Source: Candidatus Omnitrophota bacterium (GTDB lineage: Bacteria > Omnitrophota > Gorgyraeia > Zapsychrales > Zapsychraceae). From it: a stretch of 64,000 nucleotides of DNA. The stretch is taken from assembly GCA_003528115.1 (NCBI GenBank), contig DOGZ01000006.1, positions 64,076 through 128,075 on the forward strand, in the 5' to 3' direction. The notes under the pieces were generated by a model that saw nothing but the letters and a program-made list of their open reading frames with translations, was not told the origin of the DNA and did no database searches. Both the position numbers and the translations under genes were made by a program. Below are positions 1-64,000 of the stretch, one piece after another (positions within the stretch are counted from its first letter, which is position 1; each line of letters begins with the position of its first letter).

Positions 1-258
1 CGCGATGGCGTTGCGCGTTCTCAACCCCAAAACGCCGTCTATCTTTCCGGGATTGTACCCATACAGTTTAAGGAGCGTTTGAATTTCTTCAACGGTGGGG
101 TTTTTTTCGTAAGGAACAATCTCGCCGATGAGCTCTTTTTCCTCGGCCCCTTCCTTATCCAAAAGGCTGTACAATTTGTCGCAGCCGGCACAACAGAGGC
201 TGAAGACTAAAAGAAATGAAATAAAAAAAATACGCGTTGCCGCGAATAAATTTCCCAT
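1..258 (-). CDS. lipoprotein with putative peptidoglycan-binding domain (partial; C-terminus outside window)
   Basis: Minus-strand ORF starting ATG at 256-258: MGNLFAATRIFFISFLLVFSLCCAGC... is a signal peptide with lipobox-like Cys, followed by LKLYGYNPGKIDGVLGLRTRNAIA resembling a PG_binding_1 motif. The ORF is open to the window edge. Confidence 0.4.
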   Translation of the reverse strand, partial: MGNLFAATRIFFISFLLVFSLCCAGCDKLYSLLDKEGAEEKELIGEIVPYEKNPTVEEIQTLLKLYGYNPGKIDGVLGLRTRNAIA

Positions 259-334
259 AAAGCTATCTTTAATGACATCTCAATGAATTTATTTTCTTTC
301 CTCATCAAAATTCTGTTGTCATCCACCTCATCGC

Positions 335-781
335 GTGTTAATACTATCAATAAAAAAGAGAAACGCAAGCCTTGAGGAAATCCAATCTCTTTTGAAAACC
401 ATGAAAAACAAACTCATCCTTTTTAGCCTGCTTATTATTTTTTCGGTCTTCTGTCTGCAGATTGTTTTAAATCCCTATTTACATCAGCGCGAAGTCACAA
501 AAATTGTCAAAATAATTCTAAAACATTGGAAAAACGGCGACCTGCCTGAGGCCTTTGTCTATTGGGAAGATCTCAGGCGCGCTCCGCCTATTTACGATCT
601 GGTTTCTTCCACCCTTATAGAAAAAACTTTTCATCTGAAGGACACGCCTCCCTACGCCCAAATTGTCGTCAAGTTGGAATTCCCGGAAGGCAACGTCATC
701 CCCTCAGGCAAGGAATGGGTTTTTGAATTAACCTATACAAAATCCGGCTGGAAGGTAAAAAATTTTCATCCTTTTCCATAG
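335..781 (+). CDS. hypothetical membrane-anchored protein (probable true start ATG at 401, MKNKLILFSLL...)
   Basis: ORF with an N-terminal hydrophobic segment. No recognisable catalytic motifs. Confidence 0.35.
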   Translation: MLILSIKKRNASLEEIQSLLKTMKNKLILFSLLIIFSVFCLQIVLNPYLHQREVTKIVKIILKHWKNGDLPEAFVYWEDLRRAPPIYDLVSSTLIEKTFHLKDTPPYAQIVVKLEFPEGNVIPSGKEWVFELTYTKSGWKVKNFHPFP

Positions 782-795
782 CCTTAAGAATTCCT

Positions 796-2226
796 TCACA
801 AGGCCTGCATTCCCCGACGGCACAATTCTCTGGCATAGTCCGTCCAGATACCTTGCCCCCAATACCGGAAACAGCTTGTCTGCGATAAAAGCAAATAAAG
901 GAAGGCTTCCCTATACGAATGACTTTTTACGTCAACTTTTTTGCCGTCAAATTTCTGATGAAAAGCCGCGCTTAATTTATTGATAGGATCCAGCACATCC
1001 TCATACCCCTTGACCCAATTCTTATCGTTGGTCCATGAGCCTTTATCGAGATTAAAACCCGCGTCTTTGTCATGAATTTTCTTGATCGCCTCATCGCAGG
1101 CGCCCGGGGCGAAACGATGTATTTCCTTCCATATCCTGTGCTGAGAAATAGGCTGAAGTGGAATAAACGAGGCCTCCTGAACGCCCGATTGTTTTAAAAA
1201 CTCCAGGTATTCCGATCCGTTCATGGCCACGTTCCCCTCGGTTCCAATCTCCGCGAAGGCGACCCTGTAGGCAGGTGGAAATTCATTCATCATCACCCCT
1301 CCGTTTTCCCCGTCACCGATCTGGCAGACAAAAGGAGGAATTTCCCGGCCTGCAACTTCCTGTTTTCCCGTAGATTTTGCCTCGTAACACGGCTGCATCT
1401 GGGCCACCAGTTTTGTATCCGAACCTTTTGTTTTGATCAGAGCCGTGATCTCTGCTGTTTCCCCCAAAGAATTCTTCGCCACCAATCGATGAGGCACGTG
1501 AGGTCGACGGATGCCGCTCCCGTCCAAATTTTCAACCGTATGCTCCTGGACCATCAGCCATTCATACCCGCACTCTTTTAGAGCCTTGACATATTCATAA
1601 CAAACATCCGGGTGGATCGGGAGATGCATTTCCGGCGGAGAAAACCCTTTGACTCTTCCGGCCGCCTCTTCTCCAAAGATAGCGGCGAAATGTTTCCGCC
1701 AGGCCATGATCTGCAGCTTGATATCCGGGACAGGCGTGGAACTGACAACGGCATGCGACCACGTCGTGCCAAGCCATTCAACATAGCGGTGATATTTCTT
1801 TTCTGAAGCAATATGTTTTAAATTTTCCAGCACCCGGCCGCCTTCCATCTGCCGTAATCCCCACAGGAGATTTCCGGAATAATCCAGCATCACCCGGGGA
1901 TTGCGTCCTTGATCGACGAGTTCCCTCACAATGTCCGACATCCTCGAATAACACTGCATAAAGACCGAGGCGTTGTGGTTATCCCCTATGTGTGGATTCT
2001 CCATCATATGCTGAAGATTGGAAATGAGCCCGGCGGTCATGAGGTCGCCTCCTCCGGCAGGGATGGTTGGTTGATGCATATGCAGGGCAATGCCGAAACT
2101 CGCTGAAACCCTGTTGAATTTAATATTCGACAACGGGGCATACTGCGGACTTTTTAAACCGGATAATTTCTGAATATCCTTTTCATCAAACGTGATATTA
2201 GGTAATCCCTCGATGACATCCGACAT
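796..2226 (-). CDS. glycoside hydrolase family 57 protein (alpha-amylase/alpha-glucanotransferase-like)
   Basis: 476 aa with HMHQP-type motif (GIALHMHQPTIP) typical of the GH57 N-terminal catalytic region. Adjacent to a GH57 branching enzyme and a glycogen-synthase-like GT. Confidence 0.55.
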   Translation of the reverse strand: MSDVIEGLPNITFDEKDIQKLSGLKSPQYAPLSNIKFNRVSASFGIALHMHQPTIPAGGGDLMTAGLISNLQHMMENPHIGDNHNASVFMQCYSRMSDIVRELVDQGRNPRVMLDYSGNLLWGLRQMEGGRVLENLKHIASEKKYHRYVEWLGTTWSHAVVSSTPVPDIKLQIMAWRKHFAAIFGEEAAGRVKGFSPPEMHLPIHPDVCYEYVKALKECGYEWLMVQEHTVENLDGSGIRRPHVPHRLVAKNSLGETAEITALIKTKGSDTKLVAQMQPCYEAKSTGKQEVAGREIPPFVCQIGDGENGGVMMNEFPPAYRVAFAEIGTEGNVAMNGSEYLEFLKQSGVQEASFIPLQPISQHRIWKEIHRFAPGACDEAIKKIHDKDAGFNLDKGSWTNDKNWVKGYEDVLDPINKLSAAFHQKFDGKKVDVKSHSYREAFLYLLLSQTSCFRYWGQGIWTDYARELCRRGMQAL

Positions 2227-2239
2227 CTCATCCTCCTCC

Positions 2240-3988
2240 TCACTTGACCTTGGACTTCTTTCGCCGCGCCGGTGACGCGCTTTTGGCGAAGGAGGTCTTT
2301 TGTTTCTTTGGAAGTTTTTGACTTTTCTTCAGAGCGCGCCTGCGGCGCTCCGGCTTCTTCTCCTCTTTTGGAATGGAATAATACCCCGCGCAATCCATGT
2401 GAGAAAAAATATTATCCCTCCATTCCACTTCTTTTAACCATGCCTCATCCAGGGTATTCTCTCTCAGGTCATGATACAAGCGCGTGAATCGCCCGATATG
2501 CTGCCTGACTCTTTTTTCAGCGTAAGCGACCATGGTCCCTGTCTTCATAATAAAAGGCCAGTCGCTGGCCTCGGCTAACAATAATTCCCTGGCGGCTTGA
2601 TTCACTGCCCGGCGGATAAAAGCTTGAGGGCCTGAGCGTTGTCGGGTTCCTTTTTTTCGCGCGGAAAAAAACTTTTGGGCTAATTCCCTCATGCGCTCGC
2701 CGGCCTTATGGACATGGCGATAAATCCAATCGTTTCCGCCATTGAGCCAGAATTCATTGTATCCCTTATAACCCCAGCTTGAAGCTGAGGGCACAGCCAT
2801 TTGATTAACAGGGTTGTCCTCGAGGTACTCAGAAGGCGTCTTTAACTCGATCGTTTCTTGGTCATAAACAATCTTTCGAATAAGAAAATCAATCCACATC
2901 GGGCCTTCAAACCACCAATGGCCGAACAATTCAGCGTCGTACGGAGCGACGATGATCGGTTTTCGGTCCATATGGGCCGCCAAGTGCTCAATCTGCTTTT
3001 CCCTGTTAAACATAAAATTCGCGGCGTGGCTTGCCGCTTTTTCCTTTGCCCAATCCGGTCTGTACACTTCTTTGTACTCCGTGGGACCGGTAATTCTCCA
3101 ATATTTAATACCTGTGTTTATTCTGATCCCCTGAGGATGAATATAGGGTTTGATATATTCATAATCAAGTTCATGCCCGATATCTCTGTAATACTCCCGG
3201 TAATCGACGTCTCCCGGATAGCCTTCTTTGGAACTCCAGACCTGTTTGGAGGATTCCCAATCCCGGCCAAAAGCCGCCACTCCCGACGGGCAATAAACCG
3301 GCGCGTAAACGCTGTACCGGGGTGTAGGATCCGCGTTGACGATCCCATGCGAATCGATAAAAAAATACCGCACCCCGTTCTCTTTCAAAATATCATCTAT
3401 GCCCGGAGCATACCCGCACTCCGGCAGCCAGATTCCTTTCGGCGGACGCCCAAATACTTTCGTGTAAAAATCCACCCCAATTTGAATCTGCGCCCTGGCG
3501 GAAGAGAGATTTTTCCCGATCATGGGCAAAAAACCGTGCGTCGCGCATGAGGTAATCACCTCGAGACATCCAAAATCCTGAAATTTTTTAAACGCCGCGA
3601 CAATATTATTTTGATACTGCCGCGTAAAGATCTCTTTAGTCCTTTTGAATTTCTCGTTATACATTAAAGCCAACCCGTGATAAAGCGGCTCATACCCTGT
3701 CCGGCTGATCTCTTTGTCCGACAACTCAATCAATTGATCAATATGCCGCAGGTAACGTTCTTGCAGGAAGGGATCCAGAAGCATCGAGGCCAGGGTCGGG
3801 GTTAAAGACATGGTGATCCGGAAGTTTATGCCGTCACGAACAAGCCGGTCAAAAACTTCAATGAGAGGAATATACGTCTCGGTGATCGCCTCGAAAAGCC
3901 AATTCTCTTCCAGGAAATATTCTTCTTCCGGATGGCGGACAAAAGGCAGGTGCGCGTGAAGCATCAAACATAAATAACCTTTGGACAT
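2240..3988 (-). CDS. GH57-family 1,4-alpha-glucan branching enzyme with C-terminal Lys/Arg-rich tail
   Basis: N-terminus LCLMLHAHLPFVRHPE... matches the GH57 branching-enzyme signature (HxHLPF). Length 582 aa. The last ~45 aa are KKPERRRRALKKSQKLPKKQKTSFAKSASPARRKKSKVK. Confidence 0.75.
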   Translation of the reverse strand: MSKGYLCLMLHAHLPFVRHPEEEYFLEENWLFEAITETYIPLIEVFDRLVRDGINFRITMSLTPTLASMLLDPFLQERYLRHIDQLIELSDKEISRTGYEPLYHGLALMYNEKFKRTKEIFTRQYQNNIVAAFKKFQDFGCLEVITSCATHGFLPMIGKNLSSARAQIQIGVDFYTKVFGRPPKGIWLPECGYAPGIDDILKENGVRYFFIDSHGIVNADPTPRYSVYAPVYCPSGVAAFGRDWESSKQVWSSKEGYPGDVDYREYYRDIGHELDYEYIKPYIHPQGIRINTGIKYWRITGPTEYKEVYRPDWAKEKAASHAANFMFNREKQIEHLAAHMDRKPIIVAPYDAELFGHWWFEGPMWIDFLIRKIVYDQETIELKTPSEYLEDNPVNQMAVPSASSWGYKGYNEFWLNGGNDWIYRHVHKAGERMRELAQKFFSARKKGTRQRSGPQAFIRRAVNQAARELLLAEASDWPFIMKTGTMVAYAEKRVRQHIGRFTRLYHDLRENTLDEAWLKEVEWRDNIFSHMDCAGYYSIPKEEKKPERRRRALKKSQKLPKKQKTSFAKSASPARRKKSKVK

Positions 3989-4008
3989 AGACTTTTATCG
4001 ATAGGTTA

Positions 4009-4185
4009 TTGACCTCCGTACAACTAATGGAACCCCCTCTTTTAGGAAACGGAGGTCGAGATACCCCTGCTTTCCAAATAAAACGCTTAGAGGAAGCAGG
4101 GACGTCCCAACTACCTCTGAATGATTCTTTGAGGGAAGTTGGGGCTGACTGCCGTAATGTTCCATTACTTTTAGGGAAGTCAGTA
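4009..4185 (-). repeat. structured intergenic repeat, family A copy 1 (leader of GH57 branching-enzyme gene)
   Basis: Shares TTGACCTCCGTA...GGTCGAGATAC...CTGACTGCC..TGTTCCATTACTTTT...GGAAGTCAGTA blocks with 18259-18354. Internal 9-bp perfect inverted repeat (gacctccgt/acggaggtc). Copy 1 carries an extra insert with two further hairpins. Confidence 0.5.
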
Positions 4186-4204
4186 GTTAAATCGAAAGCT
4201 TCTT

Positions 4205-5512
4205 TCAAGGGGCGTATAAGGTCTGGCTGCGTTCCACGGATGTGGAAATACTTCGGCTATCCACTTTGTCCGATGAAACGGCCACAAAAGGAAACGGGAT
4301 TTTCCCGTCGGGTAAGGCATACCGCAAACTGAACGTTCCGTCTTGACGTAAAGGGATTCTTTGATCCGCCAAATGAACCTCGGCATCCGGTTCCGTGCGG
4401 CCATACACAATAAGTTCCGTCCAAATTTCAAAAAAGAATTTTCTTCTTTTTTCTTCGGGCGCGCTGGAAATCCCCTGCGGCCGCGACTGACTCAAGGACT
4501 GGCTCGCCCCTCCTTGGATGGCCAGCTCCTCGGAGGATCCCAGGATAAATTTCTTATAAAATTCTTTCCATGTTAACCCACCCAGCCAATCTTCATCCAG
4601 AAGAACCCCTTCTTCGGAATATACCCTTCGAGCGTTTTCCCTCTCTAATATGAAAAGATTTTTCCCGTTCTTTCTTTCTGAACCTCTCCCTACAACCCTT
4701 TTAAAAAGAGGCACAAGTCTTTCATAATAACTCCTGACTTCCTCCGCGCTTAAAGGGATCCTCCCTCGGGCAAATGTCCTTGGACGTCCCTTGCTTTTAG
4801 CCAAGAACCCCGCGCCTTGAACACCTCTCCCGGAACTTTTCTGAATTTTAGACTCTCCCATCACGAACGGGGCTGGAGGCTCCATCGGGTCGCTCTTCCT
4901 CTCCATCCAAATCATATCTTTTCGTCCCGAAAGTCCTCTACGCGGCGTGATCACATTATTGGACCTGGCTAAAGTGAAGAAATCCCCGCCGGCCATGCGA
5001 AGGCCTATATCACAACAGTAGGACGTATTTTCGCCCCAGACATTGACATACCAATTGTTGGCCAAAGGACCGACATCCATATCAAACCAATGATTGGCAT
5101 TGGCGCCATTAAAATCCTTAAACGTTATGTCATACATCCTTAAAACATAAACCGCTTTATTAAAGTCCTGACCGGTCTTTTTCTTCATCTCTTCGATAGA
5201 AGACGGGGCAATCTCCCAGTAGGCATAGAGCCAGTAAGGATCTCGGGCCATGAGCGTCACACTGGTTGTGTTATAACTGGAAGGAAGCTCGTAACTGTCG
5301 ATTTCTTTTTTAAGAAAAGAATTTCCCGGGGGAATCGGATTGGATTTATCTAAAGGGAGCGGTAAAACAGACTTGTGTTTTTCCGGCAGAGGTTTTGACA
5401 GTTGTTTCTTGGGTAAGCGGCGTGGAGGATGTTGACCGCTTGAAAAAACGTTCTTTTTTTTTATCAAGACATCCTTTGGACTTTTATCTGTCTTGGATTT
5501 TTGCCGAATCAA
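4205..5512 (-). CDS. DUF4912-like protein associated with GH57 glycogen clusters
   Basis: 435 aa. Central region (ARDPYWLYAYWEI...WYVNVWG) resembles the DUF4912 family that typically neighbours GH57 branching enzymes. This is recalled, not searched. Confidence 0.4.
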   Translation of the reverse strand: MIRQKSKTDKSPKDVLIKKKNVFSSGQHPPRRLPKKQLSKPLPEKHKSVLPLPLDKSNPIPPGNSFLKKEIDSYELPSSYNTTSVTLMARDPYWLYAYWEIAPSSIEEMKKKTGQDFNKAVYVLRMYDITFKDFNGANANHWFDMDVGPLANNWYVNVWGENTSYCCDIGLRMAGGDFFTLARSNNVITPRRGLSGRKDMIWMERKSDPMEPPAPFVMGESKIQKSSGRGVQGAGFLAKSKGRPRTFARGRIPLSAEEVRSYYERLVPLFKRVVGRGSERKNGKNLFILERENARRVYSEEGVLLDEDWLGGLTWKEFYKKFILGSSEELAIQGGASQSLSQSRPQGISSAPEEKRRKFFFEIWTELIVYGRTEPDAEVHLADQRIPLRQDGTFSLRYALPDGKIPFPFVAVSSDKVDSRSISTSVERSQTLYAP

Positions 5513-5524
5513 ATTCTATTCTCC

Positions 5525-6685
5525 TTAACTCTGATAAACGGTCAAGACTTCATCGGCGATGGTGTCCCAAGAAAAGACCGTTTCAGCCGCCACGCGGCCG
5601 TTGGCGCCCATCCATCGGGCGTGTTCAAAATTAGCAAACAACGTTCCTATTCCCCACGCGATAGAATCCGAATTAGCGTTGATTTTAAAACCATTGACAT
5701 CGTGCCATACAATTTCCGAAGGTCCCCCGTTTATGCTGGCAATGACCGGTTTGCCGGCGCTCCAAGCCTCCAGAATAACGATCCCGAAAGGCTCATTGCG
5801 ACTGGGGATACAGACGCAATCACAAGCCTTAAAAAGATCCACCAGCTTCCAGCCGCTCAAATGTCCAAGGAATTTCGTCGCGTGACTAACGCCCCTGTGC
5901 CGCGCCGTGTTTTCAACACTCTGACGCATCGCGCCGTCACCGACAAAAACGAATTTAGCGTTATGATAATATTTCAAGACATGGGGAATGGCTTCGACCA
6001 GAAGATCCGGCCCTTTCTGAACGGCCATTCTTCCCGCGAACAAAACCACAGGATCCATCGTCCCGATCTCATAGGACTTTTTCACGGCCCCTGGATCAAG
6101 CCAACCGTCGAAATTCCTGTAACTAATGCCGTTATATATGACATCCATTTTCCCGTCGGGAACGCTGTAAATCCACTGGACCTCATTTTTCAGCGCGTTG
6201 GAAACCGTGATCACATGGTCGGCACAATAGGCTCCATGCCATTCAATATGCCGGATCCGTTCGGAATTCCCGCCCCAAAAATGGTTACCGCTGCGTCCAT
6301 ATTCCGTGGAATGCAGGGTAAAAACCGCTTTCCGGCCGCGGCCTTCTTTGATCCAGGACATCGCGTTCGCCGTCAACCAATCATGCGCGTGAACAATATC
6401 AAAAGCGCCTATGTGATCCTCCGTCTCAAAAAAGGTATGCACGAAGGAACGGCACATATTATTCATCTCTTCAACGAAATCCGGATGATGGGCGAAAGGA
6501 CAACGATGATAATGAACGCCGTCTATCCGTTCATACAGGGCATGGTCATGCCGTCCCATCCTGGTAAAAACATGCGTCTCATGCCCCTTGCGTTCCAGGG
6601 CGCAGGCCAATTCCGTCACATGACTGGCCACCCCACCGATATAAATAGAATGAGCGGTTTCCCAGGAAAAAAGAGCGATGCGCAT
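5525..6685 (-). CDS. GT4-family glycosyltransferase (glycogen synthase-like)
   Basis: MRIALFSWETAHSIYIGGVASHV... is a GT-B fold N-terminus. The C-terminal half has a GT4-like E-x7-E region (FGIVILEAWSAGKPVI). Start overlaps the CBM48 ORF stop by 1 nt. Confidence 0.7.
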   Translation of the reverse strand: MRIALFSWETAHSIYIGGVASHVTELACALERKGHETHVFTRMGRHDHALYERIDGVHYHRCPFAHHPDFVEEMNNMCRSFVHTFFETEDHIGAFDIVHAHDWLTANAMSWIKEGRGRKAVFTLHSTEYGRSGNHFWGGNSERIRHIEWHGAYCADHVITVSNALKNEVQWIYSVPDGKMDVIYNGISYRNFDGWLDPGAVKKSYEIGTMDPVVLFAGRMAVQKGPDLLVEAIPHVLKYYHNAKFVFVGDGAMRQSVENTARHRGVSHATKFLGHLSGWKLVDLFKACDCVCIPSRNEPFGIVILEAWSAGKPVIASINGGPSEIVWHDVNGFKINANSDSIAWGIGTLFANFEHARWMGANGRVAAETVFSWDTIADEVLTVYQS

Positions 6686-7035
6686 TAAATAGAAATTTCC
6701 TTTAGTGAGTTAACCGTTCCGCTCGGGCTCATAACCGTTTGCTTATTCGCCGGATCTGTCCACCACTGCTGATCCACAATAAATTTATATTCATACCGTC
6801 CCGGCGCCAACTCAACGCCCACTCTCCAAAGGCCATCTTTATCTTTCTTCATGGGAATTCCGTTCACATCCCAGGCCTTAAAATTACCCGTTAGAGCGAC
6901 CTTTTTGGCCGCGGGAGCCGCAAGTTCAAAATAAATTTTCTTTTTGAATAAGCTCTTCTTTACGGTCTTAAATAACTCTATCGTCGATGTTTTGGACGTA
7001 ATACCTTTCGTTATTTTTTTCACTCTGTTTTGCAT
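6685..7035 (-). CDS. stand-alone CBM48 / AMPK-beta glycogen-binding domain protein
   Basis: 116 aa. VALTGNFKAWDVNGIPMKKDKDGLWRVGVELAPGRYEYKFIVDQQWWTDP matches the CBM48 (isoamylase N / AMPK beta GBD) sequence pattern. Confidence 0.6.
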   Translation of the reverse strand: MQNRVKKITKGITSKTSTIELFKTVKKSLFKKKIYFELAAPAAKKVALTGNFKAWDVNGIPMKKDKDGLWRVGVELAPGRYEYKFIVDQQWWTDPANKQTVMSPSGTVNSLKEISI

Positions 7036-7288
7036 CTTCCGTCTCCTTTCAAGATTTGGCCGTATTCTGACATGACATTTTCATTCTGTCAAGAAATGGG
7101 TACTCTAAAACACCGGCTTTTCAAACACCTGGTCCTTGCGCGCAGATCTTTCGCGCGGCTCATCCAAACTAAAAGTCCAGACACAATTTTTTTATCTGCG
7201 TGCTGGGAACATTTCGCAATCTTTGCTAAAATACCTTTGAGTTTTTCACAAACTTTCCTTATGAAAAAAAGAAAGCGAACTAAACCTT

Positions 7289-9073
7289 ATGAAAAAGCTT
7301 AAAACAACCAAAAAAGTGCTTCAGCTCATTTTAGACTCAACTCTGGCCAGTCTGATCATGGTCGATCTGGAAGGGAAGATCGCCCTTGTCAATTCTTCAG
7401 CAGAAATGACATTTGGTTATAATAAAAAAGAACTGCTTGGCAAACCCATAGAAATCCTCGTCCCTCATCCTCTGCGCCAACAACACGTCAAAAACAGAAA
7501 AGAATATTTAATAAAGCCCGAACCGCGCTATATGGGAAAAGGCAGGGATCTGCGCGGCCTGCGAAAGGATGAAAGCGTGTTCCCCGCGGAAATCGGCCTT
7601 AATCCCCTCACCACCGAAGAAGGGCTTTTTATTATCTGTACCATCATCGATATCACCGACCGCAAAAAGGCCGAGGAAAAACTGGTCGAATCCGAAAAAA
7701 GATACCGCCAGCTCTACGAAGGAAGCCTTGACGGTTATGTCTTAGTCGACATGAATAGCCGTCTACTGGCGTTTAACCGCGCCTTTCAAAATATGCTCGG
7801 CTATACGGAAGAAGAACTATTCCTTTTAACTTATGCTAAACGCACCCCCAAGAAGTGGCATGCCATGGAAAGAAAAATTATCAAAGAGGATGTCTTAAAA
7901 AAAGGGCATTCAGAAATTTATGAAAAAGAGTACCTCAAAAAAGACGGCGCGATTATTCCCGTTGAATTAAGGACATATCTTGTCAAAGACAACGCCGGAA
8001 AACCGGCCGGCATGTGGGCCTTTGTTCGGGACATCACGGAACGCAAAAAAAACGAAGAAGAGCTTCAACATCTGCAGGATCATGTGAAGGCTGAAAAACG
8101 AAAACTGGAACAAGTTCTCAACATTGATCAGCGCATCAGTTCGATCCTGGAACTGAATCATCTGGTTGATTTCGTCATTGAAAAAGCGACCCAGATTCTC
8201 GAAGTGGAAAAATGTTCCTTGATGCTTCTCGACCCGGAATCCCAGGAACTCCTGATTAGAGGAGCGGTCGGTCTCACTAACGAAATCATTAAATCAACCA
8301 GAATTAAATTAGGCGAGCAAATTGCCGGTCTTGTGGCGAAAGAAGGAAAACCTTTACTGATTAATGACATTGAGTTCGATAAAATGATCTCCAGGAAAAA
8401 CCGCTCAGCCTACAAAACCAAATCTTTCTTGAGCGTCCCTATCAAACTGCATAACAAACTCATCGGTGTGGTTAATGTGTCTGACAAAAAATCCAAACGG
8501 CATACCGAGTTTACAGAAGACGATTTAAAAATTCTGTCGATGATCATCCGCCAGGCCGCTATCGCCATAGAAAACGCGAATTATTGCCGGAAGCTGGAAT
8601 ATTTAACGACGGTCGATCCTCACACGGAGATTTATAACCACAGATATTTTATCAAGGCCCTGGATCAGGAAATTCACCGTTCTCAACGTTATGGCCGTCC
8701 CTTATGTTTGATGATGATAGATATTGATGATTTCAAAACTTATAACGACACCCACGGCCATCCGCAAGGCGACCATCTCCTCAAAGAGGTCAGCAGGATT
8801 TTAAAAGGAACCTGCCGTATCGTCGACATCGTCTGCCGTTACGCGGGAGATAAGTTTGTTGTGATCTTTCCTGAGACGGATCTGCCTCAGGCACAAATCG
8901 TGGCGGGGAGATTGACAAACGCCCTCACCAATCTCAATGTAAAAAGTAAAATCACGGCCTGTATAGGAATAGCCGTTTTTATGAAGACCTCTGACCGCCG
9001 GGATCTCATCCTCAAAGCCGATCAGGCCCTCTACCGGGCGAAGAAAAAAGGGAAAGGCGAAATCTGCTGGTAA
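7289..9073 (+). CDS. PAS-PAS-GAF-GGDEF signalling protein with degenerate GGDEF motif (AGDKF)
   Basis: Two PAS-like segments, a GAF-like segment (EVEKCSLMLLDPESQELLIRGAVG...) and a C-terminal GGDEF domain (HTEIYNHRYF...RYAGDKFVVIF). The canonical GG[DE]EF is replaced by AGDKF. Confidence 0.75.
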   Translation: MKKLKTTKKVLQLILDSTLASLIMVDLEGKIALVNSSAEMTFGYNKKELLGKPIEILVPHPLRQQHVKNRKEYLIKPEPRYMGKGRDLRGLRKDESVFPAEIGLNPLTTEEGLFIICTIIDITDRKKAEEKLVESEKRYRQLYEGSLDGYVLVDMNSRLLAFNRAFQNMLGYTEEELFLLTYAKRTPKKWHAMERKIIKEDVLKKGHSEIYEKEYLKKDGAIIPVELRTYLVKDNAGKPAGMWAFVRDITERKKNEEELQHLQDHVKAEKRKLEQVLNIDQRISSILELNHLVDFVIEKATQILEVEKCSLMLLDPESQELLIRGAVGLTNEIIKSTRIKLGEQIAGLVAKEGKPLLINDIEFDKMISRKNRSAYKTKSFLSVPIKLHNKLIGVVNVSDKKSKRHTEFTEDDLKILSMIIRQAAIAIENANYCRKLEYLTTVDPHTEIYNHRYFIKALDQEIHRSQRYGRPLCLMMIDIDDFKTYNDTHGHPQGDHLLKEVSRILKGTCRIVDIVCRYAGDKFVVIFPETDLPQAQIVAGRLTNALTNLNVKSKITACIGIAVFMKTSDRRDLILKADQALYRAKKKGKGEICW

Positions 9074-9110
9074 AAAAACGCCAATTCGGCAGGCGCCTGT
9101 CGAATTGGCG
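9072..9110 (-). terminator. Rho-independent terminator (hairpin plus U-run on minus-strand RNA) between convergent GGDEF and giant genes
   Basis: A-run at 9072-9078, then a perfect 10-bp inverted repeat cgccaattcg / cgaattggcg with a 12-nt loop. On the minus strand this gives a hairpin followed by UUUUUUU, immediately after the giant-gene stop at 9140. Confidence 0.55.
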
Positions 9111-9139
9111 AATTGGTAATCATCTTGGTTTTAATCAAC

Positions 9140-12100
9140 TTACGCCAAAATTTCAGCGTAACCCAAACGTCTCTCTACCGGTCCAAGACTTAAGTTGTAA
9201 CCCTGTTCCGTTGATTTCTCATCTTGAGCGGCATTAAAAGGTTTGGATTTCTGCTCCTGACCGTAATCCGAATCAAACAGCCGAGGGTCATCAAACCCTA
9301 ACATCATCGGGATTTGCATATTATTCATGATAGGCTTGATCTCGATCAAGACCGGTAAAACGCCCTGGATATTGATCTGCTTGATAGGCTGCTGCCAAAC
9401 CGGCAAAGGCTTGCCGTCAGGATCACGCAGAATCTGCATATCCAGCATCGTGGGATCTAAATTGATACCACCCTGGCGTTCAACGCGATCTGCTCCTGCC
9501 TGACCACCGTCACTCTCCAAGGATTTAATCAATTGATCTAACTCGCTTAATCCATTTTTATTGACTTCAACCATCAATGCCCTGTCGAGCTTGCCATCGA
9601 TTTCTATCAATCGATTGTATTTTGCGGTTCGATCAGACCTTGAAAGAGAACCTGTTTTTATCCAGACCCGAGGCATTCTTTTTGTAACAGAATGCCGACC
9701 TTCCATCAACGTTGTAGCCCACTTTGCCAGATCAGCGATGAGGGTATCTTCTGTTTCTCCGGACCTGTGGGAAATCTTGACTGATATACCCATCAATAAT
9801 GCCAATCGTATTAACTCTTTTGTTTCTTTAATGCTTCCAACCTGGTTTACCTTGACCAGAATTGAGTTGATGGTATGCGGCGGGAAGGTCAAAATTTTTC
9901 CGGCGAATTCTATTGTTTCACCACGAACCGCCGCCTTCAATTGCCTCAAATTTGTCACCAGTAAATCATCCCCAACTGTATCTATTCCCATTTTTCTCTG
10001 CATATCGAAGGCCAGTGATTCATACTCGGGTGTCCCGGAAAGTGATGCCTGATTAGCAAATGTCGTTAACCCTTGGTGGCCCTTCATATCATTTTGATCA
10101 AAGGAGTCTTCCAGGGAAACAATAGGAAATCTGCGAACTAAGTCTATCCAGAACAATTGAAGTTCCTCTCTGTTTAGAACAAGAACATCACGTCCCTCAT
10201 ATTTGTCGATCTTTCCAATTAATTTTTCCTCATCTCCAGCTTTTATTGTGATTGGCTTAACATTGCCTTCCTTGTCCCTCTCTCCTTCTAACCAATAAGT
10301 TATCTCACCATCCTTACCTATGAAAGATCTCTCGCTAAACGCCCCATCTGTGGCAAAACCTATTTGTTTTCCAATAAGGTTACCCCATGGTGATTCCTGA
10401 ACGACTTCTGAGGCAATCCTCAAATAATCACTATTAGTAGGAACATTCGGCGCGAATCCTCCTTCATCCCCCACGTTTGTGTTAAGCCCTAATTTCTTTA
10501 ACTTCTTTTTTAAAAGTTGAAATAATTGGGCCTTAACAAAAATGGCTTCTTTTTCAGTCCTTATCGCGTTAGCACCTGTTGCCTGTGTATCTGGCACCAC
10601 GACAAGCATGGTCTCTTGAATATCAACATTGTTATCAGCATGCTCTCCACCATTCAAAATATTGGCTTGTGCTATAACATCATTAACAGGCTGGGGCCCT
10701 GGGTTCAACTCAAAGACTTCCACACCCTTGAGAGCAGCCGTCAAACGCAATGCCGCTGAAGAAATGGCCAAAATCGCGTTGGCTCCGAAGTAATTCTTCA
10801 ATTCCCAGTTCCCTCCAAATTGTTCTTCCATTTTTTGTAACCAGTCATCAATACTCCCCTCAAGCCCGGGGTAAACTTTCTTATCCCATATCGCTTGCTC
10901 TAGTTGTCCAATTAAAAATTCCGCTCGCAAAGCTGCGACCCTCGTTCCTTTGGACGAATACTTCTGAAGCCAGTCAATGGCCTCTTCTTTTGTGTTGGCT
11001 TTACCATCAGTCAAAGTTTTTATGACAGATGCCTCGCTAAGGTAAACAGTGCCTTTGGTATCTTTAATAGCAAACTCCGCCTGACCAGTCTTCACTCTTT
11101 TGGCAAAAGCATCGTCACGAATTTCTAAGGCCTCTCGTTCTCCTGTGGATGCCCCTGAAGGAACATAACCAAACCCTTGCTTCTCATTAAACCACAGTTT
11201 CACTTTTAAAGTTTGATTGCCGCGTGAGTCCAAAATACGCAACACCCTGTTTTGCTGGGAAATCATCGCCGTGTCCTGTGACCGGCTCTTTTGATAATCT
11301 CTTACCATTTCTGCCGACCCATTACTGCCAAAGGCCTTGAAGTGTTCGATGGCTGACGCCTCAATCGCTGCCGTGATCCTGTCTTTCACCCATCCCGGCA
11401 ACGCCTCCAACTCTCCCATAAACTTTCCAAAAATATTCTTCAATTCTTTTCCAATGAGCTTGTTCAGCTTCTTCGCTTCCGCTCCCTCACGCTTCTCAAC
11501 TCCATAATTCTTACCACTGTTCACAATCAAATCATCAATGATCCGATTCACTAAATCCTGCACCTGTTCGTCTTTTTCACCAACTCTAACCAACTGCTCC
11601 CACACAATATTTTGCCAGTGGGTCGCCACATGCGCGGATCTGATCCCCGCTGCCCTTAAGTACGGCAAATTCCTTAACGGCGTACCGGTCACCCCATGCT
11701 GGACGATCTCTATCCTATACGGCTTTAACGCGTCACTAATCGCCTTGGTCATCTGTAAATTCATCTGCGTCTCTATCGGGTTACCCTCTTTGTCATACGT
11801 GTTGCCATGGGATGTTCCGTTGTTGATCGCCAACCGCTCAATCTTGACACCATAATCCAGCAGCCCCTTACCTTCTTTCTCAACGATTGGATTTCCTTCA
11901 TTGTCTAACACTAATTCTGATGAGATGACAGCCCCCGTCTTCTCATCCTTGACCAATCTCTCTTGATACCTCTTCCCTGTCACAAATTCCAGGGCATCGG
12001 CTACCGTCGAGTTTGCATCGTCACCAATCTCGCCAACCTCGGCCTCATGACTGGCGTTCTCCGGCAAGAATCCATCCAAGAATGCCGTGATCAATACATT

Positions 12101-15100
12101 AAGCCGCGTCGGCATAAACGAAGCATCTAACGCAAAGACCGTAAACCCGGCGTCCACTTCCGCCTTCACCAGCTCATATGCCTTCTTGATGGCTTTTAAC
12201 GCGTTGGCCACATTCTCGTTCTCCTTTAACACCTCATCTCCTGTTGCCTTCAAAAACGCCTGGGCACGTTCTGACTTCCCAGAAATCTTCAGGATATCCT
12301 CGAATAAACCCGCCACAATGTCTTGCGCATTCTGATCTTTGATAAAATTATCATTTACCTTGACCGTGATATGATCACCCTTTAAAACATAGTCTGTAAA
12401 TTGGTTCCTCTCTCCTGCCTCCCGCACCGCATCGGCCAATAACCGTGCATTCTCCGGCTTGTACCCGCCCGGCCAGGTATATCCAAACTCACTCAACGCC
12501 TGCTGGAATATCACCACACTCCCGGTCTTCTTCGCCGCCTGCATCATCCCGGGCAATATCAGCAGCGTTCGGATATTTACCGCCATCGTCACTACATTAG
12601 ACCCTGCCTCACTCTCCAACGCTTCGTATAACTCCCGACCGGTCAATTTATCCGCTACCATGGCCGTGTCCGATGTGGCCGCGTCTCCCATCGCCTTTCG
12701 CATCTCAACAGCGGTTTGACGGATTTGGGCTTTAACCGGAAGCGCTCCGAAATGGATATGCCGTATCCCGTCGCCATGTTTCTGTTTCAAATCATTGATA
12801 TCCTTCATAACCTCCGCGATAGTGGTCTCTTTATTCATCTTAATAACAAGGTAAACGGAGTTCTTCGACTCTTTATAGTCTTTTACAAGCCTTTCCAATT
12901 CTCCTGTTTTATTACCTCCTGCTTTATAGATAATGCTCTTATATCGCCCCCCCAAAGCACTCAACAAAGCTCCAGGAACACGTTCATCTTCCCTCACCAA
13001 AGGTGTTATGCCGTTTTCAATAAAATTCGTTATTTGTTTTTGTACTCTTTTCGGGTCACTACTATCAAGGATTGCCGCTGTAACACCCATTTTCTTAAGC
13101 AATTCCGCCGACAGATGCGCTGTATAGGCTCCAATTCCCTGTGTGCTAACCCCATCTGTCGCCTCAACGACAAGGTCTACATAATTCTTTGCGTTTGGAT
13201 CTAAAGGTTGAATATCAAATAACGAAGCGGCGGACTCATCTCCCTCCAATACCTTCTGCCAGGCGCGATAGTCAGTCATAGGAACGGCATGAATAACCTT
13301 CACTTTGCCCTCTAAATTTAATTTCTTGGCTTCATAAGCCTTCAAATACTTTTGGGCTGAAGGTGTATCCATCTGCTTGCCATTAAAAATAACAGTTAAT
13401 TCATCTCCTGATCGAAGGGCAGCCTCAACTATGTTGGCTGTCGAATCTTCCCCTTCCTGGGCTTCTGCCTTTGCTGATGCCCGTCCGATAAAAGCCCCAA
13501 CATATCCAACCTTCTTGGTTAACCCGCCGATATTTTTCACGTTGGCACCACCGCCATAAATTAATGGAACGTCCGTCTCTGCCACTCCAACTGCTTTGGC
13601 AATGGCCTTGACAATGTATTCTTTTCGATACTGAGCCAAGGAATCAGGGATAGCCGTTGTCTTGATACCATTAACCGGTTCATAAGGATTGTAAATACGG
13701 CTCATGTATTCGGCAGGCATACCTTTGTACAAAACATTGATCTGTCCTTCGATTTCACCCTGCGTACTTAATTCTTCAATAATTTTATTCCGCAGTTCAA
13801 CGAGGGCAAATTTCTGAGGGGCGGATAAATCATCCTTTGTATATCCCCAGGCCGTCAGCATCTCCTTCAATTCTGTATCCGATGTTAAACTCTCAAACGT
13901 GCCGGTTTCAATCTTTTGCTTAAATTCAGGGGTATCAGTGATTCTTTGTTTATTCCTATCCTTTAAAAGACTCCTCAACTCTTTAATGGCGAACTCTTCC
14001 TCACGCACGTCCTTGGAATATCCAAAGGCCTGCAATAATAAGGAAGATTCTCGCTTAAAAGCATCAAAATCAATCGTTAAATATCCATCCATCCTTCTAA
14101 TAAAATCATCCAGACGGTTCTCGAAATCAGTACGTTGTGCCACTGGTTTATCAGAAACATATAACTCCGTAGCTTTTAATTTTATATTATTCTGAGTGAA
14201 ATTTCTTAAGGCTGTATAATCGTTTGTGATTTTTGTTCCTTCCCACATACGCTCAGGAAAGTCGCCAAAAGGATAAATCACATTAAAACCAGCCTTTAGA
14301 AATAGCTCCGCCTGCTTTCGGGCCATTTCGGCCGTAACTCCCAAATATTCTCTTGTCTCTGAATGATTGATCACAACGGTTGACGCGTAGGGAACATCTT
14401 CGGGCCTTACATCAGGTCCAATCTGAACGGCAATACTGATCGGACTTACTCTATAAAACTCCTCGCCATTCTCATCTCTGTAAGACTCCACATTCTTGGT
14501 GACGTTCATTAAATTTTGAAGCTCTTTTGTTCCTTTACGTTTATCAATTTTTCTGGCTTCCATAAACCGCTCTAAAGAAACCCCCTTATAATTAGCCTTT
14601 CCAATAGTTTTTAAGGCATCAAGAACATCTCTATTGATTTGGCTCAAAATCGCCTTATCTGATTTTGGTATAAGAACACCCTCTTTGTTGATGTTAGTCA
14701 ATACAGCCGGATCAGCCTTTTCCCCAACGGTATAACCATCAAACGTTGTTATATATTTATTCGTCGCTGTTATCAATGCTGGATCAACCTTCACACCTTT
14801 AAGCGCATCCTTGCCTTTAATTGTAGTCAATTGGGCTTTATCCACACCGAGAAGCCCGCCGGAGAAATACTTTCTTGGCAATACTTCCTGAGCCGCCGCG
14901 TCATAATCTTCCCGGATATAATCAAAGACACCCTTCTTAAAAGCCTCGAGATATTGGTTGTAAATCTTGATTTTAACGTCCTTGTCCGCGATATCAACGC
15001 CGGTGGTCTTGTTTTTATCCATATAAATCTGGCCCAAAAGACTTTCTTTGAGGTTGACCTTGTACCACGTGGCCAATATCATGGAATTGTAAATCTGGCG

Positions 15101-15934
15101 GAGTTTGGCAAAGTTCTTGCCTTCATTGACTTCTTTTTCGATCTCAGGGATAAGCACTTCCCGGACAACATCCGAAGAAATACCGCTAATGACCTCGGTC
15201 TCCCCTGTGCTTAAGTCATTCATGCCGAATTTTGCGCTGTCTTTATTCTGTTGCAGGGCTAAATAGTCCTCTTCCAGCATGACCTTCAAATGGCTCTGCA
15301 AAACAAAGATATTGTTCTCATTCTCATAAACAACTGCCTTATTCGGCACAATCCAGACTTTGTTAAAAGTATTCAGCGGAATATCGGTGGAACCATATTT
15401 TTCCTGGGCTTTAGCGTAAACCCTTTCCCAGAATTTCTTTCCAAGCTCATCTTCCGGATAAATAAGAGAAGCGGTCAATTGCTTGAGGATGTAGTCTTGC
15501 GCCAAAAGATCACGGCCTAACTCGGTCTGACCTAATTGATTAGGAATGATCCGGTTTTTTTCATACGGAGAAAGGTTGACCCACATTTCTTTTTCCGGGG
15601 TTGTCAGCGTGGCCAGGAAATATTTAACGAGTTTGGTGGATTCCGCGGCCAATTCATCCCCCTGAATCCCTGTATCGCCTGTATCGACAATGAAATCAAA
15701 GCGTAACGGATTATCTGGATACAGAGTCATCCCCTGAATCATAGTAGGGGTAAAGCCTTCACTCACAGGAACCATGGCTCCAACGGCAGGCAGATTCAAA
15801 CCTGCCTGCGGCACAAACTGGGCATAGCTTGCCTGCGGCGGCACGATCATGCTGGAAATGAATGTAACGGCAATGAATGAAGAAATGATTTTACTCATGA
15901 AATTATTCTTGGTCTGGGGAACGATAAGATACAT
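9140..15934 (-). CDS. giant (~2264 aa) secreted multidomain protein fusing TIM-like, class II FBA-like and enolase-like domains
   Basis: Uninterrupted ORF. Likely start is ATG at 15932-15934, preceded by GGAGG with a 9-nt spacer (the ORF-track start at 15940 is a TTG inside that spacer). Signal-peptide-like N-terminus (...IISSFIAVTFISSMIVPPQASYAQ). Internal enolase motifs VPSGASTGEREALEIRD, LNGGEHADNNVDIQE, NVGDEGGFAPN, VKVNQVGSIKE, SHRSGETEDTLIADLA, IKTGSLSRSDRTAKYNRL. Class II aldolase motifs GTSHG...VQHGVTGTP and EAEVGEIGD. TIM motifs NHSETR, YEPVNGIKT, IYGGGANVKN...GRASAKA. Confidence 0.8.
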   Translation of the reverse strand: MYLIVPQTKNNFMSKIISSFIAVTFISSMIVPPQASYAQFVPQAGLNLPAVGAMVPVSEGFTPTMIQGMTLYPDNPLRFDFIVDTGDTGIQGDELAAESTKLVKYFLATLTTPEKEMWVNLSPYEKNRIIPNQLGQTELGRDLLAQDYILKQLTASLIYPEDELGKKFWERVYAKAQEKYGSTDIPLNTFNKVWIVPNKAVVYENENNIFVLQSHLKVMLEEDYLALQQNKDSAKFGMNDLSTGETEVISGISSDVVREVLIPEIEKEVNEGKNFAKLRQIYNSMILATWYKVNLKESLLGQIYMDKNKTTGVDIADKDVKIKIYNQYLEAFKKGVFDYIREDYDAAAQEVLPRKYFSGGLLGVDKAQLTTIKGKDALKGVKVDPALITATNKYITTFDGYTVGEKADPAVLTNINKEGVLIPKSDKAILSQINRDVLDALKTIGKANYKGVSLERFMEARKIDKRKGTKELQNLMNVTKNVESYRDENGEEFYRVSPISIAVQIGPDVRPEDVPYASTVVINHSETREYLGVTAEMARKQAELFLKAGFNVIYPFGDFPERMWEGTKITNDYTALRNFTQNNIKLKATELYVSDKPVAQRTDFENRLDDFIRRMDGYLTIDFDAFKRESSLLLQAFGYSKDVREEEFAIKELRSLLKDRNKQRITDTPEFKQKIETGTFESLTSDTELKEMLTAWGYTKDDLSAPQKFALVELRNKIIEELSTQGEIEGQINVLYKGMPAEYMSRIYNPYEPVNGIKTTAIPDSLAQYRKEYIVKAIAKAVGVAETDVPLIYGGGANVKNIGGLTKKVGYVGAFIGRASAKAEAQEGEDSTANIVEAALRSGDELTVIFNGKQMDTPSAQKYLKAYEAKKLNLEGKVKVIHAVPMTDYRAWQKVLEGDESAASLFDIQPLDPNAKNYVDLVVEATDGVSTQGIGAYTAHLSAELLKKMGVTAAILDSSDPKRVQKQITNFIENGITPLVREDERVPGALLSALGGRYKSIIYKAGGNKTGELERLVKDYKESKNSVYLVIKMNKETTIAEVMKDINDLKQKHGDGIRHIHFGALPVKAQIRQTAVEMRKAMGDAATSDTAMVADKLTGRELYEALESEAGSNVVTMAVNIRTLLILPGMMQAAKKTGSVVIFQQALSEFGYTWPGGYKPENARLLADAVREAGERNQFTDYVLKGDHITVKVNDNFIKDQNAQDIVAGLFEDILKISGKSERAQAFLKATGDEVLKENENVANALKAIKKAYELVKAEVDAGFTVFALDASFMPTRLNVLITAFLDGFLPENASHEAEVGEIGDDANSTVADALEFVTGKRYQERLVKDEKTGAVISSELVLDNEGNPIVEKEGKGLLDYGVKIERLAINNGTSHGNTYDKEGNPIETQMNLQMTKAISDALKPYRIEIVQHGVTGTPLRNLPYLRAAGIRSAHVATHWQNIVWEQLVRVGEKDEQVQDLVNRIIDDLIVNSGKNYGVEKREGAEAKKLNKLIGKELKNIFGKFMGELEALPGWVKDRITAAIEASAIEHFKAFGSNGSAEMVRDYQKSRSQDTAMISQQNRVLRILDSRGNQTLKVKLWFNEKQGFGYVPSGASTGEREALEIRDDAFAKRVKTGQAEFAIKDTKGTVYLSEASVIKTLTDGKANTKEEAIDWLQKYSSKGTRVAALRAEFLIGQLEQAIWDKKVYPGLEGSIDDWLQKMEEQFGGNWELKNYFGANAILAISSAALRLTAALKGVEVFELNPGPQPVNDVIAQANILNGGEHADNNVDIQETMLVVVPDTQATGANAIRTEKEAIFVKAQLFQLLKKKLKKLGLNTNVGDEGGFAPNVPTNSDYLRIASEVVQESPWGNLIGKQIGFATDGAFSERSFIGKDGEITYWLEGERDKEGNVKPITIKAGDEEKLIGKIDKYEGRDVLVLNREELQLFWIDLVRRFPIVSLEDSFDQNDMKGHQGLTTFANQASLSGTPEYESLAFDMQRKMGIDTVGDDLLVTNLRQLKAAVRGETIEFAGKILTFPPHTINSILVKVNQVGSIKETKELIRLALLMGISVKISHRSGETEDTLIADLAKWATTLMEGRHSVTKRMPRVWIKTGSLSRSDRTAKYNRLIEIDGKLDRALMVEVNKNGLSELDQLIKSLESDGGQAGADRVERQGGINLDPTMLDMQILRDPDGKPLPVWQQPIKQINIQGVLPVLIEIKPIMNNMQIPMMLGFDDPRLFDSDYGQEQKSKPFNAAQDEKSTEQGYNLSLGPVERRLGYAEILA
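9566..11257 (-). other. enolase-like domain of giant protein (residues ~1562-2125) with catalytic residues apparently intact and two large insertions
   Basis: Near-identical matches to canonical enolase blocks (listed under the CDS). Coordinates were checked by back-translation: 11123-11164 reverse-complement encodes VPSGASTGEREALE. Confidence 0.8.
11591..12649 (-). other. class II fructose-bisphosphate aldolase-like domain of giant protein (residues ~1098-1450)
   Basis: VVTMAVNIRTL...PGMMQAAKKTGSVVIFQQALSE (cf. YAVGQFN...AILQAAEEEKSPVILGVSEGA), EAEVGEIGD (cf. EAELGTVGG), NGTSHGNTYDKEGNP (cf. GSVHGPYKGEPN), IVQHGVTGTP (cf. LVLHGGTGIP). Confidence 0.6.
13451..14458 (-). other. triose-phosphate-isomerase-like domain of giant protein (residues ~495-830), with a ~150-aa insertion
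   Basis: HSETR (cf. TIM HSERR), YEPV(N)GIKT (cf. YEPVWAIGTG), IYGGGANVKN and GRASAKAE (cf. IQYGGSV...VGGASLK). N-terminal NWK-type motif not recognised. Confidence 0.55.
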
Positions 15935-16169
15935 TGACAAAAACCTCCGTTTAAGGATAAACGATTTTATATTTAACTTATTGGATTAATTCAAGTTAAG
16001 TTGCTAAAGATCTAATAGTTGCAGAGCAAGAAGGTGAGAAAACGTTTTTTTAATTAGTTCAAGTGGTGAAAAGATAACATGTTTCTACGGGGAAAACAAG
16101 GGGGGGTGGTAAGAAAAAAATGGAACTTTTTGCCTTCATTTAAACAGACATGCGTTCAAAAATCAGGAT

Positions 16170-17144
16170 TTAGCCGTGTTCTCTATCCTTCTTTTCCTTT
16201 AACGATTTGAAAAAGAAAAAACCAATGACCATAAAAGTCATCACAGGGGCCACGTAATGAGGCACATGGATCCCGAATCCTTCCAACAACATCATCATCC
16301 CTAAAAAGAAAATGGAATACATGGCGCCGTTTTTTAAATACACATATTTTTTGATTTTGTCCACACCTCTGATCGTAAATTCCCTCACAACAAAAGCGCC
16401 CAGGCCATTACCCAGAATGATCAGAGGAACCGACATCGTAAAGGCAAACGCGCCAACAACGCCGTCGATGGAAAATGTCGCGTCCAAGACCTCAAGATAC
16501 ATAATTTTACTAATGTCGGATAAATCGCTTTTATTTTTCAATTCCACTTCCGCCTGCTCCGCGTATTGTTTAAAACCGTGCGTGATAAAAAACGCGCTCG
16601 CGCCTATAGAGGCCGCGAAAGCCAACATGGGATCTTTTTTAAGGGCATGCCAAATAATGACGGATAAAAGGGTGGAAACAACCGCGAAGAACCACACCCC
16701 CTGACGCCTGAAAAAATATTCGAGAGGCAATCCGAATTTTTTATGTTCCAGAAACAGCCAATGAAAAAATAAAAAAACTAAAAATATCCCGCCCCCCATC
16801 ATCAATAATGGAGACGATTGTTCCAGGGCTGTTTCCACCTGCGGGTCGCTACTGAAGGCCGCCATAAAAGATCCCCACGGGCCCAAGGCGGGACTTGACA
16901 CCCAGATAATAATCCACGGGAGCAAACCTCTCACAAGAAAGACCCCGAAAAAAATTCCCCAGATTAAAAACCATTTCCGCCACTTTTTATCCATGGTGGC
17001 CAGAACATCCGCGTTGACAACGGCATTATCAATGCTGGAAATCACTTCAAACACGCAAAGCCCCAAGACACTTAAAATGATTTGACCGATTCCCATATTA
17101 TTTCTTAACCTCCAATCAGTTTCATCTTCTTTACGCGCGGCCAA
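16170..17144 (-). CDS. TerC/DUF475-family integral membrane protein
   Basis: Multi-TM protein with a SIDNAVV motif characteristic of the TerC family. Confidence 0.55.
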   Translation of the reverse strand: MAARKEDETDWRLRNNMGIGQIILSVLGLCVFEVISSIDNAVVNADVLATMDKKWRKWFLIWGIFFGVFLVRGLLPWIIIWVSSPALGPWGSFMAAFSSDPQVETALEQSSPLLMMGGGIFLVFLFFHWLFLEHKKFGLPLEYFFRRQGVWFFAVVSTLLSVIIWHALKKDPMLAFAASIGASAFFITHGFKQYAEQAEVELKNKSDLSDISKIMYLEVLDATFSIDGVVGAFAFTMSVPLIILGNGLGAFVVREFTIRGVDKIKKYVYLKNGAMYSIFFLGMMMLLEGFGIHVPHYVAPVMTFMVIGFFFFKSLKEKKDREHG

Positions 17145-17347
17145 GCCTTGATTTCAGCTTCCCGCCTTAGCGCTTCGCTTTGATTCAAACACGTTTCCGA
17201 ATAAAGCAATTGATCGACCCCGAATGTTTTAGTAAACCGCCCGCCTCTTCCCCGACGATGCTCATTGAGCCGTCTCTCAAGACAGGTGGTGATCCCCGTA
17301 TACAGGCTGCCCCGTTTTGTCTTTAAGATGTACACATACCACATCAT
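17105..17347 (-). CDS. GIY-YIG domain protein (UPF0213-like)
   Basis: 80 aa: YVYILKTKRGSLYTGITTCLERRLNEH is a GIY-YIG motif. Overlaps the modC start by 4 nt. Confidence 0.6.
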   Translation of the reverse strand: MMWYVYILKTKRGSLYTGITTCLERRLNEHRRGRGGRFTKTFGVDQLLYSETCLNQSEALRREAEIKAWPRVKKMKLIGG

Positions 17348-18240
17348 GTCTTCTGATTTTCTTTCGGGAAGGCTTTTAAAATAATCGGATTAAACGCCTT
17401 TGCCGCGACCAGCACATGGTCTCCTGTGCTCAATCCCCTGACTTCATTCTCGGCCGCCACAACCTTCGTCAGGTTGTTTCCAATTTGCACGGTCACGATA
17501 TAAAGAAAATCCTCCTGCCGCATATCCACAATCACGCCGGGGAATTTAAATTTACCGCTGATGGTCTGCGCCGCGAAAATCTCGTCCGGTCTTCCGGACT
17601 TCTGGATCCGGCCTTTATCAAGAACTAAAATACGATCGGATAATTTAAAAATCTCGCTGAAATCGTGACTGACAAAAATCACCGACGCGTTATGACGCTT
17701 ATAAATATCCAACATCTCCTCTTGCAACTTCAACCGCAATTCCAGATCCTGCGACACGAACGGTTCATCCAAAAGTAAAACCTTCGGTTTACGCAACAAA
17801 GCGCGTATCAACGCGACCCGCTGCTTCTGCCCGCTTGAAAGCTGAGCCGGCCGCCGGCGCTGAAATTCCGTTAAATGAACCGCCTCCAGCAGCGCCTCAA
17901 TCATGCCAGCATCTTTTTTGTCTTGCAAGGCAAAATGTAAATTTTCCTCAACGGTCATGTTCGGGAAAAGATTATGTTCTTGAAAAACAAACCCGATCGA
18001 CCGTTTTTGAACAGGCCAATTGATCTTCTTGCGGCTGTCAAACCACACCTCCTTGCTTACTTCAATATACCCTTCTTCCGGTTCACTTAATCCGGCCATC
18101 ATGCGCAGAATCGTGGTCTTCCCCGCGCCGGATTTTCCGAAAAGCGTGACAAACTCGCCGACGCCCGATTCAAAACAAACATCCAATTCCATCGGGCCGT
18201 CGCTTGTATGCAATTTCTTTTTGGCTCTGACACGAATCAT
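17344..18240 (-). CDS. modC: molybdate ABC transporter ATP-binding protein with C-terminal TOBE domain
   Basis: Walker A GKSGAGKTT, ABC signature LSSGQKQRVALIRAL, Walker B LLLDEP, C-terminal TOBE-like region. Located in the modA-modB context. Confidence 0.8.
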   Translation of the reverse strand: MIRVRAKKKLHTSDGPMELDVCFESGVGEFVTLFGKSGAGKTTILRMMAGLSEPEEGYIEVSKEVWFDSRKKINWPVQKRSIGFVFQEHNLFPNMTVEENLHFALQDKKDAGMIEALLEAVHLTEFQRRRPAQLSSGQKQRVALIRALLRKPKVLLLDEPFVSQDLELRLKLQEEMLDIYKRHNASVIFVSHDFSEIFKLSDRILVLDKGRIQKSGRPDEIFAAQTISGKFKFPGVIVDMRQEDFLYIVTVQIGNNLTKVVAAENEVRGLSTGDHVLVAAKAFNPIILKAFPKENQKT

Positions 18241-18258
18241 ATCACGCGTACCAATTGA

Positions 18259-18354
18259 TTGACCTCCGTATAATTAATAGAGTTTTATTCTTCAGAGAAC
18301 GTAGGTCGAGATACTGACTGCCACAGTGTTCCATTACTTTTCCGGAAGTCAGTA
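18259..18354 (-). repeat. structured intergenic repeat, family A copy 2 (between modB and modC)
   Basis: Same conserved blocks and 9-bp inverted repeat as 4009-4185. GGAGG lies ~22 nt upstream of the modC ATG on the minus strand, the same geometry as copy 1. Confidence 0.5.
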
Positions 18355-18383
18355 ACCGGAGCCGTTGTCGCCTTAAAACGCTT

Positions 18384-19046
18384 TTACTGACCCCTTTTAT
18401 TTACCAGATTGAGCGCGAAAAGAATGCTGAAAGATATCATAATGAGGATCCCTGAATAAATATGAGCCTCCGCGTATTTTAAGGCCTCGACTTCGTTAAA
18501 GATGGCAATGGAGGCAACCCTCGTTTCCCCCGGAATATTCCCGCCAATCATCAGGACCACGCCGAACTCGCCGATGGTATGCGCGAACGACATCACAATA
18601 CCCGTCCAAAGCGCCGGTTTGATATTGGGTAAAATGACTTTAAATAACGTTTCTTTCTCCGTTTTCCCCAAGGTATACGCCGCCTCCCGAAGAGAAGAAG
18701 GAAAATTTTGGAAACCTGCTTTAAGGGGGTTTACCATGAACGGAAGGCTGAAAAGCACGGATCCGATCACAAGGCCCAGGAAGGTAAAAGGTATTCGGAC
18801 GTGAACAACATTTTCGAGAAACCGGCCGACCCCTGTCGATGGACTAAACAAAAGCAGGAGATAAAACCCCAGGACCGTCGGCGGTAAAATGAGCGGCATA
18901 CTCACCAAAGGTTCAATCAGGGATTTCCAGGACCGTCGGCTGACAGCCAGCCAATACGCCAGCGGAATGCCGGCCGCCACGAGGATCGCCGTGGTCGCGA
19001 ACGCCAATTGAAAGGTTAAGACTAAAGGACCAAAATCGAATTTCAT
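18384..19046 (-). CDS. modB: molybdate ABC transporter permease
   Basis: 220 aa, 5-6 TM, ABC type-I permease EAA-like loop (EAAYTLGKTEKETLFKVILP). Confidence 0.8.
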   Translation of the reverse strand: MKFDFGPLVLTFQLAFATTAILVAAGIPLAYWLAVSRRSWKSLIEPLVSMPLILPPTVLGFYLLLLFSPSTGVGRFLENVVHVRIPFTFLGLVIGSVLFSLPFMVNPLKAGFQNFPSSLREAAYTLGKTEKETLFKVILPNIKPALWTGIVMSFAHTIGEFGVVLMIGGNIPGETRVASIAIFNEVEALKYAEAHIYSGILIMISFSILFALNLVNKRGQ

Positions 19047-19477
19047 TGGGGGATCGGCATTAAAGATACTTCATTGGTTTTGACCAGCCATTCAACATGG
19101 TCATCCTCCTTAAGCCCCATGTCCCCAACGGATCTCGTGGAAATGATTGATTCAATCCATTTGCCCCGGTAATCCAAAATAATTTTACTTAAGACCGGCC
19201 CCGTTTCCACCTTCTTTATTCTCGCCGGAAAACGGTTCCTAAAACTGATAAGTCCTGATAAATTCTTGGCAATACCGACTTCTGTTTCTTTAAAAAGAAG
19301 GTGCGCCTTCTCGGCCAACTTATAGTGAAACGGCCCCTTTTTCCCTTCAAGAATGATCGAACTGAAAATGTCGCCGTCCACATCCACATTGATCATAGAA
19401 ATCATGTCTGAAGAATGGATATCGACGATAGTTCCCATGAGCGTATTCATCAACGTTCCCCCTCTTTCAATTGTCAT
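19043..19477 (-). CDS. tandem TOBE (Mop) molybdate-binding domain protein
   Basis: 144 aa with two N-x-L-x-G-x-V type TOBE repeats (NTLMGTIVDI..., ...SFRNRFPARIKKV). Embedded in the mod operon. Confidence 0.65.
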   Translation of the reverse strand: MTIERGGTLMNTLMGTIVDIHSSDMISMINVDVDGDIFSSIILEGKKGPFHYKLAEKAHLLFKETEVGIAKNLSGLISFRNRFPARIKKVETGPVLSKIILDYRGKWIESIISTRSVGDMGLKEDDHVEWLVKTNEVSLMPIPQ

Positions 19478-19481
19478 GGTG

Positions 19482-20303
19482 CTACGGTAAAACGTACCCG
19501 TGTTTTTGATAAATTTCTCTGGCCCGGGAAGAAAACAGAAACGCGTAAAACTTCTCCGCCGCCAAAAGATTATGCTCTTGGGCGTGTTGCAGGATCACGA
19601 CCCCTTGCGCGATCGGCTCATAGGTTTCTGGATCGATTTCCATCCACCATCCCTGATTTATCATCCTCGGCGACCGTACGACCGATTTGGCCGTGAAACC
19701 GATATCAACGGCCTTTAAGGTGATGAACTGATTCACCTGGGCCACACTTTCCCCGTAAACTATTTTCTTGTTCACCGCTTCATAAAGCCCTTCCTGCTTG
19801 AGAACTTGAACCGCTTGCCGGCCATAAGGAGATATTTTAGGATTGGGGAGGGCGATTTTTTGAATCAAAGGCGACTTCAGGATATTTAACCCCGCCGATA
19901 AATCCATCTTCTTCCCTGTCCACAAAACCAGCGTTCCGTAAGCGTAAACTTCGGGTCGGCGCGGCGCGAGGCCTTTATGATACAACCCTTGCGGATACTC
20001 CATATCCGCCGAAAGAAACAGATCAAACGGCGCCCCTTGTTCAATCTGGGAAACGATTTTACCGGAAGAACCTATGACGCCTTTCAGAGGGATCTTTTCC
20101 GTTGTTTCAAAAACCATCTTTAATTCCTCAAAGACATACTGCGCGTTGGACGCCACGGCAACGGTCAATCCGTCGGCAAAGCAAAGGCCGGAAAATATAA
20201 TACTGAAAATAAATACGATGACCGTCCGCGCCAATTTTAGCCCGCGTTTCTCAAGAGAAAGGACGTTATGATATCCCTGCTTTCCTAATAAAAAACTTTT
20301 CAT
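19482..20303 (-). CDS. modA: molybdate ABC transporter periplasmic binding protein
   Basis: 273 aa with signal peptide, LTVAVASNAQYVFEEL... typical ModA N-terminus. Operon context. Confidence 0.8.
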   Translation of the reverse strand: MKSFLLGKQGYHNVLSLEKRGLKLARTVIVFIFSIIFSGLCFADGLTVAVASNAQYVFEELKMVFETTEKIPLKGVIGSSGKIVSQIEQGAPFDLFLSADMEYPQGLYHKGLAPRRPEVYAYGTLVLWTGKKMDLSAGLNILKSPLIQKIALPNPKISPYGRQAVQVLKQEGLYEAVNKKIVYGESVAQVNQFITLKAVDIGFTAKSVVRSPRMINQGWWMEIDPETYEPIAQGVVILQHAQEHNLLAAEKFYAFLFSSRAREIYQKHGYVLP

Positions 20304-20893
20304 CCGCCCTCTTTTGCCGAACCCTTATTCAAAATCCCCGAAGACCAAATATCCATTACGGATTCAATGGCCTCGGGAAACGAGATCCTTTCTTCCCGGA
20401 GGAACTCCGGATTCAATACCTGGTCAATAGCGCCTAAATAAACACCCACGGCAACTGAGGGATGCACATTTCTAAATGCCCCCGCTTTTATCCCTTTTTG
20501 AATCTGTTCTCGAATATTTTGGATTTTCTCATTCCTGAACTTCGTAAAATCCTCATACAACAGCGGCACTTCTATCTTGATGTCTCCTAAAAAATGCTCG
20601 AACCATGGACCGAGCTGTTTTTGAATAAAAAACACACTCTTGCTAATAACCTCAAGGGAATCCGGATGAGCTTCTTCTATAAGATGCAACTCTTGATTAA
20701 TCTGATCTTTCAATCCCGAAAAAAGACCTTGGGCGATATCCTCCTTGCTGGGGAAGTATTTATAAATCGTATTCTTACTCATCATGAGGCCCTGCGCGAT
20801 CTCATCCATCGTGACTTTACGATAACCTGAGCGCATCATCAGCGTCATGGATACATTCAAAATTTTCTCTTTGATCCCATCGTTTAACTTCAT
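20300..20893 (-). CDS. TetR/AcrR-family transcriptional regulator
   Basis: N-terminal HTH (RSGYRKVTMDEIAQGLMMSKNTIYKYFPSKEDI). Overlaps modA start by 4 nt. Confidence 0.75.
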   Translation of the reverse strand: MKLNDGIKEKILNVSMTLMMRSGYRKVTMDEIAQGLMMSKNTIYKYFPSKEDIAQGLFSGLKDQINQELHLIEEAHPDSLEVISKSVFFIQKQLGPWFEHFLGDIKIEVPLLYEDFTKFRNEKIQNIREQIQKGIKAGAFRNVHPSVAVGVYLGAIDQVLNPEFLREERISFPEAIESVMDIWSSGILNKGSAKEGG

Positions 20894-21007
20894 AGGAGAT
20901 TATCATAAATTTATAAATACTCATTTAGTCTTTACAGTATTCTATTAATAAACTATTCGCTGTCAAGAGGTTTTTTTGTGATCAACCCAAATCAAATAAA
21001 AAATTAT

Positions 21008-21035
21008 CTTGACAAAAAGTAAATTAATTCTATAC
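21008..21035 (+). promoter_or_regulatory. sigma70-like promoter for Rrf2-sulfate transporter operon
   Basis: TTGACA (21008-21013), 16-nt spacer, TATACT (21030-21035), about 27 nt upstream of the Rrf2 ATG at 21063. Confidence 0.45.
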
Positions 21036-21062
21036 TCTACTCATTCTATGGGATATTAGATT

Positions 21063-21518
21063 ATGTTATCAAAGAAAACCAAATACGGCTTAAAAGCTCT
21101 TATTTATTTAACACGGCATTATACCAAAGGCCCTGTTCTTATCACGGATCTGGCCGCCTCTGAACACATTCCAAGAAAATTCCTGGAAACCATTTTGCTG
21201 GAATTAAAAAATAGGGGCGTATTGCAAAGTAAAAAAGGCCCTGGCGGAGGGTATTCCCTGGCGCGTCCTCCCCGGGATATTAAATTAGGCGAGATTGTTC
21301 GCTTGCTCAATGGGCCGTTAGCTCCGGTGAGCTGCGTGAGTCAGACAGCCTATCGGCGGTGCGAAGAATGCGCCGATGAAAACTCCTGCGGGATTCAAAT
21401 TGTGATGAAGGATGTCCGGGATGCCATCGCCCAAATCCTTGATTCAACGAGTTTTGACGATATCGTCCGCCGGATCCAGGAACAAACAGAAAAAGATATT
21501 TTTAATTTTATAATCTGA
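21063..21518 (+). CDS. Rrf2-family (IscR/CymR-like) transcriptional regulator with Cys cluster ligands
   Basis: [19 protein letters not shown]... is an Rrf2 wHTH. Three Cys ([19 protein letters not shown]) as in Fe-S-binding Rrf2 members. Confidence 0.8.
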
Positions 21519-21528
21519 GACAACGCTC

Positions 21529-22542
21529 ATGAAACTTAAATTCCTTTTAATATTTTTCTTACCGGCAATTTTATGGATAACTTTCTCCGGCACCGTTTCA
21601 CGGGCAAAAAAAATAACCCTCTTAAACCTCTCTTACGATCCCACCCGCGAATTATACGAGGAGTTTAATAACGCCTTCGCCAAACATTGGAAGAACCAAA
21701 CCGGTGAGGATGTCACCATTTATCAATCCCACGGCGGCAGCGGTAAACAAGCCCGAACGATCATTGACGGTTTGGAAGCGGATGTCGTGACCTTGGCCCT
21801 GGCTTATGACATTGATGCCATTGCGGAAAGGGCCGGCCTCTTGGATCAAAATTGGCAGTCGTTGTTACCGAACAATAGCTGCCCGTACACCTCAACCATT
21901 GTCTTCCTGGTCCGCAAAGGGAATCCCAAGAATATCCGGGACTGGGACGATTTAGCCAAACCAGGCATCCAAATTATTACTCCCAATCCCAAGATCTCCG
22001 GCGGTGCCAGATGGAATTATTTGGCGGCCTGGGGGGTCGCCTTGCATAAATGGGATCGTGATGAACAAAAGGCCATGTCATTTTTAAAAACCATTTTCAA
22101 AAACGTGCCTGTCCTGGATTCCGGGGCCCGGGGGGCGGCCACGACATTCATTGAACGCAAAATTGGAGATGTCCTGATCACGTGGGAAAATGAAGCTTAT
22201 CTGGCGGTCAATAAACTCGCCGGCGATCAGTTTGAAATTATCGTCCCTTCATTAAGCATTTTAGCAGAACCGCCGGTGGCCCTCGTTAAGCGTAACGCGG
22301 ATCAGCATGGCACGCGCCGGATGGCTGAAGAGTATCTCAAATATCTTTATTCTGAAGAAGGGCAAATAATCGCGGCGCGACATTATTTTCGACCACAATC
22401 AGAATCAGTCGCTCAAAGATACGCGGACCAATTTCAACCTGTTAAACTCTTTACGATCAAGGATGTCTTCGGCAGTTGGAAGAAGGCGCAAAGAACGCAT
22501 TTCTCCGATGGCGGCACCTTTGATCAAATTTATGAAAATTAA
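21529..22542 (+). CDS. sbp: sulfate/thiosulfate ABC transporter substrate-binding protein
   Basis: 337 aa with signal peptide. Sbp/CysP-like. Followed by cysT, cysW and cysA. Confidence 0.8.
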
Positions 22543-22579
22543 ATTACCCTAAAAAACTTTTAACAACTTCTCTATTACT

Positions 22580-23413
22580 ATGTTTCTCCTTAAACAACGC
22601 TCCTCACTACCCGGGTTTCATTTGGCTTTAGGCTATACCGTATTTTACTTAAGCCTGATTGTTTTGATCCCGTTATCGACGCTCTTTATCAAATCTTCCT
22701 CTTTGGATTGGAAGACGTTTATAGACATTGTCTCCGCCCCGCGCACTTTAGCCGCCATCCGGTTGAGTTTCAGCACCGCTTTTGTGGCAGCCTCGGTCAA
22801 TGTTTTCTTCGGGTTCATGATCGCGTGGGTCCTGGCGCGCTATCGCTTTCCGGGCAAAAAAATTATCGACGCGCTCATTGATTTCCCCTTCGCCTTACCC
22901 ACGGCGGTGGCGGGAATTGCCTTAACCGCGCTTTATTCCCCCCACGGCTGGGTCGGCCGGTATTTATATTCCTGGGGCATTGAATCCGCCTATAGTCCTC
23001 TGGGGATTACCTTGGCGCTCATTTTTATCGGCCTGCCTTTTGTTGTCCGCACGATTGAGCCGGTTATCCAAGAACTCGACCCTGAACTGGAAGAAGCCGC
23101 GGCCAGCCTTGGCGCCGGACGTTGGCAGACGTTTGGACGGGTACTTTTCCCGGTTTTGCTGCCGCCGCTTTTGACGGGATTTAATCTGGCTTTTGCCAGG
23201 GGCATTGCGGAATACGGATCCATTATTTTCATCGCCGGCAATATGCCCGGCAAAACCGAGATCGCGCCTCTTTTAATTATCACGAAGCTGGAACAATTTG
23301 ATTACACCGGAGCGACCGCGATTGCCGTCGTCATGTTAACCATTTCATTTATTCTTTTGGCTATAACAAATTTCTTACAATGGTGGGCATCTAAACGCAT
23401 TGGAATCAATTAA
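22580..23413 (+). CDS. cysT: sulfate ABC transporter permease CysT
   Basis: 277 aa, 6 TM, EAA loop (EAAASLGAGRWQTFGRVLFP). Operon position. Confidence 0.8.
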   Translation: MFLLKQRSSLPGFHLALGYTVFYLSLIVLIPLSTLFIKSSSLDWKTFIDIVSAPRTLAAIRLSFSTAFVAASVNVFFGFMIAWVLARYRFPGKKIIDALIDFPFALPTAVAGIALTALYSPHGWVGRYLYSWGIESAYSPLGITLALIFIGLPFVVRTIEPVIQELDPELEEAAASLGAGRWQTFGRVLFPVLLPPLLTGFNLAFARGIAEYGSIIFIAGNMPGKTEIAPLLIITKLEQFDYTGATAIAVVMLTISFILLAITNFLQWWASKRIGIN

Positions 23414-24257
23414 CATGTCTCAATCTCGACAGGAACCAACCATCATCCGACGAATACTCATTACCATCGCCTTATGGTATATAGGGTTTTTCTTGGTTTT
23501 ACCTTTAATGATCGTCTTTGCCTCGGCGCTCCATCAAGGCGTCGGCGTTTACCTAAGCTCGCTCCATGATCCTATGACCCTGGCCGCCATTCGCCTGACG
23601 CTCCTGACAGCGGTTGTCGCTGTGCCCCTCAATCTTTTTTTCGGCATTGCCGCCTCGTGGGCGATTGTGAAATTTGATTTCCGGGGGAAGAATCTCCTCC
23701 TGACGCTCATTGATTTACCTTTATCCGTTTCCCCGGTGATCTCCGGCTTAATTTACGTTTTACTGTTTGGCGCCCATGGCGCGTGGGGGCCTTGGCTAAA
23801 GGCGCACGGGATTCAAATTATTTTTACACCCGCGGCCATTATTCTGACGACGCTTTTCGTCACCTTCCCCCTGGTGGCCCGTGAACTGATTCCCATGATG
23901 AAAACCCTGGGCAACGATGAGGAAGAGGCGGCCATCACCCTCGGCGCCGGCGGATTTAAAACATTCTGGTATGTGACGTTGCCGAATATCAAGTGGGGGC
24001 TGTTGTACGGTGTGCTTTTATGCAACGCGCGGGCTATGGGGGAATTCGGCGCCGTCTCCGTCGTTTCCGGACATATCCGCGGCCTCACCAACACCCTGCC
24101 GCTTCATATTGAAATTTTGTATAACGAATATCAGTTTACAGCCGCCTTTGCCGCGGCCTCTCTTCTGGTTTTTCTGGCCCTGGTCACATTGGTGGCCAAG
24201 TCATTGATTGAACTAAAATTTAAAGCAGAACAGATGCCGCTGCTCAAGGGGAAATAA
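23400..24257 (+). CDS. cysW: sulfate ABC transporter permease CysW
   Basis: 285 aa permease paralogue with EAA loop (EEAAITLGAGGFKTFWYVTLP). Overlaps cysT by 14 nt. Confidence 0.8.
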   Translation: MESINMSQSRQEPTIIRRILITIALWYIGFFLVLPLMIVFASALHQGVGVYLSSLHDPMTLAAIRLTLLTAVVAVPLNLFFGIAASWAIVKFDFRGKNLLLTLIDLPLSVSPVISGLIYVLLFGAHGAWGPWLKAHGIQIIFTPAAIILTTLFVTFPLVARELIPMMKTLGNDEEEAAITLGAGGFKTFWYVTLPNIKWGLLYGVLLCNARAMGEFGAVSVVSGHIRGLTNTLPLHIEILYNEYQFTAAFAAASLLVFLALVTLVAKSLIELKFKAEQMPLLKGK

Positions 24258-24345
24258 CTGACCTGCCGACTTCCATAAAAAGCAATGAAACACTTTGGTC
24301 GTCAGCCCCAACTGTTCTGCGTTAATTATTCATGGGAGAACATCT

Positions 24346-25404
24346 ATGAGCATTGAAGTCAAAGGCGTATCCAAGACATTCGACACATTCAAGGCCCTGG
24401 ATCGCGTCGATTTAAACATTGAGACCGGCGAACTCCTCGCCCTTCTGGGGCCTTCCGGATCAGGAAAAACGACCCTCCTGCGCATCATTGCCGGGCTGGA
24501 AGTCGCGGATGAAGGCCAAATTCTTTTTCACGGTGAGGATACCAAAGAAAGGAAGGTCAAGGACCGCCAGGTAGGGTTTGTTTTCCAGCATTACGCGCTG
24601 TTTCGCCACATGACCGTTTTTGAAAACATTGCTTTCGGCTTACGGGTTAAACCCAAACATCTGCGCCTGTCCGACGCACAAATCAAAGAAAAAGTTCACG
24701 GGCTTTTGCGATTAATCCAGTTGGATTATATCGGAGAGCGTTACCCCTGGCAACTCTCCGGCGGACAACGCCAGCGCATTGCCCTGGCCCGGGCTTTAGC
24801 GGTTGAACCTAAAGTGCTTCTTTTAGATGAACCTTTTGGTTCTCTGGACGCGCAAGTGCGTAAAGAACTGCGTCAATGGCTGCGCCGGTTTCATGATCAA
24901 CTGCATATCACCAGCCTGTTTGTCACTCACGACCAGGAAGAAGCGCTGGAAGTGGCGGATAAAATTGTCGTCATGAATAAGGGGCGTCTGGAACAGGTGG
25001 GAACGCCGGAGGAGGTGTATCATAAACCGGCGAATAAATTTGTCTTAAACTTCTTGGGGAACGTCAACTTCTTCCATGCGCGGGTTGTAGACGGAAAAGC
25101 CTACCTGGGCAACGCCATGATCGACCTGCCGGATCTGCATAAAAACAGCAAGACGGCCAGTCTTTTTGTCCGGCCGCATCAGTTTGAACTCACCCGTCAG
25201 CCTAAAGACGGTTCATCGCTCAAGGCTGTCGCACTCACCATTAATCCCGCCGGCTCCGTCGTCAAAATCGATTTAAAATCCGAGGGAGGCGACACTTTCC
25301 AGGCCGAAATCACGCAAGAGGAATTTCAGGCCCTGCGTTTTCAGAAAGGCGACACGATCTACGTCTCCCTGCGCCAGGTAACGTATTATGAATATGAAAT
25401 CTGA
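24346..25404 (+). CDS. cysA: sulfate ABC transporter ATP-binding protein CysA (start taken at ATG 24346, MSIEVKG...)
   Basis: Walker [10 protein letters not shown], signature [15 protein letters not shown], Walker B LLLDEP, C-terminal TOBE-like domain. Confidence 0.8.
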
Positions 25405-25450
25405 TCCTTCGTACTAACCGTCCCATTCCTTGCCGCGGTTAACCAGGAAA

Positions 25451-27871
25451 TTATTCCAGATGTTGAATCCTTAAATCGCCGAAGGAACGGATCACGAAAT
25501 ACAAAGACGCGAGGAAAAAGAGAATCGCTAAAATAAGATTGACCTGGGGATCCAGCTCAATGGCGATCTCAACAGCCAGAAGTCCGAACAGCGTTGTAAA
25601 TTTTATCAAAGGATTAATCGCGACTGACGACGTGTCTTTAAACGGATCTCCAACGGTATCTCCGATCACCGTGGCCGCGTGAAGAGCCGTTCCTTTTTGA
25701 TCTTTGTATTTCACTTCAACCAACTTTTTCGCGTTGTCCCACGCCCCGCCGGCATTGGCCATGAAAATCGCCTGAAACAACCCAAAGATCGCCAATGAGA
25801 TCAAATACCCGACAAAAAAGAACGGATTAAAACAGGCAAAGGCCAACGTGCTCAAAAGAATCACCAGAAAGATATTCACCATGCTTTTCTGAACAAACTT
25901 TGTGCAAATTTCCACAACCTTCTTGCTGTCCTCAACCGAAGCCTTTGTCGCGCCTTCAAGTTTTATATTATCTTTAATAAAAGCGACCGCGTGATACGCC
26001 CCGGCCGTCACGGCGTGCAACGACGCGCCGGTAAACCAATAAATCACCGCGCCGCCGGCAATTAATCCCAGAAAAAACGGAGGATAGAGAAGAGAAAGTT
26101 TTTCGATATTCACCGTTAACCCGTGCGTAAGGATGACGATGATCGAAAAAATCATCGTCGTAGCCCCAACGACCGCCGTCCCGATAAGGACCGGTTTGGC
26201 CGTAGCCTTAAACGTATTACCGGCGCCGTCATTGGCTTCAAGATTATTTTTCGCTATCTCAAAATCAGGCGTAAATCCGAATTTTTCTTTGATCTCTGTC
26301 TTGATATTCGGGATTCCCTCAATGAGAGAAAGTTCATAAATGGATTGGGCATTGTCCGCGACGGGCCCGTAAGAATCCACGGCAATCGTCACCGGCCCCA
26401 TCCCCAAGAAGCCAAAGGCGACCAGTCCGAAGGCGAATATCGCCGGCGCGATCATAAGATCCGCCAAACCCTGCAAACTTACCCAATACGACATCCCCAT
26501 CAAAAACATAATCACCATCCCCATCCAGTACGCGCTGAAATTACCCGTTGTTAATCCCGCGAGAATATTGAGAGACCCGCCGCCCTTTTTAGAAAATTCA
26601 AAGATGTTTCTTACATAAATGGACTCCGTGGAGGTGAACACTTTGACTAATTCCGGAATCAAGGCCCCTGCAATGGTGCCGCACGAAATAATAGCGGCCA
26701 GCTTCCACCACAACGTTCCGCCGCCAAGCTCCGGGATTAAAAGATACGATGTGATAAACGTCAAGATAATCGATATGATCGACGTAATCCATACCAGCGA
26801 GGTCAACGGGATCTCATAGTTCATTTCTCGCGCATTTCCAAAACGGGCAAAGGAGATCATGCCATTGATCCAATACGCGAGACCGCTGGCGATAATCATA
26901 ATCAGCCGCATAACGAAAATCCAGACAAGAAGCTGAACTTGAAGAACGGGTTCAGGGATAGCCACCAGGATAAACGTAATCAGAGCGACCCCGGTGACGC
27001 CATACGTTTCAAAGCCGTCGGCCGTCGGCCCCACCGAATCACCGGCATTATCTCCCACGCAATCAGCGATAACGCCCGGATTACGGGCGTCGTCTTCCTT
27101 AATATTAAACGCGATCTTCATGAGGTCAGATCCAATGTCCGCGATCTTTGTAAAAATCCCGCCGGCGATCCTCAGCACGGACGCCCCCAAAGACTCCCCG
27201 ATCGCGAAACCTATAAAACACGGCCCCGCGTACTGAGGATCGATAAAAAGGAGGATACACAACATGATAAAAAGTTCGACGCTTACCAACACCATCCCAA
27301 GACTCATCCCCGCCTGCAAGGGGATAGAATAAACAGGATACGCTTTCCCTCTGAGACTGGCAAACGCGGAACAGGAATTAGCCATCGTATTAATCCGCAT
27401 CCCAAACCAGGCGACAAAATAACTTCCCGCGATACCTACCAAACTGGAAGCAACGATCATCGCCACCTTCGCGGCCTCAAAATGACGCAACACGCCGAAA
27501 TAACCGATAATAATAAGTCCTATGACCAGCTCCAGCCAAAGAATAAATTTTCCCTGCTCAATAAGATATGTCTTGCATGTGGCATAAATAAGTTCGGCAA
27601 CCTCGCGCATAACTTCATGAGTTTCAATCTTCCTGATCTGAAGGAACTGGACCAGGCCGAAAAGAAATCCAAACCCGCAGATGATCATCCCCCAGAGAAG
27701 GATCGCGTGACCGTTCATTTTCAAGAACGTCTCCGAAGACAAATCCGGGATAATCAAATCCGCCTCGCTCGCCCAAACGGGCTGGGCGACGGCCATCAAT
27801 CCCATCAGAATCATAAATAAAATTGTCCTAAAAAATCTTCCTTTTCCCGCGTCGAAAATGCGCATTATCAT
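25451..27871 (-). CDS. hppA: membrane-bound H+-translocating pyrophosphatase, K+-independent type
   Basis: DCVGDNAGD and VIGDTVGDPFKDTS motifs. GNTFKATAK carries Lys where K+-dependent enzymes have Ala (GNTTAAIGK). 806 aa, about 16 TM. Confidence 0.8.
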   Translation of the reverse strand: MIMRIFDAGKGRFFRTILFMILMGLMAVAQPVWASEADLIIPDLSSETFLKMNGHAILLWGMIICGFGFLFGLVQFLQIRKIETHEVMREVAELIYATCKTYLIEQGKFILWLELVIGLIIIGYFGVLRHFEAAKVAMIVASSLVGIAGSYFVAWFGMRINTMANSCSAFASLRGKAYPVYSIPLQAGMSLGMVLVSVELFIMLCILLFIDPQYAGPCFIGFAIGESLGASVLRIAGGIFTKIADIGSDLMKIAFNIKEDDARNPGVIADCVGDNAGDSVGPTADGFETYGVTGVALITFILVAIPEPVLQVQLLVWIFVMRLIMIIASGLAYWINGMISFARFGNAREMNYEIPLTSLVWITSIISIILTFITSYLLIPELGGGTLWWKLAAIISCGTIAGALIPELVKVFTSTESIYVRNIFEFSKKGGGSLNILAGLTTGNFSAYWMGMVIMFLMGMSYWVSLQGLADLMIAPAIFAFGLVAFGFLGMGPVTIAVDSYGPVADNAQSIYELSLIEGIPNIKTEIKEKFGFTPDFEIAKNNLEANDGAGNTFKATAKPVLIGTAVVGATTMIFSIIVILTHGLTVNIEKLSLLYPPFFLGLIAGGAVIYWFTGASLHAVTAGAYHAVAFIKDNIKLEGATKASVEDSKKVVEICTKFVQKSMVNIFLVILLSTLAFACFNPFFFVGYLISLAIFGLFQAIFMANAGGAWDNAKKLVEVKYKDQKGTALHAATVIGDTVGDPFKDTSSVAINPLIKFTTLFGLLAVEIAIELDPQVNLILAILFFLASLYFVIRSFGDLRIQHLE

Positions 27872-28085
27872 TTCAACTCCTCTCTTTGTTTTATATTATT
27901 AGCAGGCGTCATTATAACAACCACCCCCGCCCAACACCAGAGAAAATCAGGCTTTTTTTGGCTCTTTTTTTAGTTTTTCAAATACTTTCTCTGTTTCCCA
28001 TTCATAAAAAAATGGCGAAGCATGCTTTTCAGGGGTGCTTCGCCACTAAAATCCGCCACTACCTATTGCTTCAACGACTACTGCA

Positions 28086-28277
28086 TTAATTGTTGAGGAG
28101 GTCTTCTTTCTTTTTCTCAACATAATCTATGAGCCCTGCCAGGCGCTCAACTTCTAGTTCTAGATCTTTGCTATGACCACCGTACTCAAACCATACTTTA
28201 TTATTCTTGTGCCATTCATAAAATTGTTTGCCGAGATCATGAAAAAAACGATTATTCATAGACGTTACTCCACGCAA
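28086..28277 (-). CDS. hypothetical small protein
   Basis: 63-aa ORF, no recognisable motifs. Confidence 0.25.
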   Translation of the reverse strand: MRGVTSMNNRFFHDLGKQFYEWHKNNKVWFEYGGHSKDLELEVERLAGLIDYVEKKKEDLLNN

Positions 28278-28636
28278 TTAAATAACGCACACAAGACACG
28301 CTTCGTCATGCCAGAAATTCTGCCCGCACCGTAAGCGGCATCATCGATGAAATCCCAAGGATGCACATCCTTGAGGTTGGTTTTAAACTGCTTTGTCACT
28401 TCCTTAAACATCGAAATTGTTTCCTCGGTGATCTTTTTGGTCTTGGGGCCTTTAACCTTATGATGATCGTCAAGAATGATGTTCGCAACGCGCTCCGCGC
28501 TGCGCGAAAAACTTTGACCAATTCCTGTCACGGATTTCTTTATGGCTGAGGCCTTTCGGTCTTGCCCTTTATTTCTTTTTTGTTTCGTTGCGCCTGCTAT
28601 AGTTTCATTCACGGTATATGTCCGATTATAAGCCAT
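28265..28636 (-). CDS. hypothetical protein (start trimmed to ATG at 28634-28636, MAYNRTYTV...)
   Basis: The ORF-track 202-aa frame overlaps the upstream HEAT gene in another frame. An internal Met downstream of the HEAT-gene stop gives a non-overlapping 124-aa product. Confidence 0.3.
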   Translation of the reverse strand: MAYNRTYTVNETIAGATKQKRNKGQDRKASAIKKSVTGIGQSFSRSAERVANIILDDHHKVKGPKTKKITEETISMFKEVTKQFKTNLKDVHPWDFIDDAAYGAGRISGMTKRVLCALFNCVE

Positions 28637-28643
28637 AAATTTT

Positions 28644-30605
28644 TTACTTATGACGTTTATCTTTCTGACTTCTGCTGTTTGTCCCCTTGCCTCCCCTGCC
28701 CCGAACGACGCCGCGGGATGCGCTCTGCGCTTTTGGAAGGTTGTCCTTGTTTTTACGCTCGTGTTCCATGCGAAGATCACGCAAGAGGCGGGGATGCATA
28801 TAACTCTCTTGAGCGAGCGCTTTCCATGGCCGCGTCTGGCGCTCACGCTCCGACTCGGACGCCGCGTAATCATATCCGAGATCGGTACCCGCCATGACTT
28901 TAAGCATCATGATAGCTTCTTTACGAATTTTAATATTCGGGGCTTCGAGTTTCGGCACAAGGTTAACGAAGGCAAAATGATTAGCCATTGACCCGAGTTT
29001 TCGGATCGCGATACGCGCGACACTCTCATCGCTGTCATTCGCTAAACTCGCGATGGCCGTCGCTTCAGGCTCCCCCCCTGTGTGCTCCAGATAGTTCACG
29101 ATAAATCTGCGGACATGAGGGGCATGATCACCGATCGCTGATAGAACAACGTGCTTCGCTTCCACGGAGCCGAGTTTGACAAGCCCCATCATTCCCGCAA
29201 GCCGCAACGAAGAATTTTCGTCCGTTATAAACCGGCGGTAAAGGCCGACCATCGTCGGATAATCCAGCAGGCTCAAAAGAGACAGGAGTTGTCTTTTGGA
29301 AAATATATCCGCGTCCCTAACTAATTCATAGAGAAAGAGGACTGCCCTTTGGGGGGCATTACGGAAAAGGGTGTGCAAAACCGTCAGTTTCTCATCATTA
29401 TCAGCGATTTCACTTTTCAACTTGCGAGAAGCGGTCTCAAAAAAACCGTAGTCATCTATGTCATCGGTGCCCTCTTCCGTTCCTTGTTCCGCTGTGGGAA
29501 ATTCTTCCACTTCTTCTCCGGAAGATTCTTCAACGGCCGTTTTTTCTGAATTTTCCTCAAACGGGCATTCATCCAGGGTAGGCGATTCTGTGGAATCCTC
29601 CGACGAAGTTATAGGTTGAGGGACCGCAGACCTCAGGGCTTCCCGATCCTTTTCTTTCTCCCGGGCTAACCGACCCTCCTCAAGGTCTTTTTCGTACACC
29701 TCCTTGATATTCTTAAAAAGACCGACGACTTCATCGATAAGAACATCTATGCGCTTGGTTGTCTGGACCACATCCTGGTCGACCCGTGCGAGAAAATCCT
29801 CTTCGGTTTTCCATGATGTGCTTTCAGTGTTTTCGGTAAAGAATTGTTTTTTCTTTTCCATCATGAATTTTATCACCTCCCGTTTCTTCTCCATCAGTAA
29901 AGTAATCGTTTGTATCTTTTCATCCACGGCGGCCTGATAAGCCGCAGTCCTCTCACCGGTCACATGCAAAAGACCGCCAGAGATACAGTCGTTAAAATCC
30001 CTTCGGACCTCATGGAGGCTATTTGCAAGAAAACGGAGGTCGACCATCAGTTCAGTATATGGCTCCAGTTGGCCCCGCCGTTCGATACCAAGACTGTGTC
30101 GTCCTTTTTCTTCCGCAGCCGCCATTGGGCGATCGGAGCGAGAGGGCGGCGGAGTGCCGGATCCAGGCGATTTGGCCAAAAACACGTTCTTGACGCCCTT
30201 TAAAATCGCCGCCACTTTATTTTTTTGGGCTTTAGGTCTGGACGTGGCGACTGAAGGTTTGACCGCAACTTTCATCTTTGACGCTTTGGTTGGCGCTGTC
30301 CGCTGAGAGGTGGCGGAGAGGCCAAGTTTAGGTATTTCGACAGGCTCCGCGCGCCGCCTGAGCCTGTCCTGGGCCTTGGATTGAGAAAATCGAGGGGTTG
30401 GTTTCTTGTTAGAAATCTTCTGCGCGACAATATCTCGAATAAGTCTCTTGGCCTGCGTTGTTAATGCGCCGTCAGTTGGATCGAAATAGTAAGAAATAGC
30501 GCCGGCCTGAATATTCTCGTATAGCAATCTACCGAAAGAGGTAAACAGAGAATCTACCTGCGTGTCGCATTCCTTAAGAAGTTCCTGTGTCTTTTTTGTG
30601 ATCAT
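28644..30605 (-). CDS. HEAT/PBS-lyase repeat protein with coiled-coil and acidic N-terminal region
   Basis: C-terminal half has HEAT-like repeats (SSLRLAGMMGLVKLG...HVRRFIVNYLEHTG...ESVARIAIRKLG...IKIRKEAIMMLKVMAG). Confidence 0.55.
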   Translation of the reverse strand: MITKKTQELLKECDTQVDSLFTSFGRLLYENIQAGAISYYFDPTDGALTTQAKRLIRDIVAQKISNKKPTPRFSQSKAQDRLRRRAEPVEIPKLGLSATSQRTAPTKASKMKVAVKPSVATSRPKAQKNKVAAILKGVKNVFLAKSPGSGTPPPSRSDRPMAAAEEKGRHSLGIERRGQLEPYTELMVDLRFLANSLHEVRRDFNDCISGGLLHVTGERTAAYQAAVDEKIQTITLLMEKKREVIKFMMEKKKQFFTENTESTSWKTEEDFLARVDQDVVQTTKRIDVLIDEVVGLFKNIKEVYEKDLEEGRLAREKEKDREALRSAVPQPITSSEDSTESPTLDECPFEENSEKTAVEESSGEEVEEFPTAEQGTEEGTDDIDDYGFFETASRKLKSEIADNDEKLTVLHTLFRNAPQRAVLFLYELVRDADIFSKRQLLSLLSLLDYPTMVGLYRRFITDENSSLRLAGMMGLVKLGSVEAKHVVLSAIGDHAPHVRRFIVNYLEHTGGEPEATAIASLANDSDESVARIAIRKLGSMANHFAFVNLVPKLEAPNIKIRKEAIMMLKVMAGTDLGYDYAASESERERQTRPWKALAQESYMHPRLLRDLRMEHERKNKDNLPKAQSASRGVVRGRGGKGTNSRSQKDKRHK

Positions 30606-30626
30606 AATTTTTAAGTACTAGACCCT

Positions 30627-31127
30627 CTACACGTCCTTTACATCCTCGGTCATTTTTTCGATTTCTTTTTCAAGATCAACGTTGACCGGCGCCTCTTTTT
30701 TAACAGTTGTTTTGTTCCCAACCTTCTTAACCTGGCCTTTAGCTTTTCCCTTAATCATACCCTTGGCTTCTTTCTTCACCATCTTCGCCGGCGAAGAAAG
30801 AGAAGAAATTTCTTTTTTTTCTTGGCTTTCTTTCCTAGTTTTACTCTCGGCATGGCCTGTTTCGACGGATTCCATCCCCGCCTTAAAGGACTCCCCCATA
30901 TCTTTCGTGCTTTTCTTAACGGTCTTTTCCACCTTTTGAAACACGTCCCCGGCCTTCTCGCCGACCGTCTCACACAACTCCTGTGTTACGGAGACCATCT
31001 CTTTCCAAGGTTTCGTTTTCGCGACCTTGCCGAGCCCCATGACCTTCCGACAAAGGGTCCCTGTGCCGTAAGCAACGCTTTTCATGAAATTTTTTCCTAC
31101 AGCCTTTTTACTTTTTTCTTTTGTCAT
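30627..31127 (-). CDS. Lys-rich hypothetical protein
   Basis: 166 aa, about 25% Lys, no recognisable fold. Confidence 0.35.
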   Translation of the reverse strand: MTKEKSKKAVGKNFMKSVAYGTGTLCRKVMGLGKVAKTKPWKEMVSVTQELCETVGEKAGDVFQKVEKTVKKSTKDMGESFKAGMESVETGHAESKTRKESQEKKEISSLSSPAKMVKKEAKGMIKGKAKGQVKKVGNKTTVKKEAPVNVDLEKEIEKMTEDVKDV

Positions 31128-32386
31128 GCCGCCACCCCTTTTCGTCCCGGTATGAGTTTTTTTAATGCCTTCTCAGCCGCTTTTTTGACCTCTTCCTCTC
31201 TATCTGAAAGCAAATTTTTAATCGTAGTAAGCGCTCCTTCAGGCTTAACAACCGATAGCATTTCAATCAGGCTGATGCGTACATACGGACTCTCATCCGT
31301 CCATGCCATGATGGCCTTCCTGATGCCTTCCTCTCCGTGATAAATCCCCAGATACGTCACGGCCAGCCCTCGGATATGTTGATCGCTGTCCTTGAGGAAT
31401 CTTTCAAGGATCTTGCGGTACTTATCGCTCCCATGTCTCCCGAGGCTCTTAATCGCCGCTATCCTGACCTTCGCGTCGGGATCGCTTAAGCCTAATTCAA
31501 GAAAATCTTTACTCTCACCTTCCTTCATCCGAGAGATATTCTTTATTACCGCCAATCGAACACGGCTGCTGACATCCTTCATAGCAAATTCGTACACTTT
31601 TCGGAGAGCCTCTTTCCCAGTAACATGCGCAATCTGACTGACGCATATTTCGCGCTCGCGCTCGTTGCCCTTCTTAAGATGCTCAAGGTTTTTTTTAAAA
31701 AGTTTTTTTTCCGCATCAGAAGCAAAAATTGCCGTTTGGAAAATATTTTCAAGGATATCTTCGTCCCCAAATCCCTCTCGTGCAAGCGGGACGCTCCTCA
31801 CGCTTTCTTCTGCGACGGCCCTCTTCACTGCAACTTCTGCGGACACGCATTCCTCAGTGGCTGCCGCCGCGTTCTCCGCAGAAGGCAAGGATTCTTCTAC
31901 GACGTTCTGGACTGCGCCCGGTGAAACGAAGTTTTTTTGTTCCTCCTTCTCGGGCTCAAGCACCTTCTCGCATCGAGACGCCTCTTTATCAGATTCTTCT
32001 TCAACAACTTCTGAATCCTCCGTCTCGATGGGCTCTTCAGGATCCTCTACTTTTGGGGGTTCCTCTCCTTGTGAAGTTTCCTCTTCCACCGGTCGTTTTT
32101 CTTCCTCTTCAACTTCACTTTCCCCCACGGGATGCTCGTCGTCGTAAATCTCTTCAAACTTCTGTATCCTCTCCTGTAAATAATCCAAAAGTCTTACGAG
32201 TTTTTCCACCTCTTTTTCTTTCGCTTCCCCTTCAGAGGTGCCGAGGAACCGTACATCCTGAGATTTATAAAAATGATACATTATTTCTCCAAACAAGAAA
32301 ATTAATTTCTTCTGTTTGAGCTTTATTTCTTGTAAGTGTTGCGCCATCAAGTTTCTCCTTTTATTGTCACAGCCATACTCTTTCAA
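31124..32386 (-). CDS. HEAT-repeat protein with acidic Glu/Asp-rich segment
   Basis: HEAT-like repeats (VRLAVIKNISRM...AKVRIAAIKSLGRHG...QHIRGLAVTYLG...PYVRISLIEMLS...EEVKKAAEKALKKL). Confidence 0.55.
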   Translation of the reverse strand: MKEYGCDNKRRNLMAQHLQEIKLKQKKLIFLFGEIMYHFYKSQDVRFLGTSEGEAKEKEVEKLVRLLDYLQERIQKFEEIYDDEHPVGESEVEEEEKRPVEEETSQGEEPPKVEDPEEPIETEDSEVVEEESDKEASRCEKVLEPEKEEQKNFVSPGAVQNVVEESLPSAENAAAATEECVSAEVAVKRAVAEESVRSVPLAREGFGDEDILENIFQTAIFASDAEKKLFKKNLEHLKKGNEREREICVSQIAHVTGKEALRKVYEFAMKDVSSRVRLAVIKNISRMKEGESKDFLELGLSDPDAKVRIAAIKSLGRHGSDKYRKILERFLKDSDQHIRGLAVTYLGIYHGEEGIRKAIMAWTDESPYVRISLIEMLSVVKPEGALTTIKNLLSDREEEVKKAAEKALKKLIPGRKGVAA

Positions 32387-33269
32387 TTATCCTATGCGTT
32401 CCTAGGGCTAAAACGGCATACAACATAAACGCCAGGATAGAAGCGGATGATGTCATATTCATGATCATCGTTGTCAGAAGCGTCAAAGGTTTTTGTAATA
32501 GGGCTCCCCAGGCATGCGCGAGGTTTACGAAATACACATTATTCACCGCCTCACTCCTCGGCAGGGAATCAACGGTGTTTAACCATGCCTGCCATGCGGC
32601 GTGCTCCTCTGCGGTTAGCCGCTTAACCCGCGACGGTTTCTCAAACTGCGCAACCTGGACCTTCCAGCCCTCGTCTAAAAGAAGCTCATCTTTCATCTCC
32701 ACGAAATCTTCCGTCAACCCCTTAACAAATATCCTGCTTTCATAATCCGTAATCACAACCTGTTTTCCTTTGAACTGAACGCCAAAAGCTGTACCCCTTA
32801 CGCCGGCAATGGCCACCGGCGTACGCACCTCGAAGGTCGAACCTTTCTCGAGTTGATTCAACTTTAGCATAATTTCCCCTTTATCCATGAACAGATTCGT
32901 CTGCTTCTTTATCCTGGCGCTTTCGAGGACGACCCTGGAATTAGCGCCAATCCTCATGACATCCTTCCTCATGTCATCATAAGCCACTTCGACAAAAGAA
33001 CCATCGTCCGTCGTAATTTTATCCTGCGCGTTCAAAAACATGCCGACCTTCGGTGTTATTTTTTCATCAGCACGCTCGATCAAAACAGCACCTGACATCC
33101 TCAGGATATGGGCGTGATCCGGTGAATCATTGTAAAGAAAATTGACCGCCAAAAGGATTGCCAAAAGCGCGCCCCCAATTCTAATAAAAAGAGAATATCG
33201 CTCCATCAGTGAATCTTCCATTAATATCGGTCGGCTTTTCGCATGATTGACTGCCATTATTTTCCCCAT
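32367..33269 (-). CDS. FecR-domain membrane-anchored protein
   Basis: N-terminal TM, then FecR-like beta-rich region (VEVAYDDMRKDVMRIGANSRVVLE...FEVRTPVAIAGVRGTAFGVQ). Confidence 0.5.
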   Translation of the reverse strand: MGKIMAVNHAKSRPILMEDSLMERYSLFIRIGGALLAILLAVNFLYNDSPDHAHILRMSGAVLIERADEKITPKVGMFLNAQDKITTDDGSFVEVAYDDMRKDVMRIGANSRVVLESARIKKQTNLFMDKGEIMLKLNQLEKGSTFEVRTPVAIAGVRGTAFGVQFKGKQVVITDYESRIFVKGLTEDFVEMKDELLLDEGWKVQVAQFEKPSRVKRLTAEEHAAWQAWLNTVDSLPRSEAVNNVYFVNLAHAWGALLQKPLTLLTTMIMNMTSSASILAFMLYAVLALGTHRIIERVWL

Positions 33270-33967
33270 AACATCTTCGAAAGCAGCGAGTTATCTTTGG
33301 ACTTCCCCTTTCCCTTTACTTTACTTTTCGCTGCAGGCACCTCATCTTCCGGCTCTACGATCCCATCGGATACTTCAGACTGTTCTTCAGCCAGCATCAC
33401 TGGTTCGGCCTCCCCCGAAGAAAAATATTTCTTTTGAGGATCAACTCCAACTCCCCGCAACTGAAAATTAAATTTAAAATCCTTCAACTCAAAAACGCGC
33501 TCAAGTTCAGCTTTAAGGACTTCCTCAATTTGGTTTAATTCCTGGTAAATCGAGGAAACGCCGTCAAGAGCGATGGCGATTTGAATCTCGATCTGTGTCC
33601 CTTTGCGTTCGAAATCAACGCCGATATCGCTCGCGCACGGATTCTGCTCGACGATCTGCTGGATAAAATTTCTGATTGCCGTCTGAGGAACATTTAAAGC
33701 TTTCCCGTTCTTTTCAACCTCGATCATTTGGGGTGCCGGTTTAGCCCTAGAGGAGATGACCAGAAGGATAAATCCTAAAAGGACAAAAAATAACCCTACC
33801 CCGGAAATTGTCGCGAGGGCTTTCGGAACCGCGATCAAATGACTATAAAACGCCCCAAGCCTCTCCGGGGAGAGACGGCCTAATCCGAAGGCGATAAGCA
33901 CGAGACCTTCTAACATGCAGAGCGTCGCCGCAAACACCATAAATATTTTTATAAAAAAAGATTTCAT
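33257..33967 (-). CDS. hypothetical membrane protein (2 N-terminal TM helices, acidic C-terminal tail)
   Basis: 236 aa. Possible Asp23/AmaP-like architecture (weak). Confidence 0.3.
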   Translation of the reverse strand: MKSFFIKIFMVFAATLCMLEGLVLIAFGLGRLSPERLGAFYSHLIAVPKALATISGVGLFFVLLGFILLVISSRAKPAPQMIEVEKNGKALNVPQTAIRNFIQQIVEQNPCASDIGVDFERKGTQIEIQIAIALDGVSSIYQELNQIEEVLKAELERVFELKDFKFNFQLRGVGVDPQKKYFSSGEAEPVMLAEEQSEVSDGIVEPEDEVPAAKSKVKGKGKSKDNSLLSKMLWGK

Positions 33968-33979
33968 CTCAATTCTTTC

Positions 33980-34324
33980 CTAAAGATCAAAAAGCAGCTC
34001 GCGGCACGACGGAGGGGTCTTAAGGCCCCCCTGCTTCTTCTCAATCCTTTCCTCAATGACTTTGGCTATCTTTTTGATATCCGCTTTGGGGCGCTGCGTA
34101 TCCTGCCGGCCTAGTTTGATCGCGGCCACTAAAGACAGGACCTTAACCATCTCCGCAAAAGACATCGCCTCGCAGATTTGATGGATGTCCTCCCGGAGAG
34201 TCGTATCAACGTCGAGACCATCCAACGCTCGGACGAATGGCGAGTTTTTATCGAGCTTACTGATTCCCGCCCGCGCGGCCTCGCTCAAAAAGGAGACCAG
34301 TTGTTGCTTGAGTTGTGCCTTCAT
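33980..34324 (-). CDS. hypothetical protein
   Basis: 114-aa ORF in the same minus-strand gene string. Confidence 0.3.
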   Translation of the reverse strand: MKAQLKQQLVSFLSEAARAGISKLDKNSPFVRALDGLDVDTTLREDIHQICEAMSFAEMVKVLSLVAAIKLGRQDTQRPKADIKKIAKVIEERIEKKQGGLKTPPSCRELLFDL

Positions 34325-34452
34325 GATAATCAGGAGTTCGTGCGGAAAATACTCTCTTTAAATTCGTTGACTTTTTTTTGACTATCCCACCAAGACATCA
34401 TAATCTTTATCATAAACGACGAAAAGGCGCTAATCACAGTTAGAGCACGAAT

Positions 34453-35058
34453 TTATTTGGGTTGCCCAATAGGCGTAAAGCCTTCCATCTCACCTTCTCC
34501 GATTGTAAGAACACCTTGTTTTTTTCTCGAACTCCGCATGAAAGAAATCTTATAATCTTTTTCCGGAGGGGCCTTGGCAACAAGATCCTGGAAATGCGCA
34601 AGGCTGGTAATCTTTTTTGTATCAAATGAGAGGAGAATATCCCCGGCCTTTAATCCTGCCTTGTCCGCCCATGAATTCCCCATCACGCCGGTGATTTTGA
34701 CCTTGCCTCCACCAACGGGGATGACCTCAGCACCCATTTGTTTTATAAGCACAGGCGCCTGCTGTCCCGGGAAAAGAACCGGTGCGCCGGCCATCGCTGC
34801 CTGCTGCATCATGCCGCCCTGATAGGGATAATACCCTTGACCACCCTGGTTAGGGTAATACCCTTGACCCTGTTGCGGTAGCGGATAATACGCGGCAGGT
34901 GAATACGCGCTTTGCTTCAACATGTCCGCCGTGGTTATCTCATGCAACGTTTCTTCAACCGCATACTGTGCCCTATCGTTACTAAAGAGCGCTATAACGA
35001 GCATGACGAGAAACGCCACCCCACATATACTTATAATAACTTCCTTCTTCATCATCAC
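34453..35058 (-). CDS. PDZ-domain protein with Gln/Gly/Tyr-rich low-complexity segment
   Basis: N-terminal TM. QGQGYYPNQGGQGYYPYQGG repeat. PDZ core (GAEVIPVGGGKVKITGVMGNSWADKAGLKAGDILLSFD). Confidence 0.55.
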   Translation of the reverse strand: MMMKKEVIISICGVAFLVMLVIALFSNDRAQYAVEETLHEITTADMLKQSAYSPAAYYPLPQQGQGYYPNQGGQGYYPYQGGMMQQAAMAGAPVLFPGQQAPVLIKQMGAEVIPVGGGKVKITGVMGNSWADKAGLKAGDILLSFDTKKITSLAHFQDLVAKAPPEKDYKISFMRSSRKKQGVLTIGEGEMEGFTPIGQPK

Positions 35059-35116
35059 TCCTTTTTATCAGAAAGCCTTCAGCTTTCATCTGGAGGCTAA
35101 TAACGATTACCGCTAA

Positions 35117-35299
35117 TTACGTGCCTTGCGGGTGATCCTGACGGCCTAACAAAAAATAAAGGATCATCCCTATCAAGGGCAGAATAAAAATCAGTACGCT
35201 CCAGAGAATTTTTTTTGCCATCGGCAGATATCCACGTAACACATCCACAATGACGCCAATCACCAGAAGAACGTAAAAAACGCCTAATAAAGATTCCAT
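35117..35299 (-). CDS. PLDc_N-like small membrane protein
   Basis: 60 aa, two TM, pattern resembling the PLD-nuclease N-terminal (PLDc_N) family (ILWSVLIFILPLIGMILYFLLGR). Confidence 0.45.
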   Translation of the reverse strand: MESLLGVFYVLLVIGVIVDVLRGYLPMAKKILWSVLIFILPLIGMILYFLLGRQDHPQGT

Positions 35300-35333
35300 G
35301 GCTTTCCCTCCTTCTTTTTATTGTTGTTGATCC

Positions 35334-36347
35334 TTACGGCGCTAAAAATAATTTTATGGCAAGCACTACCAAAATAATTACGAACAAATAAAGCGTTACT
35401 TTCGTATTTAGCTTCGGCGCAATGCGCGCGCCGGCCTGGGCGCCAGCCACTACACCAATCCCCATCCAAAGGGCCTCGGCATACATGACATTACCCAAAA
35501 AAACATGGGGCAAAAGAGCGATCGCGCAGGTAAGCAGCGTTACAAAATGGCTCGTCGCCGTGGCGACATGCGAAGGATAATTCAAAAGAAAAATCAGAAT
35601 CGGCACCTGAAACACGCCTCCGCCGATACCTAAAAACCCGCAAAAAAAACCCAGCAAAATGTTCATCGATATGCCCAGTCCATCGTTCGCGTAAAAATCA
35701 TACTTGACACCGAATTGGTCGATGAATTTCACCCGTCGGAACCCTGAGGCCTTAGCTTCTTTAAGATATTTCTGCTTTTGATCGGTTGTCTTATCTATCC
35801 TGCCGACGCTAAAAAAAGTATACACGGCTAAAAAAATCAAAAAGATTCCGAAGATATGGTCAAAAAACGTAAGATTAACAAGATGATGGGTAAAGCTGGA
35901 TATCAGGGCTCCCGGCATTGCTGCGAGCGTAAACTTTATACCGCCCGTATAATCTATCCTTTTTTGCGCGGCATATCCGGCGCATCCGGATGAGGCGTTT
36001 AATAAGACGATAAAAAGCGATGTGGCAACAAGAAGCTCATTCTCCCACCCATAAAAGAAAACCAAAAGCGGCAGAATAATGGGTCCCCCGCCTATTCCGA
36101 CGATCGTTCCATAACAGCCGATAGCCAAACCCGTTATAAGTAAAATCCACCAGGCCGGTTGATCAGCAGCGACGGTCGGGGAGAGCTGTCCAGCCGGTTG
36201 CGCGATGGCCGGAATCTGCAGAGACGGCGGGACACGCGATGTGGATGAGCTAAACATCGCAAAAAGGGCAAGGATCACGAACAAACCCGTGAGACCTATC
36301 TTTGTATAATCTGTCCAATCGTATACAACCTCATTCTTAACGCGCAT
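35334..36347 (-). CDS. TauE/SafE-family membrane protein (stand-alone MamO-C-terminal-like)
   Basis: Duplicated TauE-type Gly-rich helices (GTIVGIGGGPIILPLLVFFYG ... GFLGIGGGVFQVPILIF). In magnetosome clusters of some lineages the TauE half of MamO is a separate gene. Confidence 0.6.
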   Translation of the reverse strand: MRVKNEVVYDWTDYTKIGLTGLFVILALFAMFSSSTSRVPPSLQIPAIAQPAGQLSPTVAADQPAWWILLITGLAIGCYGTIVGIGGGPIILPLLVFFYGWENELLVATSLFIVLLNASSGCAGYAAQKRIDYTGGIKFTLAAMPGALISSFTHHLVNLTFFDHIFGIFLIFLAVYTFFSVGRIDKTTDQKQKYLKEAKASGFRRVKFIDQFGVKYDFYANDGLGISMNILLGFFCGFLGIGGGVFQVPILIFLLNYPSHVATATSHFVTLLTCAIALLPHVFLGNVMYAEALWMGIGVVAGAQAGARIAPKLNTKVTLYLFVIILVVLAIKLFLAP

Positions 36348-36360
36348 GCTGTAAATCTCC

Positions 36361-38163
36361 TTAAGGGATGATGCTTAAAAATATAATGTAAAAAGTCGAG
36401 AGCACAAGAATGACAATCGTTATCGGTATTCCCAGACGGCTGTAATTAGCGAAGGTCAGGCCTTCCTTTTTCTTCTGATCCGTCCCCAGTTCCTCAGCAA
36501 GAGTCTGAGCTATGATGCCCGCGCTGGCGCCTGAAATACACGCGCAGGCCCCTGCTATTGATCCTAAATTTAAAGCCCACCACACAACATCCGTAAAATC
36601 CGCGAATCCTGAATGCATGACAATAGGGACAAGAAACGCCGATGCCGGTCCGGAGCTCATCAGCGCCGTAAGAAGCGTCGTTACCAACATCAAAAAGATC
36701 GGATACAGAATCTTATTGCCCATCGACATCGCGATGAGACCATCAGAAACAACCTTTAGAAGTCCGGAGTACAACGCGCCGCCGACGATCAAAAAGAGCG
36801 CGAAAAAGAATAATATGTCCGTGAGGCTTATCTTTTTTATCACCTCTTTGGCCTTTTGGTTCTCGATGGCCAAAAGGATAAAAGCACCGCCCATGGCTAT
36901 CGGCGCAAGATGTATCTTAAAACTCGGTAAAACTATAAAGGCCAGAAGAACACACCCCAAGATAAAAAGGACTCTTTTAATGTTAGGCCAATCCATCTTC
37001 ATGGCGCCAACTTCTTGTTCGACTTTGCTGAGGAATGCTTTCTCCAGTTTAAGAGACTTGACTTTTCCCTTATGCCGCAACTCGAAAAACCACAGATACC
37101 AGAGAAAAACAGCTAAAAACACAGCGCATATAGGTCCCATGACGATGAGAAAATCCATGAACGTTAATCCCGCGCTCGAGGCCATCAGCATATTGGAAAA
37201 ATCTCCAATCGGGGTAATGTTTCCGCCGATAACGGAAGAAATGATTTCAGCAATAACAACGGTGACAGGCTCGAAGTTCAATCCCCGCGAGGCATAAATT
37301 GTTATGGGAATAATGACCAAAATAACCGACATATTGTTAACCAGCGCTGACGCGATAAAGGTCATGATACACAAAGAGAGGATCACCTTGACGGAGTCGG
37401 CTTTTGACGTGATGATGATTTTCTTTGAAACATACTCAAAAAACCGTAAATCCTCGAGAAATATGGTGAAAATACTCATTCCCATAAAGATGAAAATCGG
37501 GCTCATCCGGATAGAGTCGAACGCCTCGGTTTGGTTATAAAAACCAAAAACCGAACCGGCGACCAGCATAAGGACCGCGCCCAGCGTCACACACACCGTA
37601 CGATTAAAGAGATTTAAGAAAAGCATGGAAAAGGTAATAAAGACAATCACCAGGACGACTAATATATCCCTGCCATTGGGCCCAAAGATGTCGATGCCGG
37701 CATGGACGGGAATTTTATCGGCCATATTCATGATTCTGCCATTACGCCAAATAACAAAGCTGACCTTCTCACTTGGCTTACTCTGTGACATCAAATACGC
37801 GAGGTGATTGGCGGACTGGACATCAACGCCATTGTATTCGAGGATCACATCCCCGCGCCTGATATCGATAAGACGCCTGGCCGACCCTTTCGGGACATTG
37901 TTCACTAAAACCCCGCCCACATTAGAGAGATTAAATTCCTTGGCGATGATGGTATTGACGGTAATGACATCAAATTCAAGGGCATTGGTGCCGCCGGATT
38001 GAACCAGACGCGGTTTGCTGGATCGAGGCATATTTCTGGTATCTATAAAAAGCGCCGCGAGCACAACAATGACAACCAGGGCAATGGCCGCCTCCATAAA
38101 CGGAAAACTCTTGAAACGCTCCAATTTATCTTTTTGCAAAGATCTTGACCTACTCAAAGCCAT
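36361..38163 (-). CDS. PDZ domain fused to ArsB/NhaD-superfamily ion permease (MamN-like)
   Basis: N-terminal TM plus PDZ (GGVLVNNVPKGSARRLIDIRRGDVILEYNGVDV). C-terminal ~440 aa polytopic permease with ArsB/NhaD-like motifs (NITPIGDFSNMLMASSAGL..., GSIAGACACISGASAGIIAQ). Confidence 0.55.
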   Translation of the reverse strand: MALSRSRSLQKDKLERFKSFPFMEAAIALVVIVVLAALFIDTRNMPRSSKPRLVQSGGTNALEFDVITVNTIIAKEFNLSNVGGVLVNNVPKGSARRLIDIRRGDVILEYNGVDVQSANHLAYLMSQSKPSEKVSFVIWRNGRIMNMADKIPVHAGIDIFGPNGRDILVVLVIVFITFSMLFLNLFNRTVCVTLGAVLMLVAGSVFGFYNQTEAFDSIRMSPIFIFMGMSIFTIFLEDLRFFEYVSKKIIITSKADSVKVILSLCIMTFIASALVNNMSVILVIIPITIYASRGLNFEPVTVVIAEIISSVIGGNITPIGDFSNMLMASSAGLTFMDFLIVMGPICAVFLAVFLWYLWFFELRHKGKVKSLKLEKAFLSKVEQEVGAMKMDWPNIKRVLFILGCVLLAFIVLPSFKIHLAPIAMGGAFILLAIENQKAKEVIKKISLTDILFFFALFLIVGGALYSGLLKVVSDGLIAMSMGNKILYPIFLMLVTTLLTALMSSGPASAFLVPIVMHSGFADFTDVVWWALNLGSIAGACACISGASAGIIAQTLAEELGTDQKKKEGLTFANYSRLGIPITIVILVLSTFYIIFLSIIP

Positions 38164-38243
38164 TGTTTTCTCCCGTCATTTTTCCTCATTTCCTTTTATG
38201 TGTGAAGGGAATGACCTGCCTCACCTGATTCGGCGGCCTCTCA

Positions 38244-39005
38244 TCAATTCGTCGATTTCTCCGCAGAATCGACTTGCATGGGAATAGGTTCTTTGAAATT
38301 TGGATCAATTTGTATTCGAACCGGTGTTTTAAGATCTTGATCCAGTTCCGCGTAATGAAACATTTCTTCCTTATATCCAAATATAAACGCGAAGAAACTC
38401 GCCGGAATCTGGCGAACACAAGCGTGAAAAACGCTGGCAGCCTTGTTATACTCCATGCGGCTGGCGGCAATGCGGTTTTCACTCTCAACAAGCGCGTCCA
38501 TCAATTTCTGAAAATTAGCGCTTAATTTAAGATCAGGGTACGCTTCGGCAATGGCCATGAATTTAGAAAGGGCATCTTCGATATTCCCCGCCTTCATTTT
38601 AGCCAATTCATTAAGGCCGTTCTTTTCGATCGCATTCAGGATCCTATCCGTCTTTTGCAAGGTGTCTGCCCGCTTGTCCGCCATATACTGGTACATCATA
38701 CGTTCATGCTGCGCATAAACAATAATCGTCTTGGCCAGATTAATCGCAAGATCTTTTCTCCTCTGGAGCTGTACCTCGATTTGGTGTTGCTCCATTTCTG
38801 TAAACCGCGAAAGTTGAATAAATTTGTTATGGTAATAAACGCCCAGGAGTATCATCACCACGGCCAGCAGAGAGGCCACAAGTCCTTCTTTCCTTTTTAA
38901 ATTACTGAAATTGATTTTTTGCCACCTATGTTTTCTTACCGGTTGGAACTCTTCCAAATCATTGGCAAAAAGTCTCTTGATTGTCTCTGATATCATCCTG
39001 CTCAT
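38244..39005 (-). CDS. mamQ: LemA-family protein (MamQ-like)
   Basis: N-terminal TM plus LemA signature (QIEVQLQRRKDLAINLAKTIIVYAQHE). The position next to mamA/mamB-like genes mirrors mamQ. Confidence 0.55.
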   Translation of the reverse strand: MSRMISETIKRLFANDLEEFQPVRKHRWQKINFSNLKRKEGLVASLLAVVMILLGVYYHNKFIQLSRFTEMEQHQIEVQLQRRKDLAINLAKTIIVYAQHERMMYQYMADKRADTLQKTDRILNAIEKNGLNELAKMKAGNIEDALSKFMAIAEAYPDLKLSANFQKLMDALVESENRIAASRMEYNKAASVFHACVRQIPASFFAFIFGYKEEMFHYAELDQDLKTPVRIQIDPNFKEPIPMQVDSAEKSTN

Positions 39006-39164
39006 GGGTTTTTCTCCCGCCTTTTTTATTTTTTCATAACTGCCCGCAAAACACGTTCAACATAAAACCCTACACAATCGCAATTCATTTCAAAGTCGGA
39101 AATCCCCTGATAAACTCAGGCTTCCAAGCAAAGTCGCCGGCCACTCCGACCCCTCAAACATTTT

Positions 39165-40013
39165 TTAAACCCTGGGTCTGTATTTTTCCCCCCCCCCCCG
39201 CTTAACTCCTCGTTGGATTCTCTCCATATCCATTGCCTTCTTGAAGCACGCCACGGCGTCCTTATGACTGCCGGAATTTTCATACAAAAATCCAAGGGCT
39301 TGATAATATACCGCCTCTCGGGGTTCGAGGTCGATGGCTTTCTTATAAAAATTCTTAGCCTCTTCAATCTGTTCAATCTTCTCGTAACAGGTGCCTAGTT
39401 GATAATAGATGTCGCTATTATCCGGCTGGAGCTCGCTAGCCTTATTAAGAAAAATGATCGCTTCAGGATAATCTTCGCTCATAAAGAGGCAATCGCCGAG
39501 TTCGCTAATAATGTCCGGGTCATCTTTATTAAGTTTTTCCGCTTTTCGCAAATAGCGCATCGCCTCTTTAGTTTGGTCCATATTTTTGTGGCACATGGCA
39601 ATCATATAGAGAATCTCGGCATCGTTCTCTTTTCCATTTTCGATATACTCGAGAAAATAGTCCTTGGCCGTCTCGTAATCGCCCTTATCAAAGTATTTGT
39701 AGCCCAGCTCCTTGTTGAAATTAACTTTGTTTTCTGCGGGCCCAACAAAAATATTCTTGTAACCTTCCGTGAGGCCGTTAATGAGCCGCTCGGTCGTCGA
39801 AAGAGATGCGAAAGCGGCAACTTGTAACTTTTGGCCGAGGGAGGGATTTCTTTTTTCTTCTTTGCCCTTTTTGTTTTTTTCGGACTTCCTTACCGTTTTT
39901 TCTTCTTTCACTTCTTCGCCTTCGTCAACTGATTCCTCTTCTTCTACCTTATCGGTTATATTGCTGTCTTTCTTCATTTCGCCGTGCCGATGATATTTTT
40001 TAAGCTGTTCCAT
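39165..40013 (-). CDS. mamA: TPR-repeat protein (MamA-like) with Lys/Glu-rich N-terminal extension
   Basis: About 5 TPR units (AKDYFLEYIENGK..., AMRYLRKAEKLNKDDP..., AIIFLNKASELQPDNS..., AKNFYKKAIDLEPREA..., AVACFKKAMDM). Adjacent to the CDF pair. Confidence 0.55.
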   Translation of the reverse strand: MEQLKKYHRHGEMKKDSNITDKVEEEESVDEGEEVKEEKTVRKSEKNKKGKEEKRNPSLGQKLQVAAFASLSTTERLINGLTEGYKNIFVGPAENKVNFNKELGYKYFDKGDYETAKDYFLEYIENGKENDAEILYMIAMCHKNMDQTKEAMRYLRKAEKLNKDDPDIISELGDCLFMSEDYPEAIIFLNKASELQPDNSDIYYQLGTCYEKIEQIEEAKNFYKKAIDLEPREAVYYQALGFLYENSGSHKDAVACFKKAMDMERIQRGVKRGGGEKYRPRV

Positions 40014-40031
40014 ATTTCCTCCATGCGTTTA

Positions 40032-40988
40032 TTAAGCGACCGGATTAAGCTGATTCTTTGCGCCCAGCGGCCTATTCGTTTTTGTAACCAAATTTTCTTT
40101 ACAAGTAAAAGAAATGGTCACCTCTTTTACTTGATTAAATCGGCGCATGATCGCCTGACGTACTTCGCGGGTTATGGCATGCCCCTCTTTAACTGTTCTT
40201 TTGGGATCGATAATAATCTCCATATCGATCCAAGCCTTCTGTCCAACCCTGCGGATATGGATATAATTTACGCCCTTGACTTGCCTGTACTGGAGCACCA
40301 CCTTCTCGATAAGCTTTCTTTTCTCACCTGGAAGCGATTCGTCAATGAGATTTTTAAAGGCCTGGAGACCTAAGATAACCGCCGACTTGGCGATCATCAA
40401 CCCGACTAGAACCGCTGCCAGCGCGTCGAGTATAGGAAAGCCGATGTTCGCCGCAAAAACCCCGAACAAAACCGCGACGCTTGATAACATATCTGACCTG
40501 TTTTCTTGGGCATTGGCAATCATGGCCGGAGAGTTCATCTTTTTCCCAGCGCAGAAACCATAAGAAGACAGGATATAGTTAGCGATGACGGCCACAAGCG
40601 CGGCAAAAAAAGCCGCCATGTGAGGAGGATGGATAACGCCGCTTGCGATCACCGCGAGCGCGTCCAAGAGAATCATACACGCTATTCCTAAAAGCAACAC
40701 GTAGGCAAAGACCGCGCCTAAAAATTCGGACTTCCCCAGACCCCAAGGATATTTTTTATCGTCCCTATGCCGCGAGAGGCCGACGGTTATAATAACCATC
40801 AAAGTGGTTACAACGTCTGTCCCGGAATGGATCCCGTCGGCGACAAGACCTTTTGACTTTGCGACATATCCTATGTATATCTGAAAAAGAGCCAGTGTCG
40901 CGTTCCCCAGGAGAACCACCCAGGGGACTATTTTTGAACATCGGATACATTTCTCTTCCATAACCAGTCGCTTACTCCTCTGGAACAA
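40032..40988 (-). CDS. mamM: cation diffusion facilitator transporter (MamM-like)
   Basis: 318 aa CDF with N-terminal CxRC (EEKCIRCSK), 6 TM and a C-terminal cytoplasmic domain. Paired with a second CDF, as mamM/mamB are. Confidence 0.55.
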   Translation of the reverse strand: MFQRSKRLVMEEKCIRCSKIVPWVVLLGNATLALFQIYIGYVAKSKGLVADGIHSGTDVVTTLMVIITVGLSRHRDDKKYPWGLGKSEFLGAVFAYVLLLGIACMILLDALAVIASGVIHPPHMAAFFAALVAVIANYILSSYGFCAGKKMNSPAMIANAQENRSDMLSSVAVLFGVFAANIGFPILDALAAVLVGLMIAKSAVILGLQAFKNLIDESLPGEKRKLIEKVVLQYRQVKGVNYIHIRRVGQKAWIDMEIIIDPKRTVKEGHAITREVRQAIMRRFNQVKEVTISFTCKENLVTKTNRPLGAKNQLNPVA

Positions 40989-41868
40989 CCTGTATAGCGA
41001 TGTTCCCTATATGTTTATCTTCACCGCGTAAATACGCCTTGACCGATTGATTTATCTTCTTCGCCTCGAGGACGCTTATCTTCGGATCCAGTTGCATGAT
41101 AACATCTAGAACAATCTGCCTTCCTGATTGACGTCCCCGCACTTGGTTAACTCTGCTTACGCCACTGACCTTAAGAATACAGTTTTTTATATTTTCAAGA
41201 TAATCAGCAGGGAGATTCGTATCCATAATGCCTTTAAGGCCTTCTTTAAGAATAGCAAAACTGCCGTGCAAGACGTGGGCGCATTCAAAAATGGCTATAG
41301 CCGGGTCAACCCAATGCATCCCTTTGCGTGTGACGATCACGCCGACAGCAACCAAAAGAGATGAGATAACATCAATCTTATTATGTTCCGCGTGCGCCTT
41401 TAACGCGGGACTGTTCAGTTCCTTGCCGCCACAATGCGCGAACTTATAGAGAAGTCCGTTGATAACAGCGCTCAAGATGGCCACAAAAAATACAACCATG
41501 TGCTGAACAATAAGAATACGTTTCGCGATAACAATGAACGAACTGAAGATGAGTGCGACCGTGCCCAAAATCATCGTGGCGCTCATTATGACCTGGGCGA
41601 TAAACTCGATTTTGCCGTAACCGTAAGGGTACCGATGATCCGCCGGCTTTTTTGAATACTTTATGCCGGTAATAACGACCACGGAGGAACTTATGTCGCT
41701 TAAATTACACAAGCCGCTTCCGATTAAGGCGCGACTGCGTCCCAAAAAACCGACGAAAAGCTTAAAGGCCGCGAGAAAAAGATTCGCCAGAAGTCCCAAC
41801 AGGATGGTCTTACGCGCGCAGGCCTCACATTTTTCCGGATTTTTTGTTGACTCATGCCTCATCTTCAA
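40972..41868 (-). CDS. mamB: cation diffusion facilitator transporter (MamB-like)
   Basis: 298 aa CDF. N-terminal CEAC. KPADHRYPYGYGKIEF and NSPALKAHAEHNKIDVISS closely resemble recalled MamB blocks (KPADERYPFGYGN..., NSPAIIANAWDNRSDAISS). Confidence 0.6.
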   Translation of the reverse strand: MKMRHESTKNPEKCEACARKTILLGLLANLFLAAFKLFVGFLGRSRALIGSGLCNLSDISSSVVVITGIKYSKKPADHRYPYGYGKIEFIAQVIMSATMILGTVALIFSSFIVIAKRILIVQHMVVFFVAILSAVINGLLYKFAHCGGKELNSPALKAHAEHNKIDVISSLLVAVGVIVTRKGMHWVDPAIAIFECAHVLHGSFAILKEGLKGIMDTNLPADYLENIKNCILKVSGVSRVNQVRGRQSGRQIVLDVIMQLDPKISVLEAKKINQSVKAYLRGEDKHIGNIAIQVVPEE

Positions 41869-42127
41869 ACAGTTCCTCGTCCTCTTCCACCAATTCGCTT
41901 AATTTCCGTTTCTTCTTCATCTTAGCGCCAATGTGGACCATAAACCAAAATATGTTTGACGCGCCAATCAGGTACGAAATCAATATGATAACGATCAACC
42001 CGCATTGCCGACCTCTAAAAAGCGGTATCCATATCGGAACGGGCGTGAGATTCTCAAAGATAAACATGCCCAAAAAGGTAAGGATCAAAAGCAGCGCGAT
42101 TATCTTCAATACCGTCTTTATCTTCAT
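41852..42127 (-). CDS. small 2-TM membrane protein with basic then acidic C-terminal tail (MamL-like candidate)
   Basis: 91 aa, two hydrophobic helices, KMKKKRK then EEDEELFEDEA tail. Overlaps the mamB-like start. Confidence 0.4.
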   Translation of the reverse strand: MKIKTVLKIIALLLILTFLGMFIFENLTPVPIWIPLFRGRQCGLIVIILISYLIGASNIFWFMVHIGAKMKKKRKLSELVEEDEELFEDEA

Positions 42128-42221
42128 AAAGATCTCTTCCTCTGGCCAGCCTCCCTAGGGTAGACCTCCCATTTTACTTTCTATTCTAATGAAAGGTTCG
42201 TCCTGTCATAGGACGGCCTTG

Positions 42222-43373
42222 TTATTTCTTTAAAATGATATGACACGTGTTGCATTTACCGCGATATTCATGCGGAGGAATCGCCCCCCTAGTTATCGGC
42301 GGCGGGTTAGGCAATATGTCCCCCGCGTCTGTCGGAAGTTGACCGCCGGTCGCCATAAAAATATGGCAAGCCGTACATGGCTGATGCCTGATGCGATGCG
42401 GACTTAAGGCATTTGGCGTTATGGGTTGGGCAGCCTCATTTTGTGAAAATCCCAGTGTCCTTGTTGATGAGAATGTAAATTCCAGTAATTGCCCGCGCCG
42501 GGAAACGAGTATTTTTGCTTTATACCTATTTTTCACTCTTCTCGTGGCTTCGGTAAAGGCAATGAGGTCTGGTGTGGCAATCCGATTTACAGCAACGACC
42601 ACATCTCCCGCCAATATCCCGGATTCAGCGGACTCAAGCGATATCTCATCAACGAGAAGCCCATTGATTTCCGCAGGAACCTGATATTCCTTGGCCAACT
42701 CCGGTGTAAGCGGAATAAGTTCGATCCCGAGCCAGTGCCCCTCAATGAGTTCTTTGTGGACGGCGCCCTGTTCTCTCGGGCTAGGGAGTTTCAAGGGAGG
42801 AGTATTCTGGCCGCCCATAATCGCTCCTGCCTCGCCGGCAGCCGGACCTGCCTCGGCTGTTTCAGCAGGCGAACGATTCGCAAACGCTGCCTGCGTCATC
42901 CCCTGAGGAATACCGGCAGTACCGGTAATCGCCGCATCAAGATTCAGCGCTTTTTTATCGTTGATTCCTAATTTATTTTCCATGGTAATATAAAGCGGCT
43001 GCCCATTGCGCAGCATATCCAAAAGGACGCCCGTCTCTAAGTTTGCCGCCTTGGCTCCTTTAAGAAATTCAGATATGTTCTTTACTTTTTTATTGTTAAT
43101 CGCCTTCAAAAGGTCGCCGCCGAGCACGCCTGCCGAATAGGCCGGGTCCTCACTCCAGTTGACAACGACACCTTGCTCATCTTTGGGAATGTTGAACTCC
43201 ATCCTAAGCGCGGGCGTGATGTTTGAGACCGACATACCGGCCCACTCGGCATCACCAGCGCCTATATGCATAAGCGCTGCCATAAAGAAAAGCGCCATGG
43301 CTCCAAGCGTTAGGAGAAGAAGAAATCTCTGTCTATTTTTGTGACGGTGTTGGTTAAGTTTATCAGGCATCAA
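42222..43373 (-). CDS. PDZ-domain protein with two C-terminal CXXCH magnetochrome-like motifs (MamP / MamE-Cter-like)
   Basis: N-terminal TM, two PDZ-like regions, then SPHRIRHQPCTACH and PPHEYRGKCNTCH (P-x-H-x5-6-C-x-x-C-H). Confidence 0.6.
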   Translation of the reverse strand: MMPDKLNQHRHKNRQRFLLLLTLGAMALFFMAALMHIGAGDAEWAGMSVSNITPALRMEFNIPKDEQGVVVNWSEDPAYSAGVLGGDLLKAINNKKVKNISEFLKGAKAANLETGVLLDMLRNGQPLYITMENKLGINDKKALNLDAAITGTAGIPQGMTQAAFANRSPAETAEAGPAAGEAGAIMGGQNTPPLKLPSPREQGAVHKELIEGHWLGIELIPLTPELAKEYQVPAEINGLLVDEISLESAESGILAGDVVVAVNRIATPDLIAFTEATRRVKNRYKAKILVSRRGQLLEFTFSSTRTLGFSQNEAAQPITPNALSPHRIRHQPCTACHIFMATGGQLPTDAGDILPNPPPITRGAIPPHEYRGKCNTCHIILKK

Positions 43374-43382
43374 TACGTTGTA

Positions 43383-43646
43383 TTATTTTGAGGTTGTTTT
43401 AGGTTTAAGTTCAATACGCTCGATAGCGGTATTGCATTCCTTGCAGACCCAAAGCTGTCTCTTGGCTCCCATCATATATAAACCAATCACAAAGAGTGGA
43501 ATCCCTAAAACCGCGCCGATCCAAAAAAGCGTCGCGAAAACACCGCCCGCGACTAAAAATCCTCCAACTTTCCTACTATAGCGAGGTCCTGTATAAGACT
43601 GCATCTCGCCATTACAAAGCGAACAAATTAAAGGCTTGTTTGTCAT
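43383..43646 (-). CDS. small membrane protein with split zinc-ribbon (CSLC...CKEC) flanking a TM hairpin
   Basis: 87 aa. CxxC at residues 8-11 and 68-71, two TM helices between. Confidence 0.4.
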   Translation of the reverse strand: MTNKPLICSLCNGEMQSYTGPRYSRKVGGFLVAGGVFATLFWIGAVLGIPLFVIGLYMMGAKRQLWVCKECNTAIERIELKPKTTSK

Positions 43647-43909
43647 CTCTCCCTCTTTTTCATGGTTTCATTGTAATCGTGACGAGTAATCAATTCATCA
43701 ATGGCTTTTTCTTTTTCGACGTCAATAACCTCTTGAGCTCTTTCTTCGGTGTGTTCTGCAACAATTTCTTGCCCCTTCATCGTCTTATCGCTTGAAACGC
43801 TCTTAGAAGTTGTGCAAGATGGTCCGTTGGGTTTTTTAGTAACGATGGACACTATCGCGCCCGCTGTCATTGATATAACAATAACTCCCAAGATCGAAAA
43901 TGGCTCCAT
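43643..43909 (-). CDS. small single-TM protein with charged C-terminal tail
   Basis: 88 aa. N-terminal TM (FSILGVIVISMTAGAIVSIV), K/E-rich tail. Confidence 0.35.
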   Translation of the reverse strand: MEPFSILGVIVISMTAGAIVSIVTKKPNGPSCTTSKSVSSDKTMKGQEIVAEHTEERAQEVIDVEKEKAIDELITRHDYNETMKKRER

Positions 43910-43969
43910 GCTTTTCCTCCTCGTTAACCCACGTTAATAACATTTATGAGCCTGCCTTAATATAAACGC

Positions 43970-45472
43970 TCAATTGCCGCCACCAATGACGACGTGCGCG
44001 GTGTTTGGGTCCTGCATTACGTTATTCTGCGTCTGACTATTTTGCATCCTGCTCTGAATATTCTGCGCGCCCGCCGGGGTTCCCAATTGATGGCAATTGG
44101 TGCATGATCCCCGGTACTCATGAGGCATAATGATAGGGGGTGCAACTGCTGCCCCTTGCGGTGTGCCCTGGGCCACAAAACCTGCATTTTGCGTCATAGC
44201 GACCTGGTTTGTAAAATTACCGGTACCGCCAAAGCCTAACGGAGCCGCATTGTTTGGGATATTTTGATTCTGCGAATACGCGCCACCTTGTGCCATAATC
44301 TGGTCACAGTTAGGGCATCGAGGATACGGATCGTTTGGATCTTTCTGGGCATACATCCTCCAGTTACAATTTGGACAGAGAAAAAAACCGGTTGATTCAG
44401 GGCCCTGCCAAAAATTTGGCTGGTTGGTCATCTGGTTCATCTGGGGCCGAAGTTGTGTCATATCTGCCGCCCATTGCCCTTCTGACCACCACTTCCCGAT
44501 TTTATTCTGGTTAGACATATCGAGGGCCAAGGGAGAAGCACAGTTCGGACAATTCGGAAAGTTATTCCCCTGACGGGTCGCTTTCATTCGCCAATTACAA
44601 TTCGGACAAACAAAAGCCTGTTGCCCCCAACCAAAAGCGGCCTGAGTCCCCGCCGTAGCAAAATTATTCCCCATGCCCATACCATCCATCACGCCTTTGT
44701 TGTATATGTCCTGTGTTCCCCAGCCGGCTGGCACCCCACCATATATGCCGCCGCCCTGCATTCGATTCGGAATTGGGCAGAAATAATTGTTCATTCCCAT
44801 GCCCTGCATATCCTGCATTCCCCAACCAGTTTGTGTTGCTTGTTGTGCGACATTTTGCTGCATCATCAGTGTTCCTTGCCCGTGGACTGCTTGCGCATTG
44901 CCCCAAGTCGGTTGAGGCGTTTGCATTATCGGTGAAATTTGGGGAATATTCGCCGTAGGTTGCGGTACTTGTGCTATCCGGGCTTGCCGATAAAGCTTGA
45001 TGACATTGCGCGTCTGACCTTGATACCCGCCAAACACCCGTATGTCGAATTGCAAAAGAATGTTATAACTTTGCTGGTCTATGCTTCCTACGATAACGGC
45101 TTCCTCCCCTTTGCCGGCTATTAAATACGCGATCTGAGGATTAGGCTCCGCGCCACGATAAGGATTCTTTATGGCCTCAACGAGTTTTCTTGACAAAGGA
45201 TCGACCACCAAAAAGAAGCTCGCCTCAGACAATGTCGCGGATACATTTGAAGCCAAAGACGGTCCGTCCGTAGCAACAACGATTTTCCCGCAGGCGGGAT
45301 TTCCCAGTCTTGAATTCTGGGATCCAGGTGAGAATAGGGCATACACACCGACGACTAATACAAAAACAATTGCGCCAAAAATAAAATAAGTATTTAAGTC
45401 GGTATTTCTTACACGCGCTGTGAATTCCTCAAAGAATGTCTTGATGATTTTCTCTTGGGGTTTCTTTACCAT
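43970..45472 (-). CDS. mosaic protein: TM + NifX/NifB-like (FeMo-cofactor-binding-fold) domain + Gln/Gly/Met-rich region + two CPNC...CPNC zinc-ribbon pairs + C-terminal magnetochrome-like CXXCH
   Basis: GKIVVATDGPSLASNVSATLSEASFFLVVDP...AYLIAGKGEEAVIVGSI resembles the dinitrogenase FeMo-cofactor-binding fold. CPNCNWRM...CPNC occurs twice. C-terminal MPHEYRGSCTNCHQ. Confidence 0.55.
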   Translation of the reverse strand: MVKKPQEKIIKTFFEEFTARVRNTDLNTYFIFGAIVFVLVVGVYALFSPGSQNSRLGNPACGKIVVATDGPSLASNVSATLSEASFFLVVDPLSRKLVEAIKNPYRGAEPNPQIAYLIAGKGEEAVIVGSIDQQSYNILLQFDIRVFGGYQGQTRNVIKLYRQARIAQVPQPTANIPQISPIMQTPQPTWGNAQAVHGQGTLMMQQNVAQQATQTGWGMQDMQGMGMNNYFCPIPNRMQGGGIYGGVPAGWGTQDIYNKGVMDGMGMGNNFATAGTQAAFGWGQQAFVCPNCNWRMKATRQGNNFPNCPNCASPLALDMSNQNKIGKWWSEGQWAADMTQLRPQMNQMTNQPNFWQGPESTGFFLCPNCNWRMYAQKDPNDPYPRCPNCDQIMAQGGAYSQNQNIPNNAAPLGFGGTGNFTNQVAMTQNAGFVAQGTPQGAAVAPPIIMPHEYRGSCTNCHQLGTPAGAQNIQSRMQNSQTQNNVMQDPNTAHVVIGGGN

Positions 45473-45526
45473 AATTCTCTCCTCATCTGATATATCGACA
45501 TCAGCAATTCATAAGAACTGATAATA

Positions 45527-46117
45527 TCACTTAAAAACAGGACCGTACTGAAACACTTTTCCAGAAAACGGCGAACCAAGCTGCCAACTCCCCTTATTTG
45601 GTCCTAAAAGCGGGCCGTATTGATATTCGAAGGGGATGGCTATATATAAAGTCTTTCCATCCCGATTAATGTCTAAGAGAATTCCTTCCGTATATTGAAC
45701 ACTATTAGCCACTTTGACAAAGGCACGGGCCGTCGCAACGGGCTTCCGGCCAATGGCGACGATAACATCACCGGTCTTTACTCCGTATTTTTGGGCCAAT
45801 TGTTTTCCCTCATCAATAACGAACATCCCTTTGATTTTAGCCTGGATATTGAATTCCTTCCTGATACTCCGTGAAAGAGGGGCCAGCTCCATACCGACCC
45901 ACATCAAGCTGTCTCCTTTTTCAATAACCATGCCTTTTGTCACTTCCTTTGGTTCCTGCTTCTCTGGAAGGATCTCTAAGGAAGATAATAATCGGAAAAA
46001 GACAATGATCCCGAAGACCACGATACCGGCAAAATACCACGGCTTTTCTAACGCAAAATCTTTAACCTGTTTTTGAAATTTTTTAAATGTAGGATTCGCC
46101 CTGGACTTTGTGTTCAT
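45527..46117 (-). CDS. membrane-anchored PDZ-domain protein
   Basis: N-terminal TM plus PDZ (GMFVIDEGKQLAQKYGVKTGDVIVAIGRKPV). Confidence 0.55.
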   Translation of the reverse strand: MNTKSRANPTFKKFQKQVKDFALEKPWYFAGIVVFGIIVFFRLLSSLEILPEKQEPKEVTKGMVIEKGDSLMWVGMELAPLSRSIRKEFNIQAKIKGMFVIDEGKQLAQKYGVKTGDVIVAIGRKPVATARAFVKVANSVQYTEGILLDINRDGKTLYIAIPFEYQYGPLLGPNKGSWQLGSPFSGKVFQYGPVFK

Positions 46118-47517
46118 TGTAATTTTATTAACACCTCATCGACCTTACCGTTTCTAAGGACACGCACGTTGACGTTGTCCCCAGTCTTAAAATGCGCGAC
46201 TATTTTTGGAATATCGTCTTTCCCGGTAATCGGCACACCGGCTACCGCGACAATGATGTCTCCGCGTTGGATACCGGCAAAACTGGCTGGAGATTCGTCA
46301 ATAACTCTATTGACTAAAACACCCTGCCGCTCGGTAATCCCGAACTGTCGCGCTATGACAGCGTCCACCGGCATGACCTCAATCCCAAAATGAACAGGAA
46401 TTGGGGCTTTTTGCGTCTTATTAAGATCCCTAAAGTCTCCGACCAGCATCCCTTTTTGATCAACTGGGAATGAATAGTTCTTGCCGAGATTTTCCGCAAG
46501 AAAATCTTTACAGTCATTGATCGGTATGGCAAACCCTGTCCCGCTAAAAACTCCTGTCGGCGCGTAAATAGCCGTATTGATTCCAATAACCTCTCCTCTT
46601 AAATTAACAAGGGGGCCTCCGGATGATCCTCGGTTTATGGGCGTGTCCGTCTGAAAAAGGTTTTTATACCGAACACCTTCAATCGCGATGGATTTCCGTA
46701 TGCCGCTGATAATCCCGCTGGTAACTGTCTGCTCAATACCAAAAGGGCTGCCCACGGCGATGACATAATCACCTAACTGGCTGAAACTGGAATCCCCTAA
46801 TTTCGCTTCGGGAAATGGGCCGTCGGCTTTGACTTTAATAAGGACCAGGTCGTTGTCGGGATCCTGCGCGATAATATCCGCGTGATAATCACGGGGAGGC
46901 GTACCAAAGATTGTTACAACGATATCCGTTGCATCGTGGGTCACATGACAGTTCGTCAGCACATATCCTCGTTCATCAACAATGACGCCCGCGCCGATAT
47001 TCTCGTATCCTTTATTTTCAATAAATTTATCAACACTACCGTCAAACGAAGGGATAAATTTTAAATTTTGCGCATCGATGGCTTGCCGATTGCCGGGTGA
47101 ACGAACAATTCTTCGGGCATGCACGTCACACACGGAAGGGATGACAGCATTAACAGCGTCTTTCAATGAATTCTGAAAAACGCTGTGTGATGAATTGGCC
47201 ACAAGCTGCATATTCCCGTAGGGTGTTGCCTTAGTGATGCCCGCGAGTGCATAATCCCCGGCAGATTGTGGACTGTTCACGGCGGCCTGCGTAACCGCTT
47301 TGGGGAAGGACGGCTCACCGGTAATAGGAGAAGTGACCTTGGGCACGCGCTCCTTTTCCATCTCAACCCCTTGAATGATATCTTCCCTCTTCATCATAAC
47401 CCAAAAAACTAACATGACGCAGATAAGAGCCACGCCGGCAATCCAGGGACCGATCGGTTGATTACAAAATTGACCTCTGTTTTCATCCATCACATAAACT
47501 CCGCTGTCCGTCCCCAA
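46114..47517 (-). CDS. trypsin-like serine protease (HtrA/DegP family) with C-terminal PDZ (MamE-Nter / MamO-like)
   Basis: Catalytic triad context: TNCHVTHDAT (His), DLVLIKV (Asp), GSSGGPLVN (Ser). PDZ at the C-terminus. N-terminal TM. No CXXCH, so the magnetochrome part appears to be encoded separately (42222..43373). Confidence 0.7.
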   Translation of the reverse strand: MGTDSGVYVMDENRGQFCNQPIGPWIAGVALICVMLVFWVMMKREDIIQGVEMEKERVPKVTSPITGEPSFPKAVTQAAVNSPQSAGDYALAGITKATPYGNMQLVANSSHSVFQNSLKDAVNAVIPSVCDVHARRIVRSPGNRQAIDAQNLKFIPSFDGSVDKFIENKGYENIGAGVIVDERGYVLTNCHVTHDATDIVVTIFGTPPRDYHADIIAQDPDNDLVLIKVKADGPFPEAKLGDSSFSQLGDYVIAVGSPFGIEQTVTSGIISGIRKSIAIEGVRYKNLFQTDTPINRGSSGGPLVNLRGEVIGINTAIYAPTGVFSGTGFAIPINDCKDFLAENLGKNYSFPVDQKGMLVGDFRDLNKTQKAPIPVHFGIEVMPVDAVIARQFGITERQGVLVNRVIDESPASFAGIQRGDIIVAVAGVPITGKDDIPKIVAHFKTGDNVNVRVLRNGKVDEVLIKLQ

Positions 47518-47573
47518 CCGGTCTATTGCAAATTTGTTGCTTAGTTTTCCCGGTAGAGTTTCTCACATAACAA

Positions 47574-47636
47574 TACCGTGTCAACTTAATGATGATTAGT
47601 TAGGCACGGTACAACTCTTCGCTCTTTCTGAAAATA
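47574..47636. repeat. conserved hairpin motif, family B copy 1 (upstream of protease gene)
   Basis: TACCGTGTCAACTTAAT-(14 nt)-CACGGTACAAC-(8 nt)-CTTTCTGAAAAT. Stem bases co-vary with copy 2 (C:G in copy 1, T:A in copy 2). Confidence 0.5.
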
Positions 47637-47693
47637 TCTATTACTGACCTCCACGAAAAAAATGGCACTGGCATTATGAGTGTCGTCAAATTA

Positions 47694-47912
47694 TCAAAAG
47701 ACAAATTTGTTGGCAGCATCAACGTCCGTTGATGGATTCGGAAAAGCCGCCTGCACTGCGGCTTTCTTGGGTGTCGCCTTGCGATGCGCTTTACCATGCT
47801 TACGGGTGCCTTTGAATTCAATGAAAATCGCGCCCGCCATGACAACGCAAACCACAACGATGACCAAGAATCCGAGCCAAGGACTAAAACATTTTTCCTT
47901 CTTACCGATCAT
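47694..47912 (-). CDS. small single-TM protein with basic C-terminal tail
   Basis: 72 aa. TM (WLGFLVIVVVCVVMAGAIFI) then KGTRKHGKAHRKATPKK. Confidence 0.35.
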   Translation of the reverse strand: MIGKKEKCFSPWLGFLVIVVVCVVMAGAIFIEFKGTRKHGKAHRKATPKKAAVQAAFPNPSTDVDAANKFVF

Positions 47913-47927
47913 GATACCTCGCAGATA

Positions 47928-48098
47928 TTATTTTTTGTCCTTTTGGAGTTTCATCCCGGTGTTGACCGCGATAAGTCCTCCGATAAAAAGCACCAGAGGT
48001 AGGAATCCCCGCAGAAAATCGCCGAAATTATCCCACCATCCTATAATCCCGATGAGTCCAAGAACTGCCGCAACCGCTCCGCCGATAATATGTACCAT
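47928..48098 (-). CDS. unannotated 56-aa 2-TM protein (MamI-like candidate). Below the ORF-track size cut-off.
   Basis: Reverse-complement of 47928-48098 gives MVHIIGGAVAAVLGLIGIIGWWDNFGDFLRGFLPLVLFIGGLIAVNTGMKLQKDKK. Two Gly-rich helices separated by a WW-containing loop, reminiscent of MamI. Confidence 0.4.
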   Translation of the reverse strand: MVHIIGGAVAAVLGLIGIIGWWDNFGDFLRGFLPLVLFIGGLIAVNTGMKLQKDKK

Positions 48099-48155
48099 TC
48101 ACTTTCTCCTTTCGTTATCCAGTTCAACTTTATCCTTTAGTTTCAGAAAATTTTT

Positions 48156-48617
48156 CTATGTGAAAATTTTTAAGAGCGCGTTCTTCGCCGAAGCGAAATG
48201 TTTGCCGGATAAATAAAACCTTTCTCTAAAAAATTCATTAATTTTGTCCTTTTTCGCGGACATAAGGACGTTTGAGGATTCCGCCACCGCGTTTTGTTCC
48301 ATCCTCTTAAGAACTTTTTTTCTCTGAGGATAGTCCCTGGCAAGATATTTAGGGTCTGCTGAAGTAATTTCCTTTGATTCCAAACAAGACACGCTTGGTG
48401 AGTCAGTACCGGATTCGGTGGGCTCTTGTTTAATCGATTGGCTTTCTTTCTTGAGAAGAACTAGGATGGCTTCTCTGGGTATTCTCTGGTGCCCGCCAAG
48501 GGTGGAAACAGCTAAAAGTTTACCTTTTTTGATCCAATTAAGAATTGTAAAACGTGTTACATCGCAGATCTTTGCCGCTTGCGATGTCGTTAAGTACTCG
48601 TTAGGCATAACTGGCAT
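48156..48617 (-). CDS. HTH DNA-binding protein (excisionase/MerR-like HTH; MamR-like?)
   Basis: N-terminus LTTSQAAKICDVTRFTILNWIKKGKLLAVSTLGGHQRIPRE is a MerR/excisionase-type HTH_17 motif. The C-terminal 100 aa have no recognisable fold. Confidence 0.5.
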   Translation of the reverse strand: MPVMPNEYLTTSQAAKICDVTRFTILNWIKKGKLLAVSTLGGHQRIPREAILVLLKKESQSIKQEPTESGTDSPSVSCLESKEITSADPKYLARDYPQRKKVLKRMEQNAVAESSNVLMSAKKDKINEFFRERFYLSGKHFASAKNALLKIFT

Positions 48618-48629
48618 GTCTTAATTTAA

Positions 48630-48902
48630 AATGTTGAATAGAACAGATTGAAAAATTAAATTACACAGTTTAAAGCGGGTGGCGCGTAATGTTTTATATA
48701 AAAACGTCCGCGTTGTCAATTTATATTTTCACTTGATAAAAATGTTGAAATTGTTGAAGTAGTTTCATACGATTTTTATTAAGGGAAATCGAGTTTAAAG
48801 TTAGAAATATCCTCGTTAACTCAGGATGGGCAACTATCTGGCATCATTGGGATAATGATGCTTGCCGCTTTGGACTAACGAATGTTGAAATTGCCGAAGT
48901 CA
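48630..48902. promoter_or_regulatory. three direct repeats AATGTTGAA(ATTGYYGAAGT) in the 292-bp intergenic region upstream of the HTH gene
   Basis: aatgttgaatagaacag (48630), aatgttgaaattgttgaagtag (48741), aatgttgaaattgccgaagtca (48881). Confidence 0.4.
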
Positions 48903-48909
48903 TCATCTC

Positions 48910-49680
48910 TTAAAACCTGAGATACTTGCGGCAAAGGCCGGTAAGAAAGAGAGGTAAAATAAAAAGACCGCTAAAAGCTTCGATAACGGCAACCGCTTTA
49001 CTAAATCCAATAGGAATTACATATTCAGCGCCCACTTTAGTGAACGTGGTAAAACTAAAATAGGTTGCCTGAAATAAATCAGGTTTTATGATCATATTGT
49101 CCCTGCTAAGGTGTCCGCGGGTATATAACACCGAGCATAAGAGAACCAACAAAAAGCCGAAAAACGCTGTACGGTGAGGTCGCTCACCATGCCCCCATAC
49201 GAGGGAAGAAAAGGTCAAGGTTATAAGGGGAACCAATCTCCTGCCAACTAACTTGAGGTTGAACTTAATTTCCACATTATCATCTTTCTTCGAAGCACGA
49301 AACAAATCAAAGAATAGAAATTTTCGATAAGATTCTTTGGACCTAAAAAAACATTCGGAATAGGCAAGGTAATCATGATCCCGCTCATAACTGACTGCCG
49401 CATATTTATAGAGCATGGAGGCATACTCTAAATCCATGGAAACCTCTGCTTCTCGGGCGGCTTCCTCATAAAGGTAGGCGATACGCTGAAATGTTTTTTG
49501 CCCAAACATAAGCGCCAGGCTGCTTGCCGCGGCAGCCAAACAAATCGCCGCCTGATTATGTTTTTCTTCCTTTTGAAAGGCCCTGGCAGCTTGAAAATAT
49601 AAATCCCCCGCATCTTCATACTTATGTTCCCCAAGAAGCTGTTGGGCTTTTTGCTCAAGCGATTTTAAATCTGATGCCAT
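48910..49680 (-). CDS. two-TM pore-domain (Ion_trans_2-like) channel protein with N-terminal soluble helical domain
   Basis: C-terminal TM-pore loop-TM with FTTFTKVGAEY in place of the K-channel TTVGYG filter. Confidence 0.45.
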   Translation of the reverse strand: MASDLKSLEQKAQQLLGEHKYEDAGDLYFQAARAFQKEEKHNQAAICLAAAASSLALMFGQKTFQRIAYLYEEAAREAEVSMDLEYASMLYKYAAVSYERDHDYLAYSECFFRSKESYRKFLFFDLFRASKKDDNVEIKFNLKLVGRRLVPLITLTFSSLVWGHGERPHRTAFFGFLLVLLCSVLYTRGHLSRDNMIIKPDLFQATYFSFTTFTKVGAEYVIPIGFSKAVAVIEAFSGLFILPLFLTGLCRKYLRF

Positions 49681-49681
49681 T

Positions 49682-50035
49682 TTATAGCCCTTTCAAGGCA
49701 TCTTCGCGATTCTCAAAAATACCGAATAACTTATGCACTTTGGTAATCTCAAATACACCTATATTTCTTTTATTGACATGACATAAGCGCATGCGCCCGC
49801 CGACTTTTTCCAAATTTTGAAACATCTCGAGAAGGGTGGCAATCCCTGAGCTGTCAATAAAGCCAACCTTTTCAAAATCAATTAAAACCTTGATATTCCC
49901 GTCTTTTAAAATTTTTTTAAAGGTCTCCCGCAACATATTGGAATAATTCATATTGAGTTCACCCTCCAATTTAACAATGACATTATCGTTTATTTTCTCA
50001 ATTTTTATGTTCACTTTCCCCTCCCTTGCTTTCAA
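49682..50035 (-). CDS. STAS-domain anti-sigma factor antagonist (SpoIIAA/RsbV-like)
   Basis: 117 aa. GELNMNYSNMLRETF...IDFEKVGFIDSSGIATLLE is a STAS fold with a conserved phospho-Ser context (DSSG). Confidence 0.75.
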   Translation of the reverse strand: MKAREGKVNIKIEKINDNVIVKLEGELNMNYSNMLRETFKKILKDGNIKVLIDFEKVGFIDSSGIATLLEMFQNLEKVGGRMRLCHVNKRNIGVFEITKVHKLFGIFENREDALKGL

Positions 50036-50474
50036 ACAACTTAATCATTTTAATCGTTCGTCCTTTACTGAAGAATTTCACGTCATTCATTATCTTTCTG
50101 ATTAAATATATCCCGCGACCTTGATGTTGCATAATATTCTCCGGCGTGGTGGGATCCGGTAAGACACGATAATCAAATCCTTCTCCCTGGTCACTCACTT
50201 CCAGGGTCAATTGGCTTTTATCAATTTTGATGAGGACATGGACACCTAAAGCACTGTTCAATTTATTCCCATGCTTAACGGCATTAACGACTGCTTCATG
50301 CAAACAAAACTTTATGTTAAAAATGTCGTTTTCCTTCACGGGCAGAAGACGCAACTTTTCAACCGCCGAAGAAATAAAATCAGGCACAAGGGCCATCTTT
50401 GAAGGAATGGTTTCATTAAGAATTATTGTTGAGGCCATTGGATTGTTTTGGGCTTGCTGAAGAACATTAACCAT
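49998..50474 (-). CDS. anti-sigma regulatory factor / Ser-protein kinase (RsbW/SpoIIAB-like, HATPase_c)
   Basis: LHEAVVNAVKHGN (N-box), DQGEGFD (G1-box). 158 aa. Overlaps the STAS gene. Confidence 0.7.
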   Translation of the reverse strand: MVNVLQQAQNNPMASTIILNETIPSKMALVPDFISSAVEKLRLLPVKENDIFNIKFCLHEAVVNAVKHGNKLNSALGVHVLIKIDKSQLTLEVSDQGEGFDYRVLPDPTTPENIMQHQGRGIYLIRKIMNDVKFFSKGRTIKMIKLFESKGGESEHKN

Positions 50475-50562
50475 ACGGTTTTAATTAAGGCGGTAGTATA
50501 TCAAAATATCCCATCTGCGCAAAATAAAAATAATCTGCCTTAACAATGGATAGCTTAACGGC

Positions 50563-52479
50563 CTAAACAATTTTAACAACGACCAGGGTAATATCGTCAT
50601 GCTGTTTGGATTTTGACTCGAATGTTGTTACATCTTTTTCAATCACCTCGCGCAGTTGTTGCGCTGATAAATCCCGGTGAGCATCCGCTAAAGACGCAAG
50701 CTTCTCGGCCGTGTACATCTCGGATTTGGCATTGACAGCCTCAGTTATCCCATCCGTATAAAAAATAAAGATGTCGCCTTGCTCATATTTTACCTGATTA
50801 CCCGAATAAGGCCTTTTGATCATCCCTAAAGGCAATCCTTCCGCCACATCTAAAAAAACTGGTTTTTTATCTTTAGCTAAATATAAAACAGGAACATGTC
50901 CGCCATTGGCATACGCCATGACCCGGCTGTCAAGATCAAAAACCCCATAAAAAAGAGTCACCAAAAGATTCGCGGAAGATTCTTGAATAATTTTTTCATT
51001 CAAATGGCGCAACGCCTCCTGCGGGGCAATCTCCGGCTTGGCAAAAAACTTAAATGAACTCGTGACCATGGCCATAAAAAGGCTGGCGGGGACCCCTTTC
51101 CCCGTGACATCCCCTATCAACACCCCGAATTTCCCCTCATCAAATTCAAAAAAATCATAGAGATCACCCCCTACCTGACGGGCAGTAAGCATAGCCGCAG
51201 TCATATCAAATCCCGCAATCGTAGGCACTATCGCGGGGAGGAAACTTTGCTGTATCTGTTTGGCAATTTGCAGCTCTTTTTCCAAGACAATGCGTTCCTT
51301 AAATTCCATAATATATTTGAACAATGTGCAGGAAAAATAAAGAAGACTGGTAATGAACATGGGATAAAAGATGTCGATCCAAAGGCCTCGCATATTAAAA
51401 AACAACACGCACGATAAAACAAAAATAGAATTGACTCCCAGAAGAATTCCCAATGCCCGCAGAGGAGAAGTCTTGGTAGAAGATGCAAAGATAAATAGAA
51501 CCAAAAGAAAAAGGATACACAAATTGACTGCCTTCGATTCTCTTGTAATAAAATTTTTATTGATGATCGAGTTAAAAATTTCCGCGTGTATCCCTACAGC
51601 AGGGTAAAGCGACTCGAGCGGGGTTGAATGCAAATCCGTTGTTCCGTCTGCCGTAAAACCGACCAGGCATACCTTGCCTTTAAAAACATTGAGATCCAGC
51701 AGGCCTTCTTCTCCCGTGGTGTGGGCCTTATACGACTGCAGGATATCTACGTATGAATAGTGTTGACACTCGCCTCCCCATTTCCCGGAAAAATTGATAA
51801 TAATGTTTGAGTTTTCATCCAATGGTATTTTTTGGTGAGAGCCATACGCGAAATGCCCTCCCGGTACCAGACGGCTATTGTGCTGGCCCAATCCCAAATA
51901 ATCATAACTTACTAAGAAAGCCATGGAAGGGTACATATCTTTTTTATAGCGAATATACAAAGGGACTCTTCTAAATTTTCCATCAAAATCAGGAATAATA
52001 TTAATATGCCCTGTCCCCTTGGCGAGACGTGTGAGGTTTTCTAAATTTTGCGCGGAATATTTAACGGCCTGAAGCATGTTCCGTTCCGTTTTAGGGACAA
52101 CTTCAAAAACATAGGGCAAATAGACATTCCCGGCAGAACGCATGGCTTCCTGTAATTCGTTATCCCCTCTCTGGGGCTCGCTAAAAAAAATGTCGAAGAC
52201 AATGGCCTTGGCGCCAAATTCGGAAAGGGCTTTGATGAGCATTGCGTGATACCCCCTATCCAAGGGAAAGCGACCGAGTTTTTCGATGGTATCATTGCCA
52301 ATTTCAATAATAACAATTTTATCTGTTGCTGGGATATGGGGACGAAACCGAAACCGCAAATCGAGGGTGCCCAATTCATAATTATCGAAAAGGTGGAAGT
52401 ATGACCCCGCAAAAATAGAGCTGATGATTAAAAGGATTGAAACGGCCAAAATACCGCGTTTGAGAAATTTTGTAAACAT
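50563..52479 (-). CDS. CHASE2 sensor domain fused to PP2C/SpoIIE-type phosphatase (RsbU-like)
   Basis: N-terminal TM plus periplasmic CHASE2-like domain plus TM bundle. C-terminal PP2C (GGDLYDFFEFDEGKFGVLIGDVTGKG...FIFYTDGITEA). Confidence 0.7.
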   Translation of the reverse strand: MFTKFLKRGILAVSILLIISSIFAGSYFHLFDNYELGTLDLRFRFRPHIPATDKIVIIEIGNDTIEKLGRFPLDRGYHAMLIKALSEFGAKAIVFDIFFSEPQRGDNELQEAMRSAGNVYLPYVFEVVPKTERNMLQAVKYSAQNLENLTRLAKGTGHINIIPDFDGKFRRVPLYIRYKKDMYPSMAFLVSYDYLGLGQHNSRLVPGGHFAYGSHQKIPLDENSNIIINFSGKWGGECQHYSYVDILQSYKAHTTGEEGLLDLNVFKGKVCLVGFTADGTTDLHSTPLESLYPAVGIHAEIFNSIINKNFITRESKAVNLCILFLLVLFIFASSTKTSPLRALGILLGVNSIFVLSCVLFFNMRGLWIDIFYPMFITSLLYFSCTLFKYIMEFKERIVLEKELQIAKQIQQSFLPAIVPTIAGFDMTAAMLTARQVGGDLYDFFEFDEGKFGVLIGDVTGKGVPASLFMAMVTSSFKFFAKPEIAPQEALRHLNEKIIQESSANLLVTLFYGVFDLDSRVMAYANGGHVPVLYLAKDKKPVFLDVAEGLPLGMIKRPYSGNQVKYEQGDIFIFYTDGITEAVNAKSEMYTAEKLASLADAHRDLSAQQLREVIEKDVTTFESKSKQHDDITLVVVKIV

Positions 52480-52683
52480 GCTGAGCCTTTTAGGACTTTC
52501 GCGTTTGGATGAAATGCGAGGCGCAACCGAGGAGTCCCGGGAAAAGCTCGGGATAAACTCCGCGAGGCGTACTGTTGTGTACGCTGAACAAGCGCAGAAG
52601 GTTGCAACTTTCTAACCACTCCATAGCTATTAGCTTACCTCAATATCTTTGTCTTGGAAATGGTATCTATTGAAAAATCCGGG

Positions 52684-52716
52684 TTAAATAAATAAGCCCG
52701 CTTGTTTCAGCGGGCC
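52684..52716 (-). terminator. Rho-independent terminator downstream of the P-type ATPase gene (minus strand)
   Basis: gcccgc/gcgggc 6-bp stem with 8-nt loop at 52696-52715. The forward strand is preceded by aaataaataa, so the minus-strand RNA has a hairpin followed by UUAUUUAUUU. Confidence 0.5.
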
Positions 52717-52741
52717 TATTTTCCTTAATGTTATAAAATCC

Positions 52742-54889
52742 CTATCGAAGTAATCGAAGCGCATTAAAAACAACGACGATAGTAGCCCCCATATCCGCCG
52801 CAATCGCCATCCAGAGATTTGAAATCCCTACAAATGTAAGAATGACAAAAAGTCCTTTAACGCCAATTGAAAAGGCAATGTTTTGTTGAATAATCTTAAG
52901 TGTCCGATGGGAATGTTGGATTAACCAAGGAATTTTTTCAATGTTATCGGACATCAAGGCGATATCCGCAGTTTCGATTGCCATGTCCGTTCCCATCCCC
53001 GCCATCGCAATGCCAATGTGGGCAGAGGCTAAAGCCGGGGTATCGTTAATCCCATCACCAATCATGCCGGTTTTATATTTTTGAGAAAGATCGTGAATAA
53101 TTTTGACTTTATCCTCCGGTAATAATTGGGCATGCACTTCATCCATCCCCAGGGATTTTCCGACCGCTTGGGCGGTTTGCCAATTGTCCCCCGTCAATAA
53201 AATCACTTTTTGAATTCCCAAAACTTTAAGCTCTCGAACAATATCTTTGACATCCGCTCGGATTTGGTCCTTCAGCGTTATGATGCCGCAAATATGTTCC
53301 TGATCGCAAATCCCAACAATGGTATGCGCCTCGTCTTCAAGATTTTTTGCAAGCGTATGAAATTCTTCGGTTTCAACACCGAGTTCGTCCATCATTTTAT
53401 GACTGCCAATCCAGTACTTTTTCCCGTCAACGAACCCGTAAGCTCCTTTCCCGGGAAGAACGGTATATTCCGTTGAAGCCAAGGATTTAATTTGTGATTG
53501 TTTTGCCTTCTTTAAAATGGACCGCGCTAAAGGATGGCAGCTGTGCTGTTCTAAGGCCGCGGCGAGTCCAAGCAGTCGGGTTTCCGTATTCCCATTTAAA
53601 GGAATAATCTTTTCGACTTGAGGTTTTCCATACGTGATCGTCCCCGTTTTATCCAAGGCCAAAACCGACATTCGACCAATGCCTTCCAAAAAGACACCGC
53701 CTTTAATTAAAATTCCGTTTCTGGCCGCGCGGGTCAACCCGGCCACAATACTAACGGGAGTCGAAATCACCAGCGCGCAAGGACAACCGATGACCAAAAG
53801 AACCAAGGCATCATAAAACCATTTTGACCAATTCCCCAAAAATAAAGGCGGTATGGTAGCAATGACAACAGCAATCAGCAGCATAAAAGGTGTATAGTAA
53901 CGCGCGAACTTGTCTACCCATTGTTCGCTGGGTGCCTTGCGATCCAGCCCTTCTTCAACCATTCGAATAATTCTCGCCAATGTGGTGTCGCTTGCTGGTT
54001 TGGTCACGCTAAATTCAATAGAGCTTTCCTCATTCAAGGTCCCTGCGTAAACGTTGTCCCCTATCGTTTTGGTAACAGGGACGGCTTCTCCCGTGAGCAT
54101 GCTTTCATTGATCGCGGACGTTCCTTGAGTGATTGTCCCATCCAAAGCGATCTTTTCCCCCGGTCGAACCAGAACAGTCGAATTAAGAGGAATCTCTTCG
54201 ACAGGTTTTTCTGCAACGATGCCGTCTGAAGTCCTATAACGCGCAACCGGCGGAGAAATCTGTAACAAGGATTCAATCGCGCGACGCGCCTTGGAAACGC
54301 TCCAGGACTCCAGATAAAGAGAAATCGCAAAAAGAAAGATGACCGTCGCGCCTTCAAACCATTCGCCGATAATCACGGCGCCGATCACGGCAATCGTCAT
54401 TAATAGATTAATGTTCGGACTTAACGTTCGAATGGCATACATAGCCCCGGGAAGAACAAAACAGATCGCCGAAGCGATGGAGAGACTATAAAAAATTATA
54501 CTTAATAACGGCAAGACATGCTGTTCATGGCTACCTTTGATAATATCGGCAATATTTTTATGGAAATATACCTGTGAGAGGAAACCTAAAAGAAGAAATG
54601 TCCCAGATATGACTGTCATTACAAATTTCTTATCAAAAACCCGGGATTTTGACGCGTGTGATTTCTCGAATAAAACCTTCTCCCACAAAACGGCCTCCAT
54701 GCCGGTTTTTTGGATAGAATTAAATAGTTGCTCGACAAGTCGTTCGTCTTCCAACTCCGCGGTCATTTTCCCTTTCAAAACATCAAAAGAGAGACAATCC
54801 TCTCCCCCGACCAAAGGACCGACAGCTTTTTTTAAGATGGCAATCTCCTCAGCGCAATCCATGCCGATGATTTTTAATTCAACCTTCAT
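52742..54889 (-). CDS. heavy-metal translocating P1B-type ATPase (Zn/Cd/Pb-type)
   Basis: N-terminal HMA-like domain (GMDCAEE). TM CPC motif (GCPCALVIS), DKTGT phosphorylation site, GDGINDTPAL hinge. Confidence 0.8.
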   Translation of the reverse strand: MKVELKIIGMDCAEEIAILKKAVGPLVGGEDCLSFDVLKGKMTAELEDERLVEQLFNSIQKTGMEAVLWEKVLFEKSHASKSRVFDKKFVMTVISGTFLLLGFLSQVYFHKNIADIIKGSHEQHVLPLLSIIFYSLSIASAICFVLPGAMYAIRTLSPNINLLMTIAVIGAVIIGEWFEGATVIFLFAISLYLESWSVSKARRAIESLLQISPPVARYRTSDGIVAEKPVEEIPLNSTVLVRPGEKIALDGTITQGTSAINESMLTGEAVPVTKTIGDNVYAGTLNEESSIEFSVTKPASDTTLARIIRMVEEGLDRKAPSEQWVDKFARYYTPFMLLIAVVIATIPPLFLGNWSKWFYDALVLLVIGCPCALVISTPVSIVAGLTRAARNGILIKGGVFLEGIGRMSVLALDKTGTITYGKPQVEKIIPLNGNTETRLLGLAAALEQHSCHPLARSILKKAKQSQIKSLASTEYTVLPGKGAYGFVDGKKYWIGSHKMMDELGVETEEFHTLAKNLEDEAHTIVGICDQEHICGIITLKDQIRADVKDIVRELKVLGIQKVILLTGDNWQTAQAVGKSLGMDEVHAQLLPEDKVKIIHDLSQKYKTGMIGDGINDTPALASAHIGIAMAGMGTDMAIETADIALMSDNIEKIPWLIQHSHRTLKIIQQNIAFSIGVKGLFVILTFVGISNLWMAIAADMGATIVVVFNALRLLR

Positions 54890-54892
54890 CCT

Positions 54893-56233
54893 TTAGAATT
54901 CGATTTGTGTTTGTACATAAAAGTAATCAATTGGTTTTTTAGATCCGGTTGCGTCTTCGAAGAACTTTCCGGTAAAAAACCTGTTCGCGCTGGCAATGAT
55001 ATTGCAGTTCTCAAAAAGATTGTATGTCGTGATGAGGTTGATTTCATCCCCCAGATTCTTGCTTATCCCATTGGGCGTTTTATCCGAAAGTAAATAATGG
55101 TTATCCAGATTCAAATTCAACTTGGAGGTTAAATCCAGCGATAGGCCCGCAACGAATATATGCATACCGCTGGCTCTGGCGTCGCCCACCGTAATACCGC
55201 TAAGGTCTGGAATAAGACTGGTATCACCCACCAGATAATTATCGTTGTAAATGTTACCGTGAAATTCCCTAAATTTTTTATCTTGGGCATTATTGTCTCC
55301 GCTTCCAAAGGCGTAAGCGGTAAATATACGGGTCTTATGTTCAGAATCCATGGTGTAACCTGCCTCGATATGCCCGCCATAGGCGCTGATAGTATCCTGA
55401 GCCAAACGCTCGGAGTTTTCAATCTTACCAAATTGATAGAGCGGTTCTATCTCATAATCAAATCCACCCTTAGTCTTACCGGCTAATCTTGTTCCTAAAG
55501 TAAACCATTTATCACTAGCCGGAAGGTCGGTATGAAAAAACTGAAAACCGCCTTTGTGATAAAAGAAATATAAATCAACAGCCGAATCGTGCGTTAGTTC
55601 ATAACTCGAATAAGCGCCGTATAAAGCAGGCTCGTTATCGCTTGTATTTTCATTGAGTTTAACGTAACGGGCGCCGATTAAATCTACCCAAAAATTGTCT
55701 TTGGGAGCGATTTTGATTTTTCCCCCATCCCAAACAAGCCCCTCGTAAAAGTCATTCGGGCCTAAAAAGAACGACGTTCCGTAAGAAAGTTCCTGCCGTC
55801 CAACCTTAAGGCCTACGGGAAGATTTTCCATGCCGGAGAATTCAACATACGCCTGATATAGATTCACCTCAGAGTAATCGTCGGGATTCTCCCGCGTATA
55901 GAATTGGCCTTGGATAAAGCCTGCTAATGACTTCATCGGCTTTACGGACAGATTTAGCCGCGTCCTCGAGACGACTTGTTCATCGTGTGTATCAGGGCTA
56001 AAGCCAAAGTCGCTTAAAAGCTGATTTCGAACAAAGTCGCCACGCACACGCGCTTGAGCCCCCATGTGAAAGATATCACTGATTTTCTTTCCAGCATCAA
56101 TTTCATGACGTTCTTCGCCGACCTCCTTTTCCTCATCATGAATACTCGCAGCACTGACACTATGGCCCTGAACGAATACCCCCAAAGCTAAAAACAAGCA
56201 AATTCCCTTAATTTTAAACATGCTTGCCTTCAT
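54893..56233 (-). CDS. outer-membrane beta-barrel protein (signal peptide, C-terminal Phe)
   Basis: Signal peptide (...GHSVSAAS), alternating-hydrophobic beta-strand pattern, ends ...YVQTQIEF. Confidence 0.45.
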   Translation of the reverse strand: MKASMFKIKGICLFLALGVFVQGHSVSAASIHDEEKEVGEERHEIDAGKKISDIFHMGAQARVRGDFVRNQLLSDFGFSPDTHDEQVVSRTRLNLSVKPMKSLAGFIQGQFYTRENPDDYSEVNLYQAYVEFSGMENLPVGLKVGRQELSYGTSFFLGPNDFYEGLVWDGGKIKIAPKDNFWVDLIGARYVKLNENTSDNEPALYGAYSSYELTHDSAVDLYFFYHKGGFQFFHTDLPASDKWFTLGTRLAGKTKGGFDYEIEPLYQFGKIENSERLAQDTISAYGGHIEAGYTMDSEHKTRIFTAYAFGSGDNNAQDKKFREFHGNIYNDNYLVGDTSLIPDLSGITVGDARASGMHIFVAGLSLDLTSKLNLNLDNHYLLSDKTPNGISKNLGDEINLITTYNLFENCNIIASANRFFTGKFFEDATGSKKPIDYFYVQTQIEF

Positions 56234-56251
56234 ATTTCTTTCATTTTAATT

Positions 56252-56872
56252 TTATCCTTTATCAAAAATGTTGGTCAAAGCGGCATTTTCTTCGCCCACT
56301 TTATCCAAATCGGATTTGATAAGTTGAAAAGCGTCCAGTAGTTTACGTACCCCTTCTGTCAGCGAACGCGAAGAAATCGTGGCACCCGTCACGCCGTCAA
56401 TATCCTTGCGCACCTGTAAGGGATCCTGCGCTGTTTTCCCCAGATACTGACGCAGAAAACGCCGTTTCGCAATGGGCTTCCCCCTGATTTCTTTATAGTC
56501 CAAAATAACCACTTCGACAACATTCCCCTCGAGGGTGAGGGCAACCAGATAGTGGATACCCCCCCACTTCCCTTTCACTGTATCTTCCAGGGCATAACCG
56601 CCAACCTGCGCCCCCTCTTTGACCGAATACGCGATGACTTTCACAGAATGTCCCTCGCTAAAAATCACGCCGGCGGTTTCTTCAATGCGCCGTATTTGCT
56701 CTTCGGACAAAGCAACAATCTTTTTGTCAAAAGCCAAAGCCTTAGGAAAAACCTGCCTTAACGCTTGATCGGTCGCGATCAATTCTTCAGCGATGGAAAA
56801 GCGGCAAAAAAAGAAAAGGCTGCAGATCACCCAAACGAAGATACACAGAGTGTTTAAGTGGACTCTTTTCAT
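56252..56872 (-). CDS. secreted FMN-binding (FMN_bind) domain protein
   Basis: Signal/TM at the N-terminus. C-terminal DGVTGATISSRSLTEGV matches the FMN_bind motif (covalent FMN on Thr, as in NqrC/RnfG/PplA). Confidence 0.6.
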   Translation of the reverse strand: MKRVHLNTLCIFVWVICSLFFFCRFSIAEELIATDQALRQVFPKALAFDKKIVALSEEQIRRIEETAGVIFSEGHSVKVIAYSVKEGAQVGGYALEDTVKGKWGGIHYLVALTLEGNVVEVVILDYKEIRGKPIAKRRFLRQYLGKTAQDPLQVRKDIDGVTGATISSRSLTEGVRKLLDAFQLIKSDLDKVGEENAALTNIFDKG

Positions 56873-56884
56873 GATTCGATGTGA

Positions 56885-58246
56885 TTAAAATCCCATGGCG
56901 ACAGAGGTGATAAATCCATCATTGTTTCCTGCTTCCAGGACTTCACTCTTTGTGCGGTTCCACTGATATTCAAATTTAAAGACAACATTATCGATGGGTC
57001 GATAGTTGAGGCCTAATGTCCATCTATCCTCACGATTGTTCGTATTACCGGCGTCCGAATCATCGCTGATGAGCGCCCAATCATATCGCGTGACGGCGGT
57101 CAAGGTCGGATCTTTGAAGTTGCTCCCCAGAAATGTGTTATTCAAAAACTCCGGCCAAAAATGATAATTGAACTGGGTGTAGGCCCCTTGGAAGAAATTG
57201 GCCAAATCGCTGGAAAGCGTTGGGCTTTCCTCGACTCCAAAATACGCATATTCACCGACAAATTCCAATGGACCCCAGTTCGATAACCAATCCATTCCTA
57301 TTCCTGAAATACTATCATCCGTCTTATTGTAGTCGCCCCAATAACCACTAAAAGCCACCTCATGGCCCGATATCGGCTCTACACTAACACGACCAACTAT
57401 GGACTTGCCTTCGTTATTGTCGATTTTAAGGCTATTCTTCGCCCCACCCATACCTGTGTCAGAAAATCCGGTATCTAAACCATTGACAACATAAACTTCA
57501 TATTTCAACAATAAATCTTCATAACTTCCGATAGAGGGATTCATATCACCGAAAAATCCATAACCGGCTTCTGTCCAGGTTGTCGGAATAATATCTCTAG
57601 CCAAGATGGGTCTATCGGATAAATCCTGCAAATCAGAATCATGATAAAGATTATAACGCCCGAAGGGAACCAAAAGCGCGCCTGCCCGAAGATTAACCAT
57701 TTCGTTAATGAGGTAATCTCCGTAGGCCTGTTCAACCTTGATTTCGCCGTCACTGCTGGGCGTATTCGGTCCGCCGTATTCAATTTCCAATTCCGAATTA
57801 AATCTCAATTTGTCATGCATGGCCGCGCCGATATTGATAATCCATCGATGCTGCTGAAATGTTGAATCGGTTTTCGCTAAATCGCGATACTCCGTGTCAA
57901 AATAACCGCCCAGGGTTACATCCCCAAAACCAAAAGGGTTTCGGACAAGAAGGCCGCCGCTTCCCACGGGCCCCTGGCGCCGTCCGACATATTCAACATT
58001 CAGGGTTTCCGCCTTGACTTCCTCTTTAATCTGGTCCCTGATTTCGTCCACTTTATCACTGACCTTCAGCTCCTGATTGGCCTCCAACTGGTCAACCTTC
58101 GCTTGTAAGGCCTGGATTTTCGATTCGTAGTCATCCTTTAACTGCAGAATCATGGTTTTTAACTCTTCGATTGAGTCGGCGTAAACAGGCAGGCTCACCC
58201 ATGCCAAGATCATCATGGCCACTACTGTAATCCTCAACACTCTCAT
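56885..58246 (-). CDS. outer-membrane porin with N-terminal coiled-coil (OprO/P-like architecture)
   Basis: Signal peptide, about 60-aa coiled-coil (LKTMILQLKDDYESKIQALQAKVDQLEANQELK), beta-barrel, ends ...SVAMGF. Confidence 0.5.
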   Translation of the reverse strand: MRVLRITVVAMMILAWVSLPVYADSIEELKTMILQLKDDYESKIQALQAKVDQLEANQELKVSDKVDEIRDQIKEEVKAETLNVEYVGRRQGPVGSGGLLVRNPFGFGDVTLGGYFDTEYRDLAKTDSTFQQHRWIINIGAAMHDKLRFNSELEIEYGGPNTPSSDGEIKVEQAYGDYLINEMVNLRAGALLVPFGRYNLYHDSDLQDLSDRPILARDIIPTTWTEAGYGFFGDMNPSIGSYEDLLLKYEVYVVNGLDTGFSDTGMGGAKNSLKIDNNEGKSIVGRVSVEPISGHEVAFSGYWGDYNKTDDSISGIGMDWLSNWGPLEFVGEYAYFGVEESPTLSSDLANFFQGAYTQFNYHFWPEFLNNTFLGSNFKDPTLTAVTRYDWALISDDSDAGNTNNREDRWTLGLNYRPIDNVVFKFEYQWNRTKSEVLEAGNNDGFITSVAMGF

Positions 58247-58379
58247 CTCATCCTCCTTTTTTTCGATGGTTGTTAATCCTTAACTTCTAATTAGAAGTTC
58301 GGGGTCAACGAAGGTTATTAATACTTGACTCGACATTTGTACTACGCTAATATAACTTTTAAAAAAATGAATCATACCG

Positions 58380-58940
58380 ATGGAACTTACGCTACCGAAT
58401 TTATTTCACAACTTTCTTAACCTCCTCTCGATAGGATCAAGTGACCACGCGAGCCTTCATGTGCTTGTTGTTCATTTCCCGATTGCCTTATTTTTTACGG
58501 CGCCCTTATTCATTGTCCTGGGATTAACCTTTGAACGGCTGTCCAAAGCCTTTTACGCGGCTTCCCTCCTGCTCATGGGACTGGGGATGCTCACCTTATT
58601 TCTGTCCATCTCGACGGGCGAGGCGGCCAGCGAAACGTTAAATCTTCTTCCTGATGCCCTTGAGACGCTTGAGGCCCATGATCGCCTCAACTTACAATGC
58701 CGCTTCGTGTTTAGCATCCTCACAGGGATCTGGGCTGTTTATGTTTTGTCCTTTTCCCGGCTGAACAAAGTATTTTCCAGAAAAATTCATATCGTCATTC
58801 TACTTTCTTTCCTGCTCATTTATTCGTATGGCCTCCTCATCCTCTTGAGTGCTGCCCATCAGGGCGGCAAACTTGTCCATCATCACGGGATTAAATCAAA
58901 ACTTTTCGACCGACCCGCACTGAGCGTCACCCCTCAGTAG
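58380..58940 (+). CDS. hypothetical polytopic membrane protein
   Basis: 186 aa, 4-5 TM helices. The only plus-strand gene in the 49-64 kb region. Confidence 0.4.
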   Translation: MELTLPNLFHNFLNLLSIGSSDHASLHVLVVHFPIALFFTAPLFIVLGLTFERLSKAFYAASLLLMGLGMLTLFLSISTGEAASETLNLLPDALETLEAHDRLNLQCRFVFSILTGIWAVYVLSFSRLNKVFSRKIHIVILLSFLLIYSYGLLILLSAAHQGGKLVHHHGIKSKLFDRPALSVTPQ

Positions 58941-59003
58941 TACTGTGTCAACTTAATTGTTAATATGTGGAACACAGTACAACACTGCGCCTTTTCTGAA
59001 AAT
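58941..59003. repeat. conserved hairpin motif, family B copy 2 (immediately after the 58380..58940 stop, downstream of feoB)
   Basis: TACTGTGTCAACTTAAT-(15 nt)-CACAGTACAAC-(8 nt)-CTTTTCTGAAAAT. Confidence 0.5.
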
Positions 59004-59108
59004 GTCCGCAATTAATTTGACGGCGCACTAGAGGGAGCGTTTGTCCGGCCATGCTACGAAAACCGCGTTAACAAAAAGCAGGTTCTAACCTTCCCGCCGC
59101 GGGCAGGC

Positions 59109-59270
59109 TTAAATCTTCCTTGGCTCATGGGAAGGATCACATTTTTTACACGCCGATTGATGTGAATGACAATTCTGACACAGCTCGCCAACTTTGATAG
59201 TCCGCCTGATATAGCTAATAATAAATGTCATCGATAGGGTGAACATTATGACTAAAATAATAATTTCCAT
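59109..59270 (-). CDS. unannotated FeoB-associated Cys-rich small membrane protein (53 aa)
   Basis: Reverse-complement gives MEIIILVIMFTLSMTFIISYIRRTIKVGELCQNCHSHQSACKKCDPSHEPRKI. AAGGGAG lies 8 nt upstream and the ORF starts 15 nt after the feoB stop. TM plus CxxCHxH...CxxC matches the FeoB-associated Cys-rich family architecture. Confidence 0.45.
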   Translation of the reverse strand: MEIIILVIMFTLSMTFIISYIRRTIKVGELCQNCHSHQSACKKCDPSHEPRKI

Positions 59271-59284
59271 CTTGCGACTCCCTT

Positions 59285-61516
59285 TTAACCTTTAAAACCT
59301 AAAATCAATCCTCCCTGGTAGACGATGAACGCCACTATCCAAGCCAGACTGATGCCATAGACAACCGCAAACAGTGTCCATCGAGCTGAACCAAGTTCGC
59401 GGTACATGATTCCCATTGTTCCCAGGCATGGGATGTAAATAAGGGTAAAAAACATAAACGCTAAGGAGGTGAGAGGCGTCATATTTCGTTTGACAGCTTC
59501 TCTTAATCCATCACTCTTTTCATTCTCTTCTACGCCGGTTTGGTAAAGGACGCCAAATGTAGAGACGACAATCTCTTTCGCCGCTATGCCTGTTATCAAC
59601 GCGATCCCGGCTTTCCAATCAAAACCCAAAGGTCTTAAAACAGGTTCTATAAATTTACCGATCCGGCCAGCATAACTTTTGGATATTCGTTCGTTTTCTT
59701 GCTGAGCTTGAATTGTGTCAATCTGGGATGTTTTCTCAGCAGTAATAATTTCTATTTCCTCCGGGTTGTTTAGCGTGGCCATACGGCTGTCATATTGGGT
59801 TTCTATAGAGGCGACGCGCTCGCTATAATTTTTTGAATACTCAACGTTTCGAGGAAATGCCGAAATAAACCATATGACGATAGAAGCCGCGAGGATAATC
59901 CCTCCTATTTTTTCTAGAAAAATGGACCCTTTTTCCCACATGTGAATGAGGACACTTTTAAGCAAAGGAAGCCTATACGGCGGGAGTTCCATAACAAACG
60001 GCGAGGCCTCACCTTTAAAGATAGTTTTTCGAAAAAGTTGACCAACGAGAATGGCAAGAACAATTCCCGTGACATAAATCCCGAATATGACATTCCCCGC
60101 CTTTTCTTCAAAGAAAGCCCCGGCTAAAAGAACATAAACGGGAAGCCTCGCGCTGCAACTGATCAATGGATTGATCAAAATCGTTATCATCCTGTCTGTT
60201 TTGTTTTCTAAAGTTCTTGTCGCCATGATCGCGGGGGCGTTGCACCCGAAACCCATAATCATCGGAATAAAAGATTTTCCGTGAAGTCCGATGGTATGCA
60301 TGACCCTGTCCATAATAAAAGCGGCCCTGGCCATATAACCCGTATCTTCAAAAAGGGAAATAAAAAAGAAAAGGATTAGGATATTCGGTAAATAGACCAA
60401 AACGCCTCCTACTCCTGAAATAACGCCATCGACAACAAGATCCCTAACAAGGCCCTCTGGGATGATATTGGTAAAAAAACTGCTGATCATTCCCACGAGA
60501 CCATCAATCCATTCCATGGGATAAGAGCCTACGGTGAATGTCGCTTGAAACATCACCCAAAGTAAACCAAAAAGGATCGGGACGCCTAGAAAGCGGTTCG
60601 TCATGACTTTGTCGATCCTATCCGATATCGTTCGTCGATCAGCATTTCGATGACGATAGACTTCTTGCAGAAGTCCTTTAATAAATCCGTAACGGTTGTC
60701 GGCCATGATGATTTCGGTTTCATCGTTCAACCGGATCTCAATGTGAGTTTGACTTTTTTCAACCTGTTTCAAAATGGCGTCTTGATTTGGAAAGGTGCTG
60801 CGAATTTCCTTAACGATTTCATCATCGCGTTCAAGGAGTTTTACGGAAAGCCATCTGGTTGAGAATCCGTCAAGTAATCCCCTGTCTTTGTTGATCTCTG
60901 TTTGAATCTTTTGGAGCTCTTCTTCTACCTCATGGCCGTAGTTAATCTGTTGGTCTCGCACCAAAGGCTCTTTTTTCTCATAGATGGCAACAACCTCTCC
61001 CAGTAATTCTCTAATCCCATGACCCCTGTTACCAACCGTAGGAATGATCGGCATCCCTAAAAGCTGACCGAGTTTTTTCTTATCAATGCTGATCCCTTTG
61101 TGTTCGGCTTCGTCATGCATATTAAGAGCGATGACCGTTTTGGCCCCAAGCTCAATTAATTGTGTTGTTAAGTAGAGATTTCGTTCCAGGTTGGTTGAGT
61201 CAATAATATTGACGATCACATCCGGCTTTTCCTTAATAATAAAATCCCGGGCAACAACCTCTTCGATAGAATACGCTGTCAAACTATATGTCCCCGGGAG
61301 ATCAACAACCCTTATCTCATACTCCCCAAAATTGACCTTCCCTTCTTTCTGTTCAACCGTTACCCCCGCCCAATTCCCGACATGCTGACGGCTTCCGGTC
61401 AACGCGTTGAAAATACACGTTTTCCCCGAATTAGGATTTCCACAAAGACCGATTTTGATTATCTTTCTTTTCTGTTCCACATTAGACTTCTTTTCAGAGG
61501 TGGTCTCAGTTAACAT
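59285..61516 (-). CDS. feoB: ferrous iron transporter FeoB
   Basis: N-terminal G-domain (GNPNSGKT, DLPGTYS, NMHD) plus polytopic C-terminal domain with gate motifs. 743 aa. Confidence 0.85.
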   Translation of the reverse strand: MLTETTSEKKSNVEQKRKIIKIGLCGNPNSGKTCIFNALTGSRQHVGNWAGVTVEQKEGKVNFGEYEIRVVDLPGTYSLTAYSIEEVVARDFIIKEKPDVIVNIIDSTNLERNLYLTTQLIELGAKTVIALNMHDEAEHKGISIDKKKLGQLLGMPIIPTVGNRGHGIRELLGEVVAIYEKKEPLVRDQQINYGHEVEEELQKIQTEINKDRGLLDGFSTRWLSVKLLERDDEIVKEIRSTFPNQDAILKQVEKSQTHIEIRLNDETEIIMADNRYGFIKGLLQEVYRHRNADRRTISDRIDKVMTNRFLGVPILFGLLWVMFQATFTVGSYPMEWIDGLVGMISSFFTNIIPEGLVRDLVVDGVISGVGGVLVYLPNILILFFFISLFEDTGYMARAAFIMDRVMHTIGLHGKSFIPMIMGFGCNAPAIMATRTLENKTDRMITILINPLISCSARLPVYVLLAGAFFEEKAGNVIFGIYVTGIVLAILVGQLFRKTIFKGEASPFVMELPPYRLPLLKSVLIHMWEKGSIFLEKIGGIILAASIVIWFISAFPRNVEYSKNYSERVASIETQYDSRMATLNNPEEIEIITAEKTSQIDTIQAQQENERISKSYAGRIGKFIEPVLRPLGFDWKAGIALITGIAAKEIVVSTFGVLYQTGVEENEKSDGLREAVKRNMTPLTSLAFMFFTLIYIPCLGTMGIMYRELGSARWTLFAVVYGISLAWIVAFIVYQGGLILGFKG

Positions 61517-61749
61517 TGCCTTCCTCCTTCAATCATATCAATATGAATGTGAAGAGCCATCGTTCTGTCTAACGCCATTCTTGTGTTTTCTAATTTGATA
61601 ATAAGGTTATTGCCGAAGGTTTGCTGAAGGATCTCAACAGAATTTCCCAATAAAAATCCTAGCTCTGTTAGATACTGTCTCAAGTTTGAATGCCCGGTTA
61701 ATTTCACGATCTTCGCTTTCTCACCGATACCTAATAAGGTTAGCGGCAT
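61510..61749 (-). CDS. feoA: FeoA family protein
   Basis: 79 aa SH3-like FeoA (PLTLLGIGEKAKIVKL...LGFLLGNSVEI). Confidence 0.7.
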   Translation of the reverse strand: MPLTLLGIGEKAKIVKLTGHSNLRQYLTELGFLLGNSVEILQQTFGNNLIIKLENTRMALDRTMALHIHIDMIEGGRQC

Positions 61750-61764
61750 ACCGTGTCCCCCCTC

Positions 61765-61998
61765 TTATAATTTTTCAATAAACACATGTTTTGCTTCATC
61801 GCGTCTTAAAGACAAATGGTACCCTTTAAGAACTAATTCCATGGGATCACCCAAAGGCGCCACTTTCTCGACATAAATCTCAGTTCCTTTCACAAATCCC
61901 ATCTCGAGCAATCTCTTTTTGATTGCCCTGTCCCCAGCAATCTTTAGCACCTTACAATCTCCTTTTACAGCGAGCTCGCTTAAAATCGATTGTTCCAT
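61765..61998 (-). CDS. feoA: FeoA family protein (second copy)
   Basis: 77 aa (ELAVKGDCKVLKIAGDRAIKKRLLEMGFVKGTEIYV). Confidence 0.7.
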   Translation of the reverse strand: MEQSILSELAVKGDCKVLKIAGDRAIKKRLLEMGFVKGTEIYVEKVAPLGDPMELVLKGYHLSLRRDEAKHVFIEKL

Positions 61999-62136
61999 AG
62001 AAAATATCCTTTCCCGACATTGTTATGCCGATGACGCTTCGCGGTTTTTGTTCTCCATCCGATTCGCCACCGGCCCTCTCATGTTTCTTGCTTCTATTAT
62101 ATATGCACACATATTCATATATACAACTAAAAAAAA

Positions 62137-62544
62137 TCAGGCCTGCGTCACATGCCTTAATCCTTCCTCAAACAAACTATTAATATGCCCGTCATCTAGG
62201 GTGTAGTAAGCGACTTTTCCGTCTTTGCGGCATTTTACTAAACTCATATTTCTGAGCACTCTCAACTGATGAGAGATTGCGGACTGACTGATGCCTAAAA
62301 GTGAGGCGATATCGCACACACATAATTCCTCTTCTAAGAGAGCAAATATGATTTTCGTCCTTGTGAGATCCCCCAGCACCTTGAAAGTCTGAGCGACCTT
62401 AGTCATAACCACATCCGTCTTCATCTGCTTTTTGACAGCCGCGACTCTTCCTTTGTTTATACATAAAACTCCAAAGGAAATATTTTTTCTTTTGGATCTT
62501 TTGATCATTTGCCCTCTTTTATATATGCATATATGCTCATGCAA
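62137..62544 (-). CDS. ArsR/SmtB-family metalloregulator with ELCVCD motif (true start possibly ATG at 62424)
   Basis: LGDLTRTKIIFALLEEELCVCDIASLLGISQSAISHQLRVL is an ArsR wHTH with a CVC metal-site motif. First gene of the minus-strand feoAAB string. Confidence 0.65.
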   Translation of the reverse strand: MHEHICIYKRGQMIKRSKRKNISFGVLCINKGRVAAVKKQMKTDVVMTKVAQTFKVLGDLTRTKIIFALLEEELCVCDIASLLGISQSAISHQLRVLRNMSLVKCRKDGKVAYYTLDDGHINSLFEEGLRHVTQA

Positions 62545-62593
62545 GAATATAGCCGACCTTTTATTTTTGTCAAGTTTTTAAATTATTTTTTCT

Positions 62594-63166
62594 TTACGCT
62601 TTCTTCCACTTATTAACAATCGCGCCGATTCTTTCCTGCACTTTGTTTTTCGCCTCGGCATCATTGAGGATTTGATCGACCAACGCCTGATGCTCTTCGG
62701 CCATGCGCAGGATATCGAGTTGCATTTCTTTATTTTTTTTCTCGAGCCGAAACTGCTCAACGGCATGCTTTAAAGGAAAAATAACCTTATCCTTATCGTC
62801 AATGGGTTTAAGGATGTAGTCAAAAGCGCCTTCGCGTACGGCTTCCTGACAGGATTCCAGCGTTCCGTATCCCGTCAGAAAAATGACAGGAATTTTTCTC
62901 TGCGTTTCGTTAAGATACCTCAGCAATTCGATGCCCGGTTTTTTAGGCATTTTTAAATCACTGATAATCGCTTCGACATCGGTTTCGTTTTCCAGGACTT
63001 TTACGGCGTTATCGACCGAATCCGCCAGAGAGACATTAAATCCACACTCGGTTAATAATTCACCCAGCGATTCCCGTATGGCCTCTTCGTCATCGACCAG
63101 CAAAACCCGCCTTTTTAATATATCCTTTGCCATGATTCCTCCTCCAAGTTTTACAAAAGTTTCCAT
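62594..63166 (-). CDS. response regulator, receiver domain plus coiled-coil tail, no DNA-binding domain (likely start MAKDIL at 63133)
   Basis: LLVDDEEAIRESL...ISDLKMPKKPGIELL...LTGYG...KP is a CheY-like receiver with phospho-Asp context. Confidence 0.7.
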   Translation of the reverse strand: METFVKLGGGIMAKDILKRRVLLVDDEEAIRESLGELLTECGFNVSLADSVDNAVKVLENETDVEAIISDLKMPKKPGIELLRYLNETQRKIPVIFLTGYGTLESCQEAVREGAFDYILKPIDDKDKVIFPLKHAVEQFRLEKKNKEMQLDILRMAEEHQALVDQILNDAEAKNKVQERIGAIVNKWKKA

Positions 63167-64000
63167 TCGCCTTTCAGGGATTCAGCGAGTTCTCCATCCG
63201 TGGATAAAATTTTATCCTTTCCGATAGGGAGCACAAAATAAAAAATCTTCCTCGCGTTGTTCAACGGCGTAAAACCGATCAAGCCGTTATGATTTTTAAT
63301 AATGTTATAACAAACGGAAAGGCCTAGACCCGTCCCTTTCCCGGGTTCTTTCGTCGTAAAAAAGGGGTCGAAAATATTTTCCTCCGTGCCGGTTTTCACA
63401 ACGATGCCGTTGTCGATAATCCCGGTAAGGATGCCTTTGCCGTCTTTTAATTTTTTGGAAACGATGTCGATGGTGCCCCCTTCTTTTTGATTAAAGTGTT
63501 CGTCCACGGCATCGCGGGCATTGACTAAAAAGTTAATAACCACATCCTGAATCTGATACCGGTCGATGGGAATGGCGGGAAGCTCTTTTTCAAGATTCAT
63601 CGTTACCGCAATATTATGATCTTTAAGTTGTTGCCCTAAAAGGAAAACCCCATCGGTAATAGGACGATTGACATCTCCTTCAATAAACCCTTCTTTGCGG
63701 CTGCCGGAATAATCGTGGATCCGTTTAACAATCGTGCCCAGCCGGACAAATTGGTCTTTAATCTTGATGATTTTTTCTTTAAGCGCGGGATGACTGATGA
63801 TGTCTTTGTTCATCAAAAGAGATTCCATGTGTGTTGAGATCGCCATTAAGGGTTGGTTCATTTCATGCGCGACCCCAGCGCCCAATTCACCGACCGCGGT
63901 CAATTTTGCTGCCTGCAAAAGCTGAGCCTGCTGGGTTTTCACCTGTTGACGAAGTTTTTGGTTCTCCAGCGCTCTTTTGATGTTCAGACTTAGCTCGTCA
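63151..64000 (-). CDS. sensor histidine kinase (HisKA plus HATPase_c). N-terminal part continues beyond window end.
   Basis: H-box GVAHEMNQPL, N-box FLVNARDAV, G-boxes GTGLGLSVC. The frame stays open upstream of the GTG at 63942 to the window edge. Confidence 0.7.
   Translation of the reverse strand, partial: DELSLNIKRALENQKLRQQVKTQQAQLLQAAKLTAVGELGAGVAHEMNQPLMAISTHMESLLMNKDIISHPALKEKIIKIKDQFVRLGTIVKRIHDYSGSRKEGFIEGDVNRPITDGVFLLGQQLKDHNIAVTMNLEKELPAIPIDRYQIQDVVINFLVNARDAVDEHFNQKEGGTIDIVSKKLKDGKGILTGIIDNGIVVKTGTEENIFDPFFTTKEPGKGTGLGLSVCYNIIKNHNGLIGFTPLNNARKIFYFVLPIGKDKILSTDGELAESLKGEWKLL

Follow-up and report, generated by a model that had tools for sequence, protein, structure and literature searches.

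The gene at 43970..45472 on the minus strand is a genuine gene, conserved among magnetotactic Omnitrophota as part of their magnetosome gene cluster. It is an open reading frame (ORF) from ATG to stop encoding 500 amino acids, and the protein consists, in this order, of an N-terminal transmembrane (TM) segment, a NifX-like domain, two four-Cys ribbons, and a single magnetochrome. As judged from its sequence, the protein appears to be a rearranged relative of FmpA and FmpB, and its combination of modules is interesting but not unprecedented. All positions refer to the window, the whole 64-kb stretch of DNA that was analysed.

Gene, linkers and membrane topology

The gene and the parts of its product were located as follows.
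43970..45472, minus strand: whole ORF, 500 amino acids plus stop codon; gene number 5 in the MamI-to-MamP block of the magnetosome gene cluster
45395..45472, minus strand: N-terminal tail, residues 1-26; basic (K+R 6, D+E 4), conserved among homologues, cytoplasmic by prediction
45329..45394, minus strand: sole TM helix (signal anchor), residues 27-48; hydropathy, AF2 helix 26-46
44969..45292, minus strand: NifX/NifB/NafY-like (PF02579) domain of the magnetosome type, residues 61-168; profile, AF2, Foldseek
44627..44968, minus strand: linker 1, disordered, residues 169-282; G20, Q16 and M11 in 114 residues, D+E 3
44507..44626, minus strand: four-Cys ribbon 1 (AFGWGQQAFVCPNCNWRMKATRQGNNFPNCPNC), residues 283-322; profile, homologue alignment, AF2
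44396..44506, minus strand: linker 2, residues 323-359; W/Q/N-rich
44285..44395, minus strand: four-Cys ribbon 2 (FWQGPESTGFFLCPNCNWRMYAQKDPNDPYPRCPNC), residues 360-396; profile, homologue alignment, AF2
44144..44284, minus strand: linker 3, residues 397-443; G/A/N/Q-rich, 0 charged residues
44075..44143, minus strand: single magnetochrome (APPIIMPHEYRGSCTNCHQLGTP), residues 444-466; Pfam/NCBIfam profiles, alignment
43973..44074, minus strand: C-terminal tail, residues 467-500; Q/N-rich, ending in the conserved hydrophobic motif AHVVIGGGN

The N-terminal TM segment expected by the earlier note was indeed present. It is the one hydrophobic segment of the 500-residue protein (Kyte-Doolittle maximum 2.6 at residues ~27-48). 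The remainder of the protein after this helix is presumed to lie in the periplasm or the magnetosome lumen, in an N-in type-II topology, as judged by the positive-inside rule and because c-heme attachment needs an extracytoplasmic site. A lipoprotein reading of the sequence 'NPAC' was rejected, since the hydrophobic residue at -3 is absent and the Cys lies 13 residues past the hydrophobic segment.

By AF2 and composition, about 46% of the protein (~230 residues) is uncharged, G/Q/N/M-rich disordered linker. The low-complexity segments contain G (15%), Q (15%), N (11%), A (10%), and M (7%) and are almost without charge (D+E 3%), and linker 1 contains one single-Cys motif, 'CPIP' (C232). In their lack of charge the linkers differ from the acidic magnetosome proteins that bind mineral. 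The G/M/Q/N-rich composition described earlier was confirmed, but its interpretation as mineral-interacting is unsupported, as the segment has almost no acidic residues.

The ORF might also have been a fusion or mis-assembly of two genes. This was refuted, because more than 50 homologues align collinearly with the ORF, and at 23/23 loci the gene was found as a single gene with identical synteny. No DNA-level repeats were found within the gene, and thus the two ribbons do not derive from a recent duplication. A scan for promoters and terminators around the gene gave nothing beyond the shuffled expectation. The source organism is uncultured.

NifX-like domain, ribbons and magnetochrome

The NifX/NafY-like fold was established in several ways. 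Pfam Nitro_FeMo-Co (PF02579) matched residues 75-162 of this protein (E 2.1e-5) with 25.2 bits, slightly below the GA of 26.3, and 35/37 family members matched at E<=1e-3 (best 2.6e-8). The family profile matched the known structures MTH1175 (E 2e-9) and TM1290 (E 9e-8). The AF2 model had a pLDDT of >90 across residues 61-168, and the best 11 PDB matches of this region in Foldseek were all of PF02579 type (E 2.7e-7 to 7.8e-4, target TM 0.59-0.81), including TM1290, TM1816, PH0822, orange protein (ORP), NafY, and NifX. The domain starts at the nearly invariant Cys61 in a GNPACG motif and is the part of the protein with the strongest conservation among the family homologues. N103, Y116, E123, and Y161 are invariant polar residues, and K121, E124, R162, and R165 are, like C61, nearly invariant.

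The designation 'FeMo-cofactor-binding' used previously was, however, too specific. The canonical [RH]FG[RH] motif of PF02579, which follows strand 1, was found in 0/61 family domains, and likewise in 0/18 FmpB-type and 0/53 FmpA-type domains, whereas 32/49 generic single-domain matches carried it. The present protein has 'TLSEAS' in its place. The Gly-rich loops of PF02579 are also lost in the NifX-like domain of the family. No nif genes were found among the annotated ORFs of the window, and the neighbours are mam genes. Because the canonical motif and the Gly-rich loops have been lost, the NifX-like domain may bind no metal cluster at all. A ModABC-like transporter is encoded ~24 kb away in the same window.

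Both of the predicted CPNC...CPNC ribbons were present, but their spacers are 15 and 16 residues long, not 16-20 as first given. Their cysteines are C289-C292...C308-C311 (CPNC-x15-CPNC) and C366-C369...C386-C389 (CPNC-x16-CPNC), and all eight were nearly invariant among 37 homologues. AF2 placed short strands at residues 284-299 and 362-375 (pLDDT ~80-89). Several zinc-ribbon Pfam models matched the ribbons weakly, and NCBIfam transcription factor E gave a weak match to the protein (E 2.7e-4). By pattern and model, the ribbons can be classed as zinc-ribbon/rubredoxin-like Cys4 knuckle modules. A comparison of the ribbon segment with PDB sequences gave no meaningful relative, the Fe(Cys)4 region of nigerythrin being non-significant (E 0.28); hence homology argues for neither Zn nor Fe.

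The magnetochrome core, APPIIMPHEYRGSCTNCH (residues 444-461; also written PPIIMPHEYRGSCTNCH), has the pattern P-x-I...P-H-x-[YDW]-x-G, with the distal His and Gly, ahead of CXXCH, and P445, H451, R454, G455, C457, N459, C460, and H461 were nearly invariant in 37 homologues. Pfam MCR (PF18509) matched this protein alone with E 6.8e-5 and 22.8 bits, under the GA of 30.4, and matched 33/37 family members at E<=1e-3 (best 1.8e-18). Furthermore, the family profile matched MamP (4jj0) at E 1e-8 and could be aligned residue by residue with both MamP magnetochromes. NCBIfam MamP (NF040965) gave 20.7 bits against a cut-off of 300, the match being limited to the magnetochrome, and MamT (NF040992) gave 18.7 bits against a cut-off of 200; MamT has two magnetochromes, whereas one CXXCH is found here. 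The magnetochrome proposed in the earlier note was thus identified, but it does not end the protein: 39 residues follow the CXXCH motif, with the conserved motif at their C-terminal end. C-type heme attachment takes place outside the cytoplasm, and covalent heme is expected at the predicted lumenal CXXCH.

Family, gene neighbourhood and possible kinship with FmpA and FmpB

The layout is common to at least 56 homologues; residue conservation was counted over 37 of them. The family was found almost only in magnetosome gene clusters of magnetotactic Omnitrophota, and the 23 related loci examined, of which 21 are labelled Omnitrophota and 2 Planctomycetota, all place it inside such a cluster, with the same gene order in 23/23: MamI, a small TM protein, MamE, a PDZ-only protein, the gene studied here, a small CxxC protein, and MamP. 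The magnetosome context suggested earlier is therefore firm. In the window, MamM, MamB, MamA, and MamQ come after MamP, and the nearer neighbours are as follows.
46114..47517, minus strand: MamE-like protease with trypsin and PDZ parts and no magnetochrome; profiles, synteny
45527..46117, minus strand: upstream neighbour, TM and PDZ-only protein of 196 amino acids, like the PDZ part of FmpA/'MamE-Cter', with no NifX-like domain
43383..43646, minus strand: downstream, conserved 87-residue protein of CxxC, two TM segments and CxxC; ORF, profiles, synteny
42222..43373, minus strand: downstream, genuine MamP with 2 PDZ domains and 2 magnetochromes; NCBIfam MamP 213 bits

Module numbers differ among the homologues (0-6 ribbons and 0-4 magnetochromes), and P0022, P0056, and P0089 are members without a magnetochrome. 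Conservation across the family centres on the TM segment with the NifX-like part, not on the magnetochrome. The C-terminal residue was K or R in 51/63 members, in the motifs [HR]-phi-x-phi-GG[KR] or GxC[VI][ILV][KR].

Literature searches found no published name for the Omnitrophota family. Mad9, considered as a candidate NifX-like protein, was set aside, as the retrieved literature makes no such statement. Such proteins are currently labelled 'magnetochrome domain-containing', 'NifB/NifX family', or even transcription-factor-like, and some automatic names of the homologues, as at JGI, are of the zinc-ribbon/transcription-factor type (TFIIE, Elf1, DUF1610). The present results improve the annotation of these proteins.

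The combination of domains had been regarded as unusual. It is less so than was supposed, because a magnetochrome and a NifX-like domain occur together in FmpB (2015), and NifX-like domains and ribbons occur together in FmpA-type proteins of Desulfamplus. FmpB (DMR_41100) of Desulfovibrio (Solidesulfovibrio) magneticus RS-1, which contains magnetochrome, PDZ, and NifX-like parts, was described in 2015 (PMC4287615); it was formerly named 'MamT' or 'MamP-like'. FmpA (DMR_41090), or 'MamE-Cter', contains PDZ and NifX-like parts. Genetics and proteomics showed that early-stage magnetosomes of RS-1 are enriched in FmpA and FmpB, and that fmpA/fmpB alleles with predicted loss of the 'Fe-Mo' (NifX-like) domains give crystals that are fewer, smaller, or misshapen (PMC4287615, PMC12748827).

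An exhaustive HMM search with the profile of the NifX domain gave both FmpB-type (MCR+PDZ+NifX) and FmpA-type proteins (PDZ+NifX+ribbon, from Desulfamplus MAGs) among the top matches. A word-indexed homology search with this profile returned fragments and generic PF02579 proteins only, and FmpB was not reached. Here FmpB was compared through FmpB-type representatives of the protein library (P0091, P0092, P0096, P0097, and P0131), not through the RS-1 sequence. Counted per domain, the FmpA/FmpB types were no nearer the family (57-66 bits, at most 38% identity) than were the best generic proteins, of PF02579+DUF5320 type (~73 bits, 36%). A 'second tier' of 90-132 bits was rejected as proof of close kinship with FmpA/FmpB, since these scores are sums over 2-4 domains. 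In a neighbour-joining (NJ) tree with 300 bootstraps, the family formed a clade (0.83) and the deeper relationships had values of <0.1; the FmpB-type C-terminal domains were nearest to the family, also with <0.1. Because of these values, a specific common ancestry would be indicated mainly by the lost motif and the set of modules that these proteins have in common, both of which could be convergent.

Proposed function and comparison with known systems

We consider that the protein is probably a scaffold that faces the lumen and serves iron redox chemistry and iron handling in early biomineralisation; in architecture it would be a variant of FmpA/FmpB. The whole functional part of the membrane-anchored protein would face the magnetosome lumen or the periplasm. 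The modules of FmpB (magnetochrome, PDZ, and two NifX-like domains) and of FmpA (PDZ, NifX-like, and ribbons) would be recombined, with the PDZ part supplied by the gene directly upstream, the NifX-like domain placed beside the membrane, and the magnetochrome at the C-terminal end. The heme of MamP has been shown to exchange electrons with lumenal iron, and the c-type heme of the present magnetochrome may do so in a similar manner. The Cys4 ribbons would be structural Zn sites or rubredoxin-like Fe sites relaying electrons. The NifX-like domain is presumed to hold an iron species (Fe ions, or a polynuclear unit of Fe-S or Fe-O type) near the membrane, where iron would be delivered by MamB/MamM, and the uncharged disordered linkers would lend the redox modules reach. 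Action is expected at nucleation and early growth, and loss of the protein would result in fewer and smaller crystals. An iron/cluster chaperone or redox role, which the earlier note had put forward by inference, would be consistent with the genetics of FmpA/FmpB in RS-1 (PMC4287615, PMC12748827).

Alternatively, the protein may be chiefly a non-catalytic scaffold or adaptor, although we regard this as rather unlikely. The NifX-like domain would then be a dimerisation or protein-binding module, the ribbons would hold structural Zn, the linkers would make up a matrix in the lumen, and the C-terminal tail would dock into the PDZ domains of the PDZ-only protein, MamE, or MamP, recruiting or regulating the MamE protease, with the heme as the sole redox element. 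The lost PF02579 motif and Gly-rich loops, the extent of predicted disorder, the conserved C-terminal tail, the constant adjacency to PDZ-encoding genes, and the freely varying numbers of ribbons and magnetochromes, as for spacer-like modules, are consistent with such an adaptor. However, the many invariant polar residues of the strongly conserved NifX-like domain suggest a specific ligand site, and the eight ribbon cysteines and the magnetochrome residues are nearly invariant. PDZ ligands mostly end in a hydrophobic residue, whereas the tail typically ends in K/R.

A bolder form of the iron-handling reading, which we hold to be unlikely, is that the family and the FmpA/FmpB domains form a branch of their own within the NifX/NafY cluster-carrier fold, a 'magnetosome-type' branch that is extracytoplasmic and has a remodelled ligand site. 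A polynuclear iron precursor (Fe-S or Fe-O) would be held near the membrane, its redox state would be set by a wire of Fe(Cys)4 ribbons and heme, and the linkers would be a gel or condensate in the lumen within which mineral nucleation takes place. If this is true, the protein would be a self-contained chaperone of the mineral precursor, of a sort for which the alphaproteobacterial model organisms have no equivalent.

It is quite improbable that the protein is an Omnitrophota orthologue of MamP, MamT, or the magnetochrome part of MamE, acting only as an Fe(II) oxidase with the other modules as functionless, lineage-specific decoration. Alphaproteobacterial MamE bears magnetochromes. As the local MamE is without them, the heme function could come in trans from this gene, and the weak NCBIfam matches to MamP and MamT do lie only in the magnetochrome; these scores are nevertheless far under the equivalog cut-offs, a genuine MamP is encoded downstream, and the family core, with members lacking any magnetochrome, is the TM segment and the NifX-like part. 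Finally, a cytoplasmic NifX/NafY-type carrier of a nitrogenase-type or Mo cofactor, a zinc-ribbon nucleic-acid-binding protein, or an assembly fusion is hardly credible: the automatic JGI names, the transcription factor E match, and the ModABC-like transporter point that way, but the N-terminal TM segment followed by a CXXCH magnetochrome puts the protein outside the cytoplasm, nif genes and the canonical PF02579 motif are absent as described above, the family sits inside magnetosome gene clusters at every locus examined, and the collinear homologues come from independent assemblies.

Among the modules that recur in magnetosome proteins of deep-branching magnetotactic bacteria, NifX-like domains are the least well understood. 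The Omnitrophota family is their simplest natural version, with one membrane-anchored, strongly conserved domain, and the minimal redox set predicted for this protein (one heme and two Cys4 sites) would make it a convenient construct for probing the ligand of the NifX-like domain. In addition, the PDZ, NifX-like, ribbon, and magnetochrome modules are shuffled differently in Desulfobacterota and Omnitrophota, which bears on the evolution of the cluster.

Compared with known systems, the protein shares with MamP (4jj0)/PF18509 the heme-binding unit P-x-I...MPH-x-YRG-x-C-x-x-CH. It differs in having a single magnetochrome and no PDZ domain, and therefore the dimeric 'crucible' of MamP type is not to be assumed. 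The cytoplasmic PF02579 proteins (NifX, NafY, the C-terminal domain of NifB, MTH1175/TM1290/TM1816/PH0822, ORP, and PF02579+DUF5320) share the fold, and P0116 and P0117, which are among the closest, also have a Gly/Met-rich low-complexity segment after the domain. In contrast to these proteins, the domain here is membrane-anchored and predicted to be extracytoplasmic, lacks [RH]FG[RH] and the Gly-rich loops, has neither nif nor orp context, and carries the family-specific invariants GNPACG, NPY, GKGEEAVI, FGGY, and LYRQAR.

FmpB, like the FmpB-type proteins of other Desulfobacterota magnetotactic bacteria, is also a magnetosome-cluster protein with an N-terminal anchor or signal, magnetochrome(s), and PF02579 domain(s), and its gene lies beside MamE-derived PDZ genes. 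NifX-like domains of FmpB type also lack [RH]FG[RH], and the segment 'TLAVAP'/'NLSNAR' in the C-terminal domains of this type resembles 'TLSEAS/R' of the family. However, the order in FmpB is two to three MCR, PDZ, and one to two NifX-like domains, whereas here it is TM, NifX, ribbons, and MCR; the present polypeptide has no PDZ domain, one NifX-like domain, and one magnetochrome, and has in addition two Cys4 ribbons and ~230 residues of Q/N/G/M-rich disorder. The identity between the NifX-like domains is about 30-35%, and a sister grouping is without statistical support. In the FmpA type of Desulfamplus and other Desulfobacterota magnetotactic bacteria, extracytoplasmic NifX-like domains alternate with Cys-rich CPxCG...CPxCG ribbons, and the best single-domain match of the present domain was domain 1 of P0098 (38% identity). 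Ribbons of this type also occur in divergent members of the Omnitrophota family, and are borne by the divergent member P0099 and by P0138, a TM-NifX-ribbon-PDZ protein. Unlike the present protein, the FmpA type has 900-1500 amino acids, 2-3 PDZ domains, 2-4 NifX-like domains, and no magnetochrome, and its ribbons contain additional Cys residues together with a conserved His (C-x-CPxCG..HPxGVPC...CPxCG); in the window, the PDZ part is the separate 196-residue protein.

Modules of the 500-residue protein

The reading frame ran without interruption from ATG to stop over 500 codons (43970..45472, minus strand). By hydropathy analysis, residues ~27-48 formed the only transmembrane (TM) segment, and the tail before it was basic (K+R 6, D+E 4). 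In Pfam, Nitro_FeMo-Co (PF02579) matched residues 75-162 (E 2.1e-5, 25.2 bits against a gathering score of 26.3), the magnetochrome model (PF18509) matched residues 445-465 (E 6.8e-5, 22.8 bits against 30.4), and several zinc-ribbon models matched over residues 285-390. Since the PF02579 and PF18509 scores were marginal for the protein by itself, both were tested at the family level. A search of a 5.8-billion-protein collection gave 56 homologues, nearly all of the named ones from Candidatus Omnitrophica/Omnitrophota MAGs, and many carried precomputed PF02579 and PF18509 matches. The closest, P0001, showed 70% identity in the best local alignment and 72% over the full alignment. When members were scanned individually (E<=1e-3), PF02579 was matched by 35 of 37 and the magnetochrome model by 33 of 37. 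Furthermore, the family alignment profile matched the solved PF02579 proteins MTH1175 (E 2e-9) and TM1290 (E 9e-8), and both magnetochromes of MamP 4jj0 (E 1e-8).

In the alignment of 37 full-length members, the N-terminal tail, the TM helix and the NifX-like domain were very strongly conserved, with invariant residues including G62, A67, N103, Y116, G122, E123 and Y161 and nearly invariant ones including N58, P59, A60, C61, K121, E124, R162 and R165. The eight cysteines of the ribbons and P445, H451, G455, C457, C460 and H461 of the magnetochrome were nearly invariant too. An AlphaFold2 model built with the family alignment gave pLDDT >90 for residues 61-168 and about 80-89 for the two ribbons; 252 residues, namely linkers, the magnetochrome (modelled heme-less) and the tail, were below 50. 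The top 11 Foldseek matches in the PDB were PF02579-type structures (TM1290, TM1816, PH0822, the Desulfovibrio orange protein, NafY, NifX of the NifEN complex, and MJ0327), with target TM-scores of 0.59-0.81. The protein thus has an N-terminal signal anchor, a PF02579-fold domain, two Cys4 modules and a complete magnetochrome signature; the reading frame and modules proposed in an earlier note were borne out by family-level Pfam searches, AlphaFold2 and Foldseek.

Several details of that note required correction. The protein does not end at CXXCH, which is followed by a 39-residue tail, and the spacers within the ribbons measure 15 and 16 residues, not 16-20. The linkers are rich in G/Q/N/A/T/M/P and nearly uncharged (acidic residues 3%, basic ones 2.6%), unlike acidic mineral-binding magnetosome proteins, so the suggestion of a mineral-interacting segment was unsupported. 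The suspicion of an artefactual fusion of two genes did not hold, because homologues were collinear over the full length and 23 loci of independent assemblies each carried the gene as one ORF. No direct DNA repeat was found inside the gene.

Among homologues, the TM and NifX-like part was constant, and the other modules varied in number (0-6 ribbons, 0-4 magnetochromes, 0-3 single-Cys 'CP[ILV]P' motifs). P0001 carried an extra, internally duplicated ribbon pair inserted ahead of the G/M-rich linker, which shows that modules have recently been gained or lost in this family. Two paralogues, P0052 and P0089, lay on one 60,469-nt Omnitrophota contig: one had NifX, one ribbon and four magnetochromes, and the other, which lacked a magnetochrome, had NifX, a linker extremely rich in Met and Asn, and three ribbon-like CxxC pairs, of which the middle one was degenerate. 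The C-terminal end was conserved in two forms, ...[HR]-phi-x-phi-GG[KR], to which AHVVIGGGN (43973..44000) of the present protein belongs, and ...GxC[VI][ILV][KR]-COOH (23/63 members); the final residue was K/R in 51 of 63. No known sorting signal matched this motif; it may be a PDZ ligand.

Magnetosome gene cluster and surroundings

The gene lies in a minus-strand magnetosome gene cluster, listed here in cluster order.

48156..48617 (-), HTH_17 regulator, first in the cluster
47928..48098 (-), MamI-like 56-aa protein
between the MamI-like and MamE-like genes (-), 72-aa TM protein
46114..47517 (-), MamE-like trypsin and PDZ protease without magnetochromes
45527..46117 (-), TM and PDZ-only protein, directly before the 500-residue protein
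directly after the 500-residue protein (-), 88-aa protein
43383..43646 (-), 87-aa protein, CxxC / 2 TM / CxxC
42222..43373 (-), MamP with two PDZ domains and two magnetochromes
after MamP (-), 91-aa protein, then MamM, MamB, MamA and MamQ
after MamQ (-), PDZ-MamN fusion, TauE/MamO-C-like protein, another PDZ protein and HEAT-repeat proteins
36361..38163 (-), the PDZ fused to a MamN-like transporter (NCBIfam MamN 237 bits, residues 168-596)

Two more PDZ-bearing proteins beside the PDZ-MamN fusion make the cluster unusually PDZ-rich. When the window proteins were searched by tblastn, a common block (MamI, small TM protein, MamE, PDZ-only protein, the 500-residue protein, a small protein in places, CxxC protein, MamP) was found in 23/23 related loci; linkage to MamE, PDZ and MamP genes is thus obligatory. 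The 500-residue protein was the least conserved block member (36-65% identity, best segment), compared with MamE (53-74%) and MamB (51-82%). The 87-aa CxxC protein, directly downstream in all 23 loci, was better conserved (56-77%) and showed a weak LITAF-like zinc-ribbon match. When each GTDB species was represented by one genome, scanning found the family in only 20 genomes, labelled Omnitrophota (18) and Planctomycetota/Planctomycetales (2).

In some Omnitrophota clusters, heme-biosynthesis genes directly followed MamP (L001 11594..17692, L002 10900..17311, L003 5310..11721): NAD_binding_7/SirC-like, GlutR, HemC, HemD-CobA, a radical-SAM/SPASM gene and ALAD, with a cytochrome c assembly gene in L002 and L003. 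Such an arrangement agrees with a strong need for heme in magnetochromes. In the window, a small protein, MamM and MamB follow MamP instead. A FixC-like flavoprotein and FixX-like ferredoxin pair lay between HTH_17 and MamI in L001 (3685..5312) and L002 (3991..5570); it is missing from the window, where HTH_17 directly precedes MamI.

Upstream of the cluster (48910..56233, minus) were a 256-aa Ion_trans_2-like protein, a STAS anti-sigma antagonist, an RsbW-like kinase and a SpoIIE-type phosphatase, together with a P1B heavy-metal ATPase (52742..54889, minus). The regulatory genes had the same order ahead of the cluster in L001, in which the phosphatase counterpart is CHASE2 + SpoIIE. Just outside the cluster were a ModABC-like ABC system (SBP_bac_11, permease, ATPase, TOBE protein and TetR regulator; 17344..20893, minus) and a second one (Rrf2 regulator, SBP, two permeases and CysA-like ATPase with TOBE domain; 21063..25404, plus), and an H+-pyrophosphatase (25451..27871) separated both from the cluster. 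A very large ORF of 2266 aa was present at 9140..15940 (minus).

Possible function

Heme is covalently attached outside the cytoplasm; therefore, everything C-terminal of the single TM segment, including the NifX-like domain, would be lumenal or periplasmic. MamP is an Fe(II)-oxidising magnetochrome. By analogy with MamP and with the mutant phenotypes of FmpA and FmpB, early-stage magnetosome proteins of Desulfovibrio magneticus RS-1, we consider it reasonably likely that the protein acts early as an iron redox and iron-handling scaffold. Its heme would exchange electrons with iron, the ribbons would be structural Zn sites or rubredoxin-like Fe relays, the NifX-like domain would hold an iron-containing species near the membrane, and the flexible linkers would give reach. 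Confidence in any particular ligand of this domain is low because the canonical [RH]FG[RH] motif is gone.

As the main alternative, the protein would be an adaptor that docks to PDZ domains, or a scaffold, and largely non-catalytic; this reading draws support from the disorder of the protein, from module counts that vary and from the conservation of the C-terminal tail, and we regard it as rather unlikely. That the protein is just an equivalent of MamP, of MamT or of the heme module of MamE is improbable and is contradicted by NCBIfam scores of 20.7 against 300 (MamP) and 18.7 against 200 (MamT) and by the genuine MamP nearby. A cytoplasmic nitrogenase-cofactor role, a nucleic-acid-binding role and an assembly fusion are effectively excluded. 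The protein offers a minimal, strongly conserved, membrane-anchored form of the enigmatic magnetosome NifX-like domain with a compact redox set, from a phylum in which we know of no cultured magnetotactic member; for specialists it is useful, not startling.

Relation to FmpA and FmpB

FmpB (DMR_41100, formerly 'MamT' or 'MamP-like') has a magnetochrome, a PDZ domain and a C-terminal NifX/NifB domain; its gene adjoins fmpA (DMR_41090, 'MamE-Cter'), and fmpB mutants formed fewer but otherwise normal crystals (Rahn-Lee et al. 2015, PMC4287615). A 2025 study found 'denitrogenase Fe-Mo' domains in both proteins, which were enriched on early-stage magnetosomes; mutant alleles predicted to remove these domains gave fewer, smaller and partly misshapen crystals (PMC12748827). 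Hence, combining such modules, which the earlier note had called unusual, is an established theme among deep-branching MTB, though a poorly understood one.

When 1.84 billion representatives were searched exhaustively by HMMER with the NifX-domain profile, 1191 matched at E<=1e-3. Ranked next after the family were FmpB-type proteins (MCR x2-3 + PDZ + NifX x1-2) and FmpA-type proteins (PDZ x2-3 + NifX x2-4 + ribbons), including Desulfamplus MAG proteins. Per-domain rescoring showed that these high scores were sums over several domains, which weakens any argument for close kinship drawn from them: single FmpA/FmpB-type domains scored 57-66 bits, and the best generic proteins, PF02579+DUF5320 fusions likewise with Gly/Met-rich segments, about 73 bits. 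The best non-magnetosome matches (P0116, P0117, P0121) were small PF02579 proteins of the cytoplasm that have a coiled coil and a Gly/Met-rich segment of GMGRGMGMG type; P0116 and P0117, unlike P0121, matched DUF5320. Magnetosome proteins are therefore not the only ones in which a G/M-rich low-complexity segment comes after a PF02579 domain.

In a neighbour-joining tree, the family was a clade (bootstrap 0.83), with FmpB-type C-terminal domains nearest, then FmpA-type and generic domains outside, the deeper nodes having bootstrap <0.1. The [RH]FG[RH] motif after strand 1 was present in 32/49 generic single-domain matches and in 32/51 domains from small tandem two-domain proteins, and missing from 61/61 family, 18/18 FmpB-type and 53/53 FmpA-type domains. 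In its place the family has 'TLSEAS/R', resembling 'TLAVAP' and 'NLSNAR' of FmpB-type C-terminal domains. As a qualitative character, this loss is more telling. The FmpA-type ribbon form, C-x-CPxCG..HPxGVPC...CPxCG, was also found in P0099, a divergent family member, and P0138, a TM-NifX-ribbon-PDZ protein, and provides a second link.

Family members were already in public databases under generic names, and in the literature searched we found no publication describing or naming the Omnitrophota architecture. Taken together, the protein is built from the set of shuffled lumenal modules that FmpA and FmpB also use and probably has common ancestry with them, the phylogenetic case not being proven, and it is not their same-architecture orthologue. 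It is best classed with the FmpA/FmpB-type magnetosome proteins, as a form of new architecture.
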